This document shows, piece by piece, positions 1 through 64,000 of a stretch of 64,000 nucleotides of DNA (its first letter is position 1; each line of letters starts with the position of its first letter). The stretch is taken from NCBI GenBank assembly GCA_964455085.1, contig CAYVYJ010000004.1, positions 22,714 to 86,713 of the forward strand. The letters are read 5' to 3'. A program made the position numbers and the translations under genes. The notes under the pieces were generated by a model. The model did not search any database, was not told the DNA's origin, and was given only the letters and a program-made list of their open reading frames with translations. The DNA is from an uncultured Planctomycetia bacterium (GTDB lineage: Bacteria > Omnitrophota > Gorgyraeia > Duberdicusellales > 4484-171).

Positions 1-604
1 TAATTGCTTTTTTATCCTTTAAGGTATCAAAATAACTTATCCTAAACTTTTCTACCCGGAAGTCAAAATCATCTAAGTGGGTAATTACCAGGATAAACAC
101 CAGAAGACTTAAGCTAGCCGGTATCAGATAAAGTAGCAGGGGGAAACTGGCAAAGAATCCACTCAAAAAAACACTGATTAAGTTTGAAAGATAGGAGAGA
201 GTGAAAAATATCCCAATATACTTTGCTTTATCTCTAGTTGGGATAACCTTACCTATAGTAATAAGCACCAGTGGTACGAAGCTACAACCAAAACAACCCA
301 TTAAAAATCTAAATAGGAAAGCTTCAGTGATACTCTTGGAAAGTGAAAAAAACAAAGCGGTCAGAAAGAATCCCAGAGTTGTAAAAAGAAGTATCTTTCT
401 TACCTTGACTATCCGGGTAAAAGGAGCCCAGATGAGAGCAAATACTCCGTAAGGAAGCATATAGAGCCAGGTGAGCGGTAAGGCCGCGTTCTTGGTTATC
501 CCAAAATAGATTGCGATTGACGGTATTAAAGCAGCCATGGCGGCAACACCGAAAGAAACTGCAAAAAACATCAGACAAAAGATATAGAAACTTAACTTAG
601 GCAT
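1..604 (-). CDS. MFS-type transporter, N-terminal ~200 aa; 3' end runs off the window edge
   Basis: Hand translation of the minus strand from the ATG at 604-602 gives MPKLSFYIFCLMFFAVSFGVAAMAALIPSIAIYFG...FTRIVKVRKILLF... with no stop through position 1. It has multiple hydrophobic TM segments and an MFS motif-A-like loop. GGAG RBS upstream; start overlaps stop of upstream gene (ATGCCTAA). Absent from the ORF track because no stop lies in the window. Confidence 0.6.
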   Translation of the reverse strand, partial: MPKLSFYIFCLMFFAVSFGVAAMAALIPSIAIYFGITKNAALPLTWLYMLPYGVFALIWAPFTRIVKVRKILLFTTLGFFLTALFFSLSKSITEAFLFRFLMGCFGCSFVPLVLITIGKVIPTRDKAKYIGIFFTLSYLSNLISVFLSGFFASFPLLLYLIPASLSLLVFILVITHLDDFDFRVEKFRISYFDTLKDKKAI

Positions 605-1034
605 TAATCTCCTTCTCAATTATCCCCTTAAATAGCTTTAAGTTATCTTGGGAGTGTTTATTTATTAACTCTTCAACTTGAGGATCAGTATATTTAGCCT
701 CTTTGTCCATCTTAAAATCCTGAATCCAGGTCATCTCAACACCACCGCTAACCTCACGATAAAGCCAGATAATCTTCATATACTCAAAAGGAAACATCGG
801 CTCCAACCGACAAGCATAAGCAAATTTATCTTGTTTAAACAACAGACGATAGGACTTCCAGCTATTCCCGTTCTTGTGGGTGAGTTGAAAAATAATCTTA
901 TTGTCTTGAGTCTCTAAAACATCGGAAGCGGTATATTCTTCAAATAATTCTTTCCAGCGCGAAATATCATTGCTAATATCAAAAATCAACTCAAAAGGTG
1001 CATTAATCACAATCGAGTTTGCTGTATGTGCCAT
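597..1034 (-). CDS. SRPBCC-superfamily protein (polyketide cyclase/dehydrase-like, Polyketide_cyc2-type)
   Basis: 145 aa, a size and composition typical of the TcmN-N-terminal/SnoaL-adjacent SRPBCC cyclase fold. It is embedded in the PKS operon and is translationally coupled to its neighbours. Confidence 0.55.
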   Translation of the reverse strand: MAHTANSIVINAPFELIFDISNDISRWKELFEEYTASDVLETQDNKIIFQLTHKNGNSWKSYRLLFKQDKFAYACRLEPMFPFEYMKIIWLYREVSGGVEMTWIQDFKMDKEAKYTDPQVEELINKHSQDNLKLFKGIIEKEINA

Positions 1035-1072
1035 TTTTACCTCCTTTGTCTACTGCGACGAGGGATATATTA

Positions 1073-1894
1073 TTAATAATCATCTACCACACCAACTACC
1101 CTTGCCCAGGCAGCACCGGTCTTCTTTATTCTTACTGGAAAACAAATAACCTTAAACCCCGAATCCGGCAACTTAGCCAAATTAGCTAATCTTTCAATAT
1201 GGATAAACTCTCGCTTTCTACCATGAAAATGAGCCGGCCAAAGATGTTTAGGATCTTTTGTTTTCAAAAAATCCTCGATCATAAATTTATAAGGTCGATC
1301 AATACCCATAGTATCTACTCCAAATATTTTTACCCCCCGATCAAGAAGGTAGTCAATCGCTGAAGGGTCTACTCCTGGATAATCAGAGAAATACTTGGGG
1401 CTTCCGAAAAGACGATCTGAGCCGGTATAAAAGAAAACAATATTCAAAGGCTTAAGTAAATAATCAATCTTTCCCAAAGCTTCTTCTATATCTTCACTTG
1501 TAATGACCTGATCAGCCCTTTTATTGCTAAAGTCAAGCTTGACTGCCTCTTGATAACACCACTCAAGCGGGATCTCATCAGCAGTCTTCGATGGTTTACC
1601 TTCAGACTTACTTCCGTAGTGAAAAGAATAGTCAAGATGAGTTCCACTATGAACTGAGGAATGCACTATCTCTAAAGACAGAAACTCCTGATCAGGTAAA
1701 TCTTCCTTCCTGACTATCCGTTGTCCCAGGAGATGCCTAATTTTACCCTTAAAAGTTTTACCCATCAAAACTCTATTCAATTTGGCAATTCCATCCTTAT
1801 GAGACACCCGTTCAATCTTTAAATCATGTACCTCAAAGGCTTTATCGTCAATCAATAAGCTTAAATCTACTATCTTCATGTCTCTATTGGTCAA
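1073..1894 (-). CDS. Cyclase-family protein (PF04199-like; kynurenine formamidase/putative polyketide cyclase fold)
   Basis: The HSGTHLDYSFH motif matches the HxGTHxDxPxH metal-binding signature of the 'putative cyclase' family. Confidence 0.7.
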   Translation of the reverse strand: MTNRDMKIVDLSLLIDDKAFEVHDLKIERVSHKDGIAKLNRVLMGKTFKGKIRHLLGQRIVRKEDLPDQEFLSLEIVHSSVHSGTHLDYSFHYGSKSEGKPSKTADEIPLEWCYQEAVKLDFSNKRADQVITSEDIEEALGKIDYLLKPLNIVFFYTGSDRLFGSPKYFSDYPGVDPSAIDYLLDRGVKIFGVDTMGIDRPYKFMIEDFLKTKDPKHLWPAHFHGRKREFIHIERLANLAKLPDSGFKVICFPVRIKKTGAAWARVVGVVDDY

Positions 1895-1897
1895 TAC

Positions 1898-2140
1898 TTA
1901 GCTTAAACCACCCTTTTTCTTATTAATCACCTCAACAATCTCAGCCAGGGTAGAGAATTTTGTAATCTCATTAGTTTCAATCTTAATACCAAAATGCTTA
2001 TTAAAAGAAACTACTAACTCTACCATCTCGGTTGAATCAACTCCGATAGAGTCATACAACTTTTGATCTTCTGCCAGCTCCTCTTTTCCGATATCCAATG
2101 CATCGCTGATAATATTAATAACCTCACTTTTTGTGTCCAT
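1898..2140 (-). CDS. Acyl carrier protein
   Basis: 80 aa, acidic, with the GVDSTEMVELV phosphopantetheine-attachment motif (DSxxxxEL). Confidence 0.85.
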   Translation of the reverse strand: MDTKSEVINIISDALDIGKEELAEDQKLYDSIGVDSTEMVELVVSFNKHFGIKIETNEITKFSTLAEIVEVINKKKGGLS

Positions 2141-2167
2141 AAAATTCCTCCTGGTTAAACTAATTTA

Positions 2168-3400
2168 TTATTTTTCTACTGCTAGCACAACATTTATTCC
2201 GCCCCGCCCTCTGGCAATAATCAGGGCTTTAGCGATTTCTTTCTCTTTAGGTTTATTGGGAGTATAATTTAAATCGCAATAAGGGTCTCTCATCTCCTGG
2301 TTAATCGTTGGCAGAACGATTGAATGTTTCATTGAAAAAAGTGTAACGATTAAATCTAAAGCGCTCTGGGCCCCGAGGAGATTTCCGTACATGCTCTTAG
2401 GAGCACTGAGAGCAATTTTGTTTATTGGCTTCCCAAATACATTTTTTAAAGCTGTTGTCTCAAGATAATCCCCCATTACAGTTGCTTCACCGTCTAAGCA
2501 GATATAATCTATGTCTTGCCTGTTCCAAGAAGCGTCTTTTAAGCATTCTTCTATTGCGTATTCTAACTCCTCTGATTTAGGACTGTACCTTGAATAGTGT
2601 TGCCCGTCGGAAGAGAAACCAATTCCTTTTATAAATCCATAAATCGGTACGCCTCTTTTTTTAGCTTTAGATTCTTTCTCCAAAATAACTATTCCTGAAC
2701 CTTCGCCTAAAACAAAGCCATCCCGGTTTAAATCATAAGGTTTATAAGCTTCTTTAGGGTTAAGATTATTCTTAGATAAATTACCGCAGGTATTTGCCGA
2801 CAATAAAGCATAGGGAGTAATCGGTGCCTCCATGCCCCCGGCTAAGACAAAATCTACTCGTTCTTGAGCGATTACTTTAGAACCATACCACAAACTCAAA
2901 GCTGAAGAAGCTTTATCGGCGACAATGGTCTTGCTATAACCTTTAAAGCCATAGTATATGGTAATTTGTCCCTGGGGCGCTGCCGGAAACCAAGCTGAAG
3001 CCATGTAGGGAGAAATTCCTTCTCTTCCTTCAATATACATATCACGCAATTCAGTCTCAGCAAAAAGCCAACCACCAATAGCATTCCCCATAAATACACC
3101 AACCCTATCCTTATCAATCTTTGCTAAATCCATCCCGGCATCAGAGATAGCCTGTTCACTGGCAACTAAAGCCATGTGAGAGAATACATCTATCTTTTTA
3201 ATCAGTCTTCCAGAAAGGTGGCTGTAGTGGTCAAGTTCACGGACCTGGCCGGCAATCCGGGAAGGATATAGGGAAGCATTGAATCTTTTAATCTCGCTGA
3301 TAAAAGAATCACATTTTTTAAGATTAGCCCAAAAAGTTTCCTTCTTTAACCCACAAGGCGAAACTACGCCGATACCGGTTATTGCAACTCTCTGGCTCAT
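2168..3400 (-). CDS. Ketosynthase beta / chain-length-factor-like subunit (KS-beta, no active-site Cys)
   Basis: Thiolase-fold KS homolog. The position that aligns with the KS-alpha TVSTGCTAGTDSL motif reads TIVADKASSALSL, so the catalytic Cys is absent. It sits immediately downstream of KS-alpha and upstream of the ACP, as in type II PKS minimal cassettes. Confidence 0.8.
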   Translation of the reverse strand: MSQRVAITGIGVVSPCGLKKETFWANLKKCDSFISEIKRFNASLYPSRIAGQVRELDHYSHLSGRLIKKIDVFSHMALVASEQAISDAGMDLAKIDKDRVGVFMGNAIGGWLFAETELRDMYIEGREGISPYMASAWFPAAPQGQITIYYGFKGYSKTIVADKASSALSLWYGSKVIAQERVDFVLAGGMEAPITPYALLSANTCGNLSKNNLNPKEAYKPYDLNRDGFVLGEGSGIVILEKESKAKKRGVPIYGFIKGIGFSSDGQHYSRYSPKSEELEYAIEECLKDASWNRQDIDYICLDGEATVMGDYLETTALKNVFGKPINKIALSAPKSMYGNLLGAQSALDLIVTLFSMKHSIVLPTINQEMRDPYCDLNYTPNKPKEKEIAKALIIARGRGGINVVLAVEK

Positions 3401-3403
3401 TAA

Positions 3404-4651
3404 TTACCTCCACCTCTTAAATACAATCGAAGAATGGATTCCCGAAAATCCACTACTGGTCTTAAGTATATACTCTGGCATTAATTTCCTCTTTTTATTG
3501 GGAATATAATCTAAATCGCACTTAGGATCAAGCTCTTCCTGATTAATCGTCGGCGGAAGATATCCTTTTTCAAAAATCATACAACATAATACGCTCTCTA
3601 CAGCATTGGCTGCAGCTAAAGGGTGCCCAATCATCGATTTAATCGAACTTATGGGAACTTTATAAGCAAAATCACCTAAAACCTTTTTGTAAGCATCAGT
3701 CTCAAAAACATCATTCTGCCTGGTAGATGAACCATGAGCATTTATATAAGAGATATCTTCATTCTTTATGCCGGCATTTGCTATTGCTTCTCGCATACAG
3801 CGGGCCATTGGTTCACCGTCTGAGGGCAAATCAGTCATATGGTAAGCATTGCAGCTTGTCCCATAACCAAGAATCTCAGTATAGATATGAGCACCACGTC
3901 GCCTAGCATGTTCTAACTCCTCCAGAATTAAAATACCGGCAGCCTCGCTGATAACAAAACCATTCCGCTTATTATCAAAGGGACGACTTGCTTTATGAGG
4001 CTGGTCATTATTCTTAGCCAAAACACTTACCACATCAAAAGCCCCGAAGGTAATCGGGGTAACCGGAGCTTCACTGGCTCCGGCAATAATTAAATCTTGC
4101 CTTCCTTCCTGAATAAGTTCATAAGCAAACCCTAAGGAATCAGTTCCAGCAGTACAGCCAGTGGAAACTGTACAATTGATTCCCTTGGTCCCATGGATTG
4201 CCCCTATCTCGGCACTGGGAGTATTAAACATAGCAGCATCATAAAGATAAGGTCGCCCTTTGCGGGGATCAATAGGGTTCTTACCCCAATCAGTAACTAA
4301 TAAAAACTCTTCTTCCATGAACCGGGTTCCGCAAATTGCATTAGCTAAAACTACGCCACATCTGTGGCGGTCCAACCTATTAAAATCTAATTTTGCATCT
4401 TCCACTGCACCAGCGGCCGCAGCAATTCCAAACTGAACATATCTATCCATGCGTTTATGCTCAACTATGCCAAACTTTAAGGGATCGAAGCCTAAATCCT
4501 GGGAAGCAATTTTCGAAAGAAACAAACTCACATCAAAATTCTCAACCTTCTCGACACAAGGCTTACCGGCAATTAGATTATTGTAAAACTCATTCCTATC
4601 TTCTCCGGCTGCAGAGATAACTCCGATTCCGGTAACTACTACTCTTTTCAA
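3404..4651 (-). CDS. Type II PKS ketosynthase alpha
   Basis: VSTGCTAGTD active-site Cys motif. NAHGSSTRQND matches the type II PKS KS-alpha HGSGTRQND signature and differs from FabF HGTSTPAGD. Also has the SMIGHPLAAA His motif and N-terminal VVVTGIGV. Confidence 0.9.
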   Translation of the reverse strand: MKRVVVTGIGVISAAGEDRNEFYNNLIAGKPCVEKVENFDVSLFLSKIASQDLGFDPLKFGIVEHKRMDRYVQFGIAAAAGAVEDAKLDFNRLDRHRCGVVLANAICGTRFMEEEFLLVTDWGKNPIDPRKGRPYLYDAAMFNTPSAEIGAIHGTKGINCTVSTGCTAGTDSLGFAYELIQEGRQDLIIAGASEAPVTPITFGAFDVVSVLAKNNDQPHKASRPFDNKRNGFVISEAAGILILEELEHARRRGAHIYTEILGYGTSCNAYHMTDLPSDGEPMARCMREAIANAGIKNEDISYINAHGSSTRQNDVFETDAYKKVLGDFAYKVPISSIKSMIGHPLAAANAVESVLCCMIFEKGYLPPTINQEELDPKCDLDYIPNKKRKLMPEYILKTSSGFSGIHSSIVFKRWR

Positions 4652-4680
4652 TTTCTTCCTCCTTAAAAATACAAACTTAT

Positions 4681-5262
4681 CTATTCTTTTCTGCTCACTT
4701 TAAATATAATATTCCCGCCATCAGGACAGGTTACTGTATCTATAGAATTCTGATTATCCATAAAGGGGAATTTTGCACCAAAATTAAGCGCAAAAAGGGC
4801 TGGAAAAGCCGTGTGCCAGGCAGCTCCACAGAATCCAGGAATACACTTAAGGCCTTCCATGTCCCACTTATCACCAACCTTATAGTTATAAAAACACTTG
4901 CCCTTAGCTTTAACAACCTCGATGACCATCTGTTTTGGTTTCGGACCCTTATAGCTAGGATCTTTAGGAATATTATCAATCTCACCTTGCTTATTAAATA
5001 TCTCGGCCTTAAATTCTAATTTTCCACCATCAGGACAAGTCACCAATAAAGACCGTTGGTTATCCATAAAAGGGAATTTAGCATTGAAACTTAAGGCATA
5101 AATTACTGGAAAGAGAGCATGAGCTAAGCCTAAACAAAAGTGTTTAGGTGGGTGGGTAAAATCCTCCAAAATAAGTTCTGTGCCGATTTTATAACCATGA
5201 TAACAGTGGCCGGAAACTGCATTTACAGTAAGTTTTAGTTTAGGAAAAGGAGTATCAACCAT
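4681..5262 (-). CDS. Hypothetical protein made of two tandem ~90-aa Cys/His-rich repeats (possibly TIGR04076-like)
   Basis: Internal duplication: C-x2-H-x-Y-x-x-G ... C-x-G ... A-x-x-P ... FNAKFPFMDNQ ... V-T-CPDGG ... F-K appears twice (residues ~19-100 and ~113-190). Confidence 0.5.
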   Translation of the reverse strand: MVDTPFPKLKLTVNAVSGHCYHGYKIGTELILEDFTHPPKHFCLGLAHALFPVIYALSFNAKFPFMDNQRSLLVTCPDGGKLEFKAEIFNKQGEIDNIPKDPSYKGPKPKQMVIEVVKAKGKCFYNYKVGDKWDMEGLKCIPGFCGAAWHTAFPALFALNFGAKFPFMDNQNSIDTVTCPDGGNIIFKVSRKE

Positions 5263-5274
5263 TTTACACCATCC

Positions 5275-6285
5275 TTATTGTTGATTCTTGAGACCGGCCA
5301 TTTCTAATAACAAGTCTTGTTTACTTATGAACGAGCCGGTCTCCTCAACCTTATGCACCAACTCAACGATTCTTTTATTTATCGGAGCCTTAAGATTGTT
5401 CTCATCAGCTAAACTGACAATTTCTCCGTTGATATAGTCAATTTCTGATCGTTTGTTATTCCTTATACTTTGGAGTATTGAACCATAGAGCGGCTCTTTG
5501 CTTAATGAGTTTATAACCTGGGAAAAAATATTAGCGGCCTGATCTCTCGGCATTGAGACCAATCCTTCAATTCTGGTTTTAGGATAAGTGGGTAAATCAG
5601 CTAGTTTTATACCACTGGTTTTGATAATATTAAATGCCTCTTGATTTAATTCTATTGCTAATTTTGCAAAATTTAAGTCGCTAAATGCCTCCTGCATCGA
5701 TAAACCTAAGACAGCCGGGATACAATTATTTAGATTGATCAACAACTTAAGGTATTTAGCTCCTTTAATTTGATTGGAGATTACAGTATTAAATGCAGAA
5801 CTTAGATAATCGCTTACTGCCTCGATATTAGATACTTCTTGATTAAAGATATTGCCTAATATTAAATTGCCCTCAAAATTATGAACTATCCGGTTCGGCC
5901 GATAAAATGTTGCCCCAAACATTACAATTCCGGTGATGATCTTATTTTGGGGGAAATATTCTTTAAGAATATAATCGGCCCTTACCCCATTTTGGGTGCT
6001 AACAACCGTCGCCTCTTTTAAATACTTAAAATTATCCTTTATCAATTTCTCTAAATCATTGACCTTGCTAGAGAGAATAACTAAATCTACCCTTTCCTGG
6101 AGACTGGTTTGGGCCTTAACTTTAAAGTTATGAGAGCCTCGGATGCCATCGATCAACAAACCTTCTTTTTCCAGAGTTTTTTTCTGGTAATCCTTAACTA
6201 TGCCGATGACCTCAGAAGACTTTTTAGAAAGATACCCTAAGAATAATCCACCAATTGCCCCGCAACCTAAAACTGCTATTTTCAT
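5275..6285 (-). CDS. 2-dehydropantoate 2-reductase (ApbA/PanE) family NAD(P)H oxidoreductase
   Basis: N-terminal MKIAVLGCGAIGG Rossmann motif, ~336 aa, typical length and architecture of ketopantoate-reductase-family proteins. Confidence 0.65.
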   Translation of the reverse strand: MKIAVLGCGAIGGLFLGYLSKKSSEVIGIVKDYQKKTLEKEGLLIDGIRGSHNFKVKAQTSLQERVDLVILSSKVNDLEKLIKDNFKYLKEATVVSTQNGVRADYILKEYFPQNKIITGIVMFGATFYRPNRIVHNFEGNLILGNIFNQEVSNIEAVSDYLSSAFNTVISNQIKGAKYLKLLINLNNCIPAVLGLSMQEAFSDLNFAKLAIELNQEAFNIIKTSGIKLADLPTYPKTRIEGLVSMPRDQAANIFSQVINSLSKEPLYGSILQSIRNNKRSEIDYINGEIVSLADENNLKAPINKRIVELVHKVEETGSFISKQDLLLEMAGLKNQQ

Positions 6286-6305
6286 TATAAAATATCCTTG
6301 TTGAC

Positions 6306-6572
6306 TTATTCTCCTTTACCAATGTAAGATCGATAATCGATATTTAGCTGATTAAGTAATCTTTGGAGCATCTCTTTAAAGGCCGGAGGAACCTCTTGAA
6401 AAAAAGCAACAATTAGATCTTTATCGACAACTTCGCTAGATCCGCGGCCCTTAGCCAACTCCTCAGCTTTTTCTTTAATAAGTCGCTCGGCAATTGTTCG
6501 GTGAAATTGAGGTAGATTACTTACTATCCTATTGAACTTTTCTTTTGTCTCATCATTCCAGATAATTCCCAT
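6306..6572 (-). CDS. Small protein with a PCP_red-like domain (protochlorophyllide reductase B C-terminal-like)
   Basis: 88 aa; IWNDETKEKFNRIVSNLPQFHRTIAERLIKEKAEELAKGRG loosely matches the W..E....iP.F.R....E..A...G pattern of standalone PCP_red domains. This is a recollection-based call. Confidence 0.35.
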   Translation of the reverse strand: MGIIWNDETKEKFNRIVSNLPQFHRTIAERLIKEKAEELAKGRGSSEVVDKDLIVAFFQEVPPAFKEMLQRLLNQLNIDYRSYIGKGE

Positions 6573-6590
6573 ACCTTAGGACTCCTTTAG

Positions 6591-7325
6591 TTATAACTTA
6601 TCAACAACACTAAAAGCTAAATCTGCCATCTTCATCTCAGCTTCAAAAAATCTATAGTCAGCAAATCCTAATCTACCGGTAATAAGATTATCTGATACCG
6701 CTAAGATAGCTGCCACTTTCTTATGATAAAGATTTGCTACAGTCACAAAAGGAGAAGTTACCATATCAACCGCAATTGCCCCTTTTTCAATATAAGGGTT
6801 GACTATTTCTTTGGTCTCCCTGAATAAAGCATCGGTAGTCCATACCCCTCCTTGATGAAGTGGCGCAGAGGCTTTGAAAACCTCCTCTATTTTAGAAGTT
6901 AATAGCTTATCTACTTTAGATTCAAAATTATCATCAACATAATAGCGGCTTGCGCCATCGCCTCTGATAATATCAGTAGCTAAGATGTAGTCCCCGACAT
7001 TAATATCCTCACGCAGAGCACCACAGGAGCCGAGCCGAATAAGACTATTAACCCCACCAACACACAAGAACTCAGTAACAAAAGCTGAATCCGGAGCGTA
7101 GAATCCGCCGTTACCCACGGTTATTTTTTTACCCTTATACAAGCCACTCCAGAAAGTATAACCAAGAAAGGTGAAGTTCTTGACACAATTCTCTAAACGT
7201 TCCAAACACATCTTTGCTCTGTGCTGCTGGCCGCTGACTAAAGCGATTTCACCAAAATCACCATCTTTAAACTGCAAAGAATAAAGAAGCTCTTTGGGGC
7301 TTAAATGAAGATCTCTCTGCATCAT
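6591..7325 (-). CDS. PNP/UDP-family nucleoside phosphorylase or nucleosidase-like protein
   Basis: LGSCGAL motif and flanking residues resemble DeoD/MTAN-type phosphorylase family 1. 244 aa. Confidence 0.6.
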   Translation of the reverse strand: MMQRDLHLSPKELLYSLQFKDGDFGEIALVSGQQHRAKMCLERLENCVKNFTFLGYTFWSGLYKGKKITVGNGGFYAPDSAFVTEFLCVGGVNSLIRLGSCGALREDINVGDYILATDIIRGDGASRYYVDDNFESKVDKLLTSKIEEVFKASAPLHQGGVWTTDALFRETKEIVNPYIEKGAIAVDMVTSPFVTVANLYHKKVAAILAVSDNLITGRLGFADYRFFEAEMKMADLAFSVVDKL

Positions 7326-7327
7326 GA

Positions 7328-8839
7328 TTAAGCTCCTCCTTTAACTAATTTTTGCTTATCAATTTTGCCGGTTCTATTCTTAGGTAAATCTTCTACAAAT
7401 TCAAAGTGGTGGGGAACTTTAAAGTGGGCTAGGCGTTCTTTTAAGAAGTCCTTTATTTCGTTTGTATCTAAGATTGTTTGCTGTTGGGAGACGATAAATG
7501 CTTTGGGTACCTCACCTCGTAAATTATCAGTTACACCAATAACCGCAACCTCTTTTACTTTGGGATGTTCTTGTATTTTCTCTTCCACCTCAGCCGAAAA
7601 CACTATCTCCCCGGCCACCTTAATCATATCTTTTTTCCTTCCTACTATATAATACAAACCCTCTTGGTCCTGTTTAACGATATCGCCGGTCTTAAGCCAT
7701 CCGTCTTCTCTCAACACCTCTTTAGTTAGGGCCGGTTCTTTAAAATATCCGCGCATTATCGCCTCACCCCTAACCCATAACTCTCCTCCCTCTCCCCTGC
7801 CGACACTTTCTCCAGCCTCATTAACAACCTTAGCTTCCATCTTCGAGTCAAAACCACCGATACTGGATATTTTGGCTTCATCAGACGGTGAAAAAGTATT
7901 GGGGCCTGTTGTTTCAGTCATTCCCCAACCATTTAAAACTACTGCCTTAGAACATAGTTTATGAAATCGCGCCAAAAGCTGCGGCGATGAAGGAGCACCA
8001 AAGACACCCGCAAATCGTAGCGAAGAAAGGTCAAACTTCTCATACCCTTTTAAGCAAAGAATCGCCACATACATTGCCGGAACAATGCAGAAGATAGTAA
8101 CTTTATGCCGCTGGATATTCCTTAAAAACTCTAAAGGATGAAATCTTTCCATCAGGATAAGGGAAGAAGAGAAATAAATCATCAGGAGTATATAACCTAA
8201 TCCTCCGATATGGGAAAAGGGCACGCCGCCGCATAAAAATATATCATCCCCAGATACAGCTAAGAAACGGTCGATAGTTTTAGGAGGATTATCTAAGTGT
8301 CTAAATTCTAAACTTACTCCTTTAGGGTGGCCGGTAGAGCCGGAAGTATAAAATATCGCACAAAGGTTACCCGGGTTATGTTCGATACTAATGTGATCGG
8401 GACTGGCTTGGCTTAAGACTGAATCCCAGGTTGGAAAACTCTGTAGATTCTCTGCAGCGACGATTATTTCCTTTAAACTTTTACAGCTACTCTTAATCTT
8501 TAGCAGGTCGAATCCCTTTTTGGGTTGAATCACTAAAACTTTAGTCTGGCTGTGATTGATGAAATTAATAATTTCACTCTCGGTTAACATGAAATCTAAA
8601 GGGACTATTGCTGCTTGAGCACTAAATACACCTAAGAGAGTAAATACAGCCTCAAGGCCATTAGGAAGAAACATGGCTACTTTATCTTCTGGCCTAATAC
8701 CTAAACTAAAAAGATAATTAGCCAACTTAAAAGAAGTACTTTTCAGCTCACGGAAGGTAACTATCCGATCTTGCAATACTACTGCCTGCTTCTGAGGATA
8801 ATTCTTAGCTTGCTGGTTAAGTAATTCCCGAATATTCAT
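7328..8839 (-). CDS. AMP-dependent synthetase/ligase (acyl-CoA or acyl-ACP ligase; probable starter-unit activation)
   Basis: YTSGSTGHPKGV AMP-binding core motif, 503 aa, first gene of the PKS operon. Confidence 0.85.
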   Translation of the reverse strand: MNIRELLNQQAKNYPQKQAVVLQDRIVTFRELKSTSFKLANYLFSLGIRPEDKVAMFLPNGLEAVFTLLGVFSAQAAIVPLDFMLTESEIINFINHSQTKVLVIQPKKGFDLLKIKSSCKSLKEIIVAAENLQSFPTWDSVLSQASPDHISIEHNPGNLCAIFYTSGSTGHPKGVSLEFRHLDNPPKTIDRFLAVSGDDIFLCGGVPFSHIGGLGYILLMIYFSSSLILMERFHPLEFLRNIQRHKVTIFCIVPAMYVAILCLKGYEKFDLSSLRFAGVFGAPSSPQLLARFHKLCSKAVVLNGWGMTETTGPNTFSPSDEAKISSIGGFDSKMEAKVVNEAGESVGRGEGGELWVRGEAIMRGYFKEPALTKEVLREDGWLKTGDIVKQDQEGLYYIVGRKKDMIKVAGEIVFSAEVEEKIQEHPKVKEVAVIGVTDNLRGEVPKAFIVSQQQTILDTNEIKDFLKERLAHFKVPHHFEFVEDLPKNRTGKIDKQKLVKGGA

Positions 8840-8850
8840 CTTTGAAAAAT

Positions 8851-8880
8851 AGTAAAATTTTAATAGTAAAATTTTACTAT
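8851..8880. promoter_or_regulatory. Perfect 18-bp palindrome ATAGTAAAATTTTACTAT preceded by a direct half-site AGTAAAATTTTA, 12-40 bp upstream of the operon's first start codon; candidate operator
   Basis: Read directly from the sequence: the reverse complement of 8863-8880 equals itself, and the half-site is repeated at 8851-8862. Confidence 0.35.
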
Positions 8881-8915
8881 CAATGGCGATTTAGTCAAGT
8901 TTTTTAAGCCAAATT

Positions 8916-10064
8916 TTAATTGCTCCGCTTAAGGAGACTTAAGCACTCCAGGTGGGGGGTGTGAGGGAAAAAGTCAAAAGGCTCAATAAAATCAAGGCTA
9001 TATTGGCCTAAAAACCCTTCTAAGTCCACAAAGAAGGCCTCGGGATTACAGGATGAATAGATGATATTTTTAGGCTCCAGCCTTAAAATAGCCCTTATTA
9101 TCTTAGGGTTGAGCCCGCAACGCGGAGGGTTTACAACTAAAAAATCAGTATTCTTATAAAATGTGCCCTGGGTGTTGAGGAACTTTCTGGAGTCAGCAGC
9201 AAAAAAAGAAATATTATTTACCTTGTTAATCTTAGCATTCTGCCAAGCCATATCAACAATTTCTTCTTCCCTTTCTACGCCCCAAACAAATTTTGCACTC
9301 TTGGCCAGGAATAATCCGATTGAGCCTACTCCGCAAAAAAGATCCAATACCCGCTGTCGGGGAGATAAATTTGCATACTTTCTGATCTTCTTGTAAAAAT
9401 CTACTATCATCCGGGGATTTACTTGAAAAAAAGTGTCAATGCTGATTCGAAAGGTTAGTTTATCTAACCGTTCTTCAATGAAAGGTTCACCAAAAAGAAG
9501 CTTCTTTTTCTCAAAAACTACCGCATCAGAGTGTGAATCGCTAGTAATCTGATAAATAGACTTAAGCTTAGATTTTAACTTTAGAGAATTAAGCAGCGCT
9601 ACCAACTCCTTAGAATCCAAAACCTCACTACTGCTGGTGACTATTCCGACCATACTCTGGTTAGTAAATTTCGCTTCGCGGACAATCAAGTAGCGCAAAA
9701 ATCCCTGATGGGTGTATTTATCATAGGCTGAGTATCCCCGTTCTTTGATGAACTGTTTAATTGTTTTTAATATTTGATTTGAGTCCGGCGAAAAAATTAA
9801 ACACTCTTCTATATCGACCACCTTTCTTTTCTCTTTCCGGCTGTAAAGACCGCAAACTATACCCTCCTGATCAGCAAATGTGAATTCCATCTTGTTCCGA
9901 TAATACTCTTGTTGAGAGTGGTTGATTGGTTTTATCAAAGTATCAATATTATAAGCAGTAGCTAACTCCTTTACTCTATCTTGTTTGGCTCTCAGCTGCT
10001 TCTTGTAAGGAATATCCTGAAAGCGACACCCTCCACAATCTGAGAAGTGCTTACAAATCTTCAT
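8916..10064 (-). CDS. RumA/RlmD-family RNA (uracil-5)-methyltransferase with Fe-S cluster
   Basis: N-terminal CKHFSDCGGC Cys cluster, DLFCGVGSIGLFLA SAM-binding motif, C-terminal PHTPHLE. Confidence 0.8.
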   Translation of the reverse strand: MKICKHFSDCGGCRFQDIPYKKQLRAKQDRVKELATAYNIDTLIKPINHSQQEYYRNKMEFTFADQEGIVCGLYSRKEKRKVVDIEECLIFSPDSNQILKTIKQFIKERGYSAYDKYTHQGFLRYLIVREAKFTNQSMVGIVTSSSEVLDSKELVALLNSLKLKSKLKSIYQITSDSHSDAVVFEKKKLLFGEPFIEERLDKLTFRISIDTFFQVNPRMIVDFYKKIRKYANLSPRQRVLDLFCGVGSIGLFLAKSAKFVWGVEREEEIVDMAWQNAKINKVNNISFFAADSRKFLNTQGTFYKNTDFLVVNPPRCGLNPKIIRAILRLEPKNIIYSSCNPEAFFVDLEGFLGQYSLDFIEPFDFFPHTPHLECLSLLKRSN

Positions 10065-10555
10065 TGGATAATTAAATCTTTTAATCTTTTTCGCCGGGTA
10101 ACACCAGAGGAACCCAGCGAATAGCCTAAGGCTAAAACTGCTGCTAACTCTAAATTTTCGGAGGTTGCTAAACGCTTATGGACCTTTTCTTTTTGATTTA
10201 GAATCTCACCCAACCAACAAGCCCCCAGACCTTTGGTGTGGATAAAAAGAAGCATGTTCTCAACACAAGCGCCTATTGCCATTAAATCCTTGTCGCGATT
10301 ATAAGAGTCCTCTTTATCAAAAAATACCACTATAAGTTTATCGGCACTCTTTACTACGACAGAATACTTTGTGTACTCAGCTAAAGAATCTTTGGCCTCT
10401 TTCTCCAAAACCATAAACTTCCAAGGTTGATTATTTAACCCTGAAGGTGCCCAACGTCCAGCTTCTAATATCTCTAAGATTATCTTCTCAGAAACTGCTT
10501 TCTTCTTAAACTTTCTTACTGACCTTCTTGCCTTTAAAACTTTTAAAATATCCAT
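10061..10555 (-). CDS. Nitroreductase-family protein
   Basis: RRSVRKF...PSGLNNQPWKF motif of the NADH oxidase/nitroreductase fold. Confidence 0.75.
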   Translation of the reverse strand: MDILKVLKARRSVRKFKKKAVSEKIILEILEAGRWAPSGLNNQPWKFMVLEKEAKDSLAEYTKYSVVVKSADKLIVVFFDKEDSYNRDKDLMAIGACVENMLLFIHTKGLGACWLGEILNQKEKVHKRLATSENLELAAVLALGYSLGSSGVTRRKRLKDLIIQ

Positions 10556-10618
10556 GACTGCTCAAGCCAGCGGCTTAATAACCCATTTACTCATATTGTA
10601 AAGATATAAATAGATAGA

Positions 10619-11527
10619 TTAGGCCCACCAATAACCAAGCTCTTTTAATATACGTGGCTTATCCTGCCAATCTTCTAAAACCTTAACCCAAATATCTAAA
10701 AAGACTTTCTTATTATAAATATTCTCAATCTCTGGACGCGAGCGGCTTCCTACGCCTTTTAGTACTTCTCCGGCTTTACCAATAACAATTCGCTTTTGAG
10801 AATTTCTCTTAACATAGATATTGGCTTTTATCGAAACTATCTTTTTCTTATTATTTATCTCCTCAACCTCAACTGCTATAGAGTGAGGCAATTCTCTCTT
10901 AAGTTGTATGAATAACTTCTCCCTTATGATATCAGCAACCCGAAATTTAGGCGGAAAATCAGTTAAAGAATTAGTATCATAATAAGGATGGGACTCTGGC
11001 AAATTCTCTAAAATAGAATCTCTTAATTTATCAACACCTTTTCCGGTCTTGGCTGATAAAGGTATGTAATAGATTAAAGGGTTTCTCTTACTCCTTGCCC
11101 TCTCAGCCCATAAATCAATATAAGCATTGAAAAACTTTCGCCCTAAGTCAGTCTTATTTAAAACCATAATTGTTTTAACTTTTTGCCCGGTAATAATCCG
11201 CATCAGTTCTTGCTCTTCCTTGCCGGGACGCCGGGATAGATCAACAACATAAATGATTAAATCACAACCTTCTAAGGCTCTTTTAGCAACTGTATTTAAG
11301 TGAGCAGCTAACTTATCTTCAAAAGAATGAACCCCCGGCGTATCAACAAAGACTATTTGGGCTTTTTCTAGATTCAAGATTCCTTTTATCTGATGACGGG
11401 TTGTCTGAGGGATAGGTGAAATAATACTTATTTTATTGGCTACCAAAGCATTAAGCAAGGTAGACTTACCGACATTGGGCCGGCCTAAAATAGTTACGAA
11501 TCCTGCTCTAAATTTTGTTTTTTTCAT
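10619..11527 (-). CDS. era: GTPase Era
   Basis: GFVTILGRPNVGKSTLLN G1 motif, DTPG, NKTD, C-terminal KH domain. Confidence 0.9.
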   Translation of the reverse strand: MKKTKFRAGFVTILGRPNVGKSTLLNALVANKISIISPIPQTTRHQIKGILNLEKAQIVFVDTPGVHSFEDKLAAHLNTVAKRALEGCDLIIYVVDLSRRPGKEEQELMRIITGQKVKTIMVLNKTDLGRKFFNAYIDLWAERARSKRNPLIYYIPLSAKTGKGVDKLRDSILENLPESHPYYDTNSLTDFPPKFRVADIIREKLFIQLKRELPHSIAVEVEEINNKKKIVSIKANIYVKRNSQKRIVIGKAGEVLKGVGSRSRPEIENIYNKKVFLDIWVKVLEDWQDKPRILKELGYWWA

Positions 11528-11544
11528 TTTAGGAGTAAGGGCGG

Positions 11545-13542
11545 CTATCCCTCCTGGTAACGCTTTTTTAAAGATAAATCCAAAAATTCGCCTCTTAGAG
11601 GGTTATAACCATAATAAGCAATTAAAAAATAGGCGGTAGAGGCTAAAGATCCGGTTCTGTTTCCTCTAGGGGTTCGCCAACCATGGCCGGTATCAATAGA
11701 AGGACTGGAGGCATAAGGAAGACAGGGGTCTCCCCGACCAACAGGCGAAGGAGAAACTATCAACATCTTCTGTAATTCATTGAAATAAAAAAGTGCCTTT
11801 TTAAAATATTCTCCAGACTTATTAGTGTTTTTATCTTGAAAATAATCAGCCATGATCTCAAAGGCTAAAATCATCTGGGAGGTCCATTCTCCTGACACTA
11901 CACCACCTCGAGGAGCGTTCTTGGCTTTAGCAAAATCAAACCCTTCTAGCTCTACTTCGCCTCTCTTGCGCTTAAACTTTACTCCCACCTTACAATGTTT
12001 AACAGCAAACTTTAATATTGTCTCGGGATTCATTTTTAGGGTAAAAAGCTCCTCGGGGCCAAAAGCAGTTATTGACCAAGTGTAGGTATCAGTAGCAATA
12101 GTAGAATCACCTTTGCCTCTTTTTACCGGGGGACCGTAGCGAGTGTAGGAGTAGCGACAGACCCAGTTCTTTATCTTCTGGGCCGCATTTAAATACTTTT
12201 TCTCGCCACTTAACTGATAGAAGAGGTTAAAAAAACTAAAGACATCCAGATTGTGTTCTGTAGAATACCAAGACTCATCAGGACCACCCTTTATTCCGCC
12301 TTCGGCGTCCATCAACTCCAGGAGAAGATTACTTACTTCTCTTGCAATCGGTAAATACTTTTCATTACCAGTTTCCTTAGTATAACAGAGAGCAGCTAAG
12401 CCAAGCCAGGCATTCGGCCCACTATGGAGTACATACTCAAAGACGTCACCTTGAGTAAAGTAGGCATTATAAATACCCTGGCCTTCATTGATTTTCTTAA
12501 GGTAAAAATCTAGTATTTTCTCAGCTCTTTGTTTATCCCCGGAAATCAGAAATACAATCGTGGCTAAAGCTTGATCATAGGTAAAACAGATTCGGTCTAA
12601 ACTATTATCCCCTTCATAGCTAAGTATTAACCCCCTTCGCAAATCCTGACGGTTCTTTATCCAATTATACATACCCCCGATTAATTCTTGTGAAGACTTC
12701 AGCTCTTCCTGCTGAAGGCTTTCTACTTCCTCTTGGATCTTTAACGCAGCGGCTTTGTTCTCTTTTTCTTTTGCCTTTAAAAAATCGTTCTCACGCCTTA
12801 GGCTGGCTAACTCTAATCTCAGCAACGAAAGCTTCTCTTTAAGCTTCGCAGCTTCTTCCAAGTTAGCTCTATCAGCGTTTTGACTTTGAAGTAACTCATC
12901 GTACTGGCTTTGCCAAAGAATGACCTCTTTGCTCAACGAATCAATAGACTTAGTTAAATTTAATTGCCTCTCTTCAAAAAATATCTTGCTGTTAGCTTCG
13001 TTCTCTAAAATATCTTCAAGGGCTGACTTCTTCTCCAAGATACTCACATAATTACTTACTAACCGTCTATTTTTCCTCACTAAGGAGCTGGTTCGCCAGA
13101 ATAAAGAAAAAGAGAAGAATAAAAGAATGGTTATAACTCCGGTCACAACTAACGGTGTGAATTTCTTAACCAGAGCATATTTGAATAAAAATTTTGCTTT
13201 CTGATTGTCGTCTTCCATAAATCTTAAGCCTACTGTATAACGATTAAAATTCTTTAATCTTCGCTGTCTTAGCCAACTTATCTGGGCCTTTAAACAAACA
13301 GCTTGGGATTTAAAAGGTAAGTCGATGCACAGGGAGAGTTGAGCTCCCGGGTAACTTAGACGGTCGGCAAAACCCCACCAAAGGTCATTAATCAAAAGGC
13401 GGATACCGCCTTTTCCGATATCACGGGTAAATCCTTGCAGCCAAGGCGTCATCTTCTCCCCCTTAGCATCAAGGATGAAAAACTCAACCGGCAAAACAGT
13501 AGAAGTCCTTATATATCTTCGCTTATCCTTCCCTCTTTTCAT
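11545..13542 (-). CDS. PilZ domain - TM - coiled coil - glycoside-hydrolase-like (alpha/alpha-barrel-like) fusion protein
   Basis: N-terminal RRYIR ... DIGKGGIRL matches PilZ RxxxR / DxSxGG. A hydrophobic segment and a Q/E/L-rich coiled coil follow. The C-terminal ~380 aa carry Trp/Tyr-rich glycosidase-like motifs (GGPDESWYSTEHNLD). Confidence 0.5.
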   Translation of the reverse strand: MKRGKDKRRYIRTSTVLPVEFFILDAKGEKMTPWLQGFTRDIGKGGIRLLINDLWWGFADRLSYPGAQLSLCIDLPFKSQAVCLKAQISWLRQRRLKNFNRYTVGLRFMEDDNQKAKFLFKYALVKKFTPLVVTGVITILLFFSFSLFWRTSSLVRKNRRLVSNYVSILEKKSALEDILENEANSKIFFEERQLNLTKSIDSLSKEVILWQSQYDELLQSQNADRANLEEAAKLKEKLSLLRLELASLRRENDFLKAKEKENKAAALKIQEEVESLQQEELKSSQELIGGMYNWIKNRQDLRRGLILSYEGDNSLDRICFTYDQALATIVFLISGDKQRAEKILDFYLKKINEGQGIYNAYFTQGDVFEYVLHSGPNAWLGLAALCYTKETGNEKYLPIAREVSNLLLELMDAEGGIKGGPDESWYSTEHNLDVFSFFNLFYQLSGEKKYLNAAQKIKNWVCRYSYTRYGPPVKRGKGDSTIATDTYTWSITAFGPEELFTLKMNPETILKFAVKHCKVGVKFKRKRGEVELEGFDFAKAKNAPRGGVVSGEWTSQMILAFEIMADYFQDKNTNKSGEYFKKALFYFNELQKMLIVSPSPVGRGDPCLPYASSPSIDTGHGWRTPRGNRTGSLASTAYFLIAYYGYNPLRGEFLDLSLKKRYQEG

Positions 13543-13548
13543 TTATTT

Positions 13549-15918
13549 TTATTTAGCTGCGGAGCGCTTAGACGATACTTCTAAAATAATTTCTTCCCGT
13601 AAAATATAGAGTGCTTCTTTGAAATGGGCTTTAAATTCCTCATACTCATTCCTTTCTACGAATCTCTTCTTAACCCTAAATAACTGCTGAAAATTAATCT
13701 GGCCGGACTCTTGTTCATACGATAGGTCTAATTTAAACCAGGGATTTTCCAAACTGGTAGAAGAGGGTAGATATTGAACTCTTAGATTCTCCGGTAAGCT
13801 TATCTTTATTTTAGCTCCCAGATTATACACTCCTTCAAAATCCAGAGGATAATCTCTTCCTTCTTTGCTGATTAAAGCATGGTCAAGGTCTATTTGATCT
13901 AGAATCGGCACAATTCTTAAATTTCCTGCTGGGTTAAGGAATTTCTCGGCGGCAAACTTATAGTTAAGTGTCGGGGTGGTATCAAAATTATCGGCATCTT
14001 TTATCTCATAATCAATAAGCTGGGAAAGAGATGATATCTCCGTCATCTTTTTCTGGATCTCTTCTTTGATTGTGGCCGGATGAGTATGTTTTAGGTACCA
14101 GCGATAAGAGGCAGCATAGAATCCGCGGGTTTCCACCTTCCGGTTAATCATTGCGTTTTCTTCACTATCAATTTCTATATTCATTGTATAAATAATACCA
14201 TTATCTTCCTTGTCTCCAATCTTAGTTATCCGCCAGGTATCATCCAAAAATACCAAAACTTCTCTATCCTGGTCTCCCAATGGAATATTTTTGAATACGA
14301 TCGTCTCCGCTGTGGGGTCCATAAAAATTAACTCACCGTCTATTTCTACAGCCGCAATCGCATGGTTAAAAATAACCGTGGGAAAATCTTTATCTATAGG
14401 GTAAGCACTCCGAGTAGGGATAAGTACCGGGTAAGCTCCCAAACCAGCACTTCTTAGCATCGCTATTAAGAGAATTGCTTGATCTTTACAGTCGCCGTAT
14501 CGATTAATAAATACATCGTTGGCATAGTGAGGTTCATAGCCACTATCACCATATTCTATAGCTACATAACGGATATTCTTAGCTACGAATTCATGTATTT
14601 TCTTAGCTTTATCCTGACTATCAGAAATATCTTTAATGAGTTCTTTAGTGAAATCTTCTATTTCCGGGCTTAGTTGAACTTTATCCTGATAAAGAGATCT
14701 CCACCATTCATAGATTTCATCCCAGGAAGAAAAACTGGAGATTGCCACTGCTGGATTGATATAGGAGGTAGTTGGCATACTATACTCGGGAATAATCGGG
14801 GCTATCTGGCTGAAATTCCAGGTATATATCTTCTTTGCTTGCTCTTGCCTTAATCCAGGTTCAAGAACAATACTCTCGGCATAGTCTTGATTAAAAAAAT
14901 TAAACTTAACTTCCCGGCCTTCAGGAATAATCAGGGTAAAGTCAGCTTTAAACACCGGGTATTTTTCCCTTAAACGATAGATCTGGCTAAAATCATCTTG
15001 GTTGATTAACTTCGAGGAATAAACCTTTATCTTATACTCAATGAATGACCCTACCTCTACTGAGGGCATCGAAACAATAAATACCCGGGAATTACTATAA
15101 AGAGGGAAATTCTGATAAAGCCCTATATTACGGATACTTTCACCGCCGGCATAGATAACTTTGCCCTCTTTGGTAATCGTGCGGGCAAATTCCAATTCTA
15201 CCCGCTCATAGGTAGAATCATAGCCTACTTGAACCTCAGCCAATTCTTTGCCACGCTCTTTTAACACCTTCTCCAGGACGTGTATGGTGGAAAGTGATGT
15301 ATTCTCCGGTGTAATTTCCACACTTTCCTCAACCAACAAATATACCGCGGCATCATCTTTTAACTGGCCAATATAGTCACCAGCCTCCTCGGAGATTGCA
15401 ACTATTTCAGCAGGGATACTATCTTCTACTTTTGCTTTAATAAATTCTATTCTCTCTTGGGCTCTACTCCTAAAAGAACTACCTACTTTGGCATATATTT
15501 CAAGAGCTTTAGGAAACAAATTCTTTTCTTCTAAAACTTGACCATAGAGATAGAGGCATTCATCATCCTGAGGTGTCGACTCCAGTTGTTCAAAGATTTC
15601 AATAGCATAATCGTAGTCTTTTGCTTTAGCCAAAGCTTTGGCCAGAATTATTTTTGCACTTTCAGTATCGATACCATCAAGAAGCTCTTTTACCTGCAGA
15701 TAATCTTTAAACCCGTAGTAAGCTTTAGCTAGATTTAACTTTAACTCTAAATTATCGGGTTTAGCCTTTATTAATCCTTGATAATGTTTAACTAACTTCT
15801 GGTATCGTCCTTTTAGCTCTTCTAAAGAATCAGCATCCCCCTTAAGGCTTGGTGAACACCCAAGAAGATTAAGCAGGACAATTATAGCAATTAGTTTAGG
15901 CAATAATCTTAAGTACAT
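13549..15918 (-). CDS. Lipoprotein with TPR repeats, DUF3857-like region and a transglutaminase-like Cys protease domain
   Basis: Lipobox LLGCS, TPR-like N-terminal region, and GDCKDQAILLIAMLRSAG transglutaminase core motif. Confidence 0.7.
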   Translation of the reverse strand: MYLRLLPKLIAIIVLLNLLGCSPSLKGDADSLEELKGRYQKLVKHYQGLIKAKPDNLELKLNLAKAYYGFKDYLQVKELLDGIDTESAKIILAKALAKAKDYDYAIEIFEQLESTPQDDECLYLYGQVLEEKNLFPKALEIYAKVGSSFRSRAQERIEFIKAKVEDSIPAEIVAISEEAGDYIGQLKDDAAVYLLVEESVEITPENTSLSTIHVLEKVLKERGKELAEVQVGYDSTYERVELEFARTITKEGKVIYAGGESIRNIGLYQNFPLYSNSRVFIVSMPSVEVGSFIEYKIKVYSSKLINQDDFSQIYRLREKYPVFKADFTLIIPEGREVKFNFFNQDYAESIVLEPGLRQEQAKKIYTWNFSQIAPIIPEYSMPTTSYINPAVAISSFSSWDEIYEWWRSLYQDKVQLSPEIEDFTKELIKDISDSQDKAKKIHEFVAKNIRYVAIEYGDSGYEPHYANDVFINRYGDCKDQAILLIAMLRSAGLGAYPVLIPTRSAYPIDKDFPTVIFNHAIAAVEIDGELIFMDPTAETIVFKNIPLGDQDREVLVFLDDTWRITKIGDKEDNGIIYTMNIEIDSEENAMINRKVETRGFYAASYRWYLKHTHPATIKEEIQKKMTEISSLSQLIDYEIKDADNFDTTPTLNYKFAAEKFLNPAGNLRIVPILDQIDLDHALISKEGRDYPLDFEGVYNLGAKIKISLPENLRVQYLPSSTSLENPWFKLDLSYEQESGQINFQQLFRVKKRFVERNEYEEFKAHFKEALYILREEIILEVSSKRSAAK

Positions 15919-16186
15919 CTTTTATCGCTTGACCTTTGTGAATCCCTAATCGTTTTGCCATGAAGGTTACTGAATGAACTCTTGCCAGGAGAGCGTCTTT
16001 AATCGTAGATACGCCGGTAATCTTCACTGCAACATCCTTGAATTTATTGGCAGCTCTTAAGTTAAGATAACCACACATGATGTATCCTTTCTGCCCGGCT
16101 ATGACGATTAAGTTCTTGGTGGACAGTTTAAAACAGAGTCCTAGAACACTTTTTTTACCCACTTTAATTTTACGTGAATTTAACAT
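15896..16186 (-). CDS. Small conserved protein (DUF1805/YunC-like)
   Basis: 96 aa; GYIMCGYLN motif recalled from the DUF1805 family. Weak call. Confidence 0.35.
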   Translation of the reverse strand: MLNSRKIKVGKKSVLGLCFKLSTKNLIVIAGQKGYIMCGYLNLRAANKFKDVAVKITGVSTIKDALLARVHSVTFMAKRLGIHKGQAIKDVLKIIA

Positions 16187-16213
16187 GAATCTATTGTGGC
16201 CAAAAGCTGTAAA

Positions 16214-17362
16214 TTACAATCTACTCAAGAATCTCTCAATCCTTATTATCGCCTCTTTTAAATTATCTAAAGAGCTGGCGTAAGAAATTCTTATGTAAGA
16301 TCCAAATTCTTTTCCGAATGCCCCTCCAGGGACCACAGCGACCTTTTCTTGTAATAATAGTTTCTTAGCAAAATCTAAAGCGCTTATTTTATACCTCTTT
16401 AAAGAAGAGAAACAATAAAATGCACCTTGGGGGTTAACTGTTGACAATCCCAGGCGGTTTAGCTCCTTAACTACGAAAATCCTTCGCTTATTATATTCCC
16501 GTTGCATCTGTTGGACTTCCCTTTTTGCTAACAAAGCCTCACAAGAAGCTACCTGAGATATAATCGGTCCGCAGAGTGCCGAATATGAGTGTATTTTAGT
16601 CATTGCTGAGATAATCTCACTTCCCCCGCAAGCAAAACCCACTCTAAATCCGGTCATTGCATAGCCTTTGGAAAATCCGTTGAGTAGAATTGTCTTACCC
16701 CTAGCTCCTCTGGCTAAAGATGCAAAGCTGATGTGTTCTTTGGAGTAGGTTAACTCATCATAGGTCTCATCGCTGATAATAACTATATCTTCATGAGCTA
16801 AAACTTTCCAAATCTGCTTTAACTCACTATGACTATAGGTTATGCCGGTAGGGTTGCAAGGATAATTCAATATTATTGCTTTGGGTTTCTGAAGAAGTAG
16901 ACTTTTTAGCTTCTTAAGGTTAATCTTAAACCCCTCTTCCTCTTTAGTAGGTAAATAAAGAACCTTTCCTTGGGATATCTCAACTAAAGCCGGATAAGCA
17001 ACATAGTAAGGGCTTACTACAATAACCTTATCACCCGGTTCCATAATCGCCCGGAGAGCTAAGTCTAATCCCTCGCTAACCCCAACCGTAATCAAAATCT
17101 CTTTTTGGGGATTATAATTTAAAGAGTATTTCTTGGTAAGAAGCTCAGAAATCCCCTGGCGTAGGAGGAGCAGACCTTGGTTGGAAGTATAAGAGGTAAG
17201 ACCTTCTTCTAAAGCAGTAATTGCTTTCTCCCTGATCCTCCAAGGGGTAATAAAATCCGGCTCGCCTACACCCAGAGAAATTACCTCTGGCATCCCTAAA
17301 ACTAAATCAAAGAATTCCCTAATCCCCGAAGGTGGTAACTTTTTTATCCGCTTTGCAATCAT
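16214..17362 (-). CDS. Class I/II pyridoxal-phosphate aminotransferase (aspartate aminotransferase family)
   Basis: NGFSKGYAMTGFRVGF PLP-lysine motif, NPTG motif, 382 aa. Confidence 0.85.
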   Translation of the reverse strand: MIAKRIKKLPPSGIREFFDLVLGMPEVISLGVGEPDFITPWRIREKAITALEEGLTSYTSNQGLLLLRQGISELLTKKYSLNYNPQKEILITVGVSEGLDLALRAIMEPGDKVIVVSPYYVAYPALVEISQGKVLYLPTKEEEGFKINLKKLKSLLLQKPKAIILNYPCNPTGITYSHSELKQIWKVLAHEDIVIISDETYDELTYSKEHISFASLARGARGKTILLNGFSKGYAMTGFRVGFACGGSEIISAMTKIHSYSALCGPIISQVASCEALLAKREVQQMQREYNKRRIFVVKELNRLGLSTVNPQGAFYCFSSLKRYKISALDFAKKLLLQEKVAVVPGGAFGKEFGSYIRISYASSLDNLKEAIIRIERFLSRL

Positions 17363-17363
17363 A

Positions 17364-17852
17364 TTAATAGGTTATCGGCAAGCGTTTATTTTTTCCATCC
17401 TTTACCAAAACTACCCCGTCTTCCTTATACTTCTTGAGCATAAAATGGGTAGCTGTACCTCTTACAGAACTCAAAGGTGCCAACTTATCCGAGACAAAAC
17501 TTGCTACCGTCTCTATATCTTTGCCGCAAACCTCCAGAAGTAAATCGTAAGTACCGGAAAGAAGATAGCAGCTTTTTACCTCGGGAAACCGGTAGATCCT
17601 TTGGGCAACCATATCAAAACCTACGTCTTTCTGGGGGGCCACTTTAACTTCAATTAAAGCACCTACTCCTGCTTCACCCTTAATCTTTCGTTTATTTATA
17701 ATTGTTTTATACTTTACAATTACTCCTTTCTTCTCATAACTTTTTATCAACCGCTCAATTTCTTTTTTGCTTTTACCGGTTAATTTTTGCAAATCCTCTA
17801 AGGAAATCCTTGCATTGCTCTCTAAAATTTCTAATATATCATCCATTGCCAC
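17364..17852 (-). CDS. Lrp/AsnC-family transcriptional regulator
   Basis: N-terminal HTH (ILEILESNARISLEDLQKLTG) plus C-terminal RAM domain, 162 aa. Confidence 0.8.
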   Translation of the reverse strand: MAMDDILEILESNARISLEDLQKLTGKSKKEIERLIKSYEKKGVIVKYKTIINKRKIKGEAGVGALIEVKVAPQKDVGFDMVAQRIYRFPEVKSCYLLSGTYDLLLEVCGKDIETVASFVSDKLAPLSSVRGTATHFMLKKYKEDGVVLVKDGKNKRLPITY

Positions 17853-17949
17853 CCTCCTTTATGTTTGGCCTGCATATTTTAGCTGGGTTGAAATATAAGC
17901 TAAAACATTTAGTTTATTTTATCAAAATAACCTTTAAATTCATAGCAAA

Positions 17950-18783
17950 TTAATTATCTTTGGAGGAGGGTTCCCCTACCTTAAGGATACGATTCAATTT
18001 TAGACGGCAGGAAGCTTCAGCCTCTCCCTGGTACAAAAGATAAGAATACTTACCTTCCTGGAGAACACGCAGCGGTAGTATGTTCTCTTCCTTTAATCTG
18101 TTGGAAGAGGAAAAGTATCTTATCTTTAGGGTAGTCTTGTCATCCATCGCCTCTTTAAAAAGAAGTGTTTTATGGTCTTCTCCGGCCCGAAAAATTTCAT
18201 TATCGAGGCCATAGAGAGAGATGAACTCGTCTAACTTCTCTATTTGTTTCTCCTTAAAAATATCAATTAGCTTTAAAAAAATTTTATAAGCAACTAAAGC
18301 ATCGCCTGAGGCCCGATGCAGGCCTTGGCTGCAATCGATATTAAAAAACTTAGCGGTTGTCTCTAAGTTGTATCGTGGTAATTTAAGACCATCCCTGGCC
18401 ATAGCCAGAACATCTATAGCTGGCCCCTCGTAAGAGGAACGCCCAATCCTCTGCAACTGATGGTTAATAAATCCCATATCAAATCCCACGTTGTAAGCAC
18501 AGATTACACAGCCGTTTAAAAATCTGATCAGTCTATCAGCTATTTCCTCGAAACAAGGAGCATCTTTTAGCTCCTCATCTGATATTTTATGAACTTCATA
18601 AGCTTCTTGGGGCATTTTTTTTCTGGGATTAACCAGACTATGAAATTCATTAATAACTTTCCTATCCCGGACTTTAAGCGCCCCCACTTCGCATAAACAG
18701 TCTCCGGTCACCACATCTAAACCAGTGGTCTCCAAATCAAGGAAAACTAAATCAAAATCTTCGATGTTTTTGGTCAAATCCAT
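17950..18783 (-). CDS. DEDDh 3'-5' exonuclease (DnaQ/epsilon-like) with C-terminal extension
   Basis: VFLDLETTGLD Exo I motif, HRASGDA Exo III motif. Confidence 0.75.
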   Translation of the reverse strand: MDLTKNIEDFDLVFLDLETTGLDVVTGDCLCEVGALKVRDRKVINEFHSLVNPRKKMPQEAYEVHKISDEELKDAPCFEEIADRLIRFLNGCVICAYNVGFDMGFINHQLQRIGRSSYEGPAIDVLAMARDGLKLPRYNLETTAKFFNIDCSQGLHRASGDALVAYKIFLKLIDIFKEKQIEKLDEFISLYGLDNEIFRAGEDHKTLLFKEAMDDKTTLKIRYFSSSNRLKEENILPLRVLQEGKYSYLLYQGEAEASCRLKLNRILKVGEPSSKDN

Positions 18784-18792
18784 CTTAGCTAA

Positions 18793-19203
18793 TTAGGCAA
18801 TTATCTTGACTACAATCTTTCTATCCCGGGGGCGAGTATCGAAATCAATTAAAACTACCTGTTGCCAAGTTCCTAAATCGAGTTTACCGCTGGTTATCGA
18901 AACAAAAAGGTGAGTTTTAATAAAAGAACTCCTTAAATGAGAGTGCCCATTATCATCGGCCCAGGTAAAATTATGGCTATAATCACCTTTGTAGGGCAAG
19001 AGCTTCTCAAAAGTGTTTTTTAGATCTTTTATCAAGCCCCTCTCATACTCCATTGTAGTAAGTGCCGCTGTTGAGCCAATAACCGATAAAAATATAACCC
19101 CTTCCTTTATCTCGGCACCAGCTACAATCTTCCTCAAATCAGAGGTAATATCAATAATATCACTATTTCCTTTAGTTTTTACTCGTATGTATTTAGTTTT
19201 CAT
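18793..19203 (-). CDS. YjbQ/UPF0047-family protein (secondary thiamine-phosphate synthase-like)
   Basis: 136 aa; GHSHLRSS and overall YjbQ-like pattern. Confidence 0.7.
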   Translation of the reverse strand: MKTKYIRVKTKGNSDIIDITSDLRKIVAGAEIKEGVIFLSVIGSTAALTTMEYERGLIKDLKNTFEKLLPYKGDYSHNFTWADDNGHSHLRSSFIKTHLFVSITSGKLDLGTWQQVVLIDFDTRPRDRKIVVKIIA

Positions 19204-19222
19204 AGTTTATACCGGAAATAAT

Positions 19223-19543
19223 TTATTTTATTGTACTTCCTACGGCTACTTCTTTATCTAAAATTACCAAGCTAAGATCATCTTTACCCTGAGCCGCCAG
19301 CACCATACCTTCAGATAGAACGCCTCTAACATCTTTTGGTTCTAAATTGGTTAAAACAACTACAAGCTTATTCTCTAACTGCTCAGGCGAATAAAAAGGC
19401 TTGATGCCGGCCACGACCTGTACAACCTTATCCCCTAGGTCTACTTTTAGTAAATAAAGTTTCTCAGCGTCAGGATGAAAATTAACCTCTGAAATCTTTC
19501 CTACTTTTAAATCCAGTTTAGAAAAATCATCAAAACTAACCAT
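19223..19543 (-). CDS. Stand-alone tRNA-binding OB-fold protein (CsaA/Trbp111/EMAP-like)
   Basis: 106 aa; LDLKVGKISEV...AGIKPFYSPEQLENKLVVVLTNLEPKDVRGVLSEGMVLAA matches the Myf/tRNA_bind domain. Confidence 0.7.
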   Translation of the reverse strand: MVSFDDFSKLDLKVGKISEVNFHPDAEKLYLLKVDLGDKVVQVVAGIKPFYSPEQLENKLVVVLTNLEPKDVRGVLSEGMVLAAQGKDDLSLVILDKEVAVGSTIK

Positions 19544-19589
19544 TTTTTCTCCTTTTTTAAAGTTTTAAACCGGTGGGGGAGGTCGACTA

Positions 19590-19904
19590 TTAAATACCAA
19601 AGGCAATATCTTTTATTATGACCCAAAGCAGAATGATAATTATTATCGCCGAGACAAGATAAAAGTCATTAAAATAAAAAAATTCTCTTGCCCCTTCTAA
19701 AACGTGACCTTTTTTTTCGGGAAGATTATATTTTTTCTTTATTTTCGGCTTGAACTTTGTTATATCATCTTTCTTGAATCGCAAGAACTCTCCAGCCACT
19801 TTAAAGTGGGGTATAAGGTTCTTATTGGCTAGTTCAATTATATCCTTTTCAGAAATACCTAAGACCTGTGAAATCTCTCTGGTAGTAAAAAGTTTCTCTT
19901 TCAT
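19590..19904 (-). CDS. HTH (excisionase/MerR-like HTH_17) protein with C-terminal TM anchor
   Basis: TTREISQVLGISEKDIIELANKNLIP HTH plus a hydrophobic C-terminus (AIIIIILLWVII). Confidence 0.45.
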   Translation of the reverse strand: MKEKLFTTREISQVLGISEKDIIELANKNLIPHFKVAGEFLRFKKDDITKFKPKIKKKYNLPEKKGHVLEGAREFFYFNDFYLVSAIIIIILLWVIIKDIAFGI

Positions 19905-19972
19905 CTCTTAGTTATAATAATCTTTAAGCCTTGTGAAGTTTTACTTCAGCAAGATTGAAGTCTAAGATAATC

Positions 19973-20473
19973 TTAAGATTTATGGGCAACCCAGCTATCT
20001 ACTTCTCTGCGGTCAAATAATAACTTATTACCTTCTTTCTCTACGGGAATTTTTCCGCCTTCAACCCACTCTACAATTTTCTTCTCTTCAACCGAAAGAT
20101 AATCTGAGAGCTCTTCTAAGGAAATTCTTGCCTCAGCTGTCCGACACTTACCGTTAAAAATTGCTCCCTCATCAATAGAAATCTTAGGGACTTCTATATC
20201 GCCAATAACCTGGGCTGTGGAAAGAAGCTTAATGCTCTCCATTGCCTTAATATTCCCTTTGACCGTGCCAGCAATAGTTACTTTTTCTCCGATAATATTA
20301 GCCTTTACCGTGGCTGCCTGGCCAATAATAAGGCTACCCTTTGTGTCCAGACTACCCTCAAATTTACCATTGATTCGTAAATTCACAGGGTCGGAGAAAA
20401 CCAAGCTCCCTTTCATTGCTGCACTTACATCAAGAACTTTCTCCTCTTCTTTTCGTCTAGCCATCTTTTTCAC
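19973..20473 (-). CDS. Bactofilin-domain protein fused to a C-terminal HTH_17-like domain
   Basis: Repetitive beta-helical bactofilin pattern (GKFEGSLDTKGSLIIGQAATVKANIIGEKVTIAGTVKGNI). C-terminal LSVEEKKIVEWVEGGKIP resembles the HTH of the adjacent gene. Confidence 0.55.
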   Translation of the reverse strand: MKKMARRKEEEKVLDVSAAMKGSLVFSDPVNLRINGKFEGSLDTKGSLIIGQAATVKANIIGEKVTIAGTVKGNIKAMESIKLLSTAQVIGDIEVPKISIDEGAIFNGKCRTAEARISLEELSDYLSVEEKKIVEWVEGGKIPVEKEGNKLLFDRREVDSWVAHKS

Positions 20474-20489
20474 CCCCTAATAATTAATA

Positions 20490-20915
20490 TTAAATAGTTT
20501 CCTTTTCTAATTTTTTTAAAAACGAAAGGACTAAATAAGAAATCGCGGTAACAATTATCGCTCCGCTAATATACCCACAGCCTATAGCTAACCCAATTGC
20601 TGCACTAACCCAGATACTTGCCGCTGTAGTTAATCCCCGAACTCCCTCTTTACTGCGTATAATCGTTCCGGCACCCAAGAAACCAACGCCAGTAACTACT
20701 CCAGCAGCAATTCTTCCGGGATCAACAGCACCTAGTTCTTGATAAATATCATAGATATAAAGCGAAGTCAACATTATTAGGGTTGAACCTATAGTAACTA
20801 AGATATGAGTCCTTAAACCGGCTCCTCCACCTTTTTTTTGGCGCTCAAAACCAATTATACTACCTAAAACACAGGCAATTATTAAACGTAATGCTGTAGA
20901 GAATAAGTTTAACAT
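20490..20915 (-). CDS. MgtC/SapB-family membrane protein
   Basis: LRLIIACVLGSIIGFERQ motif, 141 aa. Confidence 0.75.
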   Translation of the reverse strand: MLNLFSTALRLIIACVLGSIIGFERQKKGGGAGLRTHILVTIGSTLIMLTSLYIYDIYQELGAVDPGRIAAGVVTGVGFLGAGTIIRSKEGVRGLTTAASIWVSAAIGLAIGCGYISGAIIVTAISYLVLSFLKKLEKETI

Positions 20916-20916
20916 A

Positions 20917-21906
20917 TTAGTTGGCCTGGGCTTTTAAGTTTAGACCACACTCCTTCTTTTTCTTATTATACAGGTAAAATCCTAATCCTGCAACTATTGC
21001 AGCATTATCCCCAGTATACTCAAGTGGCGCCATGCGAACCTCAATTCCTTGCCTCTCCTCCTGTTTAAGCCGCCGGCGTAAGTATTTATTGGCAACGACC
21101 CCACCACCACAGACTATCCTTTTAATTCTTAGCTTATCTTTAGCCTCCAGGATTGTTTTAATGATTGTTTCAATAACCGCGTATTGAAAAGAAGAAACAA
21201 GCTTTTTCTTCATCTTTGAATCAAAAATACCTTTTTCTTCCAATTCTTTCTTTTTATAAATAAGCCCAGTCTTTATCCCGCTAAAACTTAAATCCAACCC
21301 TATCTTCCCACACTTAAAACTAAAATCATCTTTATACCGGGGGTTAAAAAGTTTATCAATAACTGGTCCTCCGGGATAACCTAGATTGTAAGCTTTAGCT
21401 ATCTTATCAAAGACCTCCCCGCAAGCATCATCACGAGTCTGTCCTAAAATCTTTATTTTGTCAAAATCGTCTACTCGATAAATTTCAGTATGACCACCGG
21501 AGATCACGACTCCTAAAAAAGGAAACTTCAATCTCTGCTGATAGTTTAAGAAGGGAGCAAAAATATGGGCATGAAGATGATTAACCCCAATAAGAGGCTT
21601 CTTAAGAGCCAAAGATAAAGCTTTAGCAAAGTTTAGCCCAACAACCAAGGCGCCCAGGAGGCCAGGTTTATAAGTCACCGAAATTAAATCCAATCTTTCC
21701 AAAGATATGCCGGCAACTTTACAGGCAGCTGCTAAGACTTTGTCGATATTCTCCAGGTGTGCCCGGGTAGCTATCTCAGGAACTATACCTCCGTACTTCT
21801 TATGCTCTCTTAAAGAAGATAGGGTAATGCTGGAGAGGACTTGATAATCTCTTAAGATTGCACAGGAAGTTTCATCGCAAGAAGTTTCAATACCTAATAT
21901 ATACAT
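20917..21906 (-). CDS. tsaD: tRNA N6-adenosine threonylcarbamoyltransferase TsaD
   Basis: MYILGIETSCDETSCAI, HxxAH metal motif (HLHAH), 329 aa. Confidence 0.9.
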   Translation of the reverse strand: MYILGIETSCDETSCAILRDYQVLSSITLSSLREHKKYGGIVPEIATRAHLENIDKVLAAACKVAGISLERLDLISVTYKPGLLGALVVGLNFAKALSLALKKPLIGVNHLHAHIFAPFLNYQQRLKFPFLGVVISGGHTEIYRVDDFDKIKILGQTRDDACGEVFDKIAKAYNLGYPGGPVIDKLFNPRYKDDFSFKCGKIGLDLSFSGIKTGLIYKKKELEEKGIFDSKMKKKLVSSFQYAVIETIIKTILEAKDKLRIKRIVCGGGVVANKYLRRRLKQEERQGIEVRMAPLEYTGDNAAIVAGLGFYLYNKKKKECGLNLKAQAN

Positions 21907-21982
21907 ATTATTATAAAGATAGTGGTTAAAAAGAAGAAGGATAAATTAAAGGGCTATTAAAACAGAACCTGGAGTCTCCTCT

Positions 21983-23206
21983 TCATCCTTGCTCCTTACC
22001 TTTTAAGATAAGGATACCTTTAATGAGATCTAAAGCTCTTACTATCTGGGAATCTTTTTTATAATCAAAGTCTTGCTTCCTGTCTAATTCCTTAAACACG
22101 TCATCTTTTGATCTCTCAATTGCTTCTTTAACTAATTCAATATCGGGTTCGATTCCTTTCTCATGAATACTTACTTCGGCCGGAGTGTAATATTTAGAAG
22201 TGGTAAGCCGCATGGCCGAGCCGTCAGATAAAGGCAGTATTGTTTGAACTGACCCCTTGCCAAAAGTCGTCTCACCAATAAGAATTGCCCGGTTGTTGTC
22301 ACGCAAGGCTGCAGCAAGAATCTCGCTTCCCGAAGCACTACCTTTATTGATCAATACTACCATCGGAATATCAATATACTTCTTTCTAAACGGTACAGCA
22401 CTATATAGTTTCTCATCTTCACTCCTTGAATCAGTGGATACCACGACTTTTCCGTCTTCTAGGAATTTACTGGATATGTCTATGGCTGAGTTAAGCAATC
22501 CTCCGGGGTTATTTCTTACATCAATAACCAAAGCTTTTAGACCTTCTTCCTCCAACTCCGCTAAGGCTTTGCATAGGTCTTTATAGGTAGATTCTCTAAA
22601 CTCGCCTATTTTTATGTAACCAACACCATCTTCAAGGATCAACGATCTTTTTATGTCTTTTATCTTTATTATATCTCTTACAATAGTTATATCCTCGACT
22701 AATCTATTTCCTTCTCTCAATACAGTTAAAGTAACTTCGCTTTCGGGATCGCCACGTAATTGTTTAACTGCTTCGTTTAAGGTAATATCTTTGGTTGATT
22801 CACCGTCGATCTTAATAATAATATCTCCGGCTTCAATCCCGGCTCGCCAGGCTGGTGTGTCTTCTATGGGAGAAACAATAGTCAGAAGACCGTTTCTTAT
22901 GGTAATCTCAATCCCTAAACCGCCAAATTTACCTTCTGTTTCAACCAGAAGATTCTTGTAATCTTCAGGAGTCAAAAATTGACTATAGGCATCTAAAGAC
23001 AAGGCTAGCCCTCTCATCGCTCCATAGACTAAATCTTCGGGAGTTTTTTCTTCTACATATTTTCCCTCAATAACCGCTAACCCTTCAGCAAATATCTCTA
23101 ACTCCCGATACAAATCATCCTTCTCGCTGCTGAAAGAAATTCCAACCTTATAAGCGGAGATAGCTATGGTTAAGGTGACTGCAAGAATAACGAATCTTCT
23201 TCTCAT
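21983..23206 (-). CDS. ctpA: Carboxyl-terminal processing protease (S41, CtpA-like) with PDZ domain
   Basis: PDZ region plus GSASGSEILAAAL / TFGKGSVQ S41 catalytic motifs. Confidence 0.85.
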   Translation of the reverse strand: MRRRFVILAVTLTIAISAYKVGISFSSEKDDLYRELEIFAEGLAVIEGKYVEEKTPEDLVYGAMRGLALSLDAYSQFLTPEDYKNLLVETEGKFGGLGIEITIRNGLLTIVSPIEDTPAWRAGIEAGDIIIKIDGESTKDITLNEAVKQLRGDPESEVTLTVLREGNRLVEDITIVRDIIKIKDIKRSLILEDGVGYIKIGEFRESTYKDLCKALAELEEEGLKALVIDVRNNPGGLLNSAIDISSKFLEDGKVVVSTDSRSEDEKLYSAVPFRKKYIDIPMVVLINKGSASGSEILAAALRDNNRAILIGETTFGKGSVQTILPLSDGSAMRLTTSKYYTPAEVSIHEKGIEPDIELVKEAIERSKDDVFKELDRKQDFDYKKDSQIVRALDLIKGILILKGKEQG

Positions 23207-24621
23207 TTCTCTATCCTCCTTTTTATCATCTCTCTTGCTACCTGGGGATTGGCTTTACCCTTACTCTTCTTCATTACCTGCCCCACAAGAAACATTATTG
23301 CCTGATTCTTGCCCTCTAAATACTCTTTAACCGGTTTGGGGTTCTCTTTAATAACCTCTTCGACAAAAATATCTAACTCGCCTTCACCGGATAGCTGCCT
23401 AAGACCTTCTCTTTCAATAATCTTATCTATATCCTCATCAGTAGTAATACTCAAAAAAAGAGCTTTTTTCGCCGTAATATTGTTCAGTCTCCCTTCTTTG
23501 AAGTATTTTACTATTTGGGCGAACTTTTCTGCCGATATTTTCACCGAACTGAACCCACCCTCTAAACTATTTACCTGCTCAAGAAAGGGACCAATCAGCC
23601 AGTTAGATACCTCCTGCGGCTTAGGATAAAACTTAACCGCGGCTTCAAAAAAATCAGCTAGCCAGCGGTCAGACAGAAGTATATCTATTTCATTAGGTCC
23701 GATTTTGTAATCTTCTAAAAATCTCTTTCTCTTCCTAAGAGGCAACTCTCCTACCAAATCCTTCTCTTGCTTAATAAACTCATCGGAAATGGAGAAATCT
23801 AGAAGATCGGGTTCGGGAAAATAACGGTAGTCATGGGCCTCTTCTTTGCTGCGCATAACTATTGTCATTAGTTTATCCACATCCCACAATCTTGTCTCTT
23901 GGGTTATTTTTTCTCCCTGCCCTATTGCTTTAGCCTGTCTCTTTACCTCGAATTCTAAAGCCGCCTTAACTCCTCTAAAACTATTCATGTTTTTCAGCTC
24001 TACTTTCGTGCCCAGTGCAGCGTCTCCCGGCTTGCGCAGCGAAATATTAGCATCACAGCGTAAAGACCCTTTCTCCATATCACAATCAGAAGCATTGATG
24101 TATTGAAGGATTAACTTCAAAGAAGACAGATATTCAAAAGCTTCCTCAGGGCTCCCTATATCCGGTTCAGTTACAATTTCTAACAGCGGTGTGCCAGTAC
24201 GATTAAAATCTACCCAGGAATAACCTTGCTTGTGGATAAGTTTACCGGCATCCTCTTCCATATGTACTCTGTTTATATTTATCTTTTTACCAGAAGGGAG
24301 TCTTAAGAATCCTGCCTCACCTAAAGGCATCTTATACTGAGAAATTTGATAATCTTTAGGCAGGTCGGGATAAAAATAGTTCTTACGCTCAAAATATATA
24401 CTTTTATTAATCTTACAATTCAAAGCCAAAGAAACCCTTATGGCCAATTTTAAAACTTTTTTGTTGAAGACCGGTAACACTCCGGGATACCCGCAACAAA
24501 CCGGACAAATATTAGTATTGGGAGGGCTCTCGAATTTCGTAGAGCAAGAACAGAAAATCTTTGATTCTGTCTTCAACTGAGTGTGAACTTCCAGACCAAT
24601 TATAACTTCAAAATCATTCAT
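23203..24621 (-). CDS. gatB: Asp/Glu-tRNA amidotransferase subunit B
   Basis: Characteristic GatB N-terminus ([12 protein letters not shown]), 472 aa, adjacent to gatA and gatC. Confidence 0.9.
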
Positions 24622-26047
24622 GATGAATCTTGGGTATTTTCTTATGAAAATCCGTACTAGCTTGAAAAACCGAACCTAATCTCAGAAGAGTAAACTCATC
24701 AAATTCCTTTCCAATCAGTTGGGCTCCAATCGGTAACTTATCATTAGAGAATCCGCAAGGAAAAGATACGGCTGGTAACCCGGCTAGATTTGTAGAAATA
24801 GTATAAATATCTGATAAATACATGCTTAAAGGATCGTTTGTTTTTTCACCAATTTTAAAAGCAGTTGTTGGCGCAGTAGGTGTAAGGATAGCATCAACTT
24901 TTTCGAAGGCTTGATCAAAATCGCCTTTGATCAACCTCCTCACTTTAAGAGCTTTTAGGTAGTAAGCATCGTAGTAGCCGCTGGAAAGACTGTGGGTACC
25001 CAAGAAGATTCTCCTCTTTGACTCAGCGCCAAAACCCTGCCCCCGGCTCTCGGCATAAAGGTCCTCCAAATTACTGTTCTTTACTCTTACCCCATACCTT
25101 ATTCCGTCAAATCTCTGGAGGTTAGAACTTGCCTCTGAGGAAGCAATGATATAATAGGTGGCCACAGCATATTCGGTGTGCGGCAAACTCACTTCGATGA
25201 ACTTTACCCCCTTGGCCTCAAAAACCTTCTTTGCCCTATTGACTGCCTCTCTGACCTCTTGACTTAATCCCTGCTGAAAATACTCTTTAGGTATTCCTAT
25301 TTTTATGTCGTCAATATCACTATTCAAAGCTTCCTTAAAATCAGGTACCTTGAGAGACACTGATGTTGAGTCTTTGTCATCCTGACCACAGATGATGTTG
25401 AGAAGATACGCGCAGTCGGTAAAATTGGTAGTTATCGGCCCGATCTGATCTAAGCTTGAACCAAAAGCAATTAAACCCCAACGGGAAACCCGACCATAAG
25501 TAGGCTTAAAGCCGACTACTCCACAAAAACAAGCTGGTTGCCGGATTGAACCTCCGGTATCAGAACCCAAGGCAAAAGGAACCAAACGAGCTGCCACTGC
25601 TGCTGCGGAACCTCCGCTTGAGCCACCAGAAACTTTAGTTATGTCCCAAGGATTTCTTGTCGGTCCGTAACAAGAGTTCTCAGTAGATGAACCAAAAGCA
25701 AACTCGTCCATATTTGTAGTCCCGATAATGCTTAAGCCGGCACGCTTTAATCTTCTTATAACCTCGGCATCATAGACGGCTAAGTGGGTGGAAAGAATTC
25801 GGGAAGCACAGGTAATTTTCTTTCCCTTTATGCAGATATTATCTTTTATAGCAATCGGCAAATTGGCGAGCGGAGAACTTCCTTCTCCGATAATCGGCTG
25901 TTTATAGACTTCTACGAAACTTCGCAGAGAAGAATCGTACTTTTTGATTCTTTCTGTGAACAATGAGTGGACCTCTTCCGGTTTTAGTTGGCCAGAACTA
26001 ATTCTTTCTCCGATTGCGCTGGCTGTCAGATTAATTAAGTCTTCCAT
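24614..26047 (-). CDS. gatA: Glutamyl-tRNA(Gln) amidotransferase subunit A (amidase signature)
   Basis: [13 protein letters not shown] amidase signature, 477 aa. Confidence 0.9.
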
Positions 26048-26338
26048 CTACTCGATAACTGTGGGAATTTTAAAATAATCATTCTCTCGTGAAGGAGAAT
26101 TTTTTAAAATGTCATCCCGAGAAGTCGAAGGAATAGCCTTATCTTCTCGAAAAATATTCTCCGGGATATGTAAACCCCGTAAGGGTTCAACACCCTCTAC
26201 ATCCAGCTCTTTTAACTTATCAATATAGCCGATAATCTTAGAAAGCTGCTCACTTAAAGCTTCCTTTTCCTGAGAAGTTATCTTTATTCTAGCTAACTTG
26301 GCTACATATTCTACGTTTTCTTTATTTTTTTCCTTCAT
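26048..26338 (-). CDS. gatC: Glutamyl-tRNA(Gln) amidotransferase subunit C
   Basis: 96 aa, position upstream of gatA, typical GatC composition. Confidence 0.8.
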   Translation of the reverse strand: MKEKNKENVEYVAKLARIKITSQEKEALSEQLSKIIGYIDKLKELDVEGVEPLRGLHIPENIFREDKAIPSTSRDDILKNSPSRENDYFKIPTVIE

Positions 26339-26356
26339 AATTTATCCTTATCTTCA

Positions 26357-27901
26357 TCAAGAAGGATGTAATTTGCCGCGAAAGAGAGTAAGTTCTAAAA
26401 ATGTTTGGAGGCGACGTGACCGACTAGGCCGCCTTAATTTCTTGAGAGCTTTAGCTTCAATTTGTCTTATCCGCTCACGAGTAACCTTAAAAATAGTTCC
26501 TACTTCCTCAAGAGTCTTAGGGCTGCCGTCTTCGAGCCCAAATCTTAAGGTAAGAATATTTCTCTCCCGTTCGGTCAAACTGTCCATCGCCTGCCCTAAT
26601 TCCTCCTTAAGCATTGAGAAGACAGTTGCATTAGCCGGCGATACAGCCTTTTTGTCCTCAATAAAATCACCGAAAGAAGTGTCTCCATCATCGCCAATCG
26701 GCGTATGTATAGATATCGGTTGCTGTGATACCTTAATAATATCTTTTATCTTAGAAACCGGGAGCCTTAACTCTTTTGCTAACTCATCAGGGGTAGGTTC
26801 TTTGCCTTTCTCCTGAATAAAAAGCCGCGAGATTCGAATTATTTTGTTAATTGTCTCAGTCATATGCACAGGAATTCTAATCGTCCGGGCCTGATCAGCA
26901 ATAGCTCGAGTTATTGCCTGTCTTATCCACCAAGTAGCATAAGTAGAAAATTTATATCCTCGCTTGTACTCAAACTTCTCTACTGCTTTAATAAGTCCAA
27001 TATTTCCCTCTTGAATTAAATCTAAGAAAGAAAGACCCCGGTTTACGTATTTCTTAGCTATACTTACTACTAATCGTAAATTCGCCTCAACAAGAGTGCT
27101 CTTAGCGTGATTATAAAGCCGGCTCTTCTCTAAGATAGCCCGCATCTTATCTCTTACCTCTTCCTTGCCGAATCCAAGTTGCCTTATGCGTTTATTTTTT
27201 TGCCGTATTAAGCTGCGTTTCTGGCCAAGCTTACTCTTACTCCTCCCCTTTATCTTATCAATCTTTCTCTTTATCCGTTCAGCTTCACGGACAACTTCTT
27301 TAGTCTTAGAAATTATCTCTTCTATTATTCCGATGGTAAAGTTAAAACCTTTAAGGACTGCTTTCTGGCTTTCGGCTCTTTTAATCCTAACTAATTTGTT
27401 GTAGAGTTTTCGTATCCTCTTGACTTCTTTTTCCTTGCTCTTAATCTCTCCCTTAACAAAATCATCAGGGTTAAGCTGATCTTTGAGCAACTGTTTAGAG
27501 ATATCGATAAATGTATTTCGCGATATGCCGGTAGAAAAAACTTCGTCACGCAAAATCTCTTCGGTATCTTCAATTTTCTTTGCTAATCGTATTTCTTCGT
27601 CTCGTGAAAGCAAAGGAATTTGGCCCATCTGCTTAAGATACATCTTAACCGGATCATCTACCGGCTGGGATACGGGGGTGACTTGTTTTTTCTTTTCCTT
27701 CTCCCACTCAGCAACTTCTCTTGTCTCTAACACACTAATATCCTTACTATCTAGATGTTCAAAGATCGTATCTAAAGCCTTGACGTTTATTATTTCCTCC
27801 GAAAGGAAATGATTTATCTCATCGTAAGTAAGATACCCCTTCTTTTTTCCCAGATCAATTAACTGCTTTATGCTTCTCTCTAAAAGTTTTTTCTTAACCA
27901 T
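26357..27901 (-). CDS. rpoD: RNA polymerase sigma-70 factor RpoD
   Basis: Regions 1.2-4 including the [34 protein letters not shown] and TLEEVG motifs. 8-nt overlap with dnaG. Confidence 0.9.
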
Positions 27902-29738
27902 TCCGTACCTCGCTATTAATCCGGCTATATTGGCGCATCAATTCTTTTAACTTTTGTTTATCACCTCTTACCTCGGCTTCCTTTATTTGGTCCTTCAACC
28001 TTTTTTTTACCTCTACCGCACCTCTTTTGCGAAGTTTTATCAAACTTTCTTTAAAAGTATTCTTATCTAAAGGGATATCGTCGTCCATTAAAATCTTGGA
28101 GATAAAACCGCTAATTTCTTTATCTTTGATTGTTCCTAATAATTTCTGCATCGAGCTATTCTCTTCAGTAGAATAAGTGTTAAAGAGAAAAGAAATGGTT
28201 TTCTGAGCTAGATATGAATGAAAGTACTCCCTTTTTAAATTCTTTCTCACCAGAGAAAAGGCCTTAGGGTTAGTGAGTATAAATTTAACTAGAACTTTTT
28301 CGGTGACCGACAAAGGCTCATTATTCAAATTTGTCCTTTTATCCCCGTAAGGGGTAGATGAAGGATACTTCTTGTAAATATTACTTTTCTTGGCCAGGTT
28401 ATTCCGGAATTCTGCAATCATGATCTCCTCTTTAACCCCCAAACTTCCGGCAAGTTTTCTGATATACTCATACTTTTGAACTTCGCTATTCAACTTCTCC
28501 AGGGTAGCAAGTATGTTCTTGGCAATTTTTGTCTTCCCCTCAATAGTTTCGGCATCATAAGTCTTCCTCAAACTGGCTAATTTGTGATCAAAAAAATCAA
28601 GTTTATTGCTTAATAACTGTGAAAAATAATCCTTACCCCTATGCCGAACTAATGAATCCGGGTCAGAGCCTTCAGGCAGGCTTACTACCTTAGCGCTTAA
28701 ATCATTTTCCAGAAGTAAGTCTATCGACCTTGCGGTAGCGACTTCACCAGCTTTATCAGAATCATACACCAGAATTACACAAGAGGCGTATCGTTTAATC
28801 AAGCGGATTTGTTCAATGGTAAGGGCCGTACCTAAAGAAGCTACGATATTCTTTATTCCCCTCATAAAAGGGGTAATCATATCTGAATAACCTTCAACCA
28901 CGATTACAATATCTTCTTTACCAATTTCATCCTTAGAAAAATTAAGTCCAAAAAGGTGTTCTCGCTTGCTGTAAAGAGCATTCTCTAAAGAATTAATATA
29001 TTTAGGAGAGTTGTTAGCTTCAACCCAGGTTCGGGCACCAAAACCAACGATACGGGAACGGACATCAAAAATGGGAAAAATGATTCTATCTTGAAACAAA
29101 TCGCGAAAACTTCCTCTGGCTGATGTAATCAACGATGCTTTTTCTAAAACCTCTAAGGTAAATCCTTCTTTACGCATATACTGAAGAAGGGAATTTCTGC
29201 CGGGAGCAAAACCGAGTTGAAATTTATTAATCGTCTCAGGTCCTACACCCCTTTTACTTAAATAAGCACGGACAGGCTGACACTTCTGGCTTTTAGTTAA
29301 ATTATTATGAAAGAATAAACCAGCCTTATGCGTAGCCTCATAGAGAATGTCCTTGGTTTTAGTGCTCTTACCCCTCTGATAAGGTATTGCTAAACCCAAT
29401 CGCTTGGCTAACATTTCTACGGCCTCGGGAAAACTTATCTTCTCGATAAGGGTCAAAAATTGAAAAATGCCTCCACCTTCACCGCAGCCAAAACAATGGA
29501 AAATTTGTTTCTGGGGACTTACGATAAAAGAAGGAGTTTTTTCGCCGTGAAAGGGGCAAATTGCTTTAAAATTTCTACCGGTTCGCTTCAAGGGAATGTA
29601 GCTAGAAATTAAATCAGCAATGTCAGTTCGAGACTGAACTTCTTCTATAAATGGTTGGGGAATCATACCTCTGATTAGCAAATGGGTGAAAGAGTGAATA
29701 AGCAAATAGGCTAATGGTGTATTCGCCCATATACACAT
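27894..29738 (-). CDS. dnaG: DNA primase DnaG
   Basis: [11 protein letters not shown] zinc finger and TOPRIM (VEGYSD), 614 aa. Confidence 0.9.
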
Positions 29739-29746
29739 TAACCCGT

Positions 29747-30715
29747 TTATCTCTTAGCTTTTTTTCGCTTAAATCTTCGGAATCCTGCGAACTCGTAGAT
29801 TGTAAGTTTCTCTTTGCTCTCTAAATAATCGAGCATGATATTAATGCCTAAGCTATCGGAAGCAATATGTGAAGCGAATATTACATTTATTTTAGACTCT
29901 TTACACTTCTTAAAATGCTCCTCAGACTGGTGCATGGCAATTATAGTATCAACTCCACAAGAAGCAAGCTCTTTGTAGATGTCTTTCGGCCCCTCTGTTC
30001 CTCCGGTAAATTCAAGATGAATATTTTTGCAGCGGGAATTCTTATTTCCAACTACTATCTGAGGAGGATTGTTGTTTTTCGCAGCATCAATATACTCAGG
30101 AATAGTTTGCAAAATACCAATTATACTACCCAAGTTTAAAGGTTTATTCTTATCCATAGCTTTTCGTAGATATTGATAAGCAAGATTATCGCAAGGCGTA
30201 TGCATGCAGAGAAAGTTTATATTGAGTAACCGTGCTATATCAACGCTTCGGGAATGATTGGCTGAACTAACTCTCCGAGCAACCTGGAGCTTCCTCTCCT
30301 CTAAGAGTTTCTCACAAACACCCAGGGCTATTCCTTCTTTAGTGAAAACATCGACTTGCAAATCCATCACTTCATAAAAGTTAGCGTAGGCTCGACCTTG
30401 AGGGTGATGTGAAACCACTAAGTCGATTCTTTCCCCTTTTTCTTTTAATCTATCTACGAGAACCAACTCGCTCCCATCAACATCTATTCCCACAATCAAC
30501 GACTTTATGTTGCTTGCAGGGGCACCGCAGAGAATACGGGTGTCGGAAAAAGGGTTAAATAATGAATCTAAGTCAAAGAGATCTCTCCCCTTCTTATCTG
30601 CTTTTTCTAACCTTTGTTGGTTCTTTTTAAGAAGCGCTTCTATTTCTTTACGGTTGCGGATATCAGCCTCAATCCCTTTCTTTACTACTTCTTGATAGAA
30701 ATTTTTTAACTTCAT
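29747..30715 (-). CDS. Nif3/YqfO-family dinuclear-metal protein with N-terminal coiled-coil extension
   Basis: DLVVSHHPQG matches the NIF3 HHP motif, and the C-terminal IFASHIASDSLG resembles the second metal-binding region. The start may be misplaced, since it overlaps cvpA-like by 47 nt. Confidence 0.5.
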   Translation of the reverse strand: MKLKNFYQEVVKKGIEADIRNRKEIEALLKKNQQRLEKADKKGRDLFDLDSLFNPFSDTRILCGAPASNIKSLIVGIDVDGSELVLVDRLKEKGERIDLVVSHHPQGRAYANFYEVMDLQVDVFTKEGIALGVCEKLLEERKLQVARRVSSANHSRSVDIARLLNINFLCMHTPCDNLAYQYLRKAMDKNKPLNLGSIIGILQTIPEYIDAAKNNNPPQIVVGNKNSRCKNIHLEFTGGTEGPKDIYKELASCGVDTIIAMHQSEEHFKKCKESKINVIFASHIASDSLGINIMLDYLESKEKLTIYEFAGFRRFKRKKAKR

Positions 30716-31286
30716 AATATTCTTTTACCTCCTTATTCAATATAATTTCGGGGTTGAATTTATTATACACTTTAAAAGTTGTTAAGTAAATTCTCGGTCC
30801 AACATTTTTAAAAAGATTACAAGCCATACTATGACAAAAATACTTTGAATCAAGCGGGGATAGGTGCAATGAAAAAATGATTACACTGGCAAGAAGCGAA
30901 GCTCTAAAAGCTCCGATAACAAACAATAATACCCTTTCACTAAAACGTTTATCTCCTTTCTTGAAAAAAAATGTTACTATTAATCTCAAAATAGCAAAAA
31001 TCAATGTTATCCCGAGAAAAATCAAGAGAAAGGAAATAAAAAGGAAATATTCCCGGTTCAGGAATGGTGCGTTAGCACTTATGATACCGGATAACGAAGT
31101 ATAATAATGAAAAGCAAAAAAAGATCCTAAGAAAAAACTTAAGACCTTAAAACCTTCCCGCAGAATCCCTCGCGAAATTGAAATGTAAATAACTCTTAAA
31201 CAAAGGATTAAAAAGAATAAATCTATTGCAACTTGGCTAAAACTTGCATCCATTGGTTTAAATGCCACCACTATTGTTGGCTTCAC
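30669..31286 (-). CDS. CvpA-family membrane protein
   Basis: Four to five TM helices; IDLFFLILCLRVIYISISRGILREGFKVLSFFLGSFFA resembles the CvpA N-terminus. Confidence 0.5.
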   Translation of the reverse strand: MKPTIVVAFKPMDASFSQVAIDLFFLILCLRVIYISISRGILREGFKVLSFFLGSFFAFHYYTSLSGIISANAPFLNREYFLFISFLLIFLGITLIFAILRLIVTFFFKKGDKRFSERVLLFVIGAFRASLLASVIIFSLHLSPLDSKYFCHSMACNLFKNVGPRIYLTTFKVYNKFNPEIILNKEVKEYYEVKKFLSRSSKERD

Positions 31287-31510
31287 CCTTTAACAAGGTA
31301 AATAGTATATAGCATACGCACAAAACTTTGTCAAGTAGCTCTTGGTTAACATTTTATAGCCGGTTTTACACCTGAACTGGGCTTAACCATATTGATTTTT
31401 GGCTATGTTTATGGTAAGTTAAAATCAGTGCCTGCAGTGGGCTGTTTTTGTCTTTAAATGATCAAATGCCTACCTTAATGGATAAAGAATAGGGAAAGGA
31501 GAGAAAATAG

Positions 31511-32638
31511 GTGGAAACGGAAACATTTGCTATAGCCTTTAGTGAACGACCCCAGACAGAAGCAATTAAGGAAGTCGCCTTAAAAATAAAATTAGTCTTT
31601 CCTAAAAAGATAGATTATCTGATTATCTTAACCACGCCTGATTACCACCCTGCAAATATCTTAAAAACCGTAAATCTTACTTTAAAACCAAAACGGATTT
31701 TAGGAATACAGTCTCCCCTTTTAATCTTCGAAGACAAACTAATCACAAAAGGCGTTGTCGCCTGTTGCATAAACAAAGAAGGAGTTGAGTTCAACGAAGC
31801 TTTCTCTAAAGCAACGGGTATCGAAGAAATCGAATCTTTCCTGATTTCTTCATTCAAAAAGTTAAGAAGGCAAGATTACGCTTTCTTCTCCTTTGTCGCA
31901 TCTGGAATTGACCCCACTGCCTATTTAAGGGGAGTAAGGCTGGCTTTGGGTAAGTTTTTTGAACTCTTAGGGGGTGGCTTCACCAAGAAATATTCATCCT
32001 CTAACCCCCAGATTATAAATAATACTCCTAATGAAGGACTAATTAATATTGCCATAAAAGGATTGCGGGTACGTTCATTAAGGTTAGGGGGATATGTGCC
32101 CTTGGGTAAACCTTTCACGATTACTAAAACCACTTCCAACCGAGATGTGATTATAGAAATAGATAACCAACCGGCGATAAATATTTACCAACACTACCTA
32201 GAAGAGAAATTTGAACCCTTTGTAAAAAACCGCCTTTTTTCTTTCTACCCCTTAGGAATCAGCACTGGTGGTTCTTTAAGACTTATTAATATTCTTGACC
32301 GGTTAGAAGACGGATCTTTAATCTGTAGGGGCGAAGCAAAGGAAGGGGGGACTGGACACATTATGTTCCTTGATGCTGCCGTTCCTTCAGAAACTTTAAA
32401 AGACAAATTAGCCCCCCTAAGAAACAATGGACAAGGACTAACTTTTATTATAAACTCTTTAACAAGAAAAAAAACTTTGGGGGAGGGTGCTAAGCAGGAA
32501 ATAGCCTCGATAAAGAGGACTTTAGGCGATAAATCAAAGGTGATCGGGCTATATGCTGACTATTCCTTTGTCTTCGATAAAGAAAGCGGAGACATTGATA
32601 TCGAAACCGGCAATCTCCTCATAACTATGTGGGAATAA
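31511..32638 (+). CDS. FIST-domain sensory protein (GTG start)
   Basis: 375 aa with architecture and size typical of FIST_N+FIST_C. GGAAAGGAGAG RBS. Immediately upstream of the histidine kinase. Confidence 0.5.
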   Translation: METETFAIAFSERPQTEAIKEVALKIKLVFPKKIDYLIILTTPDYHPANILKTVNLTLKPKRILGIQSPLLIFEDKLITKGVVACCINKEGVEFNEAFSKATGIEEIESFLISSFKKLRRQDYAFFSFVASGIDPTAYLRGVRLALGKFFELLGGGFTKKYSSSNPQIINNTPNEGLINIAIKGLRVRSLRLGGYVPLGKPFTITKTTSNRDVIIEIDNQPAINIYQHYLEEKFEPFVKNRLFSFYPLGISTGGSLRLINILDRLEDGSLICRGEAKEGGTGHIMFLDAAVPSETLKDKLAPLRNNGQGLTFIINSLTRKKTLGEGAKQEIASIKRTLGDKSKVIGLYADYSFVFDKESGDIDIETGNLLITMWE

Positions 32639-32639
32639 C

Positions 32640-34100
32640 ATGATTAACGATTTATTATCACTTGGCCCTCTAGCTAATTTGGTGATTATATTGTCCGGCG
32701 TAGTCGTATTCCTGATAGTTTTCATTGCCAAAAAAATGAAAAATGTTGCTACTTTACGAAAGGAAACAAATCACTCAAGAAAGGTAATTCAAGATTTGGA
32801 TCAGCAGGCAAAATTAATTATAAAAAGTGACATGGAACTAAAATTGTCGCAGCAAGAGATAGAGAATGAACTTAATAAATTGTCCTTAATAAAGAATTTG
32901 CTCATCTCTTCTATCTTCACCTTAGACAGCGATAAGCTCTTCTTGGCCATAGATAAAGAAATTATAAATGCTCTGGGGTTTAAGAAAGGTTTGATTCTCG
33001 ATTTTAATAACTTACAGGAGAAGATCAATATCGGTTTTGAGGCTCCTGACGTAGAAACATTCCAGACAGTTTTTGAAAACAAAAAGGAATTATTGAAAGA
33101 TGTACGGTTCTTGCATCCGGATTCTGAAACTTATAAGAATCTATTCCCTTCAAGCAGGGGCAAAGACATTCTTATTGCCCCGGTAAAAACAAGAGAATTT
33201 ATCTATGCTATATTTATAGTATCTGAACTTACCCTGCATGCTGAAATTCAACAATCAGAAGAAGAAGCATTCTTAATCGTCTGTATGTATCTTAGCCAGT
33301 GCCTTGATAATATACGGCTGTTTGAAGATCTCTACCATACCAAGGATAATCTGGAAAAGAAGATTAAAGAGCGAACTAACGAGTTAGTTAAAAGTTTGAG
33401 AACAATCGAAGTTATCAGTAAAACAAAATCTGACTTCATCTCCAGCGTGTCTCACGAATTAAGAACTCCTCTTACCTCGGTGAAAGGATTTTCTTCCTTG
33501 CTAGTGGGTGAGAAATTTGGTAAATTACCTGCTGGAGCAAGAGAAAGGTTAGCTAAGATTGATGCAAACGTAGACAAACTCATGACTATTGTAAATACTC
33601 TCTTAGACATTTCCCGCATTGAATCAGGCAGGATGGAAGTAAAAACTGCACCATTTGAGATTATAAAATTGATTAAAGATGTAGCAGATTTCCTGAGTCC
33701 CCAAATAGAATCAAAAAAAATCGCCTTGACTTTCAACCTCCCTAAAAGCCTAAATGTGTATATGGATAAAACTCTCATTGAAAGAGTCTTAATCAATCTT
33801 ATAAATAATGCTTTAAAGTTTACACCCTCGGGAGGAGAAATAAAGCTAACTTGTGTTCGGAAGGATAAACAGGCTCTTATCTCGGTAGCCGATACCGGTT
33901 GCGGTATGAAGGAAGAGGATCTGGCAAGAGTATTCCAGGAGTTTTTTAGAGCTAGCAATCCTTCAATTACTAAGATTGAAGGAAGCGGTTTAGGGCTTTC
34001 TTTAGTGAAGAGAATTATTGACACTCATAAAGAAAAAATATGGGCTGAATCTAAACTGGGCAAGGGTACGACTTTCTATTTTACTTTAAGAGTAGCCTAA
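32640..34100 (+). CDS. Sensor histidine kinase (TM, coiled coil, GAF-like, HisKA, HATPase_c)
   Basis: SHELRTPLTSV H-box, N-box NLINNALKFT, G-boxes DTGCGM and GSGLGLS. Confidence 0.85.
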   Translation: MINDLLSLGPLANLVIILSGVVVFLIVFIAKKMKNVATLRKETNHSRKVIQDLDQQAKLIIKSDMELKLSQQEIENELNKLSLIKNLLISSIFTLDSDKLFLAIDKEIINALGFKKGLILDFNNLQEKINIGFEAPDVETFQTVFENKKELLKDVRFLHPDSETYKNLFPSSRGKDILIAPVKTREFIYAIFIVSELTLHAEIQQSEEEAFLIVCMYLSQCLDNIRLFEDLYHTKDNLEKKIKERTNELVKSLRTIEVISKTKSDFISSVSHELRTPLTSVKGFSSLLVGEKFGKLPAGARERLAKIDANVDKLMTIVNTLLDISRIESGRMEVKTAPFEIIKLIKDVADFLSPQIESKKIALTFNLPKSLNVYMDKTLIERVLINLINNALKFTPSGGEIKLTCVRKDKQALISVADTGCGMKEEDLARVFQEFFRASNPSITKIEGSGLGLSLVKRIIDTHKEKIWAESKLGKGTTFYFTLRVA

Positions 34101-34101
34101 A

Positions 34102-35031
34102 ATGTATAAATTAAAAATATTAATTGTTGATGATAACCCCGATATTTTGGACCTTCTGGAAGCCACTCTTCAGGATGAGTTTGAACTGATAAAAGCCGCC
34201 AGCGGTAACCAGGCCCTGGAGAAGCTAAAGAGTGAAAATCCTAATTTTTTGGTTTTAGACTATGTACTCCCTGATTTAGAAGGCCCGGAAATTTGCAAGA
34301 TAATAAGAAAAGACCCTCTATTTCTAAATACGCCGATACTTATGCTTACCGGAAAAGGAGAAGTAGAAGATAAGGTAGACGGGCTTGAGGCCGGAGCCGA
34401 CGATTACATGCTAAAACCATTTGACCCCCAAGAACTAATTGCCCGAATTAGAATGCTTATAAGACGCTCGGCAGCAAATTTAGACGCTAACCCTTTAACT
34501 CGCCTCCCAGGAAATGTGTCAATCAATAAAGAGTTAACTGAAAAAATACACCGCAAAGAAAAGTTTGCTGTACTTTATATCGATATCGATAACTTTAAAG
34601 CTTTAAACGACTACTATGGATTCGGAGAAGGAGATAACGTGATTAAAGAGACGGCTCGAATCCTTATCGATTCTATCCAAAAAAAGGGAACTGCTAGAGA
34701 TTTTGTGGGGCATATCGGAGGAGATGATTTTGTTATTATCGCAACTCCTGAAAAAGCAGAAGTAATTGCTAAGAAGATACTTGCAGACTTTGACAAAGTT
34801 GCTCCGACCTTCTTCGAAGAAGAAGACCGCCTAAAGGGCTATATTGAAACAAAAGGACGTGATAATCAAATCCATAAATTTGGTTTTATCACTGTATCTA
34901 TCGGAATCATTACTAATACAAAGCAAAATTTTACTCACACTGCCCAGATAAATTCTGTGGGGGCAGAGATGAAAAGTCTGGCCAAAAAATTCCCAGAAAG
35001 CAAATACATACTGGATCAGAGAAGCTCTTAA
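34102..35031 (+). CDS. Response regulator: REC domain plus GGDEF-type domain with a GGDDF motif
   Basis: REC (ILIVDDNPD ... LDYVLPD ... K105). GGDEF domain with NPLTRLPGN, IDIDNFKALND and RDFVGHIGGDDFVII. Confidence 0.8.
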   Translation: MYKLKILIVDDNPDILDLLEATLQDEFELIKAASGNQALEKLKSENPNFLVLDYVLPDLEGPEICKIIRKDPLFLNTPILMLTGKGEVEDKVDGLEAGADDYMLKPFDPQELIARIRMLIRRSAANLDANPLTRLPGNVSINKELTEKIHRKEKFAVLYIDIDNFKALNDYYGFGEGDNVIKETARILIDSIQKKGTARDFVGHIGGDDFVIIATPEKAEVIAKKILADFDKVAPTFFEEEDRLKGYIETKGRDNQIHKFGFITVSIGIITNTKQNFTHTAQINSVGAEMKSLAKKFPESKYILDQRSS

Positions 35032-35047
35032 ACAAAAACGCAGAATA

Positions 35048-35073
35048 AATGAACTCTAATGCGAGGGTGGCGG
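35048..35073 (+). repeat. 26-bp partial copy (2 mismatches) of the tRNA-Leu 5' junction (AATGAACTCTAATGCGAGGGTGGCGG)
   Basis: Direct repeat of 35188-35213, lying 140 bp upstream of the real tRNA 5' end. Confidence 0.6.
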
Positions 35074-35199
35074 TAACAGCTCTTGCGCAGCAAGACAATT
35101 AGTTATCAATATAACAGTTAGCTGTTCCCGCAAAGGATAGAAGATGAAATTAAAACTGTATATCGGGCAACCAGTCAATCATAACCAATGAATCTTAAT

Positions 35200-35283
35200 G
35201 CGAGGGTGGCGGAATTGGCAGACGCACTAGCTTGAGGGGCTAACGGTAGCGATACCGTAGGGGTTCAAGTCCCCTCCCTCGCA
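35200..35283 (+). tRNA. tRNA-Leu (anticodon GAG), type II with long variable arm; no encoded CCA
   Basis: GCGAGGGTGGCGGAATTGGCAGACGC...GGGGTTCAAGTCCCCTCCCTCGCA is near-identical in architecture to E. coli tRNA-Leu. Anticodon loop TTGAGGG gives GAG. Confidence 0.85.
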
Positions 35284-35362
35284 TAGTCTTATTTAATCAG
35301 AAAGCGGCGGCGGACAAAAAAGTCTGTGGTATAGCATAAGATATTTTGGATCCAATAATACC

Positions 35363-35383
35363 GGTTGAGGCTAAGCCTCAACC
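35363..35383. repeat. 21-bp perfect palindrome GGTTGAGGCTAAGCCTCAACC (9-bp stem, 3-nt loop), copy 1
   Basis: Identical copy at 60900-60920; variant GTTGAGGTCAGACCTCAAC inside the repeat at 36934-36952. Confidence 0.6.
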
Positions 35384-35438
35384 GATCGCCTTCGGCGAGA
35401 TTGGATATAAGTCTCCTCCCTTGCACCAATAATAAGAA

Positions 35439-36203
35439 ATGGCAAAGATTATTTTTCTAGGAACTTCTTCAAGTATCCCGACAAAGAAAAGAGATAACAC
35501 TTCTTTTATCTTCACTAATAATAAACTTACCCTTTTAATCGATTGTCCTGGATCAATAACCCAAAAACTTTTAAAAGTTGGATTGAGTTTCAAAACAATA
35601 AAAAAGATTATTATCACCCACCAGCATCCTGATCATATTTATGGGATAATTTCGCTTATCCACACCCAGGCTTATTTCAATAATCTCTTAACCATATTTG
35701 CTAATCAAGCTTCTATTAAAGTCATTAAAAAACTAATAAAATTATTCCAGCTCGATGAGCCCCAATACCCCAAAATAAAATACATTAACGTATTTAAAAG
35801 AAAATTTTTTCTTCGCCAAGGTGGTATTGAGATAGCCGCGATAAAGAATCGCCACATCCCTGGTTCTTTTGGAGTAAAAATATCCTTTTCCAAAAAGAAA
35901 CTTTTTTACAGCTCCGACACTGCCTTTTCCCAAAAAATGTTAAAGCTAGCCGGTTACATCGACTACCTTATCCACGACTGCACTGCCTCATCTTCATATT
36001 TTAAAGTTCATCCTTCCCTAAACAGAATGCATACTTCATCCAAGGTTCTCAGCGATTATCTAAAGACTTGTCCGAAAGTAAAGCTAATTCCCGTACATTT
36101 TCTTCTCCAGAATAAGAATGAGGAGCGAAGAATAAAAGAGGAATTGCGGCCGATAAGGGACAAGATTATTTGGCCAGAAGACCTTAAAACAATTGTTCTT
36201 TAA
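35439..36203 (+). CDS. MBL-fold metallo-hydrolase, ribonuclease Z-like (short form)
   Basis: IIFLGTSSSIP ... LLIDCPGS ... IIITHQHPDHIYGI (HxHxDH). Downstream of tRNA-Leu. Confidence 0.55.
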   Translation: MAKIIFLGTSSSIPTKKRDNTSFIFTNNKLTLLIDCPGSITQKLLKVGLSFKTIKKIIITHQHPDHIYGIISLIHTQAYFNNLLTIFANQASIKVIKKLIKLFQLDEPQYPKIKYINVFKRKFFLRQGGIEIAAIKNRHIPGSFGVKISFSKKKLFYSSDTAFSQKMLKLAGYIDYLIHDCTASSSYFKVHPSLNRMHTSSKVLSDYLKTCPKVKLIPVHFLLQNKNEERRIKEELRPIRDKIIWPEDLKTIVL

Positions 36204-36844
36204 CGTTGGTGTTCTAAGACAACTATTCTTTTAAAAGAATCTATGTTTTGCTGGCTAATATCTAAAGAAACTTTCTTCTCGTAATCGGGATTAAGATTTA
36301 GGAACTTCTCCACCCGGTCAATATCAAACCCCAGTTTAGAAGTCTTGTAGTGCATGGGAATGGTAATCTTAGGGACAATCTTTCTTAAGAAATCACTGGC
36401 TTCCTGAGCTCCGATTGTAAATGTCCCTCCTACTGGAATTAAAGCAATATCGATATTAGAGAAAGGGGCCAAGTCAATGTCTTTCGTTCCTAAATCTCCG
36501 AAGTGAACGATCTTTAAGCCCTCGACTTGAATAACAAAAATTATATTGGGACCGCGAGCCCTACCTCTCTCTTTATCATGATAGGATGGTATACCTTGGA
36601 TCTCAAAATCCTTTATCTTAAGCTTACCTTCTTTATCTACAACTTGAGCGGTTTTAAACTCCTCGGTGTGGTTGTGATCAGCATGCTGATGTGAAACAGT
36701 AACAATATCAGCCTCAAGATTAATTGGATCATAACCTACTGCTCCTCCGTATCCACCAGACTCATAAGGGTCAGTGATTAACCTAATCCCTTGGCTGGTC
36801 TCTAATAGAAAACAAGCATGGCCTAACCAACTTATCTTCATCAT
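36200..36844 (-). CDS. MBL-fold metal-dependent hydrolase (UPF0173-like)
   Basis: MKISWLGHACFLLE ... VSHQHADHNH motifs, 214 aa. Confidence 0.7.
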   Translation of the reverse strand: MMKISWLGHACFLLETSQGIRLITDPYESGGYGGAVGYDPINLEADIVTVSHQHADHNHTEEFKTAQVVDKEGKLKIKDFEIQGIPSYHDKERGRARGPNIIFVIQVEGLKIVHFGDLGTKDIDLAPFSNIDIALIPVGGTFTIGAQEASDFLRKIVPKITIPMHYKTSKLGFDIDRVEKFLNLNPDYEKKVSLDISQQNIDSFKRIVVLEHQR

Positions 36845-36918
36845 TATATCTCCTATAGTTCTTTTACCATTTTTACTACTTTATTTTATAAAAGCTTATA
36901 TCCCCTATCAAAAATATT

Positions 36919-36984
36919 GATGGATACAATATTTGTTGAGGTCAGACCTCAACAGCTCCGCCTTTGGCGGAGATTGTATACATT
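36919..36984. repeat. Structured intergenic repeat element, copy A (outer arms GATACAAT/ATTGTATAC enclosing two hairpins including CTCCGCC-N3-4-GGCGGAG)
   Basis: Shares GATGGATACAAT ... GCTCCGCC(T)...GGCGGAGATTGTATACATT with 45629-45686. It abuts the stop codon of the upstream minus-strand gene. Confidence 0.6.
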
Positions 36985-37660
36985 ATCCGCTCCCTTCTTG
37001 GGTCTTTATTAATTCCTCTAAGATACTTCGAGATATCCCAATATCAACTATAGATATCTCACCGCAAAGACTCGGGCCTTGGTTTAGATAAAACCCTCTC
37101 TTGGCGGCAATAAAACTTACTGTGTAGTCAGCTTTGATTGCTTGGCCTAAAACTACTCCTTGATCCGGAGATAACCCTGAAGGGATATCGCATGATACTA
37201 CTTTCCTGCCGCTTTTATTGATCAAACCAATAACTTCGTGCAGGAAAGGACTAACTTCCCCTTTTACTCCAATTCCTAAAATGCCTTCAAGGATAAAGTC
37301 TCTATCACCAAAAAACTCTTTAAGCTTGGGAGCATTGCTGCTGGTAATCGAGTGGACTCGGCAACCTATTTTCGCAAGCAGGTCTCTTTGAAAAGCTGCC
37401 TCTGGCCCTAACTGCTTATCTTCTAATGCTACTATCACCAGATCATAACCATTTGATAAGAGCTTGCGGCTGCAACTTAAGACATCGGCACCATTATTAC
37501 CCCTACCGGAAATCACCAAAGCTCTTTTGCCTAAATCCAAACTGTCAATAACCTTAAAGAGATTACTGGCTGCATTCTCAATCAGTATTCTCTCCTCTAG
37601 GCCAATTTTTTTAGCTAAAGTTTCGAGCTCTCTTAGCTTGCTTGTGCTCAAGCCACTCAT
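36983..37660 (-). CDS. nnrE: NAD(P)H-hydrate epimerase (YjeF N-terminal domain)
   Basis: GRGNNGADVL matches the GxGNNGGDG motif, 225 aa. Confidence 0.7.
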   Translation of the reverse strand: MSGLSTSKLRELETLAKKIGLEERILIENAASNLFKVIDSLDLGKRALVISGRGNNGADVLSCSRKLLSNGYDLVIVALEDKQLGPEAAFQRDLLAKIGCRVHSITSSNAPKLKEFFGDRDFILEGILGIGVKGEVSPFLHEVIGLINKSGRKVVSCDIPSGLSPDQGVVLGQAIKADYTVSFIAAKRGFYLNQGPSLCGEISIVDIGISRSILEELIKTQEGSG

Positions 37661-37711
37661 TTGCTAATCCTTTATCTTTTACGGTCTTTTAATCAAGGAA
37701 GGCGTCGGTCT

Positions 37712-38707
37712 TTAGTGCGCTTCTTTATCTTTGTCTTTCTTCTTAAACAAATCCAAAAATCTATCTTCATATTCTTTGTAAACATTCCAATGGTCAAGTT
37801 CGCTCTTCAGTTGATTAGCCAAAGTTATATCTTTTTCGGACTCCTTAAAAAGATTATCTATCTTTTCGCGGATTGATTGAGGCAGCTTGGTGTAGGCAGC
37901 TAAATCATTCTTTATCTTATCGATGTCTTCATCGCTTAAAGGACTGTGTTTAGAAGAAGGGGTTTCTCCTTTTAAGTAAGTGATAAGCTTCTCTATTTCA
38001 TCCTCAATGAATTTACTTCGTGCGGCTATAGAAGAAAGATTTAGATTTAATTTAAGATACTGGTTGATTACATCTAAAATACCATTAGTTGCTTTAGGGT
38101 TCTCGATCTGGACGGTATAGAAAGGTATTTCCCCTAACAAACACACTCCTTTTACGCCTTTCTTTTTTCCCACTCCTAAGATAATACCGTTAAGACCACT
38201 TATCTGTCCCGCTTTTAAAACCTTTAGATTAAATTTCTCAAAAGGTTTTAAAGACTCATTATGAGTGGCGGCTAACCAGACCATAGGCTTAGTTTTGTGG
38301 TCAATAGCTTCGGGTTTGGCAGCGAAAGTAAACATCAGTTGTACCCTATATTTCTTTATGAAGTTAATGATCATTAAAGAGAGAGCTTGGGCATGCTCAA
38401 GCGGAGGTTGAACTTCGCCTAAGAAAAGAATTATGTCCGGCGAATTCTTACCCTTGTAATAGTAGAAGAATCCTGCCGGCATATCAGGGATGGTAATAAC
38501 TCCTTTATCTACAGCTACTGCTGCCGGTTTAAAAAACTGATGGGCCGTGAGTTTAGCAAAAACCTTAAACCCCAAAACTTCCTTTAGGAAGAGTGAGGCG
38601 CGATAAGCTACCTCTCCCATTCCTGGCCAGGCAGCGATAAAAATTGGATTTTTTAGCTTAGGTGTTGCTATTTCTTTAATCATCCTAAATACTCTACCAT
38701 AAGTCAA
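37712..38707 (-). CDS. PAC2-family-like protein with C-terminal coiled-coil tail
   Basis: IFIAAWPGMGEVAYRAS N-terminal pattern resembles the PAC2 family. Weak, recollection-based. Confidence 0.35.
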   Translation of the reverse strand: MTYGRVFRMIKEIATPKLKNPIFIAAWPGMGEVAYRASLFLKEVLGFKVFAKLTAHQFFKPAAVAVDKGVITIPDMPAGFFYYYKGKNSPDIILFLGEVQPPLEHAQALSLMIINFIKKYRVQLMFTFAAKPEAIDHKTKPMVWLAATHNESLKPFEKFNLKVLKAGQISGLNGIILGVGKKKGVKGVCLLGEIPFYTVQIENPKATNGILDVINQYLKLNLNLSSIAARSKFIEDEIEKLITYLKGETPSSKHSPLSDEDIDKIKNDLAAYTKLPQSIREKIDNLFKESEKDITLANQLKSELDHWNVYKEYEDRFLDLFKKKDKDKEAH

Positions 38708-38855
38708 ACAAAAAACAAATAAAAAAACCCCACCTTTTATCCGTTACAGGCGATCGCTATCAGTCCCTCGATATACAAGTGGGCACCGCATCATTACCGC
38801 CCAAACGATAAGAGATATTGGCTCCCTAATAAGGGTGTTGGCTGTAGCGCTCTTA

Positions 38856-38887
38856 CCTGCTGACGCAATAGGCAGGGTTTTGTTTCG
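38856..38887 (+). terminator. Plus-strand intrinsic-terminator-like hairpin (ACCTGC-N11-GCAGGGT) followed by TTTGTTTCG
   Basis: Read from sequence. It has the wrong orientation for the flanking minus-strand genes, implying a short plus-strand transcript ending here. Confidence 0.3.
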
Positions 38888-38993
38888 CCTTGTTGTCTTC
38901 AGGTTAAACTTATTATACCCCAAGTATCCTCTATTTTCAAGATAGCTACTAGCCGGCTACAAAAAACCACTCTCAGGTGAATCAAAACAATCT

Positions 38994-40979
38994 CTAGCGC
39001 AGACGCAGGCCAGCCTGAAGGCCTAATTCTTCTCTTATCTGGTTATGAAAAGAATCGACTTCATCGGAAGCTAAGGTTTTCTCACTTGACTGATAAAAAA
39101 CCCTCAAGGTAAAAGCTCTATACCCTCCAGGAATATCCTTACCCTTATAAATGTCAACTATACTTAAACCAGCTAAATAATTGCCTTTTTTTCTAATAAT
39201 TTCCTCTACTGTTTTAAATTTAATATCTTTCTTTAGAGAAATACTTATATCCCGCCATATAGTTGGATAGAGGCTAAATGGTTTATATTTCTTCTCTCGC
39301 TTCTTCTTCAGGAGAACTGGTAGGCTGATTTGAGCAAATAATAAATCTTCTTTTAGATCGAGCCTCTTCTTGGCTTGGCCGTTTAACTTCCCTAAAAATC
39401 CAACCCTTTGATTGCCGATAAAAATTCCTAAAGCGTTAGTAAAATTATTCAGGCTCTCTTCCTTGAGCTGAGAATCATCGATGTTAAAAAAGCTCAAAAT
39501 CCTCTCTACACTCCCTTTTAGATAGAAGAAATCCTCCTCCCTGCCGCTAATACCTAAACTTAAGTTAGGCTCTTCTAAGAAACTCTGTTTACTTTTTGCA
39601 TAGGTATCGGCGATTTCAAAAAAACGCAAACCGTCCTGGTTACTTGTGCCCTTCAGGGTACGATTCAAATTATACCTTACACTTTTAATCATACCTAATA
39701 GTAAACTGCTGCGCAGGGAATTTTCCTGGCTACGCAAGGGATTGATAAGTTCTATATTTGAGTACCCTTGCTCCTCTAAACTATAGGTTACTATCTCTTT
39801 AAACCCTAACAAAGCTACAAAATCTGCCAATTTTCCCTTAAGGTAATAAAGGCTCTTTTCTCCGGGAGTAGTGAAATTGTTCTTTAGGTGGGGAATTTTG
39901 GCTGGTATTTTCGAATAACCATAGATCCGGGCGAACTCTTCATAAACATCAACCTCACTATTAATATCAAATCGAGAATCTGGAGGTGAGACTATTATCT
40001 TGTCTGCCGATACCTTCCTAACTCCAAAATCAAGACTGGTGAGGATTTTGGTTACCTTCTGCTTAGGTGCCACGATACCTAAATAAGCACCTAAATAGTT
40101 AAGGCTTATTACTATCTTCTTTCTTGCTAGCTGAGGCTTCTTCCCGGCCTGCTTGTATCCGGCGCTCTTACCCCCGGCTTCTTGTTCAATTAATTTAGCA
40201 GCTTCAGCCGAAGCTACTTCTAATAAATGCGGCGGGACTACTCTTTCGAAACGATAAGAAGATTCTGTATCCAAGCCAGCTACTCGCCGAGAGCGTCTTA
40301 TAGTTAAAGGAGAAAATATTGCTGCTTCAAGAAAAACATTTTTAGTGTTAGCATCTACCTCGGTATTTTTAGCTCCGATGACTCCGGCTAAAGCAACAAT
40401 TCTTTTACTGTCGGCAATTACTAAATTATCTTTCACCAAAACCCTTTCCTTGCCATCAATCCCCAGAAAAGACTCACCCCCCCTAGCCCGGCGGATATAG
40501 ATATTTCCTTTAAGCTTATCAGCATCAAAAGCATGCAAGGGATTGCCCCACTTAAGCATAGAATAATTGGTAATGTCAACAATATTATTAACTGAGTTGA
40601 ACCCGCAATTTGTAATTCGTTGTTTAAGCCAGAGTGATGAATGACTCACCCCTACTCCTTCTAACCTTCGACCAATATAGTAAAGGCAATCTTTTTTATC
40701 CTCGATTATAATCTCCCGGTCTAGAAGTGTTTTCCTGACTATTGCCGGATAGTCAACCTTCAATCTCTTACCAAGAATTGCCGCTATTTCCCGGGCAATC
40801 CCTACCATAGAAAGCCAATCATACCTATTGGTAGTTACCTCAACATCAAAAACCCAATCTTCTCCTTTCTTTTCAAAACATTCAACCTCCATGCCAGCCA
40901 TAGTTAAGAAAACAGCCAAATCTTTAGCTGAGATACCTAGTTTTAAAAACTCTTGAATAAAATTTAGACTAAACCGCAT
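38994..40979 (-). CDS. pheT: Phenylalanine-tRNA ligase beta subunit, short form lacking the B2 tRNA-binding OB domain
   Basis: N-terminal B1 (MRFSLNFIQEFL...AGMEVE) runs directly into the B3/B4 region (VTTNRYDWLSMVGIAREIA). 661 aa versus ~790 for canonical forms. Confidence 0.9.
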   Translation of the reverse strand: MRFSLNFIQEFLKLGISAKDLAVFLTMAGMEVECFEKKGEDWVFDVEVTTNRYDWLSMVGIAREIAAILGKRLKVDYPAIVRKTLLDREIIIEDKKDCLYYIGRRLEGVGVSHSSLWLKQRITNCGFNSVNNIVDITNYSMLKWGNPLHAFDADKLKGNIYIRRARGGESFLGIDGKERVLVKDNLVIADSKRIVALAGVIGAKNTEVDANTKNVFLEAAIFSPLTIRRSRRVAGLDTESSYRFERVVPPHLLEVASAEAAKLIEQEAGGKSAGYKQAGKKPQLARKKIVISLNYLGAYLGIVAPKQKVTKILTSLDFGVRKVSADKIIVSPPDSRFDINSEVDVYEEFARIYGYSKIPAKIPHLKNNFTTPGEKSLYYLKGKLADFVALLGFKEIVTYSLEEQGYSNIELINPLRSQENSLRSSLLLGMIKSVRYNLNRTLKGTSNQDGLRFFEIADTYAKSKQSFLEEPNLSLGISGREEDFFYLKGSVERILSFFNIDDSQLKEESLNNFTNALGIFIGNQRVGFLGKLNGQAKKRLDLKEDLLFAQISLPVLLKKKREKKYKPFSLYPTIWRDISISLKKDIKFKTVEEIIRKKGNYLAGLSIVDIYKGKDIPGGYRAFTLRVFYQSSEKTLASDEVDSFHNQIREELGLQAGLRLR

Positions 40980-40995
40980 AATTGTATATCTACTT

Positions 40996-42054
40996 TTATA
41001 GAGAAAATTGCTTCAAGAACCTAATGTCATTTTCATAAAAAAGACGGATATCATCAATGCTGTACTTAAGCATTGCTATTCGCTCAACCCCCATTCCAAA
41101 AGCAAAACCTTTATATTTTTTAGGGTCGATAGCACAAGCTTTTAACACTCTGGGGTGAATCATGCCACAACCTAAAATCTCAAGCCAGCCCTTCCCCTTA
41201 CAAACACTACACCTTTTTGTTCCCTTTCTTATTCTCACCTCTTTATTTTTCGCTCCCTTACATATAATACAAGAGATGTCTACCTCAGCTGACGGTTCGG
41301 TAAATGGGAAGAAGTGGGGACGAAAGCGCAGTTCAACGGCGGAAGAGAAAAACTCCTTGGCAAAGTGAAGCAGCACGCCTTTTAGATGAGCAAAATTGAT
41401 ATCCTCACTCACGACAAACCCCTCTACCTGGTGAAACATAAAAGAATGGGTGGCATCTACCTCATCGGGCCGGTATACTCGACCCGGTGAAATTACTGCT
41501 AAAGGAGGTCTTGCCTTTTGCATAACTCTTATCTGAGACGGTGAGGTATGACTGCGCAAGAGGTACTTACCTTTATTTTTTTCGGGTATATTTAAATAGA
41601 AAGTATCAAAAACATCCCGGGAAGGGTGTTCTAAGGGAATGTTTAAGGCTTCAAAGTTATACCATTCCTCCTCTATCTCTTCACCTTCGATAGTCTTAAA
41701 TCCTAAATTCTCAAAAATTGCACAGATCTTCTGGCTAACCGTAGTCAGGATATGGCGTGATCCAGCCTGGGGAAAAACCGAAGGTAAGGTTAAGTCACAT
41801 TTTTCTTCCTTCCCCCTAGTTTCCTGTAGACGATTTTCCAATAAGCGAGTTATTTCTTGTTTGAAAGCATTTAGCCTCTTACCCCAAAGCCCCTTCTCTT
41901 CCTTTGCTAACCCGGGAATCCGGGAAAAAAGCCGGATAAAAGTAGACTTTCGTCCTAAATATTTAATTTTTAAAGCTTCTAAATTCTTGGGAGAGTCAGC
42001 TTCTTGAAACTCTCTTTGGAATTCTTCTTCTAAACGTTTAAGCTCGTTTTCCAT
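40996..42054 (-). CDS. pheS: Phenylalanine-tRNA ligase alpha subunit
   Basis: Class II aaRS motifs; FPFTEPSAEVD; GWLEILGCGMIHPRVL. Confidence 0.9.
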   Translation of the reverse strand: MENELKRLEEEFQREFQEADSPKNLEALKIKYLGRKSTFIRLFSRIPGLAKEEKGLWGKRLNAFKQEITRLLENRLQETRGKEEKCDLTLPSVFPQAGSRHILTTVSQKICAIFENLGFKTIEGEEIEEEWYNFEALNIPLEHPSRDVFDTFYLNIPEKNKGKYLLRSHTSPSQIRVMQKARPPLAVISPGRVYRPDEVDATHSFMFHQVEGFVVSEDINFAHLKGVLLHFAKEFFSSAVELRFRPHFFPFTEPSAEVDISCIICKGAKNKEVRIRKGTKRCSVCKGKGWLEILGCGMIHPRVLKACAIDPKKYKGFAFGMGVERIAMLKYSIDDIRLFYENDIRFLKQFSL

Positions 42055-42538
42055 ATTGGAACTTTATAAAATAGATAGCTGCGGTTGTCAAACAAATTAT
42101 CGAAAGCATCATCGCTAATCGCTTTTTTTGAGCCGAGATTACAAATTCTCTTCTTTGCCCCTGATCAATAACCCTCAAAGCCTCCAAGTGCAAATCGCTT
42201 ATTTGATGAACTGGGCAATCTTTATAAAAGACCCCTTTAACTTGCAAATAGTCGCCTCTGTATCTATAACTTCCCCAATGGGTTATCAAGTCTACCATAT
42301 TCTTATCCGATGAGAAAACTCCGATTTGTTTTGAACCGGATACAATATTTACCCAGACCCCTTGAGGGTCCTTTAGAGGTTCACCAACCACTTCACCCTC
42401 TATAGTAATTGATTGACCGCTAAATTCCTGCGGTGAAGTTAATGCAGCATCTAATACCGAGGCTTGAACCGATAAGAAGGGAGTGCTGAGAGCTAGGAAT
42501 AAAAAGTAAAGAGTAAAAAGTTTTAACTTACCAATCAT
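42038..42538 (-). CDS. Exported hypothetical protein, possibly OB-fold (BOF/YgiW-like), with C-terminal TM
   Basis: Signal peptide (LFTLYFLFLALSTPFLSVQA), ~100-aa beta-rich core, hydrophobic C-terminus. Confidence 0.35.
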   Translation of the reverse strand: MIGKLKLFTLYFLFLALSTPFLSVQASVLDAALTSPQEFSGQSITIEGEVVGEPLKDPQGVWVNIVSGSKQIGVFSSDKNMVDLITHWGSYRYRGDYLQVKGVFYKDCPVHQISDLHLEALRVIDQGQRREFVISAQKKRLAMMLSIICLTTAAIYFIKFQYGKRA

Positions 42539-42540
42539 GC

Positions 42541-44022
42541 TTATCTCCTAAATAACGATAAGATAAAGCCTAAGGAAACAAAGATTGCGATAAACTCTAA
42601 TCGCCCGGCCCACATCTGAAAAATATAGACTAACTTTAAAGCTAAAGGCATTGCCGGATTAGTTATTCCCGCTGATAGCCCTACATTAGCGGTTGCCGAA
42701 ACCGATTCAAACAAAGCCTGAGATGCTGGATAACCAAACCCCATAGCTATGATTCCTCCGGCTACATAGGTAAAGATGAAAATGAAAAAGAATAGATAAG
42801 CGTCTTTTATCCGTTTATCCGAAAGAATCAGGCTTTGTAGATGATGAAACCTATCTTTATATACAGCGCTAAAAGGCATCATCCAACGTTTAATCTCCAT
42901 AAAGAAAGTCTTAAAGACAAGACCTACCCGCATCAGTTTTATACCGCCAGTTGTAGAACAGATGCCTCCGCCAATCATCATGGCAAAAATTACTGCTAGT
43001 AAGCTTAAGGCCGGAAATTGATTTAACTCCCCAGCGGCCAAATTAGTAAAACCACAACCACTATGGGCGGAAATTAACTGGTAAAAACCTTTACGAAAAA
43101 TAGCCGGCCCTATTTTAGATAAAGAGAAATAAAGAATGAGGCTAAGGGTACAAATAGTAAAGAAAAATGTCTTGATCTCAAAGTTTTTAAAGATTTCTTT
43201 TTTGCTCTTATTCCAGAGCCAGAAGTGAAGATTAAAATTCATCGCTCCCAGAATCATAAAAACAATTGTCGCAATCTCTAAAGAGAAAGAGTGATAATAA
43301 GCTATGTTTTGAGCCTGAGGAGCAAAGCCTCCGGTGTCAAAAGAAGCAAAAAAGAGCCAAAGTGCATGAAAGAATGATTTCTCACCAGATAATCCCAAGT
43401 TATAAAGGATAACAAAGAAGGTAACTACCCCTAAAATTAGATAGATGAAACTTACCTTCCAGATAAATCTTGCTGTGCCAATTACGTTGGGCAGAATCTT
43501 TTCCTGCCGAGCCTCCCCGATGTAGAATCCCAAAGCTACTGAACGGGCCCGGGTTAAAATAGATAGACTGGCTAAGATAATCCCCTGACCCCCGATAAAC
43601 ATTGTCAGGTGCCGCCACATATTATGGGCTGAAGAAAGATGGTCTAAATCTTGGATCAGGATTAAGCCGGTAGTTGCAAATCCGCTCATCGCCTCAAACC
43701 AAGCATCAACAAAAGAAGCGAAGTGTGAAGAAAGATAAAGAGGTATGGCCCCCAGTAATGAGAACACCAACCAGCCTAAACTAACGGTGAAGAAGGCATG
43801 AATCCAGCCTACTTCTTTTTTTATCGGAAAGGCAAGTAAAAGCAATAGCCCTAAGGAAGCAGTAAAGGTAAAGCCGATTATAAAGTCAAGGAGTGGGGAA
43901 AACTCACCCTTAACCAAGGCTACCAGAAGGGGAATAAGCATAAAGAGGCTTAAACCTAAAATAAGCCTTCCTAAAATATTGAAAATTGTGGAAAAATCTC
44001 TTCTATCCGGGGAAATAATCAT
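42541..44022 (-). CDS. trkH: TrkH/KtrB-family potassium transporter
   Basis: Multiple MPM repeats with GFATTGL / GGSTGGIK-like selectivity motifs, 493 aa. Confidence 0.85.
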   Translation of the reverse strand: MIISPDRRDFSTIFNILGRLILGLSLFMLIPLLVALVKGEFSPLLDFIIGFTFTASLGLLLLLAFPIKKEVGWIHAFFTVSLGWLVFSLLGAIPLYLSSHFASFVDAWFEAMSGFATTGLILIQDLDHLSSAHNMWRHLTMFIGGQGIILASLSILTRARSVALGFYIGEARQEKILPNVIGTARFIWKVSFIYLILGVVTFFVILYNLGLSGEKSFFHALWLFFASFDTGGFAPQAQNIAYYHSFSLEIATIVFMILGAMNFNLHFWLWNKSKKEIFKNFEIKTFFFTICTLSLILYFSLSKIGPAIFRKGFYQLISAHSGCGFTNLAAGELNQFPALSLLAVIFAMMIGGGICSTTGGIKLMRVGLVFKTFFMEIKRWMMPFSAVYKDRFHHLQSLILSDKRIKDAYLFFFIFIFTYVAGGIIAMGFGYPASQALFESVSATANVGLSAGITNPAMPLALKLVYIFQMWAGRLEFIAIFVSLGFILSLFRR

Positions 44023-44161
44023 TGTACATAAAATAAATCAAAAAGGACTCGGGTCTGTTAAAAGATTAGAGAGAGACAATACCCTAAACCAAGAATAAAA
44101 AAACAAAAAAGAATTTCGGTTATAATCCCGGTTACTACCCGCATTGCTTATGTTTCTGTAA

Positions 44162-44827
44162 TTATATCTTCCCGATAAGTGCTTTAATTAATTTCTTTTC
44201 TACGTCAATCAAAGCAGCAGCAATTATCTCATCTCCGGGTAATATCACTGTTGAACCATAAGGAATGATTATGTCCGGACCTCTTATAATAGAGATTAGA
44301 ACGGAATTTTGCGGCAGTGTAATATCTTTCAAGGTTTTATTGGCAACTGGTGAGGTTTGAGGAATATCTACCCGCACAATCGACAATCTCCCCTTTTTAA
44401 TACTCAAAAGACTCATCACGTCAGTGAAAGAAGCTTCCTCTTCTACAATCCGGGCAATTATCGAGGTAGAATCTACGGGGTTATCCACCTCCATGTATTT
44501 ATAAAGAGGTACATGCTTAGGGTCGTTAACCCTGGCCACAGTCCTTTTTACTCCAAACAACTCCTTAGCTAGATAACAGATAATAGTATTGTCTTCGTCA
44601 TTAGAGGTGGCGCTCACACAAACATTAGCCTTCTCTATTTTAGCTTGTTGTAAAATATCCGGATAGGTAGCATCCCCGCTGATGATCATAACCCCTTGCA
44701 ATTCACCAGCCAATTTATTACAAAGATTTTCGTTCTTATCGATAAGGCAAACCTGGTGATCGTCTTCTTTTAATTTTTTACCCAAAATCAAACCTAGTCT
44801 GCCAGCACCAGCTATGACAACATACAT
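44162..44827 (-). CDS. trkA: TrkA (TrkA-N NAD-binding plus TrkA-C)
   Basis: MYVVIAGAGRLG Rossmann motif plus C-terminal RCK_C. Confidence 0.8.
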   Translation of the reverse strand: MYVVIAGAGRLGLILGKKLKEDDHQVCLIDKNENLCNKLAGELQGVMIISGDATYPDILQQAKIEKANVCVSATSNDEDNTIICYLAKELFGVKRTVARVNDPKHVPLYKYMEVDNPVDSTSIIARIVEEEASFTDVMSLLSIKKGRLSIVRVDIPQTSPVANKTLKDITLPQNSVLISIIRGPDIIIPYGSTVILPGDEIIAAALIDVEKKLIKALIGKI

Positions 44828-45210
44828 TTCTTTAATACCTCAACAATTAAATAAGTACGGTTAACAATAGTTAGGCCCTCTTCTTTAAATACCTTCTTCT
44901 TCATAGCATCATTTACTTGCAAGATGACTTTTTTAATACCATACTTTCGCTTTATGACTTTACCGACAACTAAGTTGATGTTATCATTACCGGTAAGCAG
45001 GTATACAGCGTCGGCATCTTTTATCTCGGCCTTCTCTAAGGTACTTATATCTAAAGCATCACCCCAAATCTTCTTCCCGTTAAAATCATCCCCTAGGGAG
45101 TCGATATTCTTTAAGCTCTTATCTACCACCACCACATTCTCCACATTAGACAGCTCGTGGGCTAAATTCTTACCAGTCTTGCCGCAACCAATTATAACTA
45201 TATACCTCAT
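44812..45210 (-). CDS. TrkA-N (RCK_N) domain protein
   Basis: IVIIGCGKTGKNLAHEL Rossmann motif, 132 aa. Confidence 0.75.
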   Translation of the reverse strand: MRYIVIIGCGKTGKNLAHELSNVENVVVVDKSLKNIDSLGDDFNGKKIWGDALDISTLEKAEIKDADAVYLLTGNDNINLVVGKVIKRKYGIKKVILQVNDAMKKKVFKEEGLTIVNRTYLIVEVLKKCMLS

Positions 45211-45551
45211 TATTTTACTGCCTCTACAATTTTTACAAATACCTCTGGATGTTCCGCAGCCAGTTTAGCTAAGATATCTCGAGAAAAAAGGATTTTCTTC
45301 TTTGTTAAAGCATGGATAAACCCTCGATAAGAGATACCGGTGCCTTCTAAGGCTGCATTGATGCGGGTAATCCAGAGTGAACGAAATTCTCGTTTTTTTG
45401 TTCGGCGGTGCCGGTAAGCAAAGGCATAGGCACGTCTTAGTGTCTCAATAGCTCTACGATATTTTGTAGAACGCTCCCCCCAATATCCTTTAGCTGCTTT
45501 TAAAACCTTCTTCTTCCTCTTACGGGAAGCAACAGAACTCTTAACCTTCAT
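45210..45551 (-). CDS. rplT: 50S ribosomal protein L20
   Basis: KGYWGERSTKYRRAIETLRRAYAFAYRHRRTKKREFRSLWITRINAA is typical of L20. Confidence 0.9.
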   Translation of the reverse strand: MKVKSSVASRKRKKKVLKAAKGYWGERSTKYRRAIETLRRAYAFAYRHRRTKKREFRSLWITRINAALEGTGISYRGFIHALTKKKILFSRDILAKLAAEHPEVFVKIVEAVK

Positions 45552-45628
45552 TTTTTTACCTCCAGTAGTCTTTCACCCTATCTTTTCTTACTCTTCTTGC
45601 GAAAACTTATTTTGCTTATTAATATCGA

Positions 45629-45686
45629 TAATGGATACAATGGAGCTCTTCGAGCCGCTCCGCCTGCGGCGGAGATTGTATACATT
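45629..45686. repeat. Structured intergenic repeat element, copy B (between rpmI and rplT)
   Basis: ATGGATACAATGGAGCTCTTCGAGCCGCTCCGCCTGCGGCGGAGATTGTATACATT, homologous to copy A at 36919-36984. Confidence 0.6.
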
Positions 45687-45698
45687 TCAGTCTCCTTT

Positions 45699-45899
45699 CT
45701 ATGCAGAGTAGGGTAGTGCTCTTTTGAGTACTCCGCTGTCTGCTTTTGACATTATAGCTTTACGCCTTAATTTTCTCTTGCGTTTTTTAGATTTATCGCT
45801 TAAAAGATGGCGCCGGCCGGCCTTAGATCTTAAGGCTTTTTTCTTCTTAGTAATCTTTACTCTTTTGGCTACCGATTTTCTAGTTTTTAGTTTTGGCAT
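45699..45899 (-). CDS. rpmI: 50S ribosomal protein L35
   Basis: MPKLKTRKSVAKRVKITKKKK ..., 66 aa, highly basic. Confidence 0.85.
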   Translation of the reverse strand: MPKLKTRKSVAKRVKITKKKKALRSKAGRRHLLSDKSKKRKRKLRRKAIMSKADSGVLKRALPYSA

Positions 45900-45959
45900 T
45901 ACTACTCCTTTTGCACTTCTCTCCCCATTATATGCGAAATTAAAAGATATGAAAGTTGT

Positions 45960-46463
45960 TTATTTGGGACTTAAAATTAAGACCAGGGTCTTACCCAGCA
46001 TGTGCGGCTCCCGGTCTACACGGCCTACACTTTCTATGTCTTTAAGTAGTTTATCGATTACTCTGTTCCCGATCTCCTTATGGGTGATTTCTCGACCCTT
46101 AAACCACATCCTTACCCTTACTTTATGTTTTTTCTCTAAAAATTCTTTGATATGTTTACGCTTAACCTCATAGTCATGAATGCCTATGCGTGGCCTTATT
46201 CGAACTTCCTTAAGTTGAGCTTGCTTCTGGTGCTTCTTAACTTCTTTTTCTCTTTTTTCCTGTTCGTATCTATATTTCGAAAAATCAATTATCCGACAAA
46301 CCGGAGGTTTTGCTTGAGGAGCAACCTCTACTAAGTCCAAATCAAAGTCCGCAGCTTTCTTAAATGCAATGTCGCGAGGAAAAACACCTAATTGTTCACC
46401 ACCAGGACCAACTACCCTCACTGTTTTGGCAAAAATTCTATCATTTACCCTCACGTACTTCAC
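45960..46463 (-). CDS. infC: Translation initiation factor IF-3
   Basis: INDRIFAKTVRVVGPGGEQLGV ... LDLVEVAPQAKPPVCRIIDFSKYRYEQ. The true start is probably non-AUG and internal to the track ORF. Confidence 0.9.
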   Translation of the reverse strand: MKYVRVNDRIFAKTVRVVGPGGEQLGVFPRDIAFKKAADFDLDLVEVAPQAKPPVCRIIDFSKYRYEQEKREKEVKKHQKQAQLKEVRIRPRIGIHDYEVKRKHIKEFLEKKHKVRVRMWFKGREITHKEIGNRVIDKLLKDIESVGRVDREPHMLGKTLVLILSPK

Positions 46464-48171
46464 TTAGACTTTCCTCCTTTTTTAAAATATCCACTAAATC
46501 TCCTACCCCCATGTTACCTAAATTCTTCATCCCTCTGGCCCGAAGAGACACTTTACCATCCTGCATCTCTTTCTTACCGACAATCACCATGTAAGGAATC
46601 TTGATCAATTCTTTTTCTCTTATCTTCCTCTGCAAGGTCTCATCCCGTAAATCTACCTCGGCCCTGAACCCTTCACCTTCCAAGGACTCTTTTATCTTCA
46701 AAGCATAATCTTTGGCTTCGGCAGTTACATTTAAAACACTAACTTGCACTGGAGCAAGCCAAAAGGGAAATTTACCGGCATAGTGCTCAATCAAGGTAGC
46801 AATGAACCGTTCAAAGCTGCCCAGGATTACCCGATGAATCATAACCACTCGCAGACTTTCACCAGAAGTTGCCCGATAAGTTAAATCGAAACGTTTAGGA
46901 ATATTATAATCTAACTGCACTGTAGCGCATTGCCACTGACGGCCAATAGCATCGCAGAGCTTGATATCAATCTTGGGTCCGTAAAAAGCACCATCACCGG
47001 CATTTATCTTATAATTAAAACCTTTTTTGTTTAAAACCTCTTCTAATATCGCTTCAGAATTCTTCCAATCCTCGACCTCACCGATAAACTTATTTGGTCT
47101 AGTACTTAACTCAGCGGAAAAATTCCTAAAACCAAATTTGGCCATAGCCGCTTTTACAAATTCTAAAACCCCTTCTATCTCGCTGTAAAGATCCTCCTTA
47201 CGACAGAAAATATGAGCATCATCCTGGGTAAAACCTCTTACCCTTAATAAACCATGCAAGACCCCGCTCTTCTCATAGCGGTAAACCGTACCTAGTTCAA
47301 ATAAGCGTAAGGGTAAATCCCGCCAGCTGCGCAGCTGGGATTTATAAATAAGTATATGCCCGGGGCAATTCATCGGCTTTAAAATAAACTCTTGGTTATC
47401 TTTTAGGGCCGAATAGATATAATCTTGGTAATACTCTAAGTGACCGCTCTTCTCCCATAACTTTTTATCCATAATATGCGGGGTCTCAACTACTTTGTAA
47501 CCTCGCCTTAGATGCTCCCTTATTTCCCAATCCTCAATCAATCTTTTTAAAATCGCCCCCTTAGGCAGATAAAAGACTAATCCAGCACCGGCTTGATTAT
47601 GGTAAATATCCACCAACTCCAGCTCTTTGCCTAACTTACGGTGGTCTCTTTTTTTGGCTTCTTCTAAATTATTAAGATAAGTTTTAAGCTCATTCCTGGT
47701 AGGAAAAGCTGTTCCGTATATCCGCAACAGCTGAGGGTTGCCTTCCTCTCCCTTCCAATAAGCCCCGGATATTGAAAGAAGTTTAAAGTGCTTTGCTTTC
47801 CCAGTTGAGGCCAGATGCGGGCCGATGCATAAATCAGTAAAGTCGCCGTGCTTATAAATTGAAACCTTATCAGTACCTAAATCTTTTATCAGCTCAACCT
47901 TATACTTCTCTCCCTTTTGGCTAAAAAACTTTATTGCTTTCTTGGTGCCCATTTCTTCACAAACAAAGGGAAGATTTGTCGCTACTTCTTCTTTCATTAG
48001 CTTTTCAATCTTCAGCAGGTCTTCTTCACTTATTCCCCCAGGTATGTCAAAATCATAGTAAAAACCATTTTCAATGACCGGTCCAATACCTAACTTAGCC
48101 TTAGGGTAAAGTTTCTTCACCGCACTAGCCAAGATGTGAGAGCAAGAGTGTCTTAAGTTATTTAAATCCAT
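46441..48171 (-). CDS. thrS: Threonine-tRNA ligase (no N-terminal TGS domain)
   Basis: Begins in the N2 editing domain (HSCSHILA). Class II motifs and a C-terminal anticodon-binding domain. 576 aa. Confidence 0.9.
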   Translation of the reverse strand: MDLNNLRHSCSHILASAVKKLYPKAKLGIGPVIENGFYYDFDIPGGISEEDLLKIEKLMKEEVATNLPFVCEEMGTKKAIKFFSQKGEKYKVELIKDLGTDKVSIYKHGDFTDLCIGPHLASTGKAKHFKLLSISGAYWKGEEGNPQLLRIYGTAFPTRNELKTYLNNLEEAKKRDHRKLGKELELVDIYHNQAGAGLVFYLPKGAILKRLIEDWEIREHLRRGYKVVETPHIMDKKLWEKSGHLEYYQDYIYSALKDNQEFILKPMNCPGHILIYKSQLRSWRDLPLRLFELGTVYRYEKSGVLHGLLRVRGFTQDDAHIFCRKEDLYSEIEGVLEFVKAAMAKFGFRNFSAELSTRPNKFIGEVEDWKNSEAILEEVLNKKGFNYKINAGDGAFYGPKIDIKLCDAIGRQWQCATVQLDYNIPKRFDLTYRATSGESLRVVMIHRVILGSFERFIATLIEHYAGKFPFWLAPVQVSVLNVTAEAKDYALKIKESLEGEGFRAEVDLRDETLQRKIREKELIKIPYMVIVGKKEMQDGKVSLRARGMKNLGNMGVGDLVDILKKEESLSEVREGK

Positions 48172-48204
48172 TTTCCTTTCCTTCTCTGTCTAAAACTATA
48201 TTTA

Positions 48205-48282
48205 TGGTGGGCGATACAGGAGTCGAACCTGTGACATCCTCCTTGTAAGGGAGGCGCTCTAAACCAGCTGAGCTAATCGCCC
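48205..48282 (-). tRNA. tRNA-Val (anticodon TAC), CCA encoded
   Basis: Reverse complement GGGCGATTAGCTCAGCTGGTTTAGAGCGCCTCCCTTACAAGGAGGATGTCACAGGTTCGACTCCTGTATCGCCCACCA; anticodon loop CTTACAA. Confidence 0.85.
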
Positions 48283-48407
48283 AAAGTATATCTTCGCTAA
48301 ATCCTGTTAGAAGTGTCGAGTTTACCACTTTACCAGACAAGACTTCTAACGGGGTAAATAATATCAAAATCTTGAAAAAAAGCAAGTAACTTTAGTACTT
48401 AAGCCTA

Positions 48408-48854
48408 CTATATAGTAGGTAAAGCCATCATGCAAAAAGCCATCACAAAAAGAGCAACTGTTTCTATAATACCTAAAACCATTATATACTGGCCAAATCC
48501 TTTACCGGTCTCAGCTAAGGCATCAGCAGCGCTGGCCCCGGCTTTACCTTGCATCCAGGCCGAAGCACCCATGGCTAAACCAGCTGCTAAACCAAGGATC
48601 ATCTGATACAGGTAAATTTGGGGGTCAGCCGGCAGATTAGCCTCAATTATCTTACCCCTTAAAATCATCCCGTAGATTGTCTGGGTTAACGGGGCTCCTA
48701 CAAAAGCAATTAGAGCAAAAGGTGCTGCTTTGTTCTGAGCAAAAGCCTTCTTCCAAGCCCCTACTGCAGCCATTCCGGCAACTCCTGTTCCCAAAGCTGA
48801 ACCAATTGCCGCAAAAGCCAAAGATAAATTCATATCACCAAAACCTTGAATCAT
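48408..48854 (-). CDS. ntpK: V/A-type ATPase proteolipid subunit K (c)
   Basis: 148 aa, four-helix duplicated proteolipid, Gly/Ala-rich helices, conserved Glu (IETVALF). Confidence 0.85.
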   Translation of the reverse strand: MIQGFGDMNLSLAFAAIGSALGTGVAGMAAVGAWKKAFAQNKAAPFALIAFVGAPLTQTIYGMILRGKIIEANLPADPQIYLYQMILGLAAGLAMGASAWMQGKAGASAADALAETGKGFGQYIMVLGIIETVALFVMAFCMMALPTI

Positions 48855-48869
48855 TGTCTCCCTCCTTGT

Positions 48870-50642
48870 TTATTCGCTAAATGGTTTATATTCAATACCT
48901 GACCATTGCATATCCAGGTGACCGGAAAACTCTAACATATTAAGCCGTATACCATGAACCACTACAGCCATTAAGGCTAAGAGTATATTCAAACTATGGC
49001 CTAAGAATAATATAAAAGCGGACATAAAACCAGCTAAGATGCTATTGCTACCTGAGGATAAAGCCATGTTATTAAAAGCCGTTGCTACCGCTACCGTAGC
49101 ATAACCGACAGCGAATAAACGCAAGTAAGAAACTACGTCCGAAAATGATCCGATAACTTTTAGCGGTAGATCAGCTAAAGAGAGCAAAGCTCCTTTCAAT
49201 ATATTTTTCTTAGGATAAGCAAATAGGATAACTAAACTTGAGCCCAAGATAAATAAGCCTAAAGTAAAATCAGGGGTAGTTCTGTTTAAAACTAACTTCC
49301 CGGCAACAAAGAATACACTCCAAATAATACTAATCCAACCCAGCTGAGCTAAAGCTAACCGGGAATTAATAAAACGGAAGGCTCTTACCCCGTGAGCTAT
49401 AGTCAAATGAATGGCTCCGATAAAAAAACATAGATAAATCATAAAAATCTGATTGGATCCGATGAAACTATCCACCCTATCTATTACTAAAGAATTTAAA
49501 ACCGGTAATTGAGCTATTCTTTCAAAGCCAAACCAGGTGCCGGTAACTACTCCCCATACAACAGTTGCTCCGCTCAATAGATAGCTTAAGAAAAAAATGT
49601 CCTTTTTAGCCTTTTTAAACTTTTGCTGAAGAAAAAAGGTTACAGCTAAGAACAATAAGCCATAACCGGCATCGCCGATGAGCATGGCAAAAAATATACT
49701 GAAAAAAAGAAGAAACCAGAAACTAATATCATATTCGTTATATCCGGGGAGGGTGCCCATAAATTTAAATATTGGTCTTATAATCTCAACCCAACCAGGA
49801 TTACGAATCAGAGTAGGTACCTCATCGCTATCAATAGGATCCTCAACCATTGTTGCCCAACCCTCCTTCCTAGCAGCTTGGTTAATTTCTGAAATTGACT
49901 CCTGGGGGCAGAAACCCTGCAAGCAGTAAATATCTTCTTGATGGGCCATGCCAAAACGAACCTGATTAAATTCTAAACGCTTGATGATTTCATCTTTAGT
50001 TTGGATAAAATATTTTTTATAACCGGCGGCAGCGGCTAATTCCTGATTGACCTCTTCTAATTCTCTCTGAACAGCGGCTATCTTCTTCTTTAAAAAATAA
50101 GGATTCTCATGGGGAACTTCCACCTCAGTTAAATTCAAAGATTCTTGTTCATTCTCAAAAAAGGCAGCCAGATAGACCCTGTTCCGTTCTTTTTTTAAAA
50201 CATAGATTAAATTATCTTTGGGAAGTTTCTTTAGACAGCGCCTGTCTCCCAGATAAAGTTTTATAAATACACCTGAGGCCTTTAACTCAGCTAAGGAGTG
50301 TGAGGATATCTTTCCCCATTGTTTAAACCAAAGACGCTTAACAGTAAGCTCCGTAAGTTTGGTACTCAGCTCTTGTTTCTTCCGGTCTAAAATAACTATT
50401 TCTTTGACATAAAAGGAGATTTGCTTCTTATCTAAGTCTTGACTCACAGTTTTTGATTCCCCAAGAAGGCTTATGGCCTGATTCAATAACTGCAATTTAT
50501 GCTCACAGGAATCTATTGCATCAGCAGCTGGATGACAGAGGTGTTTAATGTGTACCAAGCCTAATTTTCTCAACTGGCCCAAAGCACTGTTTACTTGCTT
50601 TCCCGAAACCAACAAGGCCATTTTTTTCATCTTGACTATCAT
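48870..50642 (-). CDS. ntpI: V/A-type ATPase subunit I (a)
   Basis: 590 aa; hydrophilic N-terminal half plus polytopic C-terminal half. It is in the operon position expected for ntpI. Confidence 0.8.
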   Translation of the reverse strand: MIVKMKKMALLVSGKQVNSALGQLRKLGLVHIKHLCHPAADAIDSCEHKLQLLNQAISLLGESKTVSQDLDKKQISFYVKEIVILDRKKQELSTKLTELTVKRLWFKQWGKISSHSLAELKASGVFIKLYLGDRRCLKKLPKDNLIYVLKKERNRVYLAAFFENEQESLNLTEVEVPHENPYFLKKKIAAVQRELEEVNQELAAAAGYKKYFIQTKDEIIKRLEFNQVRFGMAHQEDIYCLQGFCPQESISEINQAARKEGWATMVEDPIDSDEVPTLIRNPGWVEIIRPIFKFMGTLPGYNEYDISFWFLLFFSIFFAMLIGDAGYGLLFLAVTFFLQQKFKKAKKDIFFLSYLLSGATVVWGVVTGTWFGFERIAQLPVLNSLVIDRVDSFIGSNQIFMIYLCFFIGAIHLTIAHGVRAFRFINSRLALAQLGWISIIWSVFFVAGKLVLNRTTPDFTLGLFILGSSLVILFAYPKKNILKGALLSLADLPLKVIGSFSDVVSYLRLFAVGYATVAVATAFNNMALSSGSNSILAGFMSAFILFLGHSLNILLALMAVVVHGIRLNMLEFSGHLDMQWSGIEYKPFSE

Positions 50643-51250
50643 ACCCTAGCCGCCTCTCTTCTCTGTTCAATCTTAAGCTTGGCTATCTTTCCTCTTACGA
50701 CTTCTGCAGTCTGAAGCTCACCGATATATATCTGGATAACCCGAATGGTTTCCTGAGCTTGGGGAATTCTTACTTTTTCAAAAAGGTTAACTCTCTGGGT
50801 TGCGATTCTTAACTCTTCTTTTAAAATAGCTACTTGTTGATGGAGTACTGATAATTGCGCTTTAAAGGTTAACATCTCTTTTCGCACCTCAATAGCCTTA
50901 TCCACCCAAAGAGGGGTGAACAATAGATCGTAGGGTTCTTGTTTAAACTCAAGGCTTGAGAATATCGGCAGCTCTATCCCGGCAACGTTTCCCGAAGAAG
51001 TCTTGATGCTAAGTGAGCTGCAAAACTCCCCCCAAGGCACCTTTTCAGCAAATAGGTCGACCCATTTTAAAACCTTATTTCTTAAACTTTCAGCTAAAGA
51101 CGAGACTTCTTGAATGGCTTGGTGGACTTTTAGTATTTCTAACTGCAGCTGTTTTTTCTTTAGTTGCAGCATCGGCAGGTAACGCTGGTAGCGCTTAAGA
51201 TCTTCTTTTTGCTTTTTAAGTTCGTTTTTAGTTAATTTGATTTTAGCCAT
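50639..51250 (-). CDS. ntpD: V/A-type ATPase subunit D
   Basis: [36 protein letters not shown] is the canonical subunit D N-terminus. Confidence 0.85.
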
Positions 51251-52550
51251 CTAAGACTTCTTGGGGCCAGAATTCTTTTATTAGGTCTGTACGGAAGCTG
51301 GTCTCCTGGGGAGAAAAACAACGAGCCAGGATTTTCCATCCTTTATCAAGCGCATCTTCTAAGGATATTTTAACTGATAAATCCATCATCTCAGACTCAA
51401 AGAGTTTCCCGTACTTTAATAATTTTTTATCCCAGCTACTCATCCGAAATCCCATTGCTCTTTTTTCTTCACTCTCTTTATATTGAGCATAAAGCTGAAT
51501 CATCCCATCCATAATCACCCGGTGATCTCGACGGGTCTTATCATTTACCTGCTGTTTTAAACGGCTTAAAGAACCAAATGGCTCGATTCTGCCTCCTCTT
51601 AAATAAAATTGCCCTTCGGTAATGTAGCCGGTATTATCCGGTACCGGATGAGTAACATCATCGCCGGGCATAGTGGTCACGGCCAGAATAGTAATCGAGC
51701 CTGCACCTTCAAAATCAACTGCTCGCTCATAACGCTTGGCTAACTGACTATATAAATCACCGGGGTAACCCCGGTTGGAAGGAACTCTTTCCATAGTTAT
51801 TGAAATTTCCTTTAAGGCATCGGAAAAATTAGTCATGTCGGTGAGCAAGACCAAAACATCTTTGCCGCCTAAAGCAAACTCTCCGGCCACAGCCAGACAT
51901 AAATCAGGAACCATCAACCCTTCAACTATCGGATCAGAGGCAGTATTCACGAAAAAGATTGATCGGCTTAAAGCCCCACCTTCCTCTAATGTGTCTTTAA
52001 AGTATAAATACTGATCATGCTTAAGACCTATTCCACCTAAGACAATCATATCTACTTCAGCCTGCAAAGCTATCCGAGCCAATAACTCATTGTAGGGTTC
52101 ACCGGATACGGAAAATATCGGTAACTTCTGCGAGACAACTAAAGAGTTAAAGACATCAATCATCGGTATATTGGTCCTGATCATCCGCTTAGGAATGATT
52201 CTTTTAGCCGGATTAACCGTTGGTCCGTTGATCTCAATTAAATTTTCAACTAAGCCTGGTCCTTTATCCCGAGGCTGACCGCTGCCATCAAAAATTCTCC
52301 CCAAAATATTGTCAGAAAAAGCAACCCTCATCGGATGACCTAAAAATCTCACTTCATCATCAGTAGAGATACCTCTGCTACCGGAAAAAACCTGCAGCGA
52401 TACAATGTCATCTTCTAACTTAATGACCTGGGCTAAAGACTTACCTCGTGAGGTTCGCACCTCAGCCAGTTCTTCATAAGCTACGTCTTTGGCTTTTACT
52501 GTAATAACATTGCCAACGATACTAATAATCTTACTGTGAACTTTTCGCAT
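51243..52550 (-). CDS. ntpB: V/A-type ATPase subunit B
   Basis: Alpha/beta-family fold without a P-loop; [12 protein letters not shown]; 435 aa. Confidence 0.9.
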
Positions 52551-52565
52551 TAGTTCTCTTGGGCT

Positions 52566-54314
52566 TTAAGCACTAGCTTGGGCTTCTGTTTGCTTATAAC
52601 TATCAAGGTAATCACTGATTACTTTTTCTTGTTTTTTAAACTCTAAGCTCTTGAATTCCTTATAATTCCAATCGATAAATAACTGGCGCAACTCATAAAA
52701 GGCTTTACGGGCCCTTTCTTTGTGGTCAAAGTCAAATTCTTGCTCTAAGGCTCGCGATATTTTTCCGAAAACATACTTTTGTCTCTCTAAGCTGGTAGCA
52801 GCATCTATTTCATCAAAACCATTCTGCTGTAAGTAGACACTATCTAAGAATTCAGCCTTAAGGTAAACTATAAAATCGTCCATTGAGGTTCCTTCTTCGC
52901 CAACAACCTTCATCATTTGATGAACCTCGTTTCCTTTATGGAGGATATTTTTAGCTTCTCTTATCAGTTCAGGTTCAATAAAACCTTGGTAGCGTGACCA
53001 ACTCTCAATGGGGTCAATTGAAGGAAAATAACGAGCATTGGCTCTATCCCGAGATAATCCGTGAAAGGCACCTACTACCTTTAGAGTAGCTTGAGTCACT
53101 GGCTCTTCAAAATTGCCCCCGGCCGGGCTCACGGTTCCGCCGATAGTAAGACTCCCTCTTCCTTGCGAATAAAGCTCAACCACTCCGGCCCGTTCATAAA
53201 ATTCAGCAATCCTTGATTCTAAATAAGCTGGATAAGCTTCTTCACCGGGAATCTCCTCTAACCTTCCGGATACCTCCCGCATAGCCTGAGCCCAGCGCGA
53301 GGTAGAGTCAGCTAAAAGCAGAACATTTAAACCCATCTGACGGTAATATTCACCTAAGGTAGCTGCAGTATAAACTGAAGCATCCCGAGCAGCAACCGGC
53401 ATCGAAGAAGTATTGCAAATAATGATTGTTCGCTCCATCAAAGACTTCCCCGTACGGGGATCAACTAACTCTGGAAACTTCCTCAAAGTCTCGACCACCT
53501 CTCCGGCTCGCTCGCCGCAAGCAGCAACAATTACAATATCGACCTCAGCATAACGACTGGTAAGTTGTTGTAGCACAGTTTTACCAGCTCCGAAAGGACC
53601 GGGAATACAGTAGGTTCCGCCTCTGGCTACCGGGAAAAAAGTATCAATAATCCGAACTTTGGTAACCAAGGCTTCCTGGGGAGTTAATTTCTGTCGGTAA
53701 GCCACAATGGGAAGCTTAATCGGCCATTCAAAGACCATGGTTAGATTTAAGGCTTCTCCTCTCTGATTCCTGACTTCGGCAATCTTATCATTAATTTTAT
53801 AATTGCCCCTCCCGGCTATACTCGAGACTTCATACTCAGCTTCTAAATTAAACGGTAGCATAATCGCATGTTGGAAAATCCCCTCTTGGACATAACCCAA
53901 GGGGGTACCTTTAGTTACCTGTTCTTTGGCTTTAACTGCCGGGGCGAACTCCCACTTTCTTTTACTATCCAGAGGTTCTAGCTGGGCACCTCGGGGAAGA
54001 AAAAAACCAAACTTCTTAGCTAGACCAAACAATGGGTTCTGGAGACCATCGTAAACTTGGCCAAGAAGCCCGGGACCTAACTTCACCGAGAGCATCTCTT
54101 GGGAAAACTCTACTCTGTCCCCCACCTTTATCCCCTTGGTATCTTCAAATACCTGCATATAGGCGATATCTTGGCTGATCCGGATAACTTCAGCCATTAA
54201 ACGCTCGCTGCCTGAAAGCAGATAGCCGACTTCGTTTTGGATAATATTATCGGTAAAGCTAACCGTTATCATATTACCCTGGATTGATTTAACCTCACCC
54301 AATCGTTTATTCAT
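52566..54314 (-). CDS. ntpA: V/A-type ATPase catalytic subunit A
   Basis: GPFGAGKT Walker A, non-homologous insert region, 582 aa. Confidence 0.9.
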   Translation of the reverse strand: MNKRLGEVKSIQGNMITVSFTDNIIQNEVGYLLSGSERLMAEVIRISQDIAYMQVFEDTKGIKVGDRVEFSQEMLSVKLGPGLLGQVYDGLQNPLFGLAKKFGFFLPRGAQLEPLDSKRKWEFAPAVKAKEQVTKGTPLGYVQEGIFQHAIMLPFNLEAEYEVSSIAGRGNYKINDKIAEVRNQRGEALNLTMVFEWPIKLPIVAYRQKLTPQEALVTKVRIIDTFFPVARGGTYCIPGPFGAGKTVLQQLTSRYAEVDIVIVAACGERAGEVVETLRKFPELVDPRTGKSLMERTIIICNTSSMPVAARDASVYTAATLGEYYRQMGLNVLLLADSTSRWAQAMREVSGRLEEIPGEEAYPAYLESRIAEFYERAGVVELYSQGRGSLTIGGTVSPAGGNFEEPVTQATLKVVGAFHGLSRDRANARYFPSIDPIESWSRYQGFIEPELIREAKNILHKGNEVHQMMKVVGEEGTSMDDFIVYLKAEFLDSVYLQQNGFDEIDAATSLERQKYVFGKISRALEQEFDFDHKERARKAFYELRQLFIDWNYKEFKSLEFKKQEKVISDYLDSYKQTEAQASA

Positions 54315-54805
54315 GATGGAACCTCAGATAACTTATCAAACACAGCTGTACCTGCCTCTTTATTAAAAGTAAACAATCGTTTAAGAATCTGCAGTTTTAA
54401 AAAGTATAATATAAGAGCTTCTAAATCAAAGATGTGCCCGGATTCTAAATTCTCAATAAATTGCCAGCGTAAACTCAAAAGTTTAACCTCCACCTCAAGC
54501 GGGTTACCTTCGGCCAAATTTAAACTCAAATCAACTGATAACTTAAGCTCTTGATTAGTGTTTAGCTTACGCAGAGAAGCTAAAGCCTCTCTTAAGGTTA
54601 ACTCAAAATCTTTATAGGTCTTAAGTACTACCGGATCCTGATCTTGAGAATAGAAATCATTAATACTAACCGGGGATAGTATTGAAAAGTCCTTATTTGA
54701 TAGCCACTTTTTAGCTTCAGCCAAGAACTGTTCCTTATCTATGCTGCTGGGTTCATTAAAGGTTAAAAAGGGGAGTTGGGCTACAAAATAATAATACTTA
54801 TCCAT
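54311..54805 (-). CDS. DUF2764-like protein, a conserved component of compact V-ATPase operons
   Basis: 164 aa. It sits between subunit E and subunit A, as in Bacteroidetes, Chlamydiae and Spirochaetes V-ATPase operons. Confidence 0.45.
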   Translation of the reverse strand: MDKYYYFVAQLPFLTFNEPSSIDKEQFLAEAKKWLSNKDFSILSPVSINDFYSQDQDPVVLKTYKDFELTLREALASLRKLNTNQELKLSVDLSLNLAEGNPLEVEVKLLSLRWQFIENLESGHIFDLEALILYFLKLQILKRLFTFNKEAGTAVFDKLSEVPS

Positions 54806-55406
54806 TGTTTGTGTTTAGAATTGCCCAAAGGGAGGGATTTAAAAATTCGCCTAAAGCTTCAAGGATGCTTTGATCAGTAAAGTCATAATGAACATCTTCG
54901 CCTTTTATACCAATATGAAACCCCTTATCAATAGCTTTGCTGACCCTTATTTCTATAGTCTTCTTGGCTTCACTTCTTAAAGAAGCCAGGAGTAACTTTT
55001 CTAATTTTTCCTTATCAGCTTTACTTACTAAGATCTCCCAAACTAACTCCTTTCCAGCTGAGAACTTATCAATTATTTTTAAGATAAGCTCTTTCATGAA
55101 GCTAGGAGTTAAGGCATCAGCTGTTTTATCTTTTAGAATTTGGCCGAGGAGTGTAACTAACTCACCTTTTAAGGCTAAGCTTAGATCCCGGGCTGCCTGC
55201 TTAAGCGAATCTTTAGTATTAGTTTCCAATTTGTCCGCTGAAACTTTAGCTTCTTTCTCTAATTTTGCGGCTTCTTCTTCAGCAGCTTTAATAATAATTT
55301 CGGCTTCTTGTTTAGCTTTGTCGATAATTTCTCCGGCGGCTCTTTTAGCTTCCTCTATTCCGTCTTTCTTGATTTTAGCAATTAAACTCTCTAACTTTAC
55401 TTCCAT
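54798..55406 (-). CDS. ntpE: V/A-type ATPase subunit E
   Basis: 202 aa, Ala/Glu/Lys-rich coiled coil N-terminus (AKQEAEIIIKAAEEEAAKLEKEAK), first gene of the operon. Confidence 0.7.
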   Translation of the reverse strand: MEVKLESLIAKIKKDGIEEAKRAAGEIIDKAKQEAEIIIKAAEEEAAKLEKEAKVSADKLETNTKDSLKQAARDLSLALKGELVTLLGQILKDKTADALTPSFMKELILKIIDKFSAGKELVWEILVSKADKEKLEKLLLASLRSEAKKTIEIRVSKAIDKGFHIGIKGEDVHYDFTDQSILEALGEFLNPSLWAILNTNNG

Positions 55407-55489
55407 CTAACCACTCCTTATTAAAAAATTAAGTCCTAAAAAGTATTTTAATTATATAACCGATTAGAGAAAAATCAATTTTTTTCTCT

Positions 55490-56161
55490 CTAGCCGGCTA
55501 AAATCGCTTCGGCTGCCGCCAGGTAATCTTCCTTTTCAATAATTGGCCGGCCAACTACAATATAATCAGCACCGTTAGCAAAAGCCTGATGTGCTGTAGC
55601 CACTCGCTTCTGGTCTCCCCTTTTATCCTGGGGGTTACGAATTCCCGGGGTAATAACTTTGAGTTTAGTAAAGTTACTCTTGATTTCGACCAGATCAGTA
55701 GCTGAAGCAATTACTCCTTCTAAACCAACAGAATTTGCACGATCAACCAGTGCTCTTACCTCAGTCTGGGTGGCAGCAGAACTAGTCAGTATGCTCACTC
55801 CTAAAATCAATGGTTTTGGTCTCTTAAGCTTCCTAGCCTTAGCCTCGACCGCTGCCTTAACTCTTCTTAAAGCCTCAACTCCTACTTGCAGGTGTACTGT
55901 AAAAGCCCAAACTCCCAACTCAGTAATAACCGCAGCGGCCTTAGCCATGGTGTTGGGGATATCATATAATTTTAAATCTAAAAATATATCTATTCCTTGG
56001 TTAATAAAGTTCTTTACAAAATCCGGCCCAAACTTATTAAAAGCAATTGAGCCGATTTTAAATTTAACTCCTTGAGGAGAGAGTACCTTTACTACTTCCT
56101 TTATTTTAGCCTCTTCCTCTAAGTCTAAAGCAACAATTAGTTTATTCCAGGGCTCGCTCAA
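55490..56161 (-). CDS. pyrF: Orotidine 5'-phosphate decarboxylase
   Basis: DLKLYDIPNT, VALD, 223 aa. Confidence 0.85.
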   Translation of the reverse strand: MSEPWNKLIVALDLEEEAKIKEVVKVLSPQGVKFKIGSIAFNKFGPDFVKNFINQGIDIFLDLKLYDIPNTMAKAAAVITELGVWAFTVHLQVGVEALRRVKAAVEAKARKLKRPKPLILGVSILTSSAATQTEVRALVDRANSVGLEGVIASATDLVEIKSNFTKLKVITPGIRNPQDKRGDQKRVATAHQAFANGADYIVVGRPIIEKEDYLAAAEAILAG

Positions 56162-57065
56162 TTAAGCCTCCTCTTAGTTTATTAACGTCAGCTACTTTTT
56201 TCTGCTTAAGATAGTTTTTTATTCCTGATAAAACAGTTGTTGCTCTATCCGGCTCAACTAAATTTATGGTTCCCAGACTAATTGCGGTTGCGCCGGCTAA
56301 GATGAACTCAACTGCATCCGAAGCACTTTCAATTCCACCGCCGCCGATCAGGGGAATTTTAACTGTCCGGGCTACTTTCCAGACCCGGTAAAGACTCATT
56401 GGTTTAATCGCTTTTCCGGAATAACCTCCGTAAATATTACCTAAATAAGGCCGCTGGGTTTGGGTATTTATCCTTAATCCAAAGAAGGTGTTGACTAAAG
56501 AGACAGCGTCAGCTCCGGCCTGCTTAACTGCCCGGGCCACACTTACGATATCACTTACCTCAGGAGTAATTTTTATAAATAAAGGTTTCTTGGTTAGTTT
56601 TCGCAAGGCCTTAGTTAAACTATAAGTTGCTTTGGGACTTTGTGAGATTAACTTCTTTAACTTTAAGTTAGGACAAGATAAGTTAATCTCTAAACCGGCT
56701 ACTCCTGGCTCAAGGCTTAAAGTACTGACAACTTCCTTATACCCTTTATCTGAATTACCGCCAACGCTGACAATACACTTGGTGTTTAGTTTTCTAATTA
56801 AGGGTAGCTTCTCGTTGATAAAGACTGCTAATCCCGGATTCTCTAAACCTACCGAGTTCAGTACTCCGCACTCACTCTCATAGATTCGTGGGCTGGGGTT
56901 TCCGGCCCGGGGCTTAAGAGTTATGGTCTTGGTGGTGATTGCTCCTAAAGCATTAAAGTTAACTAAACCTTTTAATTCATGGCCAAAACCGAAAGTTCCC
57001 GAAGCAGAAATAATTGGGGTATCCAGCTTTAGCCTTCCTAATTTTACTTTTAAGTTAGTCTTCAT
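56142..57065 (-). CDS. pyrD: Dihydroorotate dehydrogenase (class 1B catalytic subunit)
   Basis: NPSPR, SVGGNS and GGGIESASD FMN-binding motifs. Adjacent to pyrK. Confidence 0.85.
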   Translation of the reverse strand: MKTNLKVKLGRLKLDTPIISASGTFGFGHELKGLVNFNALGAITTKTITLKPRAGNPSPRIYESECGVLNSVGLENPGLAVFINEKLPLIRKLNTKCIVSVGGNSDKGYKEVVSTLSLEPGVAGLEINLSCPNLKLKKLISQSPKATYSLTKALRKLTKKPLFIKITPEVSDIVSVARAVKQAGADAVSLVNTFFGLRINTQTQRPYLGNIYGGYSGKAIKPMSLYRVWKVARTVKIPLIGGGGIESASDAVEFILAGATAISLGTINLVEPDRATTVLSGIKNYLKQKKVADVNKLRGGLIERALE

Positions 57066-57418
57066 CTTCCAATAATCATATTCAGGGATATAATCAGTAA
57101 AAATATTCCAAAAATCTTCTTTAATATTGGCTCGGAAATTTTATGCACGAAGATTGCACCGATTAACCCTCCAACCAGAAATCCCAAACAGACAAAAGCA
57201 GCTACATTTAACTTAACATTGCCCTCAACATAGTACTTCCAGGCAGCCAAAAGACCTATTGGCGGAATCATAATTGCTAAAGTGGTGCCTTGGGCTTGAT
57301 GCTGGCTGAGGCCAAAAAGGTATACCAGGACTGGGATTAGAATTGAGCCTCCGCCAATCCCTAAGAACCCGCTAGCAATTCCCGCTATTAACCCTAAACC
57401 TAAATATAAGTGCCACAT
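57062..57418 (-). CDS. Single-repeat TSUP (TauE/SafE, DUF81) membrane protein
   Basis: 118 aa, 3-4 TM, GFLGIGGGSILIPVL signature. This is half the usual two-repeat length. Confidence 0.6.
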   Translation of the reverse strand: MWHLYLGLGLIAGIASGFLGIGGGSILIPVLVYLFGLSQHQAQGTTLAIMIPPIGLLAAWKYYVEGNVKLNVAAFVCLGFLVGGLIGAIFVHKISEPILKKIFGIFLLIISLNMIIGR

Positions 57419-57444
57419 ATCTACCTTCCTTTTAATGAACCCGG

Positions 57445-58227
57445 TTAAAGAACCTCATTGAGCTTAAAAACCGGTCCGTCCTTACATACTTTTTTATAAC
57501 CGGACTTAGTCTTTATGCTGCAGCCACAGCAAGCTCCTAGGCCACAACCCATAAATTGCTCAAAGGAAACCTGGCAGTTTGTTTTTTTATTGCCAGCTCT
57601 TTTAATAACTTTTTTCATTTGCTTAAACATTGCTTCCGGGCCACAGGAGTAAATGTTAATTGCCAGTTCCCGGTCCTGGGCATCAAGCACCCTTTCTAAT
57701 AATTCAGTAGCAATGCCCTGGTGCCCGTCTGAGCCATCTTCGGTAGCCACCATTATTTTACAGCCGCGTTTCTTAAAAGCATCTAGGCATAATACTTCGG
57801 CATCATTTTTCGCCCCCAGGATAACAGCAGTTTTTGTTTTTTTTAATTTATCGGCTAAAAAGACCAGCGGGGCAACCCCTAAGCCTCCGGCAACCAAGAT
57901 ATTTTCAGCCGGCGCAGGCGACCAACAAAAACCACTTCCTAAGGGACCAATGATGCTCAACTTATCGCCGGGCTCATATCCCGATAATATCTTGGTTCCT
58001 CTGCCCCTAATTCTAAACAAAACATAGACCTGATTAGCCTGGATATAGTGGATACTAAACGGCCGCCTGAGAATAGTCCCAATTATTTTGATATGCAGGA
58101 ATTGGCCGGGAGAAGAATTTTTAGCTAAAAAAGGCGACTCAAAGCTTAAAACAAAGACATCATCCTTGATTTTATTGACTTTTTTGACTTTTACCAATAA
58201 CTGGCGAGGGCTAGATGCCTTTTTCAT
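57445..58227 (-). CDS. pyrK: Dihydroorotate dehydrogenase electron-transfer subunit
   Basis: FAD/NAD-binding fold plus C-terminal CGLGACCGCS ... C 2Fe-2S cluster. Confidence 0.85.
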   Translation of the reverse strand: MKKASSPRQLLVKVKKVNKIKDDVFVLSFESPFLAKNSSPGQFLHIKIIGTILRRPFSIHYIQANQVYVLFRIRGRGTKILSGYEPGDKLSIIGPLGSGFCWSPAPAENILVAGGLGVAPLVFLADKLKKTKTAVILGAKNDAEVLCLDAFKKRGCKIMVATEDGSDGHQGIATELLERVLDAQDRELAINIYSCGPEAMFKQMKKVIKRAGNKKTNCQVSFEQFMGCGLGACCGCSIKTKSGYKKVCKDGPVFKLNEVL

Positions 58228-58286
58228 GCTTTACCTATTATACCAGATTTTATGACTTTCTCAACTGAGGATAATTAACCTGTAGC

Positions 58287-60086
58287 TCAAGCGAGTTTAG
58301 CTTTGATCAACCCTCTCACCGAATTCCCCAGATAAATCTTATCGGCCTTTTTAAGGTCTTCCAGGTAGAGAACTTTCTCTTTCGCCTCACCGCTACTTAA
58401 AAGATATTCTCTTAAGACTCCCGGTAAAAGCCCGCTTTTAACTGCTGGGGTATAGAGTGTTCTCCCCTTTAAAATAAAAAGGTTGGTTATTGTACCCTCA
58501 CTTAGTTCGCCCCGCTGGTTTAAAAAAATGGTTTCAAAATATCCTTTGGCCAAGCCTTTCTTTCTCTCCTGATCATAAAAAGCTCTTCTAGTAGTCTTAT
58601 GATAGAGAAAGGAATCATCAGGGTTTACGCTTCTTTTGCTGATTCTTATTTTAGCTGGAGTTTTAATCTCAAGTACAGGTTCTTTTTTGATATTAATATT
58701 TCCTTTTGAGCTCAAAACTAATCTAACTTTTAAATTCCTATTCTCATTCTTTGCTGTCTCCTTTAATTTCTTTTTAATCTCTTTTTCGCTGTAGGGATAA
58801 GAAAAGTACTGGGCGGATTTTCTCAATCTCTTTAAGTGTAAATCCAAAAGATAATAGCCTTTATCTTTATCCCAGAGAATGCTCTCGATAAGACCTATTT
58901 TAATTGTACTATCTTGGAAAAATTTTGCTTTAAGCAGGGCTTCCGCATACTCATCCTTAGCCTTTGAATCATAGACTATTCCTCCGCCGACTCCTAGTTC
59001 TCCCCGGCCCTTTTTAAGCTTAATTGTTCTTATGGCTACATTAAAGCAGCTCCTGCCTTCTGGTGCAATATAGCCGATTGCACCAGTATAGATTCCCCGA
59101 GGTTCTTTCTCCAATCTTTTAATTAATTCAATAGTCTTTATCTTGGGAGCTCCAGTTACTGACCCACAAGGAAAAAGCGAAGAAAATACCTCTTTTAATC
59201 TTAAATTCTTCTTTAGCTTCCCCTCAATGGTTGAGGTCATCTGATAAAGAGTCTTATGCCTCTCGATATTAAACAACTTGGGAGCCCGCACTAACTTAGA
59301 TATCCTTCCTAAGTCGTTGCGCAACAAATCAACAATCATTAAGTTCTCAGCTCTTACCTTTTTACTCACTTTTAAATCAGCTTTCACCTGAGAATCTTCT
59401 TGGTGGGTAACCCCTCTTTTAATTGTCCCCTTCATTGGCCGGGTAATAATCTTCTCCTTATTGATTCTGAAGAATAACTCCGGCGATAAAGAGAGTATTT
59501 GCTCATCGCCGGTGTTAATCAGGGCTGAATAAGCTGTGGGTTGGGCCTGCCTTAATCTTAGGTATAAATTAATCGGGTTGCCGGAAAACTTAAATTTCTC
59601 TTTAAAGGTAAAATTAACCTGATAAGTTAGGCCTTGCTCAAGATAGTGCTTTATCTTCTTTATCTTTTGAGCATACTCTCTTGGGCTAATATTTGGTCTT
59701 ATGTTTTTTACTTCATACCAAGAACCAGATGATGGCAAACAAGAACATTTCTGGTTGATCTTTTCCTTGCTACTTATCTCTATGGGTTTATTACACACCC
59801 CAACCCAAGCTAAAGGAGTTTTGCTCTTTCTTCTTAAAAGTCGATGTGCTTCTTCTAAGAAATATCCAAATTCATAAGAAAAATATCCAGCCAGCCAATA
59901 CCCGTGATCAGAATAGTTCTCTAATTGCTTAAAGAATAGATTAAGATTATCATTAGGCTTAAAGGTAAGGACAGTTTTAAATTTAGCAAATAAAAAAGAA
60001 GTGTTGTTCTCGGAGTCACAACTTAAAGTTTCCAGAAAAATATAGGGGGGGGTTAAACTCTTAAGGTAGTTGAGTGGGTAACTCAT
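58287..60086 (-). CDS. pabB: Fused aminodeoxychorismate synthase component I (PabB) and aminodeoxychorismate lyase (PabC, class IV aminotransferase fold)
   Basis: PGSVTGAPKIKTIELIKRLEKEPRGIYTGAIGYI chorismate-binding core. The C-terminal ~180 aa carry EGTITNLF and TPAVKSGLLPGV class IV motifs. The start is likely the ATG at 60086, forming an ATGA overlap with the mutM stop; the track ORF extends to 60164. Confidence 0.75.
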   Translation of the reverse strand: MSYPLNYLKSLTPPYIFLETLSCDSENNTSFLFAKFKTVLTFKPNDNLNLFFKQLENYSDHGYWLAGYFSYEFGYFLEEAHRLLRRKSKTPLAWVGVCNKPIEISSKEKINQKCSCLPSSGSWYEVKNIRPNISPREYAQKIKKIKHYLEQGLTYQVNFTFKEKFKFSGNPINLYLRLRQAQPTAYSALINTGDEQILSLSPELFFRINKEKIITRPMKGTIKRGVTHQEDSQVKADLKVSKKVRAENLMIVDLLRNDLGRISKLVRAPKLFNIERHKTLYQMTSTIEGKLKKNLRLKEVFSSLFPCGSVTGAPKIKTIELIKRLEKEPRGIYTGAIGYIAPEGRSCFNVAIRTIKLKKGRGELGVGGGIVYDSKAKDEYAEALLKAKFFQDSTIKIGLIESILWDKDKGYYLLDLHLKRLRKSAQYFSYPYSEKEIKKKLKETAKNENRNLKVRLVLSSKGNINIKKEPVLEIKTPAKIRISKRSVNPDDSFLYHKTTRRAFYDQERKKGLAKGYFETIFLNQRGELSEGTITNLFILKGRTLYTPAVKSGLLPGVLREYLLSSGEAKEKVLYLEDLKKADKIYLGNSVRGLIKAKLA

Positions 60087-60883
60087 CTCTGACAATGAGG
60101 ACAAAAGCAAGTCCCTCGCCCGCCCAAGGATATCTTGGCTATTGGCCTCTGGCAGACAGGACAAGGTTGATTCTTGCGGGCGTAAACTTTTAACCGCTTC
60201 TCCATACCGCCCCTGTCTCCTCCCAGATCCCGGTAGGAATCAACTGATGAACCCTTATACTTTATAGCTTCCTTTAGTACTGATACTACCTTCTGATAGA
60301 GAAGCTTAATCTCTCCTTCTCCTAAGCTATTAGCGGCTCGTCTGGGGTCAATCTTAGCTAAAAACAAAGCTTCTTGAGCGTAAATATTGCCTAAACCGGA
60401 AATTAAGGTTTGATCGAGAAGCAGGGCTTTTATTCTGGTCTTACGCGATTTTAAAATCGTCTTGAATTCAAGATAGCTGATGTCCAAAGCTTCTTTGCCT
60501 AAGGCTTTTATGAATTTTAAATCTCGGTAGTCGCTGCGTAACCTCAACTCTCCTAATAACCGGGAATCCATATAATTTAAGACTCTACCGTCAGAGAACC
60601 GAAAGATGACCCGGGCTCTTGAGTCTTCCTGGCCATAGAGAAGCCAGCCGGAAATTCTTAAATGGACAATCAGAAACCTGTCTTGGTTTAATTTAAGGAT
60701 TAGGAGCTTAGCTCGGCGGATGACTGCAGTAACCTTCCCACCAATTAACCCCTTTCGAAAACTAGCCACTGCCGGCTCTTTAATAACTTTACTCTTGATA
60801 ATCTTAACATCAACAATTTCTTTGTTGATAATTGCTGTTTCCAAATCCCGTTTTATAGTCTCAACCTCAGGTAATTCCGGCAT
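60083..60883 (-). CDS. mutM: Formamidopyrimidine-DNA glycosylase
   Basis: MPELPEVETI N-terminus; C-terminal CPVCQ...CPHCQ zinc finger. Confidence 0.9.
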   Translation of the reverse strand: MPELPEVETIKRDLETAIINKEIVDVKIIKSKVIKEPAVASFRKGLIGGKVTAVIRRAKLLILKLNQDRFLIVHLRISGWLLYGQEDSRARVIFRFSDGRVLNYMDSRLLGELRLRSDYRDLKFIKALGKEALDISYLEFKTILKSRKTRIKALLLDQTLISGLGNIYAQEALFLAKIDPRRAANSLGEGEIKLLYQKVVSVLKEAIKYKGSSVDSYRDLGGDRGGMEKRLKVYARKNQPCPVCQRPIAKISLGGRGTCFCPHCQR

Positions 60884-60899
60884 TTTAGTTCTTATTTCT

Positions 60900-60920
60900 G
60901 GTTGAGGCTAAGCCTCAACC
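60900..60920. repeat. 21-bp perfect palindrome GGTTGAGGCTAAGCCTCAACC, copy 2
   Basis: Identical to 35363-35383. It overlaps the stop of the zinc-ribbon ORF and lies upstream of the mutM start. Confidence 0.6.
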
Positions 60921-61145
60921 AAGTAGAAAAAAAAGAGTGATCACGATTATTAACAAAATCACTACCCAAGTTACCCCTGAGCTCCTCCCTTCAGGGGTTA
61001 CCGCTTCTCCGCAGTAAAGGCAGAGAGTTGCATCATCAGGGATTGGTTTCTTACACCTAGGACAGGGAATTAGTTTACTAAAATTTAACTCATCTTTTTC
61101 CTCGGAGACACTCTGATAATCAAAATAGCCTTGATCCATGACCAA
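60915..61145 (-). CDS. Small zinc-ribbon protein with C-terminal TM anchor
   Basis: CPRC ... CLYC pairs plus hydrophobic WVVILLIIVITLFFLLG. 76 aa. Confidence 0.4.
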   Translation of the reverse strand: MVMDQGYFDYQSVSEEKDELNFSKLIPCPRCKKPIPDDATLCLYCGEAVTPEGRSSGVTWVVILLIIVITLFFLLG

Positions 61146-61148
61146 CTT

Positions 61149-61667
61149 CTATTTCAAGTGTTTGTAGATTCCTTGATACTCTTCGGTTTTATCAACTCCC
61201 ATAAACATAAGCTGAACTAAACGGGCATTCTGTTTAATATTTATTCCTTGGGGGTTGGAAACTACCAGGATAAACTCTCCCCGGCCTTTGAATCCGGCAT
61301 CCCAGATTCCATTCTGGGTAAGAGCTCCCATCCTCAACAAAGAAGTGCGGCTAAAACCCAGAGCAGCTAAATTATTGGGTAGGTTGACTACTTCATTAGT
61401 TCTTACTTTATAAGCCCCTGGTGAAAGTTCCCACCAGCCATACTTATCCTCTTGGTTCCTCTTCTTAGGCATCAATTCTTTGCCTTGGGGCACTACTCGC
61501 TGGGAATTAGAAAAATCTAAGGCTCCGGCAGAATCAAATTCAAAAACTTTACTGACAGTTAAATCAAAACCATTAGGAGTTAGCTGCTTATCTAAATTAA
61601 TATACTCCTCAACTAAATCTTTCTCTTTGATTAACTGCTTAACCTCTTTTTTATTAAGCATCTCCAA
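61149..61667 (-). CDS. dcd: dCTP deaminase-family (dUTPase-superfamily) protein
   Basis: GFSRTSLLRMGALTQNGIWDAGFKGRGEFIL parallels the archaeal-type dcd region GRSSLGRVFL...GWIDAGFKGKITLEI. Confidence 0.65.
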   Translation of the reverse strand: MEMLNKKEVKQLIKEKDLVEEYINLDKQLTPNGFDLTVSKVFEFDSAGALDFSNSQRVVPQGKELMPKKRNQEDKYGWWELSPGAYKVRTNEVVNLPNNLAALGFSRTSLLRMGALTQNGIWDAGFKGRGEFILVVSNPQGINIKQNARLVQLMFMGVDKTEEYQGIYKHLK

Positions 61668-62115
61668 CCTTATCCTTAATATAATTGATTGCTGCCTGAG
61701 CTGTCTTTGCCTTTTTGATTCCCTTTATGTCCCAGGTGTCTATCCCCACAATCAGCTTCTCCTCATTAAAGCTAAAAGCGATTTCAGACAAAGTCCCGTA
61801 CTCACCGCTGATTGCAATTATTGCCTTAGCGGCTCTGATTACTAAAATATTTCGAGCATAGCCTAAACCGGTGGGTATCTTTACATCCAGGTACTTATTA
61901 GCATCCTCACCGTCAGAACTGGGGAGAATTCCTACGGTTAAACCGCCTTGGCTTTTTGCCCCCCGACAAGCTGCCTCCATTACTCCTTCTCTGCCGCCGC
62001 AAATTAAGGTCCAACCAGCTTTAGCAATAAGCTCACCTACTTCATAAGCTATTTTGTAAGCTCTTCTTGAAGCCTTATGCCCGCCAACCACAGCAACATT
62101 TATTTTTCCCATCAC
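61654..62115 (-). CDS. LOG-family (TIGR00725-like) protein
   Basis: ICGGREGVMEAACRGA and ISGEYGTLSEIA motifs (the PGGxGTxEE analog). Confidence 0.7.
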   Translation of the reverse strand: MMGKINVAVVGGHKASRRAYKIAYEVGELIAKAGWTLICGGREGVMEAACRGAKSQGGLTVGILPSSDGEDANKYLDVKIPTGLGYARNILVIRAAKAIIAISGEYGTLSEIAFSFNEEKLIVGIDTWDIKGIKKAKTAQAAINYIKDKVGDA

Positions 62116-62133
62116 TCAGCTTATATTAGATAA

Positions 62134-62152
62134 ATGTCCCCGGCAGGAATCG
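62134..62152. repeat. 19-bp perfect copy of the tRNA-Arg 3' end plus 3 flanking nt (ATGTCCCCGGCAGGAATCG)
   Basis: Direct repeat of 62272-62290, 138 bp away. Confidence 0.6.
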
Positions 62153-62272
62153 TATGCAATCTGCCGCAGGCAGTTGAATTCGAAGAATTCACCCTATTGC
62201 ATCCGATGGCTACCATTGCAATAAGTAAAAACCGTGCCCAACCACAGGCGCCTATAGATTACTAAAAAAGCA

Positions 62273-62344
62273 TGTCCCCGGCAGGAATCGAACCTGCATT
62301 TTTGGCTCCGGAGGCCAACGCTCTATCCGTTGAGCTACGGGGAC
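62273..62344 (-). tRNA. tRNA-Arg (anticodon CCG), no encoded CCA
   Basis: Reverse complement GTCCCCGTAGCTCAACGGATAGAGCGTTGGCCTCCGGAGCCAAAAATGCAGGTTCGATTCCTGCCGGGGACA; anticodon loop CTCCGGA. Confidence 0.85.
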
Positions 62345-62368
62345 GTTTTTGAAAAAAAGAGTTAAAAA

Positions 62369-62866
62369 CTATTTAATTAAAGCGGTTTTTAAAAGTGATT
62401 TAAAACACCACTCTAAATAGACATTATCCCCGGTCTTTGATCCCGAAAGATTCCGGGAGAAGACAACTCTTGCCTTTTTCCTCCTTAAGACATTCTCTAA
62501 TTCTCTTAAAGCTTTTTTGCTCCCAGTTCCGGAGCCAAAGGTTAAAAAGCAGGCCACTGTTTTATTATCCAGACCACTCACCTTAGCTAAGTAGCTCCTG
62601 AGAGCCGGGGCATAAGTAAAAGCCCAGACCGGAGAAGCAAAGACAACAAAGTCATACTCACCTAAATCATAGTTAACCTCTAGTAATTTAGGCTTACCTT
62701 TAAGTGCCGCATCAAGACATTGTCTAAGGAAAAGAACTGCTTCTTTTTTAAGTTTTAAATCAATTAAATCTAAAGAACTGCCTAAAGCACCTATCGCTTC
62801 TTTTAAAAATAAACAAGCTTTTCTGGTGTTGCCGCTGAATGAATAAAAAACTACTGCACCCTTCAT
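62369..62866 (-). CDS. Flavodoxin-like fold protein
   Basis: AVVFYSFSGNTRK N-terminal flavodoxin signature, 165 aa. Confidence 0.6.
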   Translation of the reverse strand: MKGAVVFYSFSGNTRKACLFLKEAIGALGSSLDLIDLKLKKEAVLFLRQCLDAALKGKPKLLEVNYDLGEYDFVVFASPVWAFTYAPALRSYLAKVSGLDNKTVACFLTFGSGTGSKKALRELENVLRRKKARVVFSRNLSGSKTGDNVYLEWCFKSLLKTALIK

Positions 62867-62868
62867 GG

Positions 62869-64000
62869 TTAAAATAATTTTAGTTGATCTTCGGCCTTCT
62901 CTTCCTGTTTTTTAAAGATTTTAATTATACCATATTCACCGTCATGACCAGGAATTACTTCTAGATTCTTCTCCCTCACCCGTTTTATCCCTTCAGCTAC
63001 TCGCTCGGGCAGCCCGGCGAATAATTCATCTATTGACATCTTATTTAAAATTTTAAACTCCGGCCCTGAGTTATAAACTATGTCTAAATATTCCCTCTCA
63101 ACAGCTTTACTCTGCTTGCCGACACCCTTAACTTCGGCAATTATCTCATCCAAAGAGACCATGCTCTTATAGCCAACGGCGCTCTCAGGAACAAATCCCT
63201 CTTCCCTATCGGCTAACTCCTCGACCCGGCTTAAAACTCCCCGGGTCAGAGACTTCTTACAGACCGGGCAGATCCCCTGATGTTTTTTGCTCTCTTGGGG
63301 GTGAAAATTTATCTTACAATTTCTGTGGCCATCATAGTGGTATTTCCCCTCCTCAGGAAAGAACTCAATGGTATAGAGAAACTTCTCCTTATCTTTTGTC
63401 TCCAAGACTTTTTTTATCTCCTGGTAACTAAGCTGGCAATTAAAAACATTAGCTTCCCGGCCAATCCGGGAAGGCGAGTGTGAATCAGAGTTTGAGATTA
63501 ACGAATACTTATCTAATTTTGAAATCCTCCAGTTCATGACTGGATCAGAACTCAAGCCAGTCTCAAGGGCAGTTATTTTCTCGGTATATTCTCCGTAAGC
63601 AACTTCTAAAGAATCAAAACCGGACTTTGAACCAAAGACTGAAAACCAAGGGGTCCAGATGTGGGCCGGAATCAACATCAAATCGGTTGATATCTTAAAC
63701 AACTCCTCGGCTAACCTCTTGCAACTTAAGCCTAAAATCGGCCGGCCGTCTGAGGCAATATTGCCGTGGGATGAGAGCATTTTATTGATCTCGCCGACTA
63801 CTTCTAAAGAAGGGGCTAAAACTATGTTATGAACCCGGTAGACGCTGCCGTCTTGAGAAAAGATACTTGAGATTTCGGCTGAGGGGATAAACCGAATCCC
63901 TTGGTAAATATACAACCCGCTATTTTTATCCGGCTCTAAGTATCGCTTTAACTCCTGATACCAGAGATGGTGGGTAAAATCCCCGGTTCCCAGAAGATCT
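62869..64000 (-). CDS. PHP-domain protein, endonuclease Q-like (TIGR00375-like), with C-terminal zinc finger; 5' end beyond the window
   Basis: The reading frame stays open to the window edge (...DLLGTGDFTHHLW...). PAHIWTPWFSVFG motif and CPVCKK Cys pair. The annotated M at 63915 is actually a TTG codon. Confidence 0.45.
   Translation of the reverse strand, partial: DLLGTGDFTHHLWYQELKRYLEPDKNSGLYIYQGIRFIPSAEISSIFSQDGSVYRVHNIVLAPSLEVVGEINKMLSSHGNIASDGRPILGLSCKRLAEELFKISTDLMLIPAHIWTPWFSVFGSKSGFDSLEVAYGEYTEKITALETGLSSDPVMNWRISKLDKYSLISNSDSHSPSRIGREANVFNCQLSYQEIKKVLETKDKEKFLYTIEFFPEEGKYHYDGHRNCKINFHPQESKKHQGICPVCKKSLTRGVLSRVEELADREEGFVPESAVGYKSMVSLDEIIAEVKGVGKQSKAVEREYLDIVYNSGPEFKILNKMSIDELFAGLPERVAEGIKRVREKNLEVIPGHDGEYGIIKIFKKQEEKAEDQLKLF

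Follow-up and report, generated by a model that had tools for sequence, protein, structure and literature searches.

Described type II synthases and the present locus

Outside the actinomycetes, an 'ancestral' architecture of type II polyketide synthase (PKS) has been defined as KS-CLF-ACP-TcmN-OxyN (PMC7693217). The clusters for clostrubin (clr), wexrubicin, dendrubin (den) and resistomycin (rem) each combine the KS-CLF-ACP core with one or more TcmN-type cyclases and an OxyN-type cyclase; rem is the actinomycete member of this ancestral-type group. The ant cluster of Photorhabdus encodes a ketoreductase, a phosphopantetheinyl transferase (PPTase), a chain-shortening hydrolase and a CoA-ligase homologue, AntG, and is not known to carry genes for ApbA, TIGR04076, DUF2621 or PNP proteins. 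A published catalogue of KS-CLF matches covers 14 phyla, Candidatus Omnitrophica among them, so that type II PKSs, regarded as rare outside Actinobacteria in the sequence-only reading of this DNA, are no longer very rare there.

The window analysed here, a 64,000-nucleotide stretch of genomic DNA, belongs to an uncultured member of Candidatus Omnitrophota. It carries an operon that, judged from sequence, is probably an ancestral-type (aromatic) type II PKS of these anaerobes. The phylum is already catalogued for KS-CLF; no description of the operon itself was found in the literature. Like clr, wexrubicin and den, the operon has KSα, an inactive KSβ, an ACP and a mono-domain TcmN-like aromatase, with a PF04199 cyclase as the putative OxyN-type counterpart, no C-9 ketoreductase or oxygenase, and an anaerobic host. 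It differs in gene order, the cyclase preceding the aromatase. DUF2621, ApbA and tandem TIGR04076 genes are obligatory in Omnitrophota and absent from the outside clusters inspected. Those clusters have the look of accessory biosynthetic loci, with regulators, ABC pumps, PPTase and hydrolases, whereas the Omnitrophota operon is phylum-wide, syntenic and embedded among housekeeping genes. KSα shows only about 45–51% identity to any sequence from elsewhere; the nearest outside KSα proteins, of Clostridium, Laceyella and Bacillota metagenome-assembled genomes (MAGs), are placed at 43–46%. The nearest non-Omnitrophota KSα proteins are annotated as 'minimal PKS KS alpha' or are encoded with cyclases, hydrolases, methyltransferases and transporters.

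Operon layout and genomic setting

Open reading frame calls and Pfam/NCBIfam searches define eleven genes, all on the minus strand, running from 8839 to 1. The sequence-only reading had counted twelve; its gene identities were matched, and so was the tight spacing that it described. From ligase to major facilitator superfamily (MFS) gene, the intergenic distances are 2, 18, 20, 12, 29, 3, 27, 3, 38 and −8 nt. The 3 nt gap between the acyl carrier protein (ACP) and cyclase genes becomes 18 nt if the cyclase begins at the ATG at 1879, the likely true start. A Shine–Dalgarno-like AGGAGG precedes nearly every start codon. There is weak sequence evidence for a promoter: a candidate sigma-70-like site, TTGACT-16-TAAAAT (8871..8898, minus strand, 10/12 matches), lies in the 76-nt gap that separates the ligase from an rRNA/tRNA methyltransferase-like gene upstream. 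Across the whole region, promoter-like sites number 24 against 29.3 expected from shuffles, which is no excess.

The last gene (1..604, minus strand) encodes an MFS transporter, of which the N-terminal 201 aa are present before the window ends. On the complete contig the protein is 374 aa long with PF07690, and a TPR protein gene comes after it. The first 8 nt of the MFS gene are shared with the end of the aromatase gene, stop codon included. Apart from the closest relatives, few loci have an MFS gene, and it is no part of the conserved block.

Searches of the operon found no short-chain dehydrogenase/reductase (SDR), di-domain aromatase or oxygenase, as had been claimed, and no PPTase, malonyl transferase or thioesterase. 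A Pfam domain search gave no dehydratase in the operon, and Pfam/NCBIfam searches found no FabG, FabZ, FabI, FabD or FabH. The GC content of the window is 0.37–0.43, with no break in composition at the operon. GatA, GatB and subunits I, D, B and A of a V-type ATPase are encoded in the window. The earlier statements that the surroundings are low in GC and carry a V-type ATPase held up, and the host is not an actinomycete. Unlike the producers of actinorhodin (act) and tetracenomycin, the host is a low-GC anaerobe from outside Actinomycetota.

The ketosynthase pair and carrier protein

KSα (3404..4651, minus strand, 415 aa) is the catalytic ketosynthase. Its triad, Cys166/His306/His343, lines up with the catalytic residues in act KS, AntD and FabF, and the signature HGSSTRQND, noted from the sequence at the outset, occupies residues 306–314. 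Among solved structures the top match is AntD of the Photorhabdus AQ-256 anthraquinone synthase AntD/AntE (PDB 6SMO; 364 bits over 411 residues), followed by act KS (PDB 1TQY; 348 bits), FabF (333 bits) and the ishigamide KS (204 bits). KSα and AntD share the motif HGSST(A/R)QND, and both, like act KS, have a 5-residue insertion relative to FabF.

KSβ, the chain-length factor (CLF; 2168..3400, minus strand, 410 aa), follows after 3 nt and is catalytically inactive by its sequence. Lys163, Asp303 and Asn340 stand where Cys, His and His are expected, in line with the earlier claim that the catalytic Cys is missing. KSβ and act CLF are alike in their GGxxF motif (GGW(L)F), their AWF motif and the change of the first His to Asp; the second His is Asn in KSβ and Arg in act CLF. 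The canonical CLF Gln, present in act CLF, is replaced by Lys in the sub-lineage to which this operon belongs (type A), and by Arg in its sister (type B) and in relatives from Myxococcota, Bacillota and soil. This Gln characterizes the canonical CLFs of actinomycetes; the family at large does not share it. The CLF gatekeeper positions read W/A/L, against F/T/F in act; chain length is not readable from them. AntE was not among the PDB matches of KSβ at E ≤ 1e-20.

Phylogenetic placement was by neighbour-joining, with few labelled references and no aryl-polyene KS/CLF sequences. On these trees KSα shares a clade with AntD and act KS, and act CLF joins KSβ; FabF stays outside both clades in 200/200 bootstraps. 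Clustering with FabF was one of the outcomes named in advance as fatal to a PKS assignment. The pairwise scores of KSβ run the other way (FabF 275 bits, act CLF 199 bits). The discrete ACP (1898..2140, minus strand, 80 aa; PF00550, 2e-12) carries the phosphopantetheine-attachment serine, Ser36, in a GVDS motif. By sequence, the operon couples the translation of a KSα whose triad is intact to that of an inactive KSβ and an ACP, and both cyclases follow.

Cyclases

Two cyclase types are present, as previously read. One is a PF04199 'cyclase' of putative OxyN/DpsY type (1073..1894, minus strand; PF04199, 1e-27), for which the gene call on the complete contig gives 268 aa. Its HxGTHxD metal motif appears as HSGTHLD at residues 82–88. 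OxyN is presumably a member of the same family. Among solved structures it resembles isatin hydrolase, and that only weakly. Proteins of this family adjoin KS/CLF genes in Myxococcota, Bacillota and soil contigs as well.

The other is a mono-domain SRPBCC aromatase/cyclase of TcmN/WhiE/ZhuI type (597..1034, minus strand, 145 aa). It matches the TcmN ARO/CYC at 1.3e-27 and WhiE-type and ZhuI proteins at 1e-25. Twelve TcmN positions, which we take to be pocket residues, were compared, and 11/12 are kept (Trp28, Tyr35, Trp65, Ser67, Arg69, Arg82, Met91, Trp95, Trp108, Gln110 and Asn136); TcmN Trp63 falls in a deletion. The TcmN match and the position of PF04199 genes beside KS/CLF in unrelated phyla mark both proteins as pathway enzymes, not the unrelated housekeeping proteins that the sequence-only reading had allowed for.

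A mono-domain TcmN-type aromatase is the usual partner of unreduced chains. The lack of a di-domain aromatase and ketoreductase is nothing unusual, because an enzyme of this type serves such chains and because the published ancestral layout is the same in this respect.

Partner and accessory genes

Three partner genes precede KSα. The first encodes a small helical DUF2621/PCP_red-like protein (6306..6572, minus strand, 88 aa). It scores above cut-off for PF11084 (2e-8) and below it for PF08369 and the BchZ C-terminus. A single-sequence AF2 model reached a pLDDT of 72 and gave no fold match in the search; fold searches overall returned nothing decisive.

Next is a ketopantoate-reductase-family NAD(P)H oxidoreductase with ApbA and ApbA_C domains (5275..6285, minus strand, 336 aa). 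It exceeds the TIGR00745 cut-off (168.8 against 141 bits) and has the Rossmann motif GCGAIG; Asn98, Lys176, Ser244 and Glu256 of Escherichia coli PanE are invariant in the ApbA alignment. An ApbA reductase beside a TcmN-type aromatase, usually for unreduced chains, is an unusual pairing.

The third, always directly upstream of KSα, encodes a tandem TIGR04076 protein (4681..5262, minus strand, 193 aa). Its two repeats are 47.5% identical, each with three conserved Cys and a His (GxC, FCxxxxH, TCPDGG).

At the head of the type A operon stands an acyl-CoA/AMP-forming ligase (7328..8839, minus strand, 503 aa; PF00501, 2e-79, and PF13193). It scores under all NCBIfam equivalog cut-offs. Among solved structures it comes nearest to 4-coumarate and feruloyl-CoA ligases (about 215 bits), a similarity that does not point to a substrate. 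Then comes a PNP/MTAP-like protein of the phosphorylase superfamily (6591..7325, minus strand, 244 aa; PF01048, 2e-33). It is closest to Sulfolobus MTAP and DeoD-type PNP, with equivalog scores far under the cut-offs. Six residues of E. coli PNP were compared that we take to be its phosphate-, ribose- and base-binding set. Equivalents of Arg24, Arg87, Ser90 and Asp204 are retained; Arg43* is Leu, and Glu181, presumably ribose-binding, is Val. The full DeoD/MTAP binding set is thus incomplete, and the protein is probably a superfamily member rather than a standard nucleoside phosphorylase.

Conservation across Omnitrophota

In nearly all of about 130 related loci the genes keep one collinear order, DUF2621–ApbA–tandem TIGR04076–KSα–KSβ–ACP–cyclase–aromatase. 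Where a locus leaves room for the gene in question, KSα (88/88), KSβ (76/76), ACP (74/74) and the PF04199 cyclase (71/71) are always present; ApbA (115/116), DUF2621 (107/109) and the aromatase (65/67) nearly always. The PNP-like gene (50/91) and the ligase (49/80) are gained or lost together.

Omnitrophota KSα and KSβ are monophyletic, as is each of the two sub-lineages (200/200). Type A is marked by the ligase and PNP-like genes, and a few of its loci alone have a PHB-depolymerase-like esterase. In type B a BchE-like B12 radical SAM enzyme replaces the pair, and AccA and PadR are also found. The pair is missing too from a complete 1.275-Mb genome in which the synthase and both cyclases are unchanged. 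Since a whole sister lineage does without ligase and PNP-like protein, the core chemistry does not depend on them, and the unusual starter unit proposed in the sequence-only reading is no more than a possibility.

The operon has era and trmA-like genes as syntenic neighbours and is retained in genomes of 1.3–1.8 Mb. Era is an essential GTPase. In all 17 of the 17 genome pairs having both proteins, KSα identity equals or exceeds that of Era (mean 83% against 70%).

Proposed pathway and alternatives

The triad, the KS/CLF clades and the TcmN-type aromatase favour the aromatic type II PKS first proposed from the sequence. In the pathway envisaged, the ACP would be activated by a PPTase encoded elsewhere and loaded with malonate by the malonyl transferase of the cell's fatty-acid synthesis. 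KSα/KSβ would build an unreduced poly-β-keto chain; the TcmN-like enzyme would fold and aromatize the first ring, with a later one closed by the PF04199 cyclase. The product may be an anthrone-, anthraquinone- or clostrubin-like polyphenol made with no oxygenases, as fits an anaerobe. For the remaining enzymes, roles can only be inferred. ApbA, tandem TIGR04076 and DUF2621 would most likely tailor the chain or rings by reduction, redox or metal-dependent steps. The ligase and PNP-like protein might form a lineage-specific add-on for a non-acetate starter or late acylation. The MFS pump, where present, would export the product.

Both KS proteins share thiolase fold and length with FabF/FabB. 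Primary fatty-acid synthesis by a divergent FabF system, with the cyclase-like genes as unrelated neighbours, would suit the setting among housekeeping genes. NCBIfam FabF models give the top scores for both proteins, KSα passing the PRK07314 subfamily cut-off (431 against 387 bits), and FabF structures score best with KSβ. However, all three catalytic residues are missing from KSβ, both proteins fall in PKS clades, and the operon has polyketide cyclases in place of FabG/Z/I, with aromatase and cyclase holding their place in a ten-gene order conserved across nearly all loci. Together with the TcmN match, this effectively refutes a FabF system, whose probability we regard as negligible. A highly reducing or polyene type II system (aryl polyene, ishigamide or ladderane-like), with reduction by fatty-acid reductases or ApbA, is very improbable. 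The KSα/KSβ/ACP trio occurs in such systems too, and ApbA could serve as the ketoreductase; antiSMASH 'ladderane' clusters have been reported from Omnitrophota MAGs, and the type B B12 radical SAM enzyme is weakly similar to a ladderane-lipid family (68.6 bits). Against it stand the far higher scores of KSα with aromatic KSα proteins than with the ishigamide KS, the operon's lack of dehydratase and SDR, and the near-constant presence of the PF04199 cyclase and of an aromatase with its pocket kept.

The ligase might instead prime the synthase with an aromatic or unusual acid, so that few malonates are added and a small bicyclic product of aurachin, quinolone or alkyl-resorcinol style results, not a multi-ring polyphenol. 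Its first place in the operon, tightly coupled, and its kinship with aryl-acid ligases (4-coumarate, feruloyl, anthranilate) would fit, as would the bulky CLF gatekeepers and a KSβ without the Gln to which the decarboxylation of malonyl-ACP in self-priming is ascribed. Yet synthase and cyclases are the same in type B and in the complete genome that lack ligase and PNP-like genes, and two ring cyclases, one a TcmN-type aromatase, favour a longer chain. The CoA-ligase homologue of the ant cluster, moreover, reportedly serves ACP activation, not priming. We consider a small product unlikely and an ancestral-type aromatic PKS probable.

Monophyly, synteny, conservation above that of Era and retention in small genomes make a lineage-wide role probable for the product of this aromatic PKS. 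That role would be physiological or ecological, rather than that of a sporadic antibiotic. What stands out is a single operon, with three partner genes, kept nearly unchanged across a phylum of tiny anaerobes.

Organization of the operon

The type II PKS operon runs on the minus strand from window position 8839 down to the window edge. By family assignment, its genes encode an AMP-forming ligase (7328–8839), a PNP_UDP_1 protein (6591–7325), an 88-aa DUF2621/PCP_red-like protein (6306–6572), an ApbA/PanE reductase (5275–6285), a tandem TIGR04076 protein (4681–5262), KSα (3404–4651), KSβ (2168–3400), an ACP (1898–2140), a PF04199 cyclase (1073–1894) and an SRPBCC protein (597–1034), all on the minus strand. 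An MFS transporter gene follows on the same strand (1–604), with its start read from the sequence and its remainder cut off by the window end. In the complete contig from public assemblies, the transporter is 374 aa long and the next gene encodes a TPR protein. The operon therefore comprises eleven genes, not the twelve of the sequence-only reading. Successive genes are separated by 2, 18, 20, 12, 29, 3, 27, 3, 38 and −8 nt, and an AGGAGG-like ribosome-binding site precedes almost all starts. For the PF04199 cyclase, the true start is probably the ATG at 1879, which is also the start assigned on the full contig. Ahead of the ligase gene, a 76-nt gap contains TTGACT-16-TAAAAT; as shuffled sequence has such sites at least as often, the evidence that this is a promoter is weak.

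Outside the operon the window carries housekeeping genes, including those for GatA/B, RpoD, DnaG, PheST, ThrRS, the V-type ATPase and PyrD/F. The minus strand carries nearly all genes of the window (1–64000), whose GC skew stays negative along its whole length (cumulative −4.45). A plus-strand island at 31511–36203 encodes a FIST sensor, a histidine kinase, a response-regulator/GGDEF protein and a metallo-beta-lactamase-fold protein. At 58287–60164 on the minus strand, a 625-aa fusion joins a chorismate-binding domain to a class IV aminotransferase. This is apparently a PabB–PabC protein that would make p-aminobenzoate, and it probably serves folate synthesis; no link was found between it and the PKS genes 50 kb away.

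The ketosynthase pair

KSα retains Cys166, His306 and His343 together with the HGSSTRQND motif that had been noticed from the sequence. Among solved structures its best matches are the Photorhabdus anthraquinone KSα AntD (364 bits) and the actinorhodin (act) KS (348 bits); scores reach at most 333 bits against all FabF structures and 204 bits against the highly reducing ishigamide KS. A five-residue insertion is common to KSα, AntD and the act KS, and is lacking in FabF. KSβ has Lys163, Asp303 and Asn340 at the triad positions, which confirms the reported loss of the catalytic Cys. Its pairwise score is higher to FabF (275 bits) than to the act CLF (199 bits). With the act CLF, KSβ has in common two CLF-specific motifs, GGxxF and AWF, and the change of His to Asp.

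Placement of the pair was examined in distance-based trees built by neighbour-joining from PDB-alignment references, the KS pairs of related loci and the nearest 50%-identity cluster representatives, drawn from 1.84 billion proteins. In these trees, which contained no aryl-polyene KS/CLF sequences, the labelled KSα, including AntD and the act KS, split from FabF and KSβ in 200/200 bootstraps, and all KSβ joined the act CLF in one clade, likewise in 200/200, both figures being tests on labelled sequences only. The exact 35-member KSα clade has 3% bootstrap support, solely because unlabelled representatives shift in and out of it. The comparison chosen beforehand as decisive thus sets both proteins with type II PKSs and apart from FabF, as first proposed. 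At the divergence of KSβ, the CLF gatekeeper positions are not interpretable in terms of chain length. KSβ lacks the Gln implicated in decarboxylative self-priming, which would, speculatively, fit external priming. The Omnitrophota KS/CLF pairs are deep-branching, with Lys or Arg in place of this Gln, and provide material on the origin of type II PKSs from FabF.

Cyclases and ancestral architecture

The claim of two polyketide cyclase types holds. Matches of the SRPBCC protein are to the TcmN aromatase/cyclase (1.3e-27) and, at about 1e-25, to cyclases of the WhiE type and ZhuI; 11 of the 12 TcmN pocket residues are kept. The second cyclase has the HxGTHxD motif, and PF04199 cyclases adjoin KS/CLF pairs in a Myxococcota genome, a Bacillota MAG and a soil contig. 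The combination of KS–CLF–ACP with a mono-domain TcmN protein and an OxyN-type cyclase has been described as the ancestral non-actinomycete architecture, known from anaerobes making clostrubin and dendrubin (PMC7693217), and the window operon matches the gene content of such clusters, with its PF04199 protein as the putative OxyN-type cyclase. Absence of an SDR ketoreductase and a di-domain aromatase had been read as an oddity. It is no anomaly: TcmN-type enzymes act on unreduced chains, so that neither protein is expected.

Conservation and two architectures

Conservation was scored by per-locus tblastn at about 130 loci, counting for each gene only loci with room for it. The core synthase genes are invariant: KSα was found in 88/88 loci, KSβ in 76/76, the ACP in 74/74 and the PF04199 cyclase in 71/71. 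The aromatase (65/67), ApbA (115/116) and DUF2621 (107/109) are nearly so. PNP (50/91) and the ligase (49/80) are split, and the split is explained by two architectures. Type A has the order ligase–PNP–DUF2621–ApbA–TIGR04076x2–KSα–KSβ–ACP–cyclase–aromatase, with the MFS gene after the aromatase in the closest relatives of the window. Type B lacks the ligase and PNP, and its KSα is only 61–66% identical to that of the window. Between KSβ and ACP it carries a 496-aa B12-binding radical SAM enzyme, seen at 9188–10678 of the metagenome locus L094 and in about 30 others; in L094, genes for PadR and for AccA, a subunit of acetyl-CoA carboxylase, are found just upstream. The best family match of this enzyme is BchE, at 201 bits and below the family cut-off. 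BchE is the anaerobic Mg-protoporphyrin (oxidative) cyclase. The type B enzyme is a candidate for oxygen-independent tailoring of an aromatic polyketide.

Smaller variations occur. In a few type A loci (L018 at 12372–13487; L017, L027 and L030), a 371-aa PHB-depolymerase-family esterase (NCBIfam 1.5e-40, just under the cut-off) lies between KSβ and ACP and may be a product-release hydrolase. Hydrolases also stand beside KS/CLF pairs in two further loci, L058 and L063. One complete 1.275-Mb genome has only TIGR04076x2–KSα–KSβ–ACP–cyclase–aromatase–MFS, with DNA-repair genes upstream, and a UBP18 MAG has ApbA–TIGR04076x2–KSα–KSβ. Judged by the gene content of these variants, of all accessory genes that for the TIGR04076 tandem protein is tied most closely to the synthase.

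Accessory proteins

None of PNP, DUF2621, ApbA and TIGR04076 was present in the nearest non-Omnitrophota clusters inspected. ApbA scores above the PanE/ApbA subfamily cut-off and keeps Asn98, Lys176, Ser244 and Glu256 of E. coli PanE; with these residues it is expected to work as an NAD(P)H-dependent keto reductase, perhaps on a 2-keto acid or on a polyketide carbonyl. The PNP-like protein is nearest to the hexameric MTAP and DeoD enzymes. Neither the inter-subunit phosphate Arg nor the ribose-binding Glu is kept in the alignment, and therefore the protein is probably not an ordinary nucleoside phosphorylase. PDB neighbours of the ligase were uninformative as to its substrate. DUF2621, small and helical, shows a resemblance below threshold to the C-terminal domain of protochlorophyllide/chlorophyllide reductase subunits; a Foldseek search with a single-sequence AF2 model (pLDDT 72) gave no fold match at E < 1. 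A tblastn search against plasmids gave no match to TIGR04076. For TIGR04076 and DUF2621, both uncharacterised families, the operon is a first genomic setting and points to a candidate function.

Host range and inheritance

KSα has more than 120 database clusters at 76–91% identity, and all named ones are Candidatus Omnitrophota/Omnitrophica MAGs, in agreement with the proposed non-actinomycete host. For type B, more than 120 clusters at at least 84% identity were found; all named ones are again Omnitrophota. Searching a single genome from each GTDB species gave 57 loci, 54 of them with the Omnitrophota-type operon. Forty-one of the 54 bear an Omnitrophota label, and among these are Ca. Susulua stagnicola and three complete chromosomes of 1.28–1.82 Mb; ten are labelled 'uncultured Planctomycetia', two 'bacterium' and one 'Methanosarcinales archaeon'. 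The remaining three loci come from a Vitiosangium genome (51% identity), a Bacillota MAG (44%) and the UBP18 MAG (56%). The published description of Ca. Susulua is of a fermenter with Rnf, Sud, HppA and FeFe hydrogenase. A metagenome-contig scan with the TIGR04076 protein, in which type B came to light, gave 350 relatives; among the best 80, TIGR04076 aligned only to close Omnitrophota-type loci and to no other phyla.

Some labels merit comment. Synteny at the ten 'uncultured Planctomycetia' loci is identical to that at Omnitrophota loci. The 'Methanosarcinales archaeon' contig (L005; JAIWAR010000044.1, 12.8 kb) carries a complete type A operon, with a KSα 91% identical to that of the window and the same trmA-like gene upstream as in Omnitrophota loci; mis-binning of Omnitrophota DNA is almost certainly the explanation. 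Other 'archaeal' type II PKS hits in the literature, the Methanoperedenaceae CLFs (PMC10132072) among them, may have the same origin. Two separate contigs of MAG QZM4_1.bins.127 (L051 and L054) bear one type A operon each, with KSα 71% and 72% identical to that of the window; these are either two paralogous copies or the result of strain mixing in the bin.

Omnitrophota KSα of types A and B together are monophyletic relative to the nearest outside sequences in 200/200 bootstraps, as are Omnitrophota KSβ (200/200), and each type is itself monophyletic. At many loci the operon lies downstream of era, a nitroreductase-family gene and an RlmD/TrmA-like methyltransferase gene. KSα identity equalled or exceeded Era identity in all 17 loci comparable with the window (means of 83% versus 70%; sample loci 84 versus 53, 82 versus 57 and 92 versus 90). 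Acquisition as a horizontally transferred island is unlikely: the GC content of the operon equals that of the remaining window, with no compositional break or other such sign of recent transfer, synteny with era and the trmA-like gene is kept, and the clade is monophyletic. The pattern of inheritance is unlike that of a sporadic, horizontally moving antibiotic cluster. Two large minus-strand genes (11545–15918) lie between an aminotransferase gene (16214–17362) and era (10619–11527) in the window. They encode a 665-aa protein and a 789-aa DUF3857/transglutaminase-core protein, and recur upstream of era at many Omnitrophota loci with 52–88% identity.

Proposed pathway and role

On sequence evidence the operon encodes a KSα with an intact triad, an inactive KSβ of the CLF clade, an ACP, a TcmN-type aromatase and a PF04199 cyclase, and could be transcribed as a unit. 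Malonyl units would be condensed iteratively into an unreduced chain. The TcmN-like enzyme would aromatise the first ring and the PF04199 enzyme close a later one. ApbA, TIGR04076 and DUF2621, joined in type B by the BchE-like radical SAM enzyme, may perform oxygen-independent tailoring. In type A the ligase/PNP pair may provide a lineage-specific starter or acylation step, and the MFS protein, where present, would export the product.

A broader reading is offered tentatively and is, taken as a whole, doubtful: that the polyketide is a core, vertically inherited Omnitrophota metabolite made with a new, strictly anaerobic tailoring set. Together with DUF2621 and ApbA, the tandem TIGR04076 protein would then be a previously unrecognised obligatory type II PKS component, and the BchE-like B12 radical SAM enzyme would take the place of oxygenases in the sister lineage. 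In fermenters without isoprenoid quinones the product might serve as a quinone-like, redox-active carrier or pigment; it might instead be a factor directed against hosts or prey.

Significance

The ancestral type of type II PKS is already known as a kind, as is its catalogued presence in the phylum. A 2023 catalogue names Candidatus Omnitrophica as one of 14 phyla with KS–CLF hits and describes them no further; the strings 'Omnitrophica' and 'Methanoperedenaceae' are absent from the McBride 2023 supplements. The genome-centred Omnitrophota literature searched does not mention polyketides, polyketide synthases or ketosynthases, and in the literature covered TIGR04076 appears only in a gene-annotation table. 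As far as this search went, the invariant accessory trio (DUF2621, ApbA and tandem TIGR04076), the Lys/Arg CLF and the two architectures are new, as is a phylum-wide, vertically inherited and strongly constrained operon.

As a rule, type II polyketides are actinomycete antibiotics or pigments of an accessory nature. The window operon has the marks of a core trait of an entire uncultured phylum, whose members are ultra-small anaerobes and in many cases, by inference, depend on a host. It forms a single clade, its gene order is fixed, its conservation exceeds that of an essential GTPase, and genomes of 1.3–1.8 Mb retain it. What such streamlined cells need an aromatic polyketide for, and how aromatic polyketides are tailored without oxygen, can now be tested.

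What the first reader, a model, noticed from the sequence alone, without database searches (positions are those of the whole stretch)
4681..5262. Protein built from two tandem Cys/His-rich ~90-aa repeats inside the PKS operon
Both halves share C-x2-H-x-Y ... C-x-G ... FPA/VLF-A-L-xF-xAKFPFMDNQ ... V-T-CPDGG-x-I/L-x-FK. Each repeat has three conserved Cys and one His, which is consistent with metal binding. I know of no characterised function for such a module in polyketide biosynthesis. Its position directly upstream of KS-alpha suggests a dedicated role such as chain folding, cyclisation, redox or starter processing.
Basis: partly seen in the sequence, partly recalled or inferred. Interest (0 to 1): 0.6.

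Follow-up and report, generated by a model that had tools for sequence, protein, structure and literature searches.

The report
Cysteine-rich accessory subunit of anaerobe polyketide synthase
A small protein made of two copies of an uncharacterised three-cysteine domain (family TIGR04076) is a fixed, unusually well conserved part of a polyketide-synthase gene cluster in Omnitrophota and other anaerobes, where it can be fused to the acyl carrier protein, so it looks like an unrecognised working part of that machinery.

Summary
The ORF at 4681-5262 (minus strand, 193 aa) consists of two halves that are 45% identical (E 3e-23). Both halves match NCBIfam TIGR04076, a named family of unknown function that has no Pfam model, no solved relative and no Foldseek match.

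The family has three invariant, widely spaced Cys and a Cys-Pro-Asp motif.

The window is chromosomal DNA of a Candidatus Omnitrophota bacterium. In 80 of 80 related genomes the gene lies between an ApbA/PanE-like reductase and KS-alpha, followed by CLF, ACP, an OxyN-type cyclase and a TcmN-type aromatase. In that sample it is the most conserved protein of the cluster.

Its closest relatives sit in homologous clusters from other lineages. They occur as two separate genes, as a single domain between CLF and ACP, fused to the ACP (a Bacillota MAG), or fused to the ApbA-like reductase. More distant family members lie outside PKS clusters and are fused to flavin-reductase or DUF362-ferredoxin modules.

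Best reading: a metal-binding (probably Fe-S) pseudo-dimer that acts as a dedicated accessory subunit of an anaerobe-type type II PKS. The link to the PKS is well supported. The cofactor and the chemistry are inferred, not shown.

The parts
4681..5262 (-). ORF of 193 aa plus stop codon: a tandem TIGR04076 protein (called T4076x2 in this report)
   Evidence: ORF list and translation. NCBIfam TIGR04076 at 97.8 bits against a cutoff of 33, in 2 stretches. AlphaFold2 model with pLDDT 90 and pTM 0.85.
4996..5244 (-). Repeat 1 (residues 7-89): beta-beta-helix-beta-beta, with C20, C43, C76-P-D and H48
   Evidence: HMMER domain at residues 7-85. DSSP on the model gives strands 9-16, 29-32, 71-75 and 82-89 and a helix at 44-58. 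In locus L094 the repeat-1 type is a separate 101-aa gene.
4939..4995 (-). Linker (residues 90-108), including the conserved K-G-P-x-P-K stretch
   Evidence: Conservation profile of 223 two-repeat proteins. It corresponds to the C-terminal tail of the repeat-1 gene plus the N-terminus of the repeat-2 gene where the two repeats are separate genes.
4687..4938 (-). Repeat 2 (residues 109-192): the same fold, with C123, C145, C179-P-D and H150, plus an extra C140
   Evidence: HMMER domain at residues 109-192. Single-repeat model with pLDDT 89. The closest single-domain relatives (P0136/P0497, P0137, P0150) are 44-60% identical.
5275..6285 (-). ApbA/PanE-like NAD(P)H reductase, immediately upstream
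   Evidence: Pfam ApbA plus ApbA_C, and TIGR00745 at 168.8 bits. Found upstream of T4076x2 in 78 of 80 loci. Naturally fused to T4076x2 in P0496 and P0127.
6306..6572 (-). 88-aa PCP_red/DUF2621-like protein (called s88 in this report)
   Evidence: Pfam DUF2621 at 34.6 bits, with a weak PCP_red hit. Present in 73 of 80 loci. A homologous domain is fused to the C-terminus of the cluster's B12 radical SAM enzyme in L091 and lies next to one in L095.
6591..7325 (-). Nucleoside phosphorylase-family gene (PNP_UDP_1), part of the cluster in this variant
   Evidence: Pfam. Found at this position in about a quarter of the loci.
7328..8839 (-). AMP-binding acyl-CoA/ACP ligase-like gene, part of the cluster in this variant
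   Evidence: Pfam AMP-binding plus AMP-binding_C. Found within 10 kb upstream in 19 of 80 loci.
3404..4651 (-). KS-alpha with an intact Cys-His-His triad
   Evidence: Pfam ketoacyl-synt N and C domains. Active-site motifs TGCTAG, NAHGSST and GHPLA are present. Found about 600 bp downstream of T4076x2 in 80 of 80 loci.
2168..3400 (-). KS-beta / chain-length-factor-like subunit, lacking the Cys and both His
   Evidence: Asp-Lys replaces Gly-Cys, D-G replaces H-G, and G-N replaces G-H.
1898..2140 (-). Acyl carrier protein (pI 4.5)
   Evidence: Pfam PP-binding. The D-S-T motif is present. pI.
1073..1894 (-). PF04199 'cyclase' (OxyN type)
   Evidence: Pfam Cyclase at 97.2 bits. Cluster architecture compared with PMC7693217.
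597..1034 (-). SRPBCC polyketide cyclase/aromatase (TcmN type)
   Evidence: Pfam Polyketide_cyc at 26.7 bits against a cutoff of 23.4.
1..604 (-). MFS transporter, cut off by the end of the window. In related loci the cluster continues with an SDR ketoreductase and a B12 radical SAM enzyme.
   Evidence: Pfam MFS_1 at 62.5 bits. Synteny.

Best explanation
The ORF encodes a tandem duplication of the TIGR04076 domain.

Domain. Each repeat of about 85 aa folds as beta-beta-helix-beta-beta. Three invariant Cys lie far apart in the sequence: one after strand 1, one at the N-terminus of the helix and one after strand 3. The third Cys is followed by a conserved Pro-Asp. I infer that these residues hold a metal centre. 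The most likely candidate is an Fe-S cluster or an Fe site ligated by Cys3 plus Asp, His or an outside ligand.

Assembly. The two repeats pack as a pseudo-heterodimer. This is shown indirectly: a related cluster encodes the two repeat types as separate genes, and the AlphaFold2 model has pTM 0.85.

Role. A specific clade of the family, which includes this protein, is an obligatory accessory subunit of an anaerobe-type ('ancestral-architecture') type II PKS made of KS-alpha, a CLF with Asp-Lys/Arg at the dead active site, ACP, an OxyN-type cyclase and a TcmN-type aromatase. This association is shown by synteny and by gene fusions.

Mechanism (inferred). The protein docks on the acidic ACP and on the ApbA-like reductase, which places its metal centre next to the ACP-tethered intermediate. 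There it serves as the redox or electron-transfer partner, or the substrate-activating partner, for oxygen-independent tailoring: the reductase, the B12 radical SAM enzymes, and in some clusters AFOR or DUF362 enzymes.

My confidence by step is about 0.85 that it is a dedicated PKS subunit, about 0.65 that it binds a metal, and about 0.35 that it has a redox or electron-transfer role.
For: Domain and repeat:
- The internal repeat has E 3e-23. TIGR04076 matches twice.
- The AlphaFold2 models have pLDDT 90 with pTM 0.85 for the whole protein and pLDDT 89 for a single repeat.
- In 764 unique domains the three Cys are about 100% conserved. Pro after the third Cys is at 94% and Asp two residues after it at 89%.

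Link to the PKS:
- KS-alpha is immediately downstream on the same strand in 80 of 80 genome loci. The ApbA-like gene is upstream in 78 of 80.
- The same arrangement is seen for homologs only 45-51% identical and in three metagenome loci.
- The two repeats are separate adjacent genes in L094.
- A single domain lies between CLF and ACP in L095.
- A T4076 domain is fused to the cluster's ACP in the Bacillota MAG locus L093 and in P0170.
- A complete ApbA::T4076x2 fusion of 536 aa occurs in two MAGs.
- All sampled clusters share the same unusual CLF signature, D-[KR]-A-S.
- T4076x2 is the most conserved cluster protein in the sample: median 79% identity, against 64% for KS-alpha, 56% for CLF, 48% for ACP and 46% for ApbA.
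- It is basic (pI 8.6), while the ACP has pI 4.5.

Redox or metal inference:
- Other family members are fused to a flavin-reductase domain (28 members) or to DUF362 plus two 4Fe-4S ferredoxin motifs. Proteins with three or four repeats also exist.
- The named sources are mostly lineages known from anoxic habitats. That they are anaerobes is my own knowledge.
- From my own knowledge, three ligating Cys that are distant in sequence and lack CxxC knuckles are typical of Fe-S sites such as those of IspH, NadA and IscU, not of structural zinc sites.
- Also from my own knowledge, the flavin-reductase fusion mirrors the flavin-reductase-plus-rubredoxin architecture of Moorella Hrb. The paper is cited in PMC12288474.
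Against: - No cofactor has been demonstrated. I could not read the model coordinates, so I have not verified that the three Cys are close in space.
- There are only three Cys and no conserved fourth protein ligand. The His is variable.
- ApbA/PanE enzymes transfer hydride and need no one-electron partner. An electron carrier fused to an ACP has no precedent.
- B12 radical SAM genes are absent within 10 kb in L093 and L094, so no single redox client is universal.
- One Omnitrophota paralog clade (P0121/P0394) and distant family members are not PKS-linked.
- The conservation ranking is biased upward, because the loci were selected by similarity to this protein.
- There is no structural match to any known Fe-S fold. 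hhalign against IscU gives a probability of 1.2%.
Confidence: 0.5

Rival explanations
1. Non-redox adaptor or chaperone. The Cys3 site binds a structural zinc. The protein is a docking subunit that holds the ACP, or the KS-CLF, against the ApbA-like reductase or stabilises the complex. It has no chemistry of its own.
For: - Fusions to both the ACP and ApbA suggest a bridging role.
- The protein is basic and the ACP acidic.
- It is small and very highly conserved, as expected for a hub with several partners.
- ApbA-type enzymes need no electron donor (established knowledge of the PanE family).
Against: - The three Cys are 23-34 residues apart with no CxxC or CxxH knuckle, which is atypical for structural zinc (own knowledge).
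- The named sources are mostly lineages of anoxic habitats, and the flavin-reductase, DUF362-ferredoxin and multi-repeat architectures point to redox chemistry.
- Distant members occur with no ACP or KS nearby.
Confidence: 0.22
2. A new small metalloenzyme that acts directly on the ACP-bound poly-beta-ketone. It would use an open coordination site on a 3-Cys Fe-S or Zn centre in a pocket between the two repeats. Candidate reactions are chain folding or cyclisation, dehydration or reductive deoxygenation, and starter-unit priming that compensates for the CLF's missing Gln.
For: - A 3-Cys site with no fixed fourth ligand.
- The conserved aromatic and polar loops F-P-F-M-D-N-Q are present in both repeats.
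- Conservation is higher than that of the KS.
- The domain is fused to the ACP.
- The CLF has Asp-Lys/Arg instead of the Gln expected from my own knowledge of characterised CLFs.
Against: - The clusters already encode OxyN-type and TcmN-type cyclases and an SDR ketoreductase.
- The same domain occurs in many non-PKS contexts, so its basic chemistry cannot be polyketide-specific.
- A 90-aa domain offers little room for an active site.
- There is no similarity to any known cyclase family.
Confidence: 0.18
3. Incidental neighbour. It is a general small housekeeping redox protein of Omnitrophota that happens to lie beside the PKS genes and plays no part in the pathway.
For: - The family is broad, and distant members lie in unrelated neighbourhoods.
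- A two-repeat paralog in Omnitrophota WOR_2-type genomes is not next to KS genes.
- The cluster sits among housekeeping genes.
Against: - 80 of 80 loci show the same synteny, with short or overlapping intergenic gaps.
- The linkage is kept at 45-51% identity and in other lineages even though the gene order is rearranged.
- In-frame fusions exist to the ACP and to ApbA.
Confidence: 0.05

Closest known systems
NCBIfam TIGR04076 ('TIGR04076 family protein'; JGI name 'uncharacterized repeat protein')
   Same: Both repeats match the model well above the cutoff. The protein has the domain length of about 90 aa, the three invariant Cys, the CPD motif and the tendency to occur as tandem repeats.
   Different: The family has no assigned function, no Pfam model and no structure. 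This protein belongs to a distinct clade with Tyr at C1+4, His at C2+5 and an F-P-F-x-[DE]-N loop. I found no published mention of that clade's linkage to KS/CLF/ACP genes.
Non-actinobacterial 'ancestral' type II PKS clusters (den, ant, clr; architecture KS-CLF-ACP-TcmN-OxyN; PMC7693217)
   Same: The surrounding cluster has KS-alpha, a catalytically dead KS-beta, an ACP, an SRPBCC (TcmN-type) aromatase, a PF04199 (OxyN-type) cyclase and an SDR ketoreductase, in an organism of a lineage known from anoxic habitats.
   Different: The text read from the den paper lists no TIGR04076 gene; whether the ant and clr clusters have one was not checked. Here the cluster adds T4076x2, an ApbA-like reductase, a PCP_red-like 88-aa protein and usually a B12 radical SAM enzyme. 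The CLF carries Asp-Lys/Arg at the active-site position, not the Gln I recall for characterised CLFs. The product is unknown.
3-Cys (+His/Asp) Fe-S sites such as CDGSH/NEET domains and IscU (an analogy only)
   Same: The ligand inventory is similar: three Cys plus a variable His or Asp. There is a Cys-(Pro)-Asp-Gly motif, a Cys at a helix N-terminus, and a small domain that works as a dimer or tandem pair (sequence; the comparison itself is from my own knowledge).
   Different: There is no detectable homology. No Pfam zf-CDGSH or NifU hit was found. hhalign against E. coli IscU gives a probability of 1.2%. The Cys spacing and the topology differ. The cofactor has not been demonstrated.
Flavin-reductase-plus-rubredoxin proteins (Moorella 'high molecular weight rubredoxin' Hrb)
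   Same: The family member P0204 (28 cluster members) has a Flavin_Reduct domain followed by one T4076 domain. This is the same layout with T4076 in the place of rubredoxin (the Hrb architecture is from my own knowledge, and the paper is cited in PMC12288474).
   Different: This concerns a distant paralog, not the window protein. It is an analogy of architecture only.
XdhC/CoxI-family N-terminal domain (PDB 3on5, 2we7)
   Same: It is the best structural superposition found: query-normalised TM-score 0.52-0.53 for the single repeat.
   Different: The match is not significant (E 5-10, probability 0.08, rmsd 5-6 A), and there is no sequence signal.

Membership tests
NCBIfam TIGR04076 | HMM score above the curated cutoff (33 bits) | tested here: met
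   97.8 bits, E 4e-28, in two matched stretches. Relatives in other clusters score 55-116 bits.
NCBIfam TIGR04076 | Domain of about 90 aa with invariant Cys x3, Gly and Cys-Pro-Asp | tested here: met
   Both repeats carry every invariant column of the family alignments.
Type II PKS cluster (minimal PKS plus cyclases) | KS-alpha with Cys-His-His, paired with a KS-beta/CLF that lacks the catalytic Cys | tested here: met
   KS-alpha has TGCTAG, NAHGSST and GHPLA. KS-beta has ADKASS, LDGEAT and YGNLLG. The CLF has Lys/Arg where, from my own knowledge, characterised CLFs have Gln.
Type II PKS cluster (minimal PKS plus cyclases) | Discrete ACP plus aromatase/cyclase genes | tested here: met
   PP-binding, PF04199 Cyclase and SRPBCC Polyketide_cyc genes are present. 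An aromatic polyketide product has not been demonstrated.
Known polyketide cyclase/aromatase families (SRPBCC, PF04199, TcmI, cupin, SnoaL) | Sequence or fold match of the 193-aa protein to one of these families | tested here: not met
   Pfam gives nothing even at E <= 10. Foldseek against PDB gives nothing at E <= 0.001.
Ferredoxin / rubredoxin / CDGSH / NifU-IscU Fe-S families | Sequence-profile membership | tested here: not met
   No Pfam or NCBIfam hit. A PDB profile search gives only chance hits, best E 0.07. hhalign against IscU gives a probability of 1.2%.
Ferredoxin / rubredoxin / CDGSH / NifU-IscU Fe-S families | Bound Fe or Fe-S cofactor | not testable with these tools
   This needs anaerobic purification followed by metal analysis and spectroscopy.
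XdhC/CoxI N-terminal domain | Significant fold match | tested here: inconclusive

The most novel reading that the evidence does not exclude
The TIGR04076 domain is a new fold that carries a 3-Cys Fe-S centre with an open site. Its PKS-linked clade is a previously unrecognised core subunit of an ancient, strictly anaerobic lineage of type II polyketide synthases. It acts directly on the ACP-tethered chain, either through oxygen-independent redox tailoring or deoxygenation, or through priming that replaces the CLF's missing Gln. This would be a new enzyme class and a new piece of the 'minimal PKS'.
Probability: 0.2. Interest if true: 0.85.

Novelty: new variant of a known kind. Interest (0 to 1): 0.6.

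Why it matters
Type II PKSs are thought to need only KS, CLF, ACP and a borrowed malonyl transferase, plus cyclases and reductases. Non-actinobacterial and anaerobic systems are poorly understood and hard to reconstitute.

This work identifies a conserved extra component in such systems. It is the best conserved protein of the cluster, and in some organisms it is fused to the ACP or to a reductase. That gives a concrete and testable reason why these 'ancestral' systems may fail when only the canonical parts are expressed.

It also gives a first functional foothold for TIGR04076, a family found in many anaerobic bacteria and archaea that has no known function, no Pfam model and no structure.

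In addition, the cluster was found in 122 of the species-representative genomes scanned, almost all labelled Candidatus Omnitrophota or probably mislabelled bins, which raises the question of what its product does in these uncultured cells.

Tried and rejected
Searches that found nothing:
- Pfam on the protein and on relatives, even at E <= 10, gave no family.
- phmmer and profile hmmsearch against all PDB sequences gave only chance hits.
- Foldseek against PDB gave no match at E <= 0.001, either for the full model or for a single-repeat model. The best superposition was the XdhC-family structure 3on5 at TM 0.52 and probability 0.08, which I judge not significant.
- Literature searches for TIGR04076, for Omnitrophota with polyketide or ketosynthase, and for anaerobe type II PKS with radical SAM found nothing that links this family to PKSs.

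A narrower alignment gave only 3 loci.

Ideas tested and rejected:
- Homology to IscU, suggested by a local 'C-G-x-A' and 'C-x-D' resemblance, was rejected by hhalign at a probability of 1.2%.
- The idea that the protein always accompanies the B12 radical SAM enzyme was rejected. L093 and L094 have no such gene within 10 kb. The radical SAM gene near the non-PKS paralog in L090 is only 23% identical to the cluster's enzyme.
- The idea that the conserved His is a universal fourth ligand was rejected, because 19% of domains have no His at either candidate position.
Full report
**1. The observation**

The window has an ATG-to-stop ORF at 4681..5262 on the minus strand, encoding 193 aa. Its two halves align at 45% identity over 85 columns, E 3e-23.

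Each half has three Cys: C20/C43/C76 in the first and C123/C145/C179 in the second. Each half also contains the motifs FP..[FY]AL.F.AKFPFMDNQ and VTCPDGG...FK.

The gene lies 12 nt downstream of an ApbA/PanE-like reductase gene and 29 nt upstream of KS-alpha, on the same strand.

**2. What family it belongs to**

NCBIfam TIGR04076 scores 97.8 bits against a cutoff of 33, in two stretches.

Pfam has no model for it, even at E <= 10. No PDB sequence is related, either by phmmer or by a family profile. Only two papers in the library mention the family, both in passing. [quoted passage not shown]

A search of 1.84 billion representative proteins shows that the domain occurs in several forms: singly (about 90 aa), in tandem, in three or four copies, and fused to other domains.

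I aligned 764 unique domains. The residue frequencies were:

| Position | Residue | Frequency |
|---|---|---|
| The three Cys | Cys | about 100% |
| After the third Cys | Pro | 94% |
| Two residues after the third Cys | Asp | 89% |
| Four residues after the first Cys (alternative His) | His | 26% |
| Neither His position occupied | none | 19% |

The invariant set is therefore Cys3 plus the CPD motif, not Cys3-His.

**3. Structure**

AlphaFold2 with 103 aligned sequences gives a confident model: pLDDT 90 and pTM 0.85. Each repeat is beta-beta-helix-beta-beta. A single-repeat model agrees, at pLDDT 89.

The three Cys lie just after strand 1, at the helix N-terminus and just after strand 3.

**4. 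Organism and cluster**

The closest homologs are 78-88% identical. Nearly all come from Candidatus Omnitrophota MAGs. The rest of the window carries housekeeping genes (GatA/B, RpoD, DnaG), a 6S RNA and tRNAs, so this is chromosomal DNA.

The neighbouring genes on the minus strand, from upstream to downstream, are:
- an AMP-binding ligase
- a nucleoside phosphorylase-family protein
- an 88-aa PCP_red/DUF2621-like protein (s88)
- the ApbA-like reductase
- T4076x2
- KS-alpha
- KS-beta
- the ACP
- a PF04199 cyclase
- an SRPBCC aromatase
- an MFS transporter, cut off by the window end

KS-alpha has an intact Cys-His-His triad. KS-beta has Asp-Lys at the Cys position and has lost both His, so it is CLF-like.

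This is the KS-CLF-ACP-TcmN-OxyN layout that has been called ancestral for non-actinobacterial type II PKSs (PMC7693217). KS-CLF pairs from Candidatus Omnitrophica are already listed in a published catalogue (PMC10132072). That paper says nothing about this protein.

**5. Is the linkage real?**

A scan of one genome per GTDB species found 122 genomes with a relative, and the best 80 were fetched. My tblastn mapping of those 80 loci gave these results:
- KS-alpha is about 600 bp downstream on the same strand in 80 of 80.
- KS-beta follows wherever the contig reaches that far.
- The ApbA-like gene is about 1 kb upstream in 78 of 80.
- s88 is present in 73 of 80.
- Most loci also have a B12 radical SAM gene, either between KS-beta and the ACP or further downstream.

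In L002 the stop codon of T4076x2 overlaps the start of KS-alpha.

Across these loci T4076x2 is the most conserved protein:

| Protein | Median identity to the window protein |
|---|---|
| T4076x2 | 79% |
| Cyclase | 70% |
| KS-alpha | 64% |
| KS-beta | 56% |
| ACP | 48% |
| ApbA-like reductase | 46% |
| s88 | 44% |

One caveat applies: the loci were chosen by similarity to T4076x2, which inflates its rank somewhat.

**6. Beyond the close relatives**

Divergent two-repeat homologs keep the linkage:
- P0122 (51% identity) sits in the same cluster, which there also carries an AFOR gene.
- P0124 (45% identity, from a high-GC organism) sits in PPTase-s86-T4076x2-KS-KS, without an ApbA-like gene.

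One two-repeat paralog clade, P0121/P0394 (53% identity), is not next to KS genes.

The single-domain proteins closest to repeat 2 are all inside homologous clusters:
- In L094 the two repeat types are separate adjacent genes of 101 aa and 98 aa, lying between the ApbA-like gene and KS-alpha.
- In L095 a single 88-aa domain lies between CLF and ACP and is followed by B12 radical SAM genes.
- In L093, from a Bacillota MAG, the domain is fused to the N-terminus of the cluster's ACP. The order there is KS-KS-[T4076-ACP]-cyclase-SRPBCC-PPTase. A second stand-alone T4076 gene precedes a KAS III gene in the same cluster.
- Three metagenome loci repeat the ApbA-T4076-KS-KS-ACP-cyclase order.
- A complete in-frame ApbA::T4076x2 fusion of 536 aa exists in two Omnitrophota MAGs.

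All seven sampled clusters share the CLF signature D-[KR]-A-S.

More distant single-domain members lie in unrelated neighbourhoods. Examples are next to a BFN-domain gene and LonC, next to DUF362, and beside the Bilophila isethionate cluster.

Other family members are fused to a flavin-reductase domain (28 members) or to DUF362 plus two ferredoxin motifs.

**7. Interpretation**

Shown:
- The protein is a tandem TIGR04076 protein.
- A clade of this family is a constant, co-transcribed and sometimes covalently fused companion of KS/CLF/ACP, and often of the ApbA-like reductase, in a coherent group of type II PKS clusters from Omnitrophota and other lineages of mostly anoxic habitats.

Inferred:
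- The Cys3(+Asp/His) site binds a metal. I favour Fe-S or Fe over structural zinc, for three reasons. The ligands are far apart in sequence and lack CxxC knuckles. The named sources are mostly lineages I know as anaerobes. The fusion partners and the multi-repeat forms resemble those of small redox modules.
- The fusions to the ACP and to ApbA, together with the basic pI (8.6, against 4.5 for the ACP), suggest that it docks on these partners and places its centre next to the tethered intermediate.

Not explained:
- Why would a hydride-transfer reductase need it?
- Which reaction does it support?
- Why is it better conserved than the KS?

The rival readings are a zinc-stabilised adaptor, a new small metalloenzyme acting on the chain, and an incidental neighbour. 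They are listed with their tests in the Rival explanations section. The last one is strongly disfavoured.

**8. Comparison with what is known, and novelty**

Membership in TIGR04076 is met. Membership in any cyclase, ferredoxin, rubredoxin, CDGSH or IscU family was tested and not met. Resemblance to 3-Cys Fe-S sites and to the flavin-reductase-plus-rubredoxin architecture is analogy only.

The family is known but uncharacterised. I did not find its PKS-dedicated clade or the ACP and ApbA fusions described in the literature searched.

I rate this a new variant of a known kind: a type II PKS with an extra conserved subunit drawn from an uncharacterised family. Interest is moderate to high. The mechanism remains open.

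Noticed in passing
window 6306-6572 (-); L091 16649-18376; L095 16146-16436: The 88-aa PCP_red/DUF2621-like protein upstream of the ApbA-like gene has a homolog fused to the C-terminus of the cluster's B12 radical SAM enzyme in L091 (a 575-aa protein with a weak PCP_red hit at residues 493-540). Another homolog is encoded directly upstream of a B12 radical SAM gene in L095. It is probably an accessory domain of that enzyme.
   Followed up: partly
window 2168-3400 (-); L002, L091-L095: The KS-beta/CLF of every T4076-linked cluster sampled has Asp-Lys or Asp-Arg at the position of the catalytic Cys, where I recall Gln in characterised CLFs (own knowledge). It also has Asp-Gly in place of the first His. 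This signature may define this PKS lineage and may bear on how the chain is primed.
   Followed up: partly
L094 9680-9985 and 10001-10297: The repeat-1 type and the repeat-2 type of the protein are encoded as two separate adjacent genes (101 aa and 98 aa) between the ApbA-like gene and KS-alpha. The Omnitrophota protein is therefore the fused form of a heterodimer.
   Followed up: yes
L093 17161-17460, and 12561-13643: The Bacillota cluster with the T4076-ACP fusion also has a second, generic-type T4076 gene directly upstream of a KAS III gene, and a DUF362 gene. DUF362 recurs with this family. It is adjacent in L008/L009 and fused in P0184. It belongs to the same Pfam clan as the DUF2088 family of the lactate racemase (LarA) superfamily (PMC11770544).
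   Followed up: partly
L090 10001-10642: A two-repeat paralog clade (P0121/P0394, about 213 aa, from Omnitrophica WOR_2-type genomes) lies between a TPR protein and a PilZ protein, not next to KS genes. One member (P0400) has a Cys-rich N-terminal extension with CxxCxxCC. I did not determine whether these genomes also carry the PKS-linked copy.
   Followed up: partly
L091 18366-20255; L094 3831-6136: Aldehyde:ferredoxin oxidoreductase-family (tungsten/molybdopterin) genes sit inside or beside two of the clusters. In L094 one is followed by a polyferredoxin-like gene. This hints at oxygen-independent redox tailoring.
   Followed up: no
L010, L011, L013, L014, L073, L080 (record titles): Several contigs carry clusters that are 73-88% identical to the window cluster but are labelled Planctomycetia, Methanosarcinales archaeon, Victivallales or Thermodesulfobacteriota. 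Given the near-identity to Omnitrophota loci, these are probably mislabelled or contaminated bins rather than horizontal transfer.
   Followed up: no
window 38723-38881 (-); 35200-35283 (+); 48208-48282 (-); 62273-62344 (-): A 6S RNA scores just above Rfam's gathering score (49.7 against 46.4 bits), and there are three tRNA genes. The flanking genes are ordinary housekeeping genes (GatA/GatB, RpoD, DnaG, S41 protease).
   Followed up: no
window 11545-13542 (-): A 665-aa protein has only an N-terminal PilZ domain detectable, with the remaining ~550 aa unannotated. It is conserved at the same position next to the Era-like GTPase in L001.
   Followed up: no
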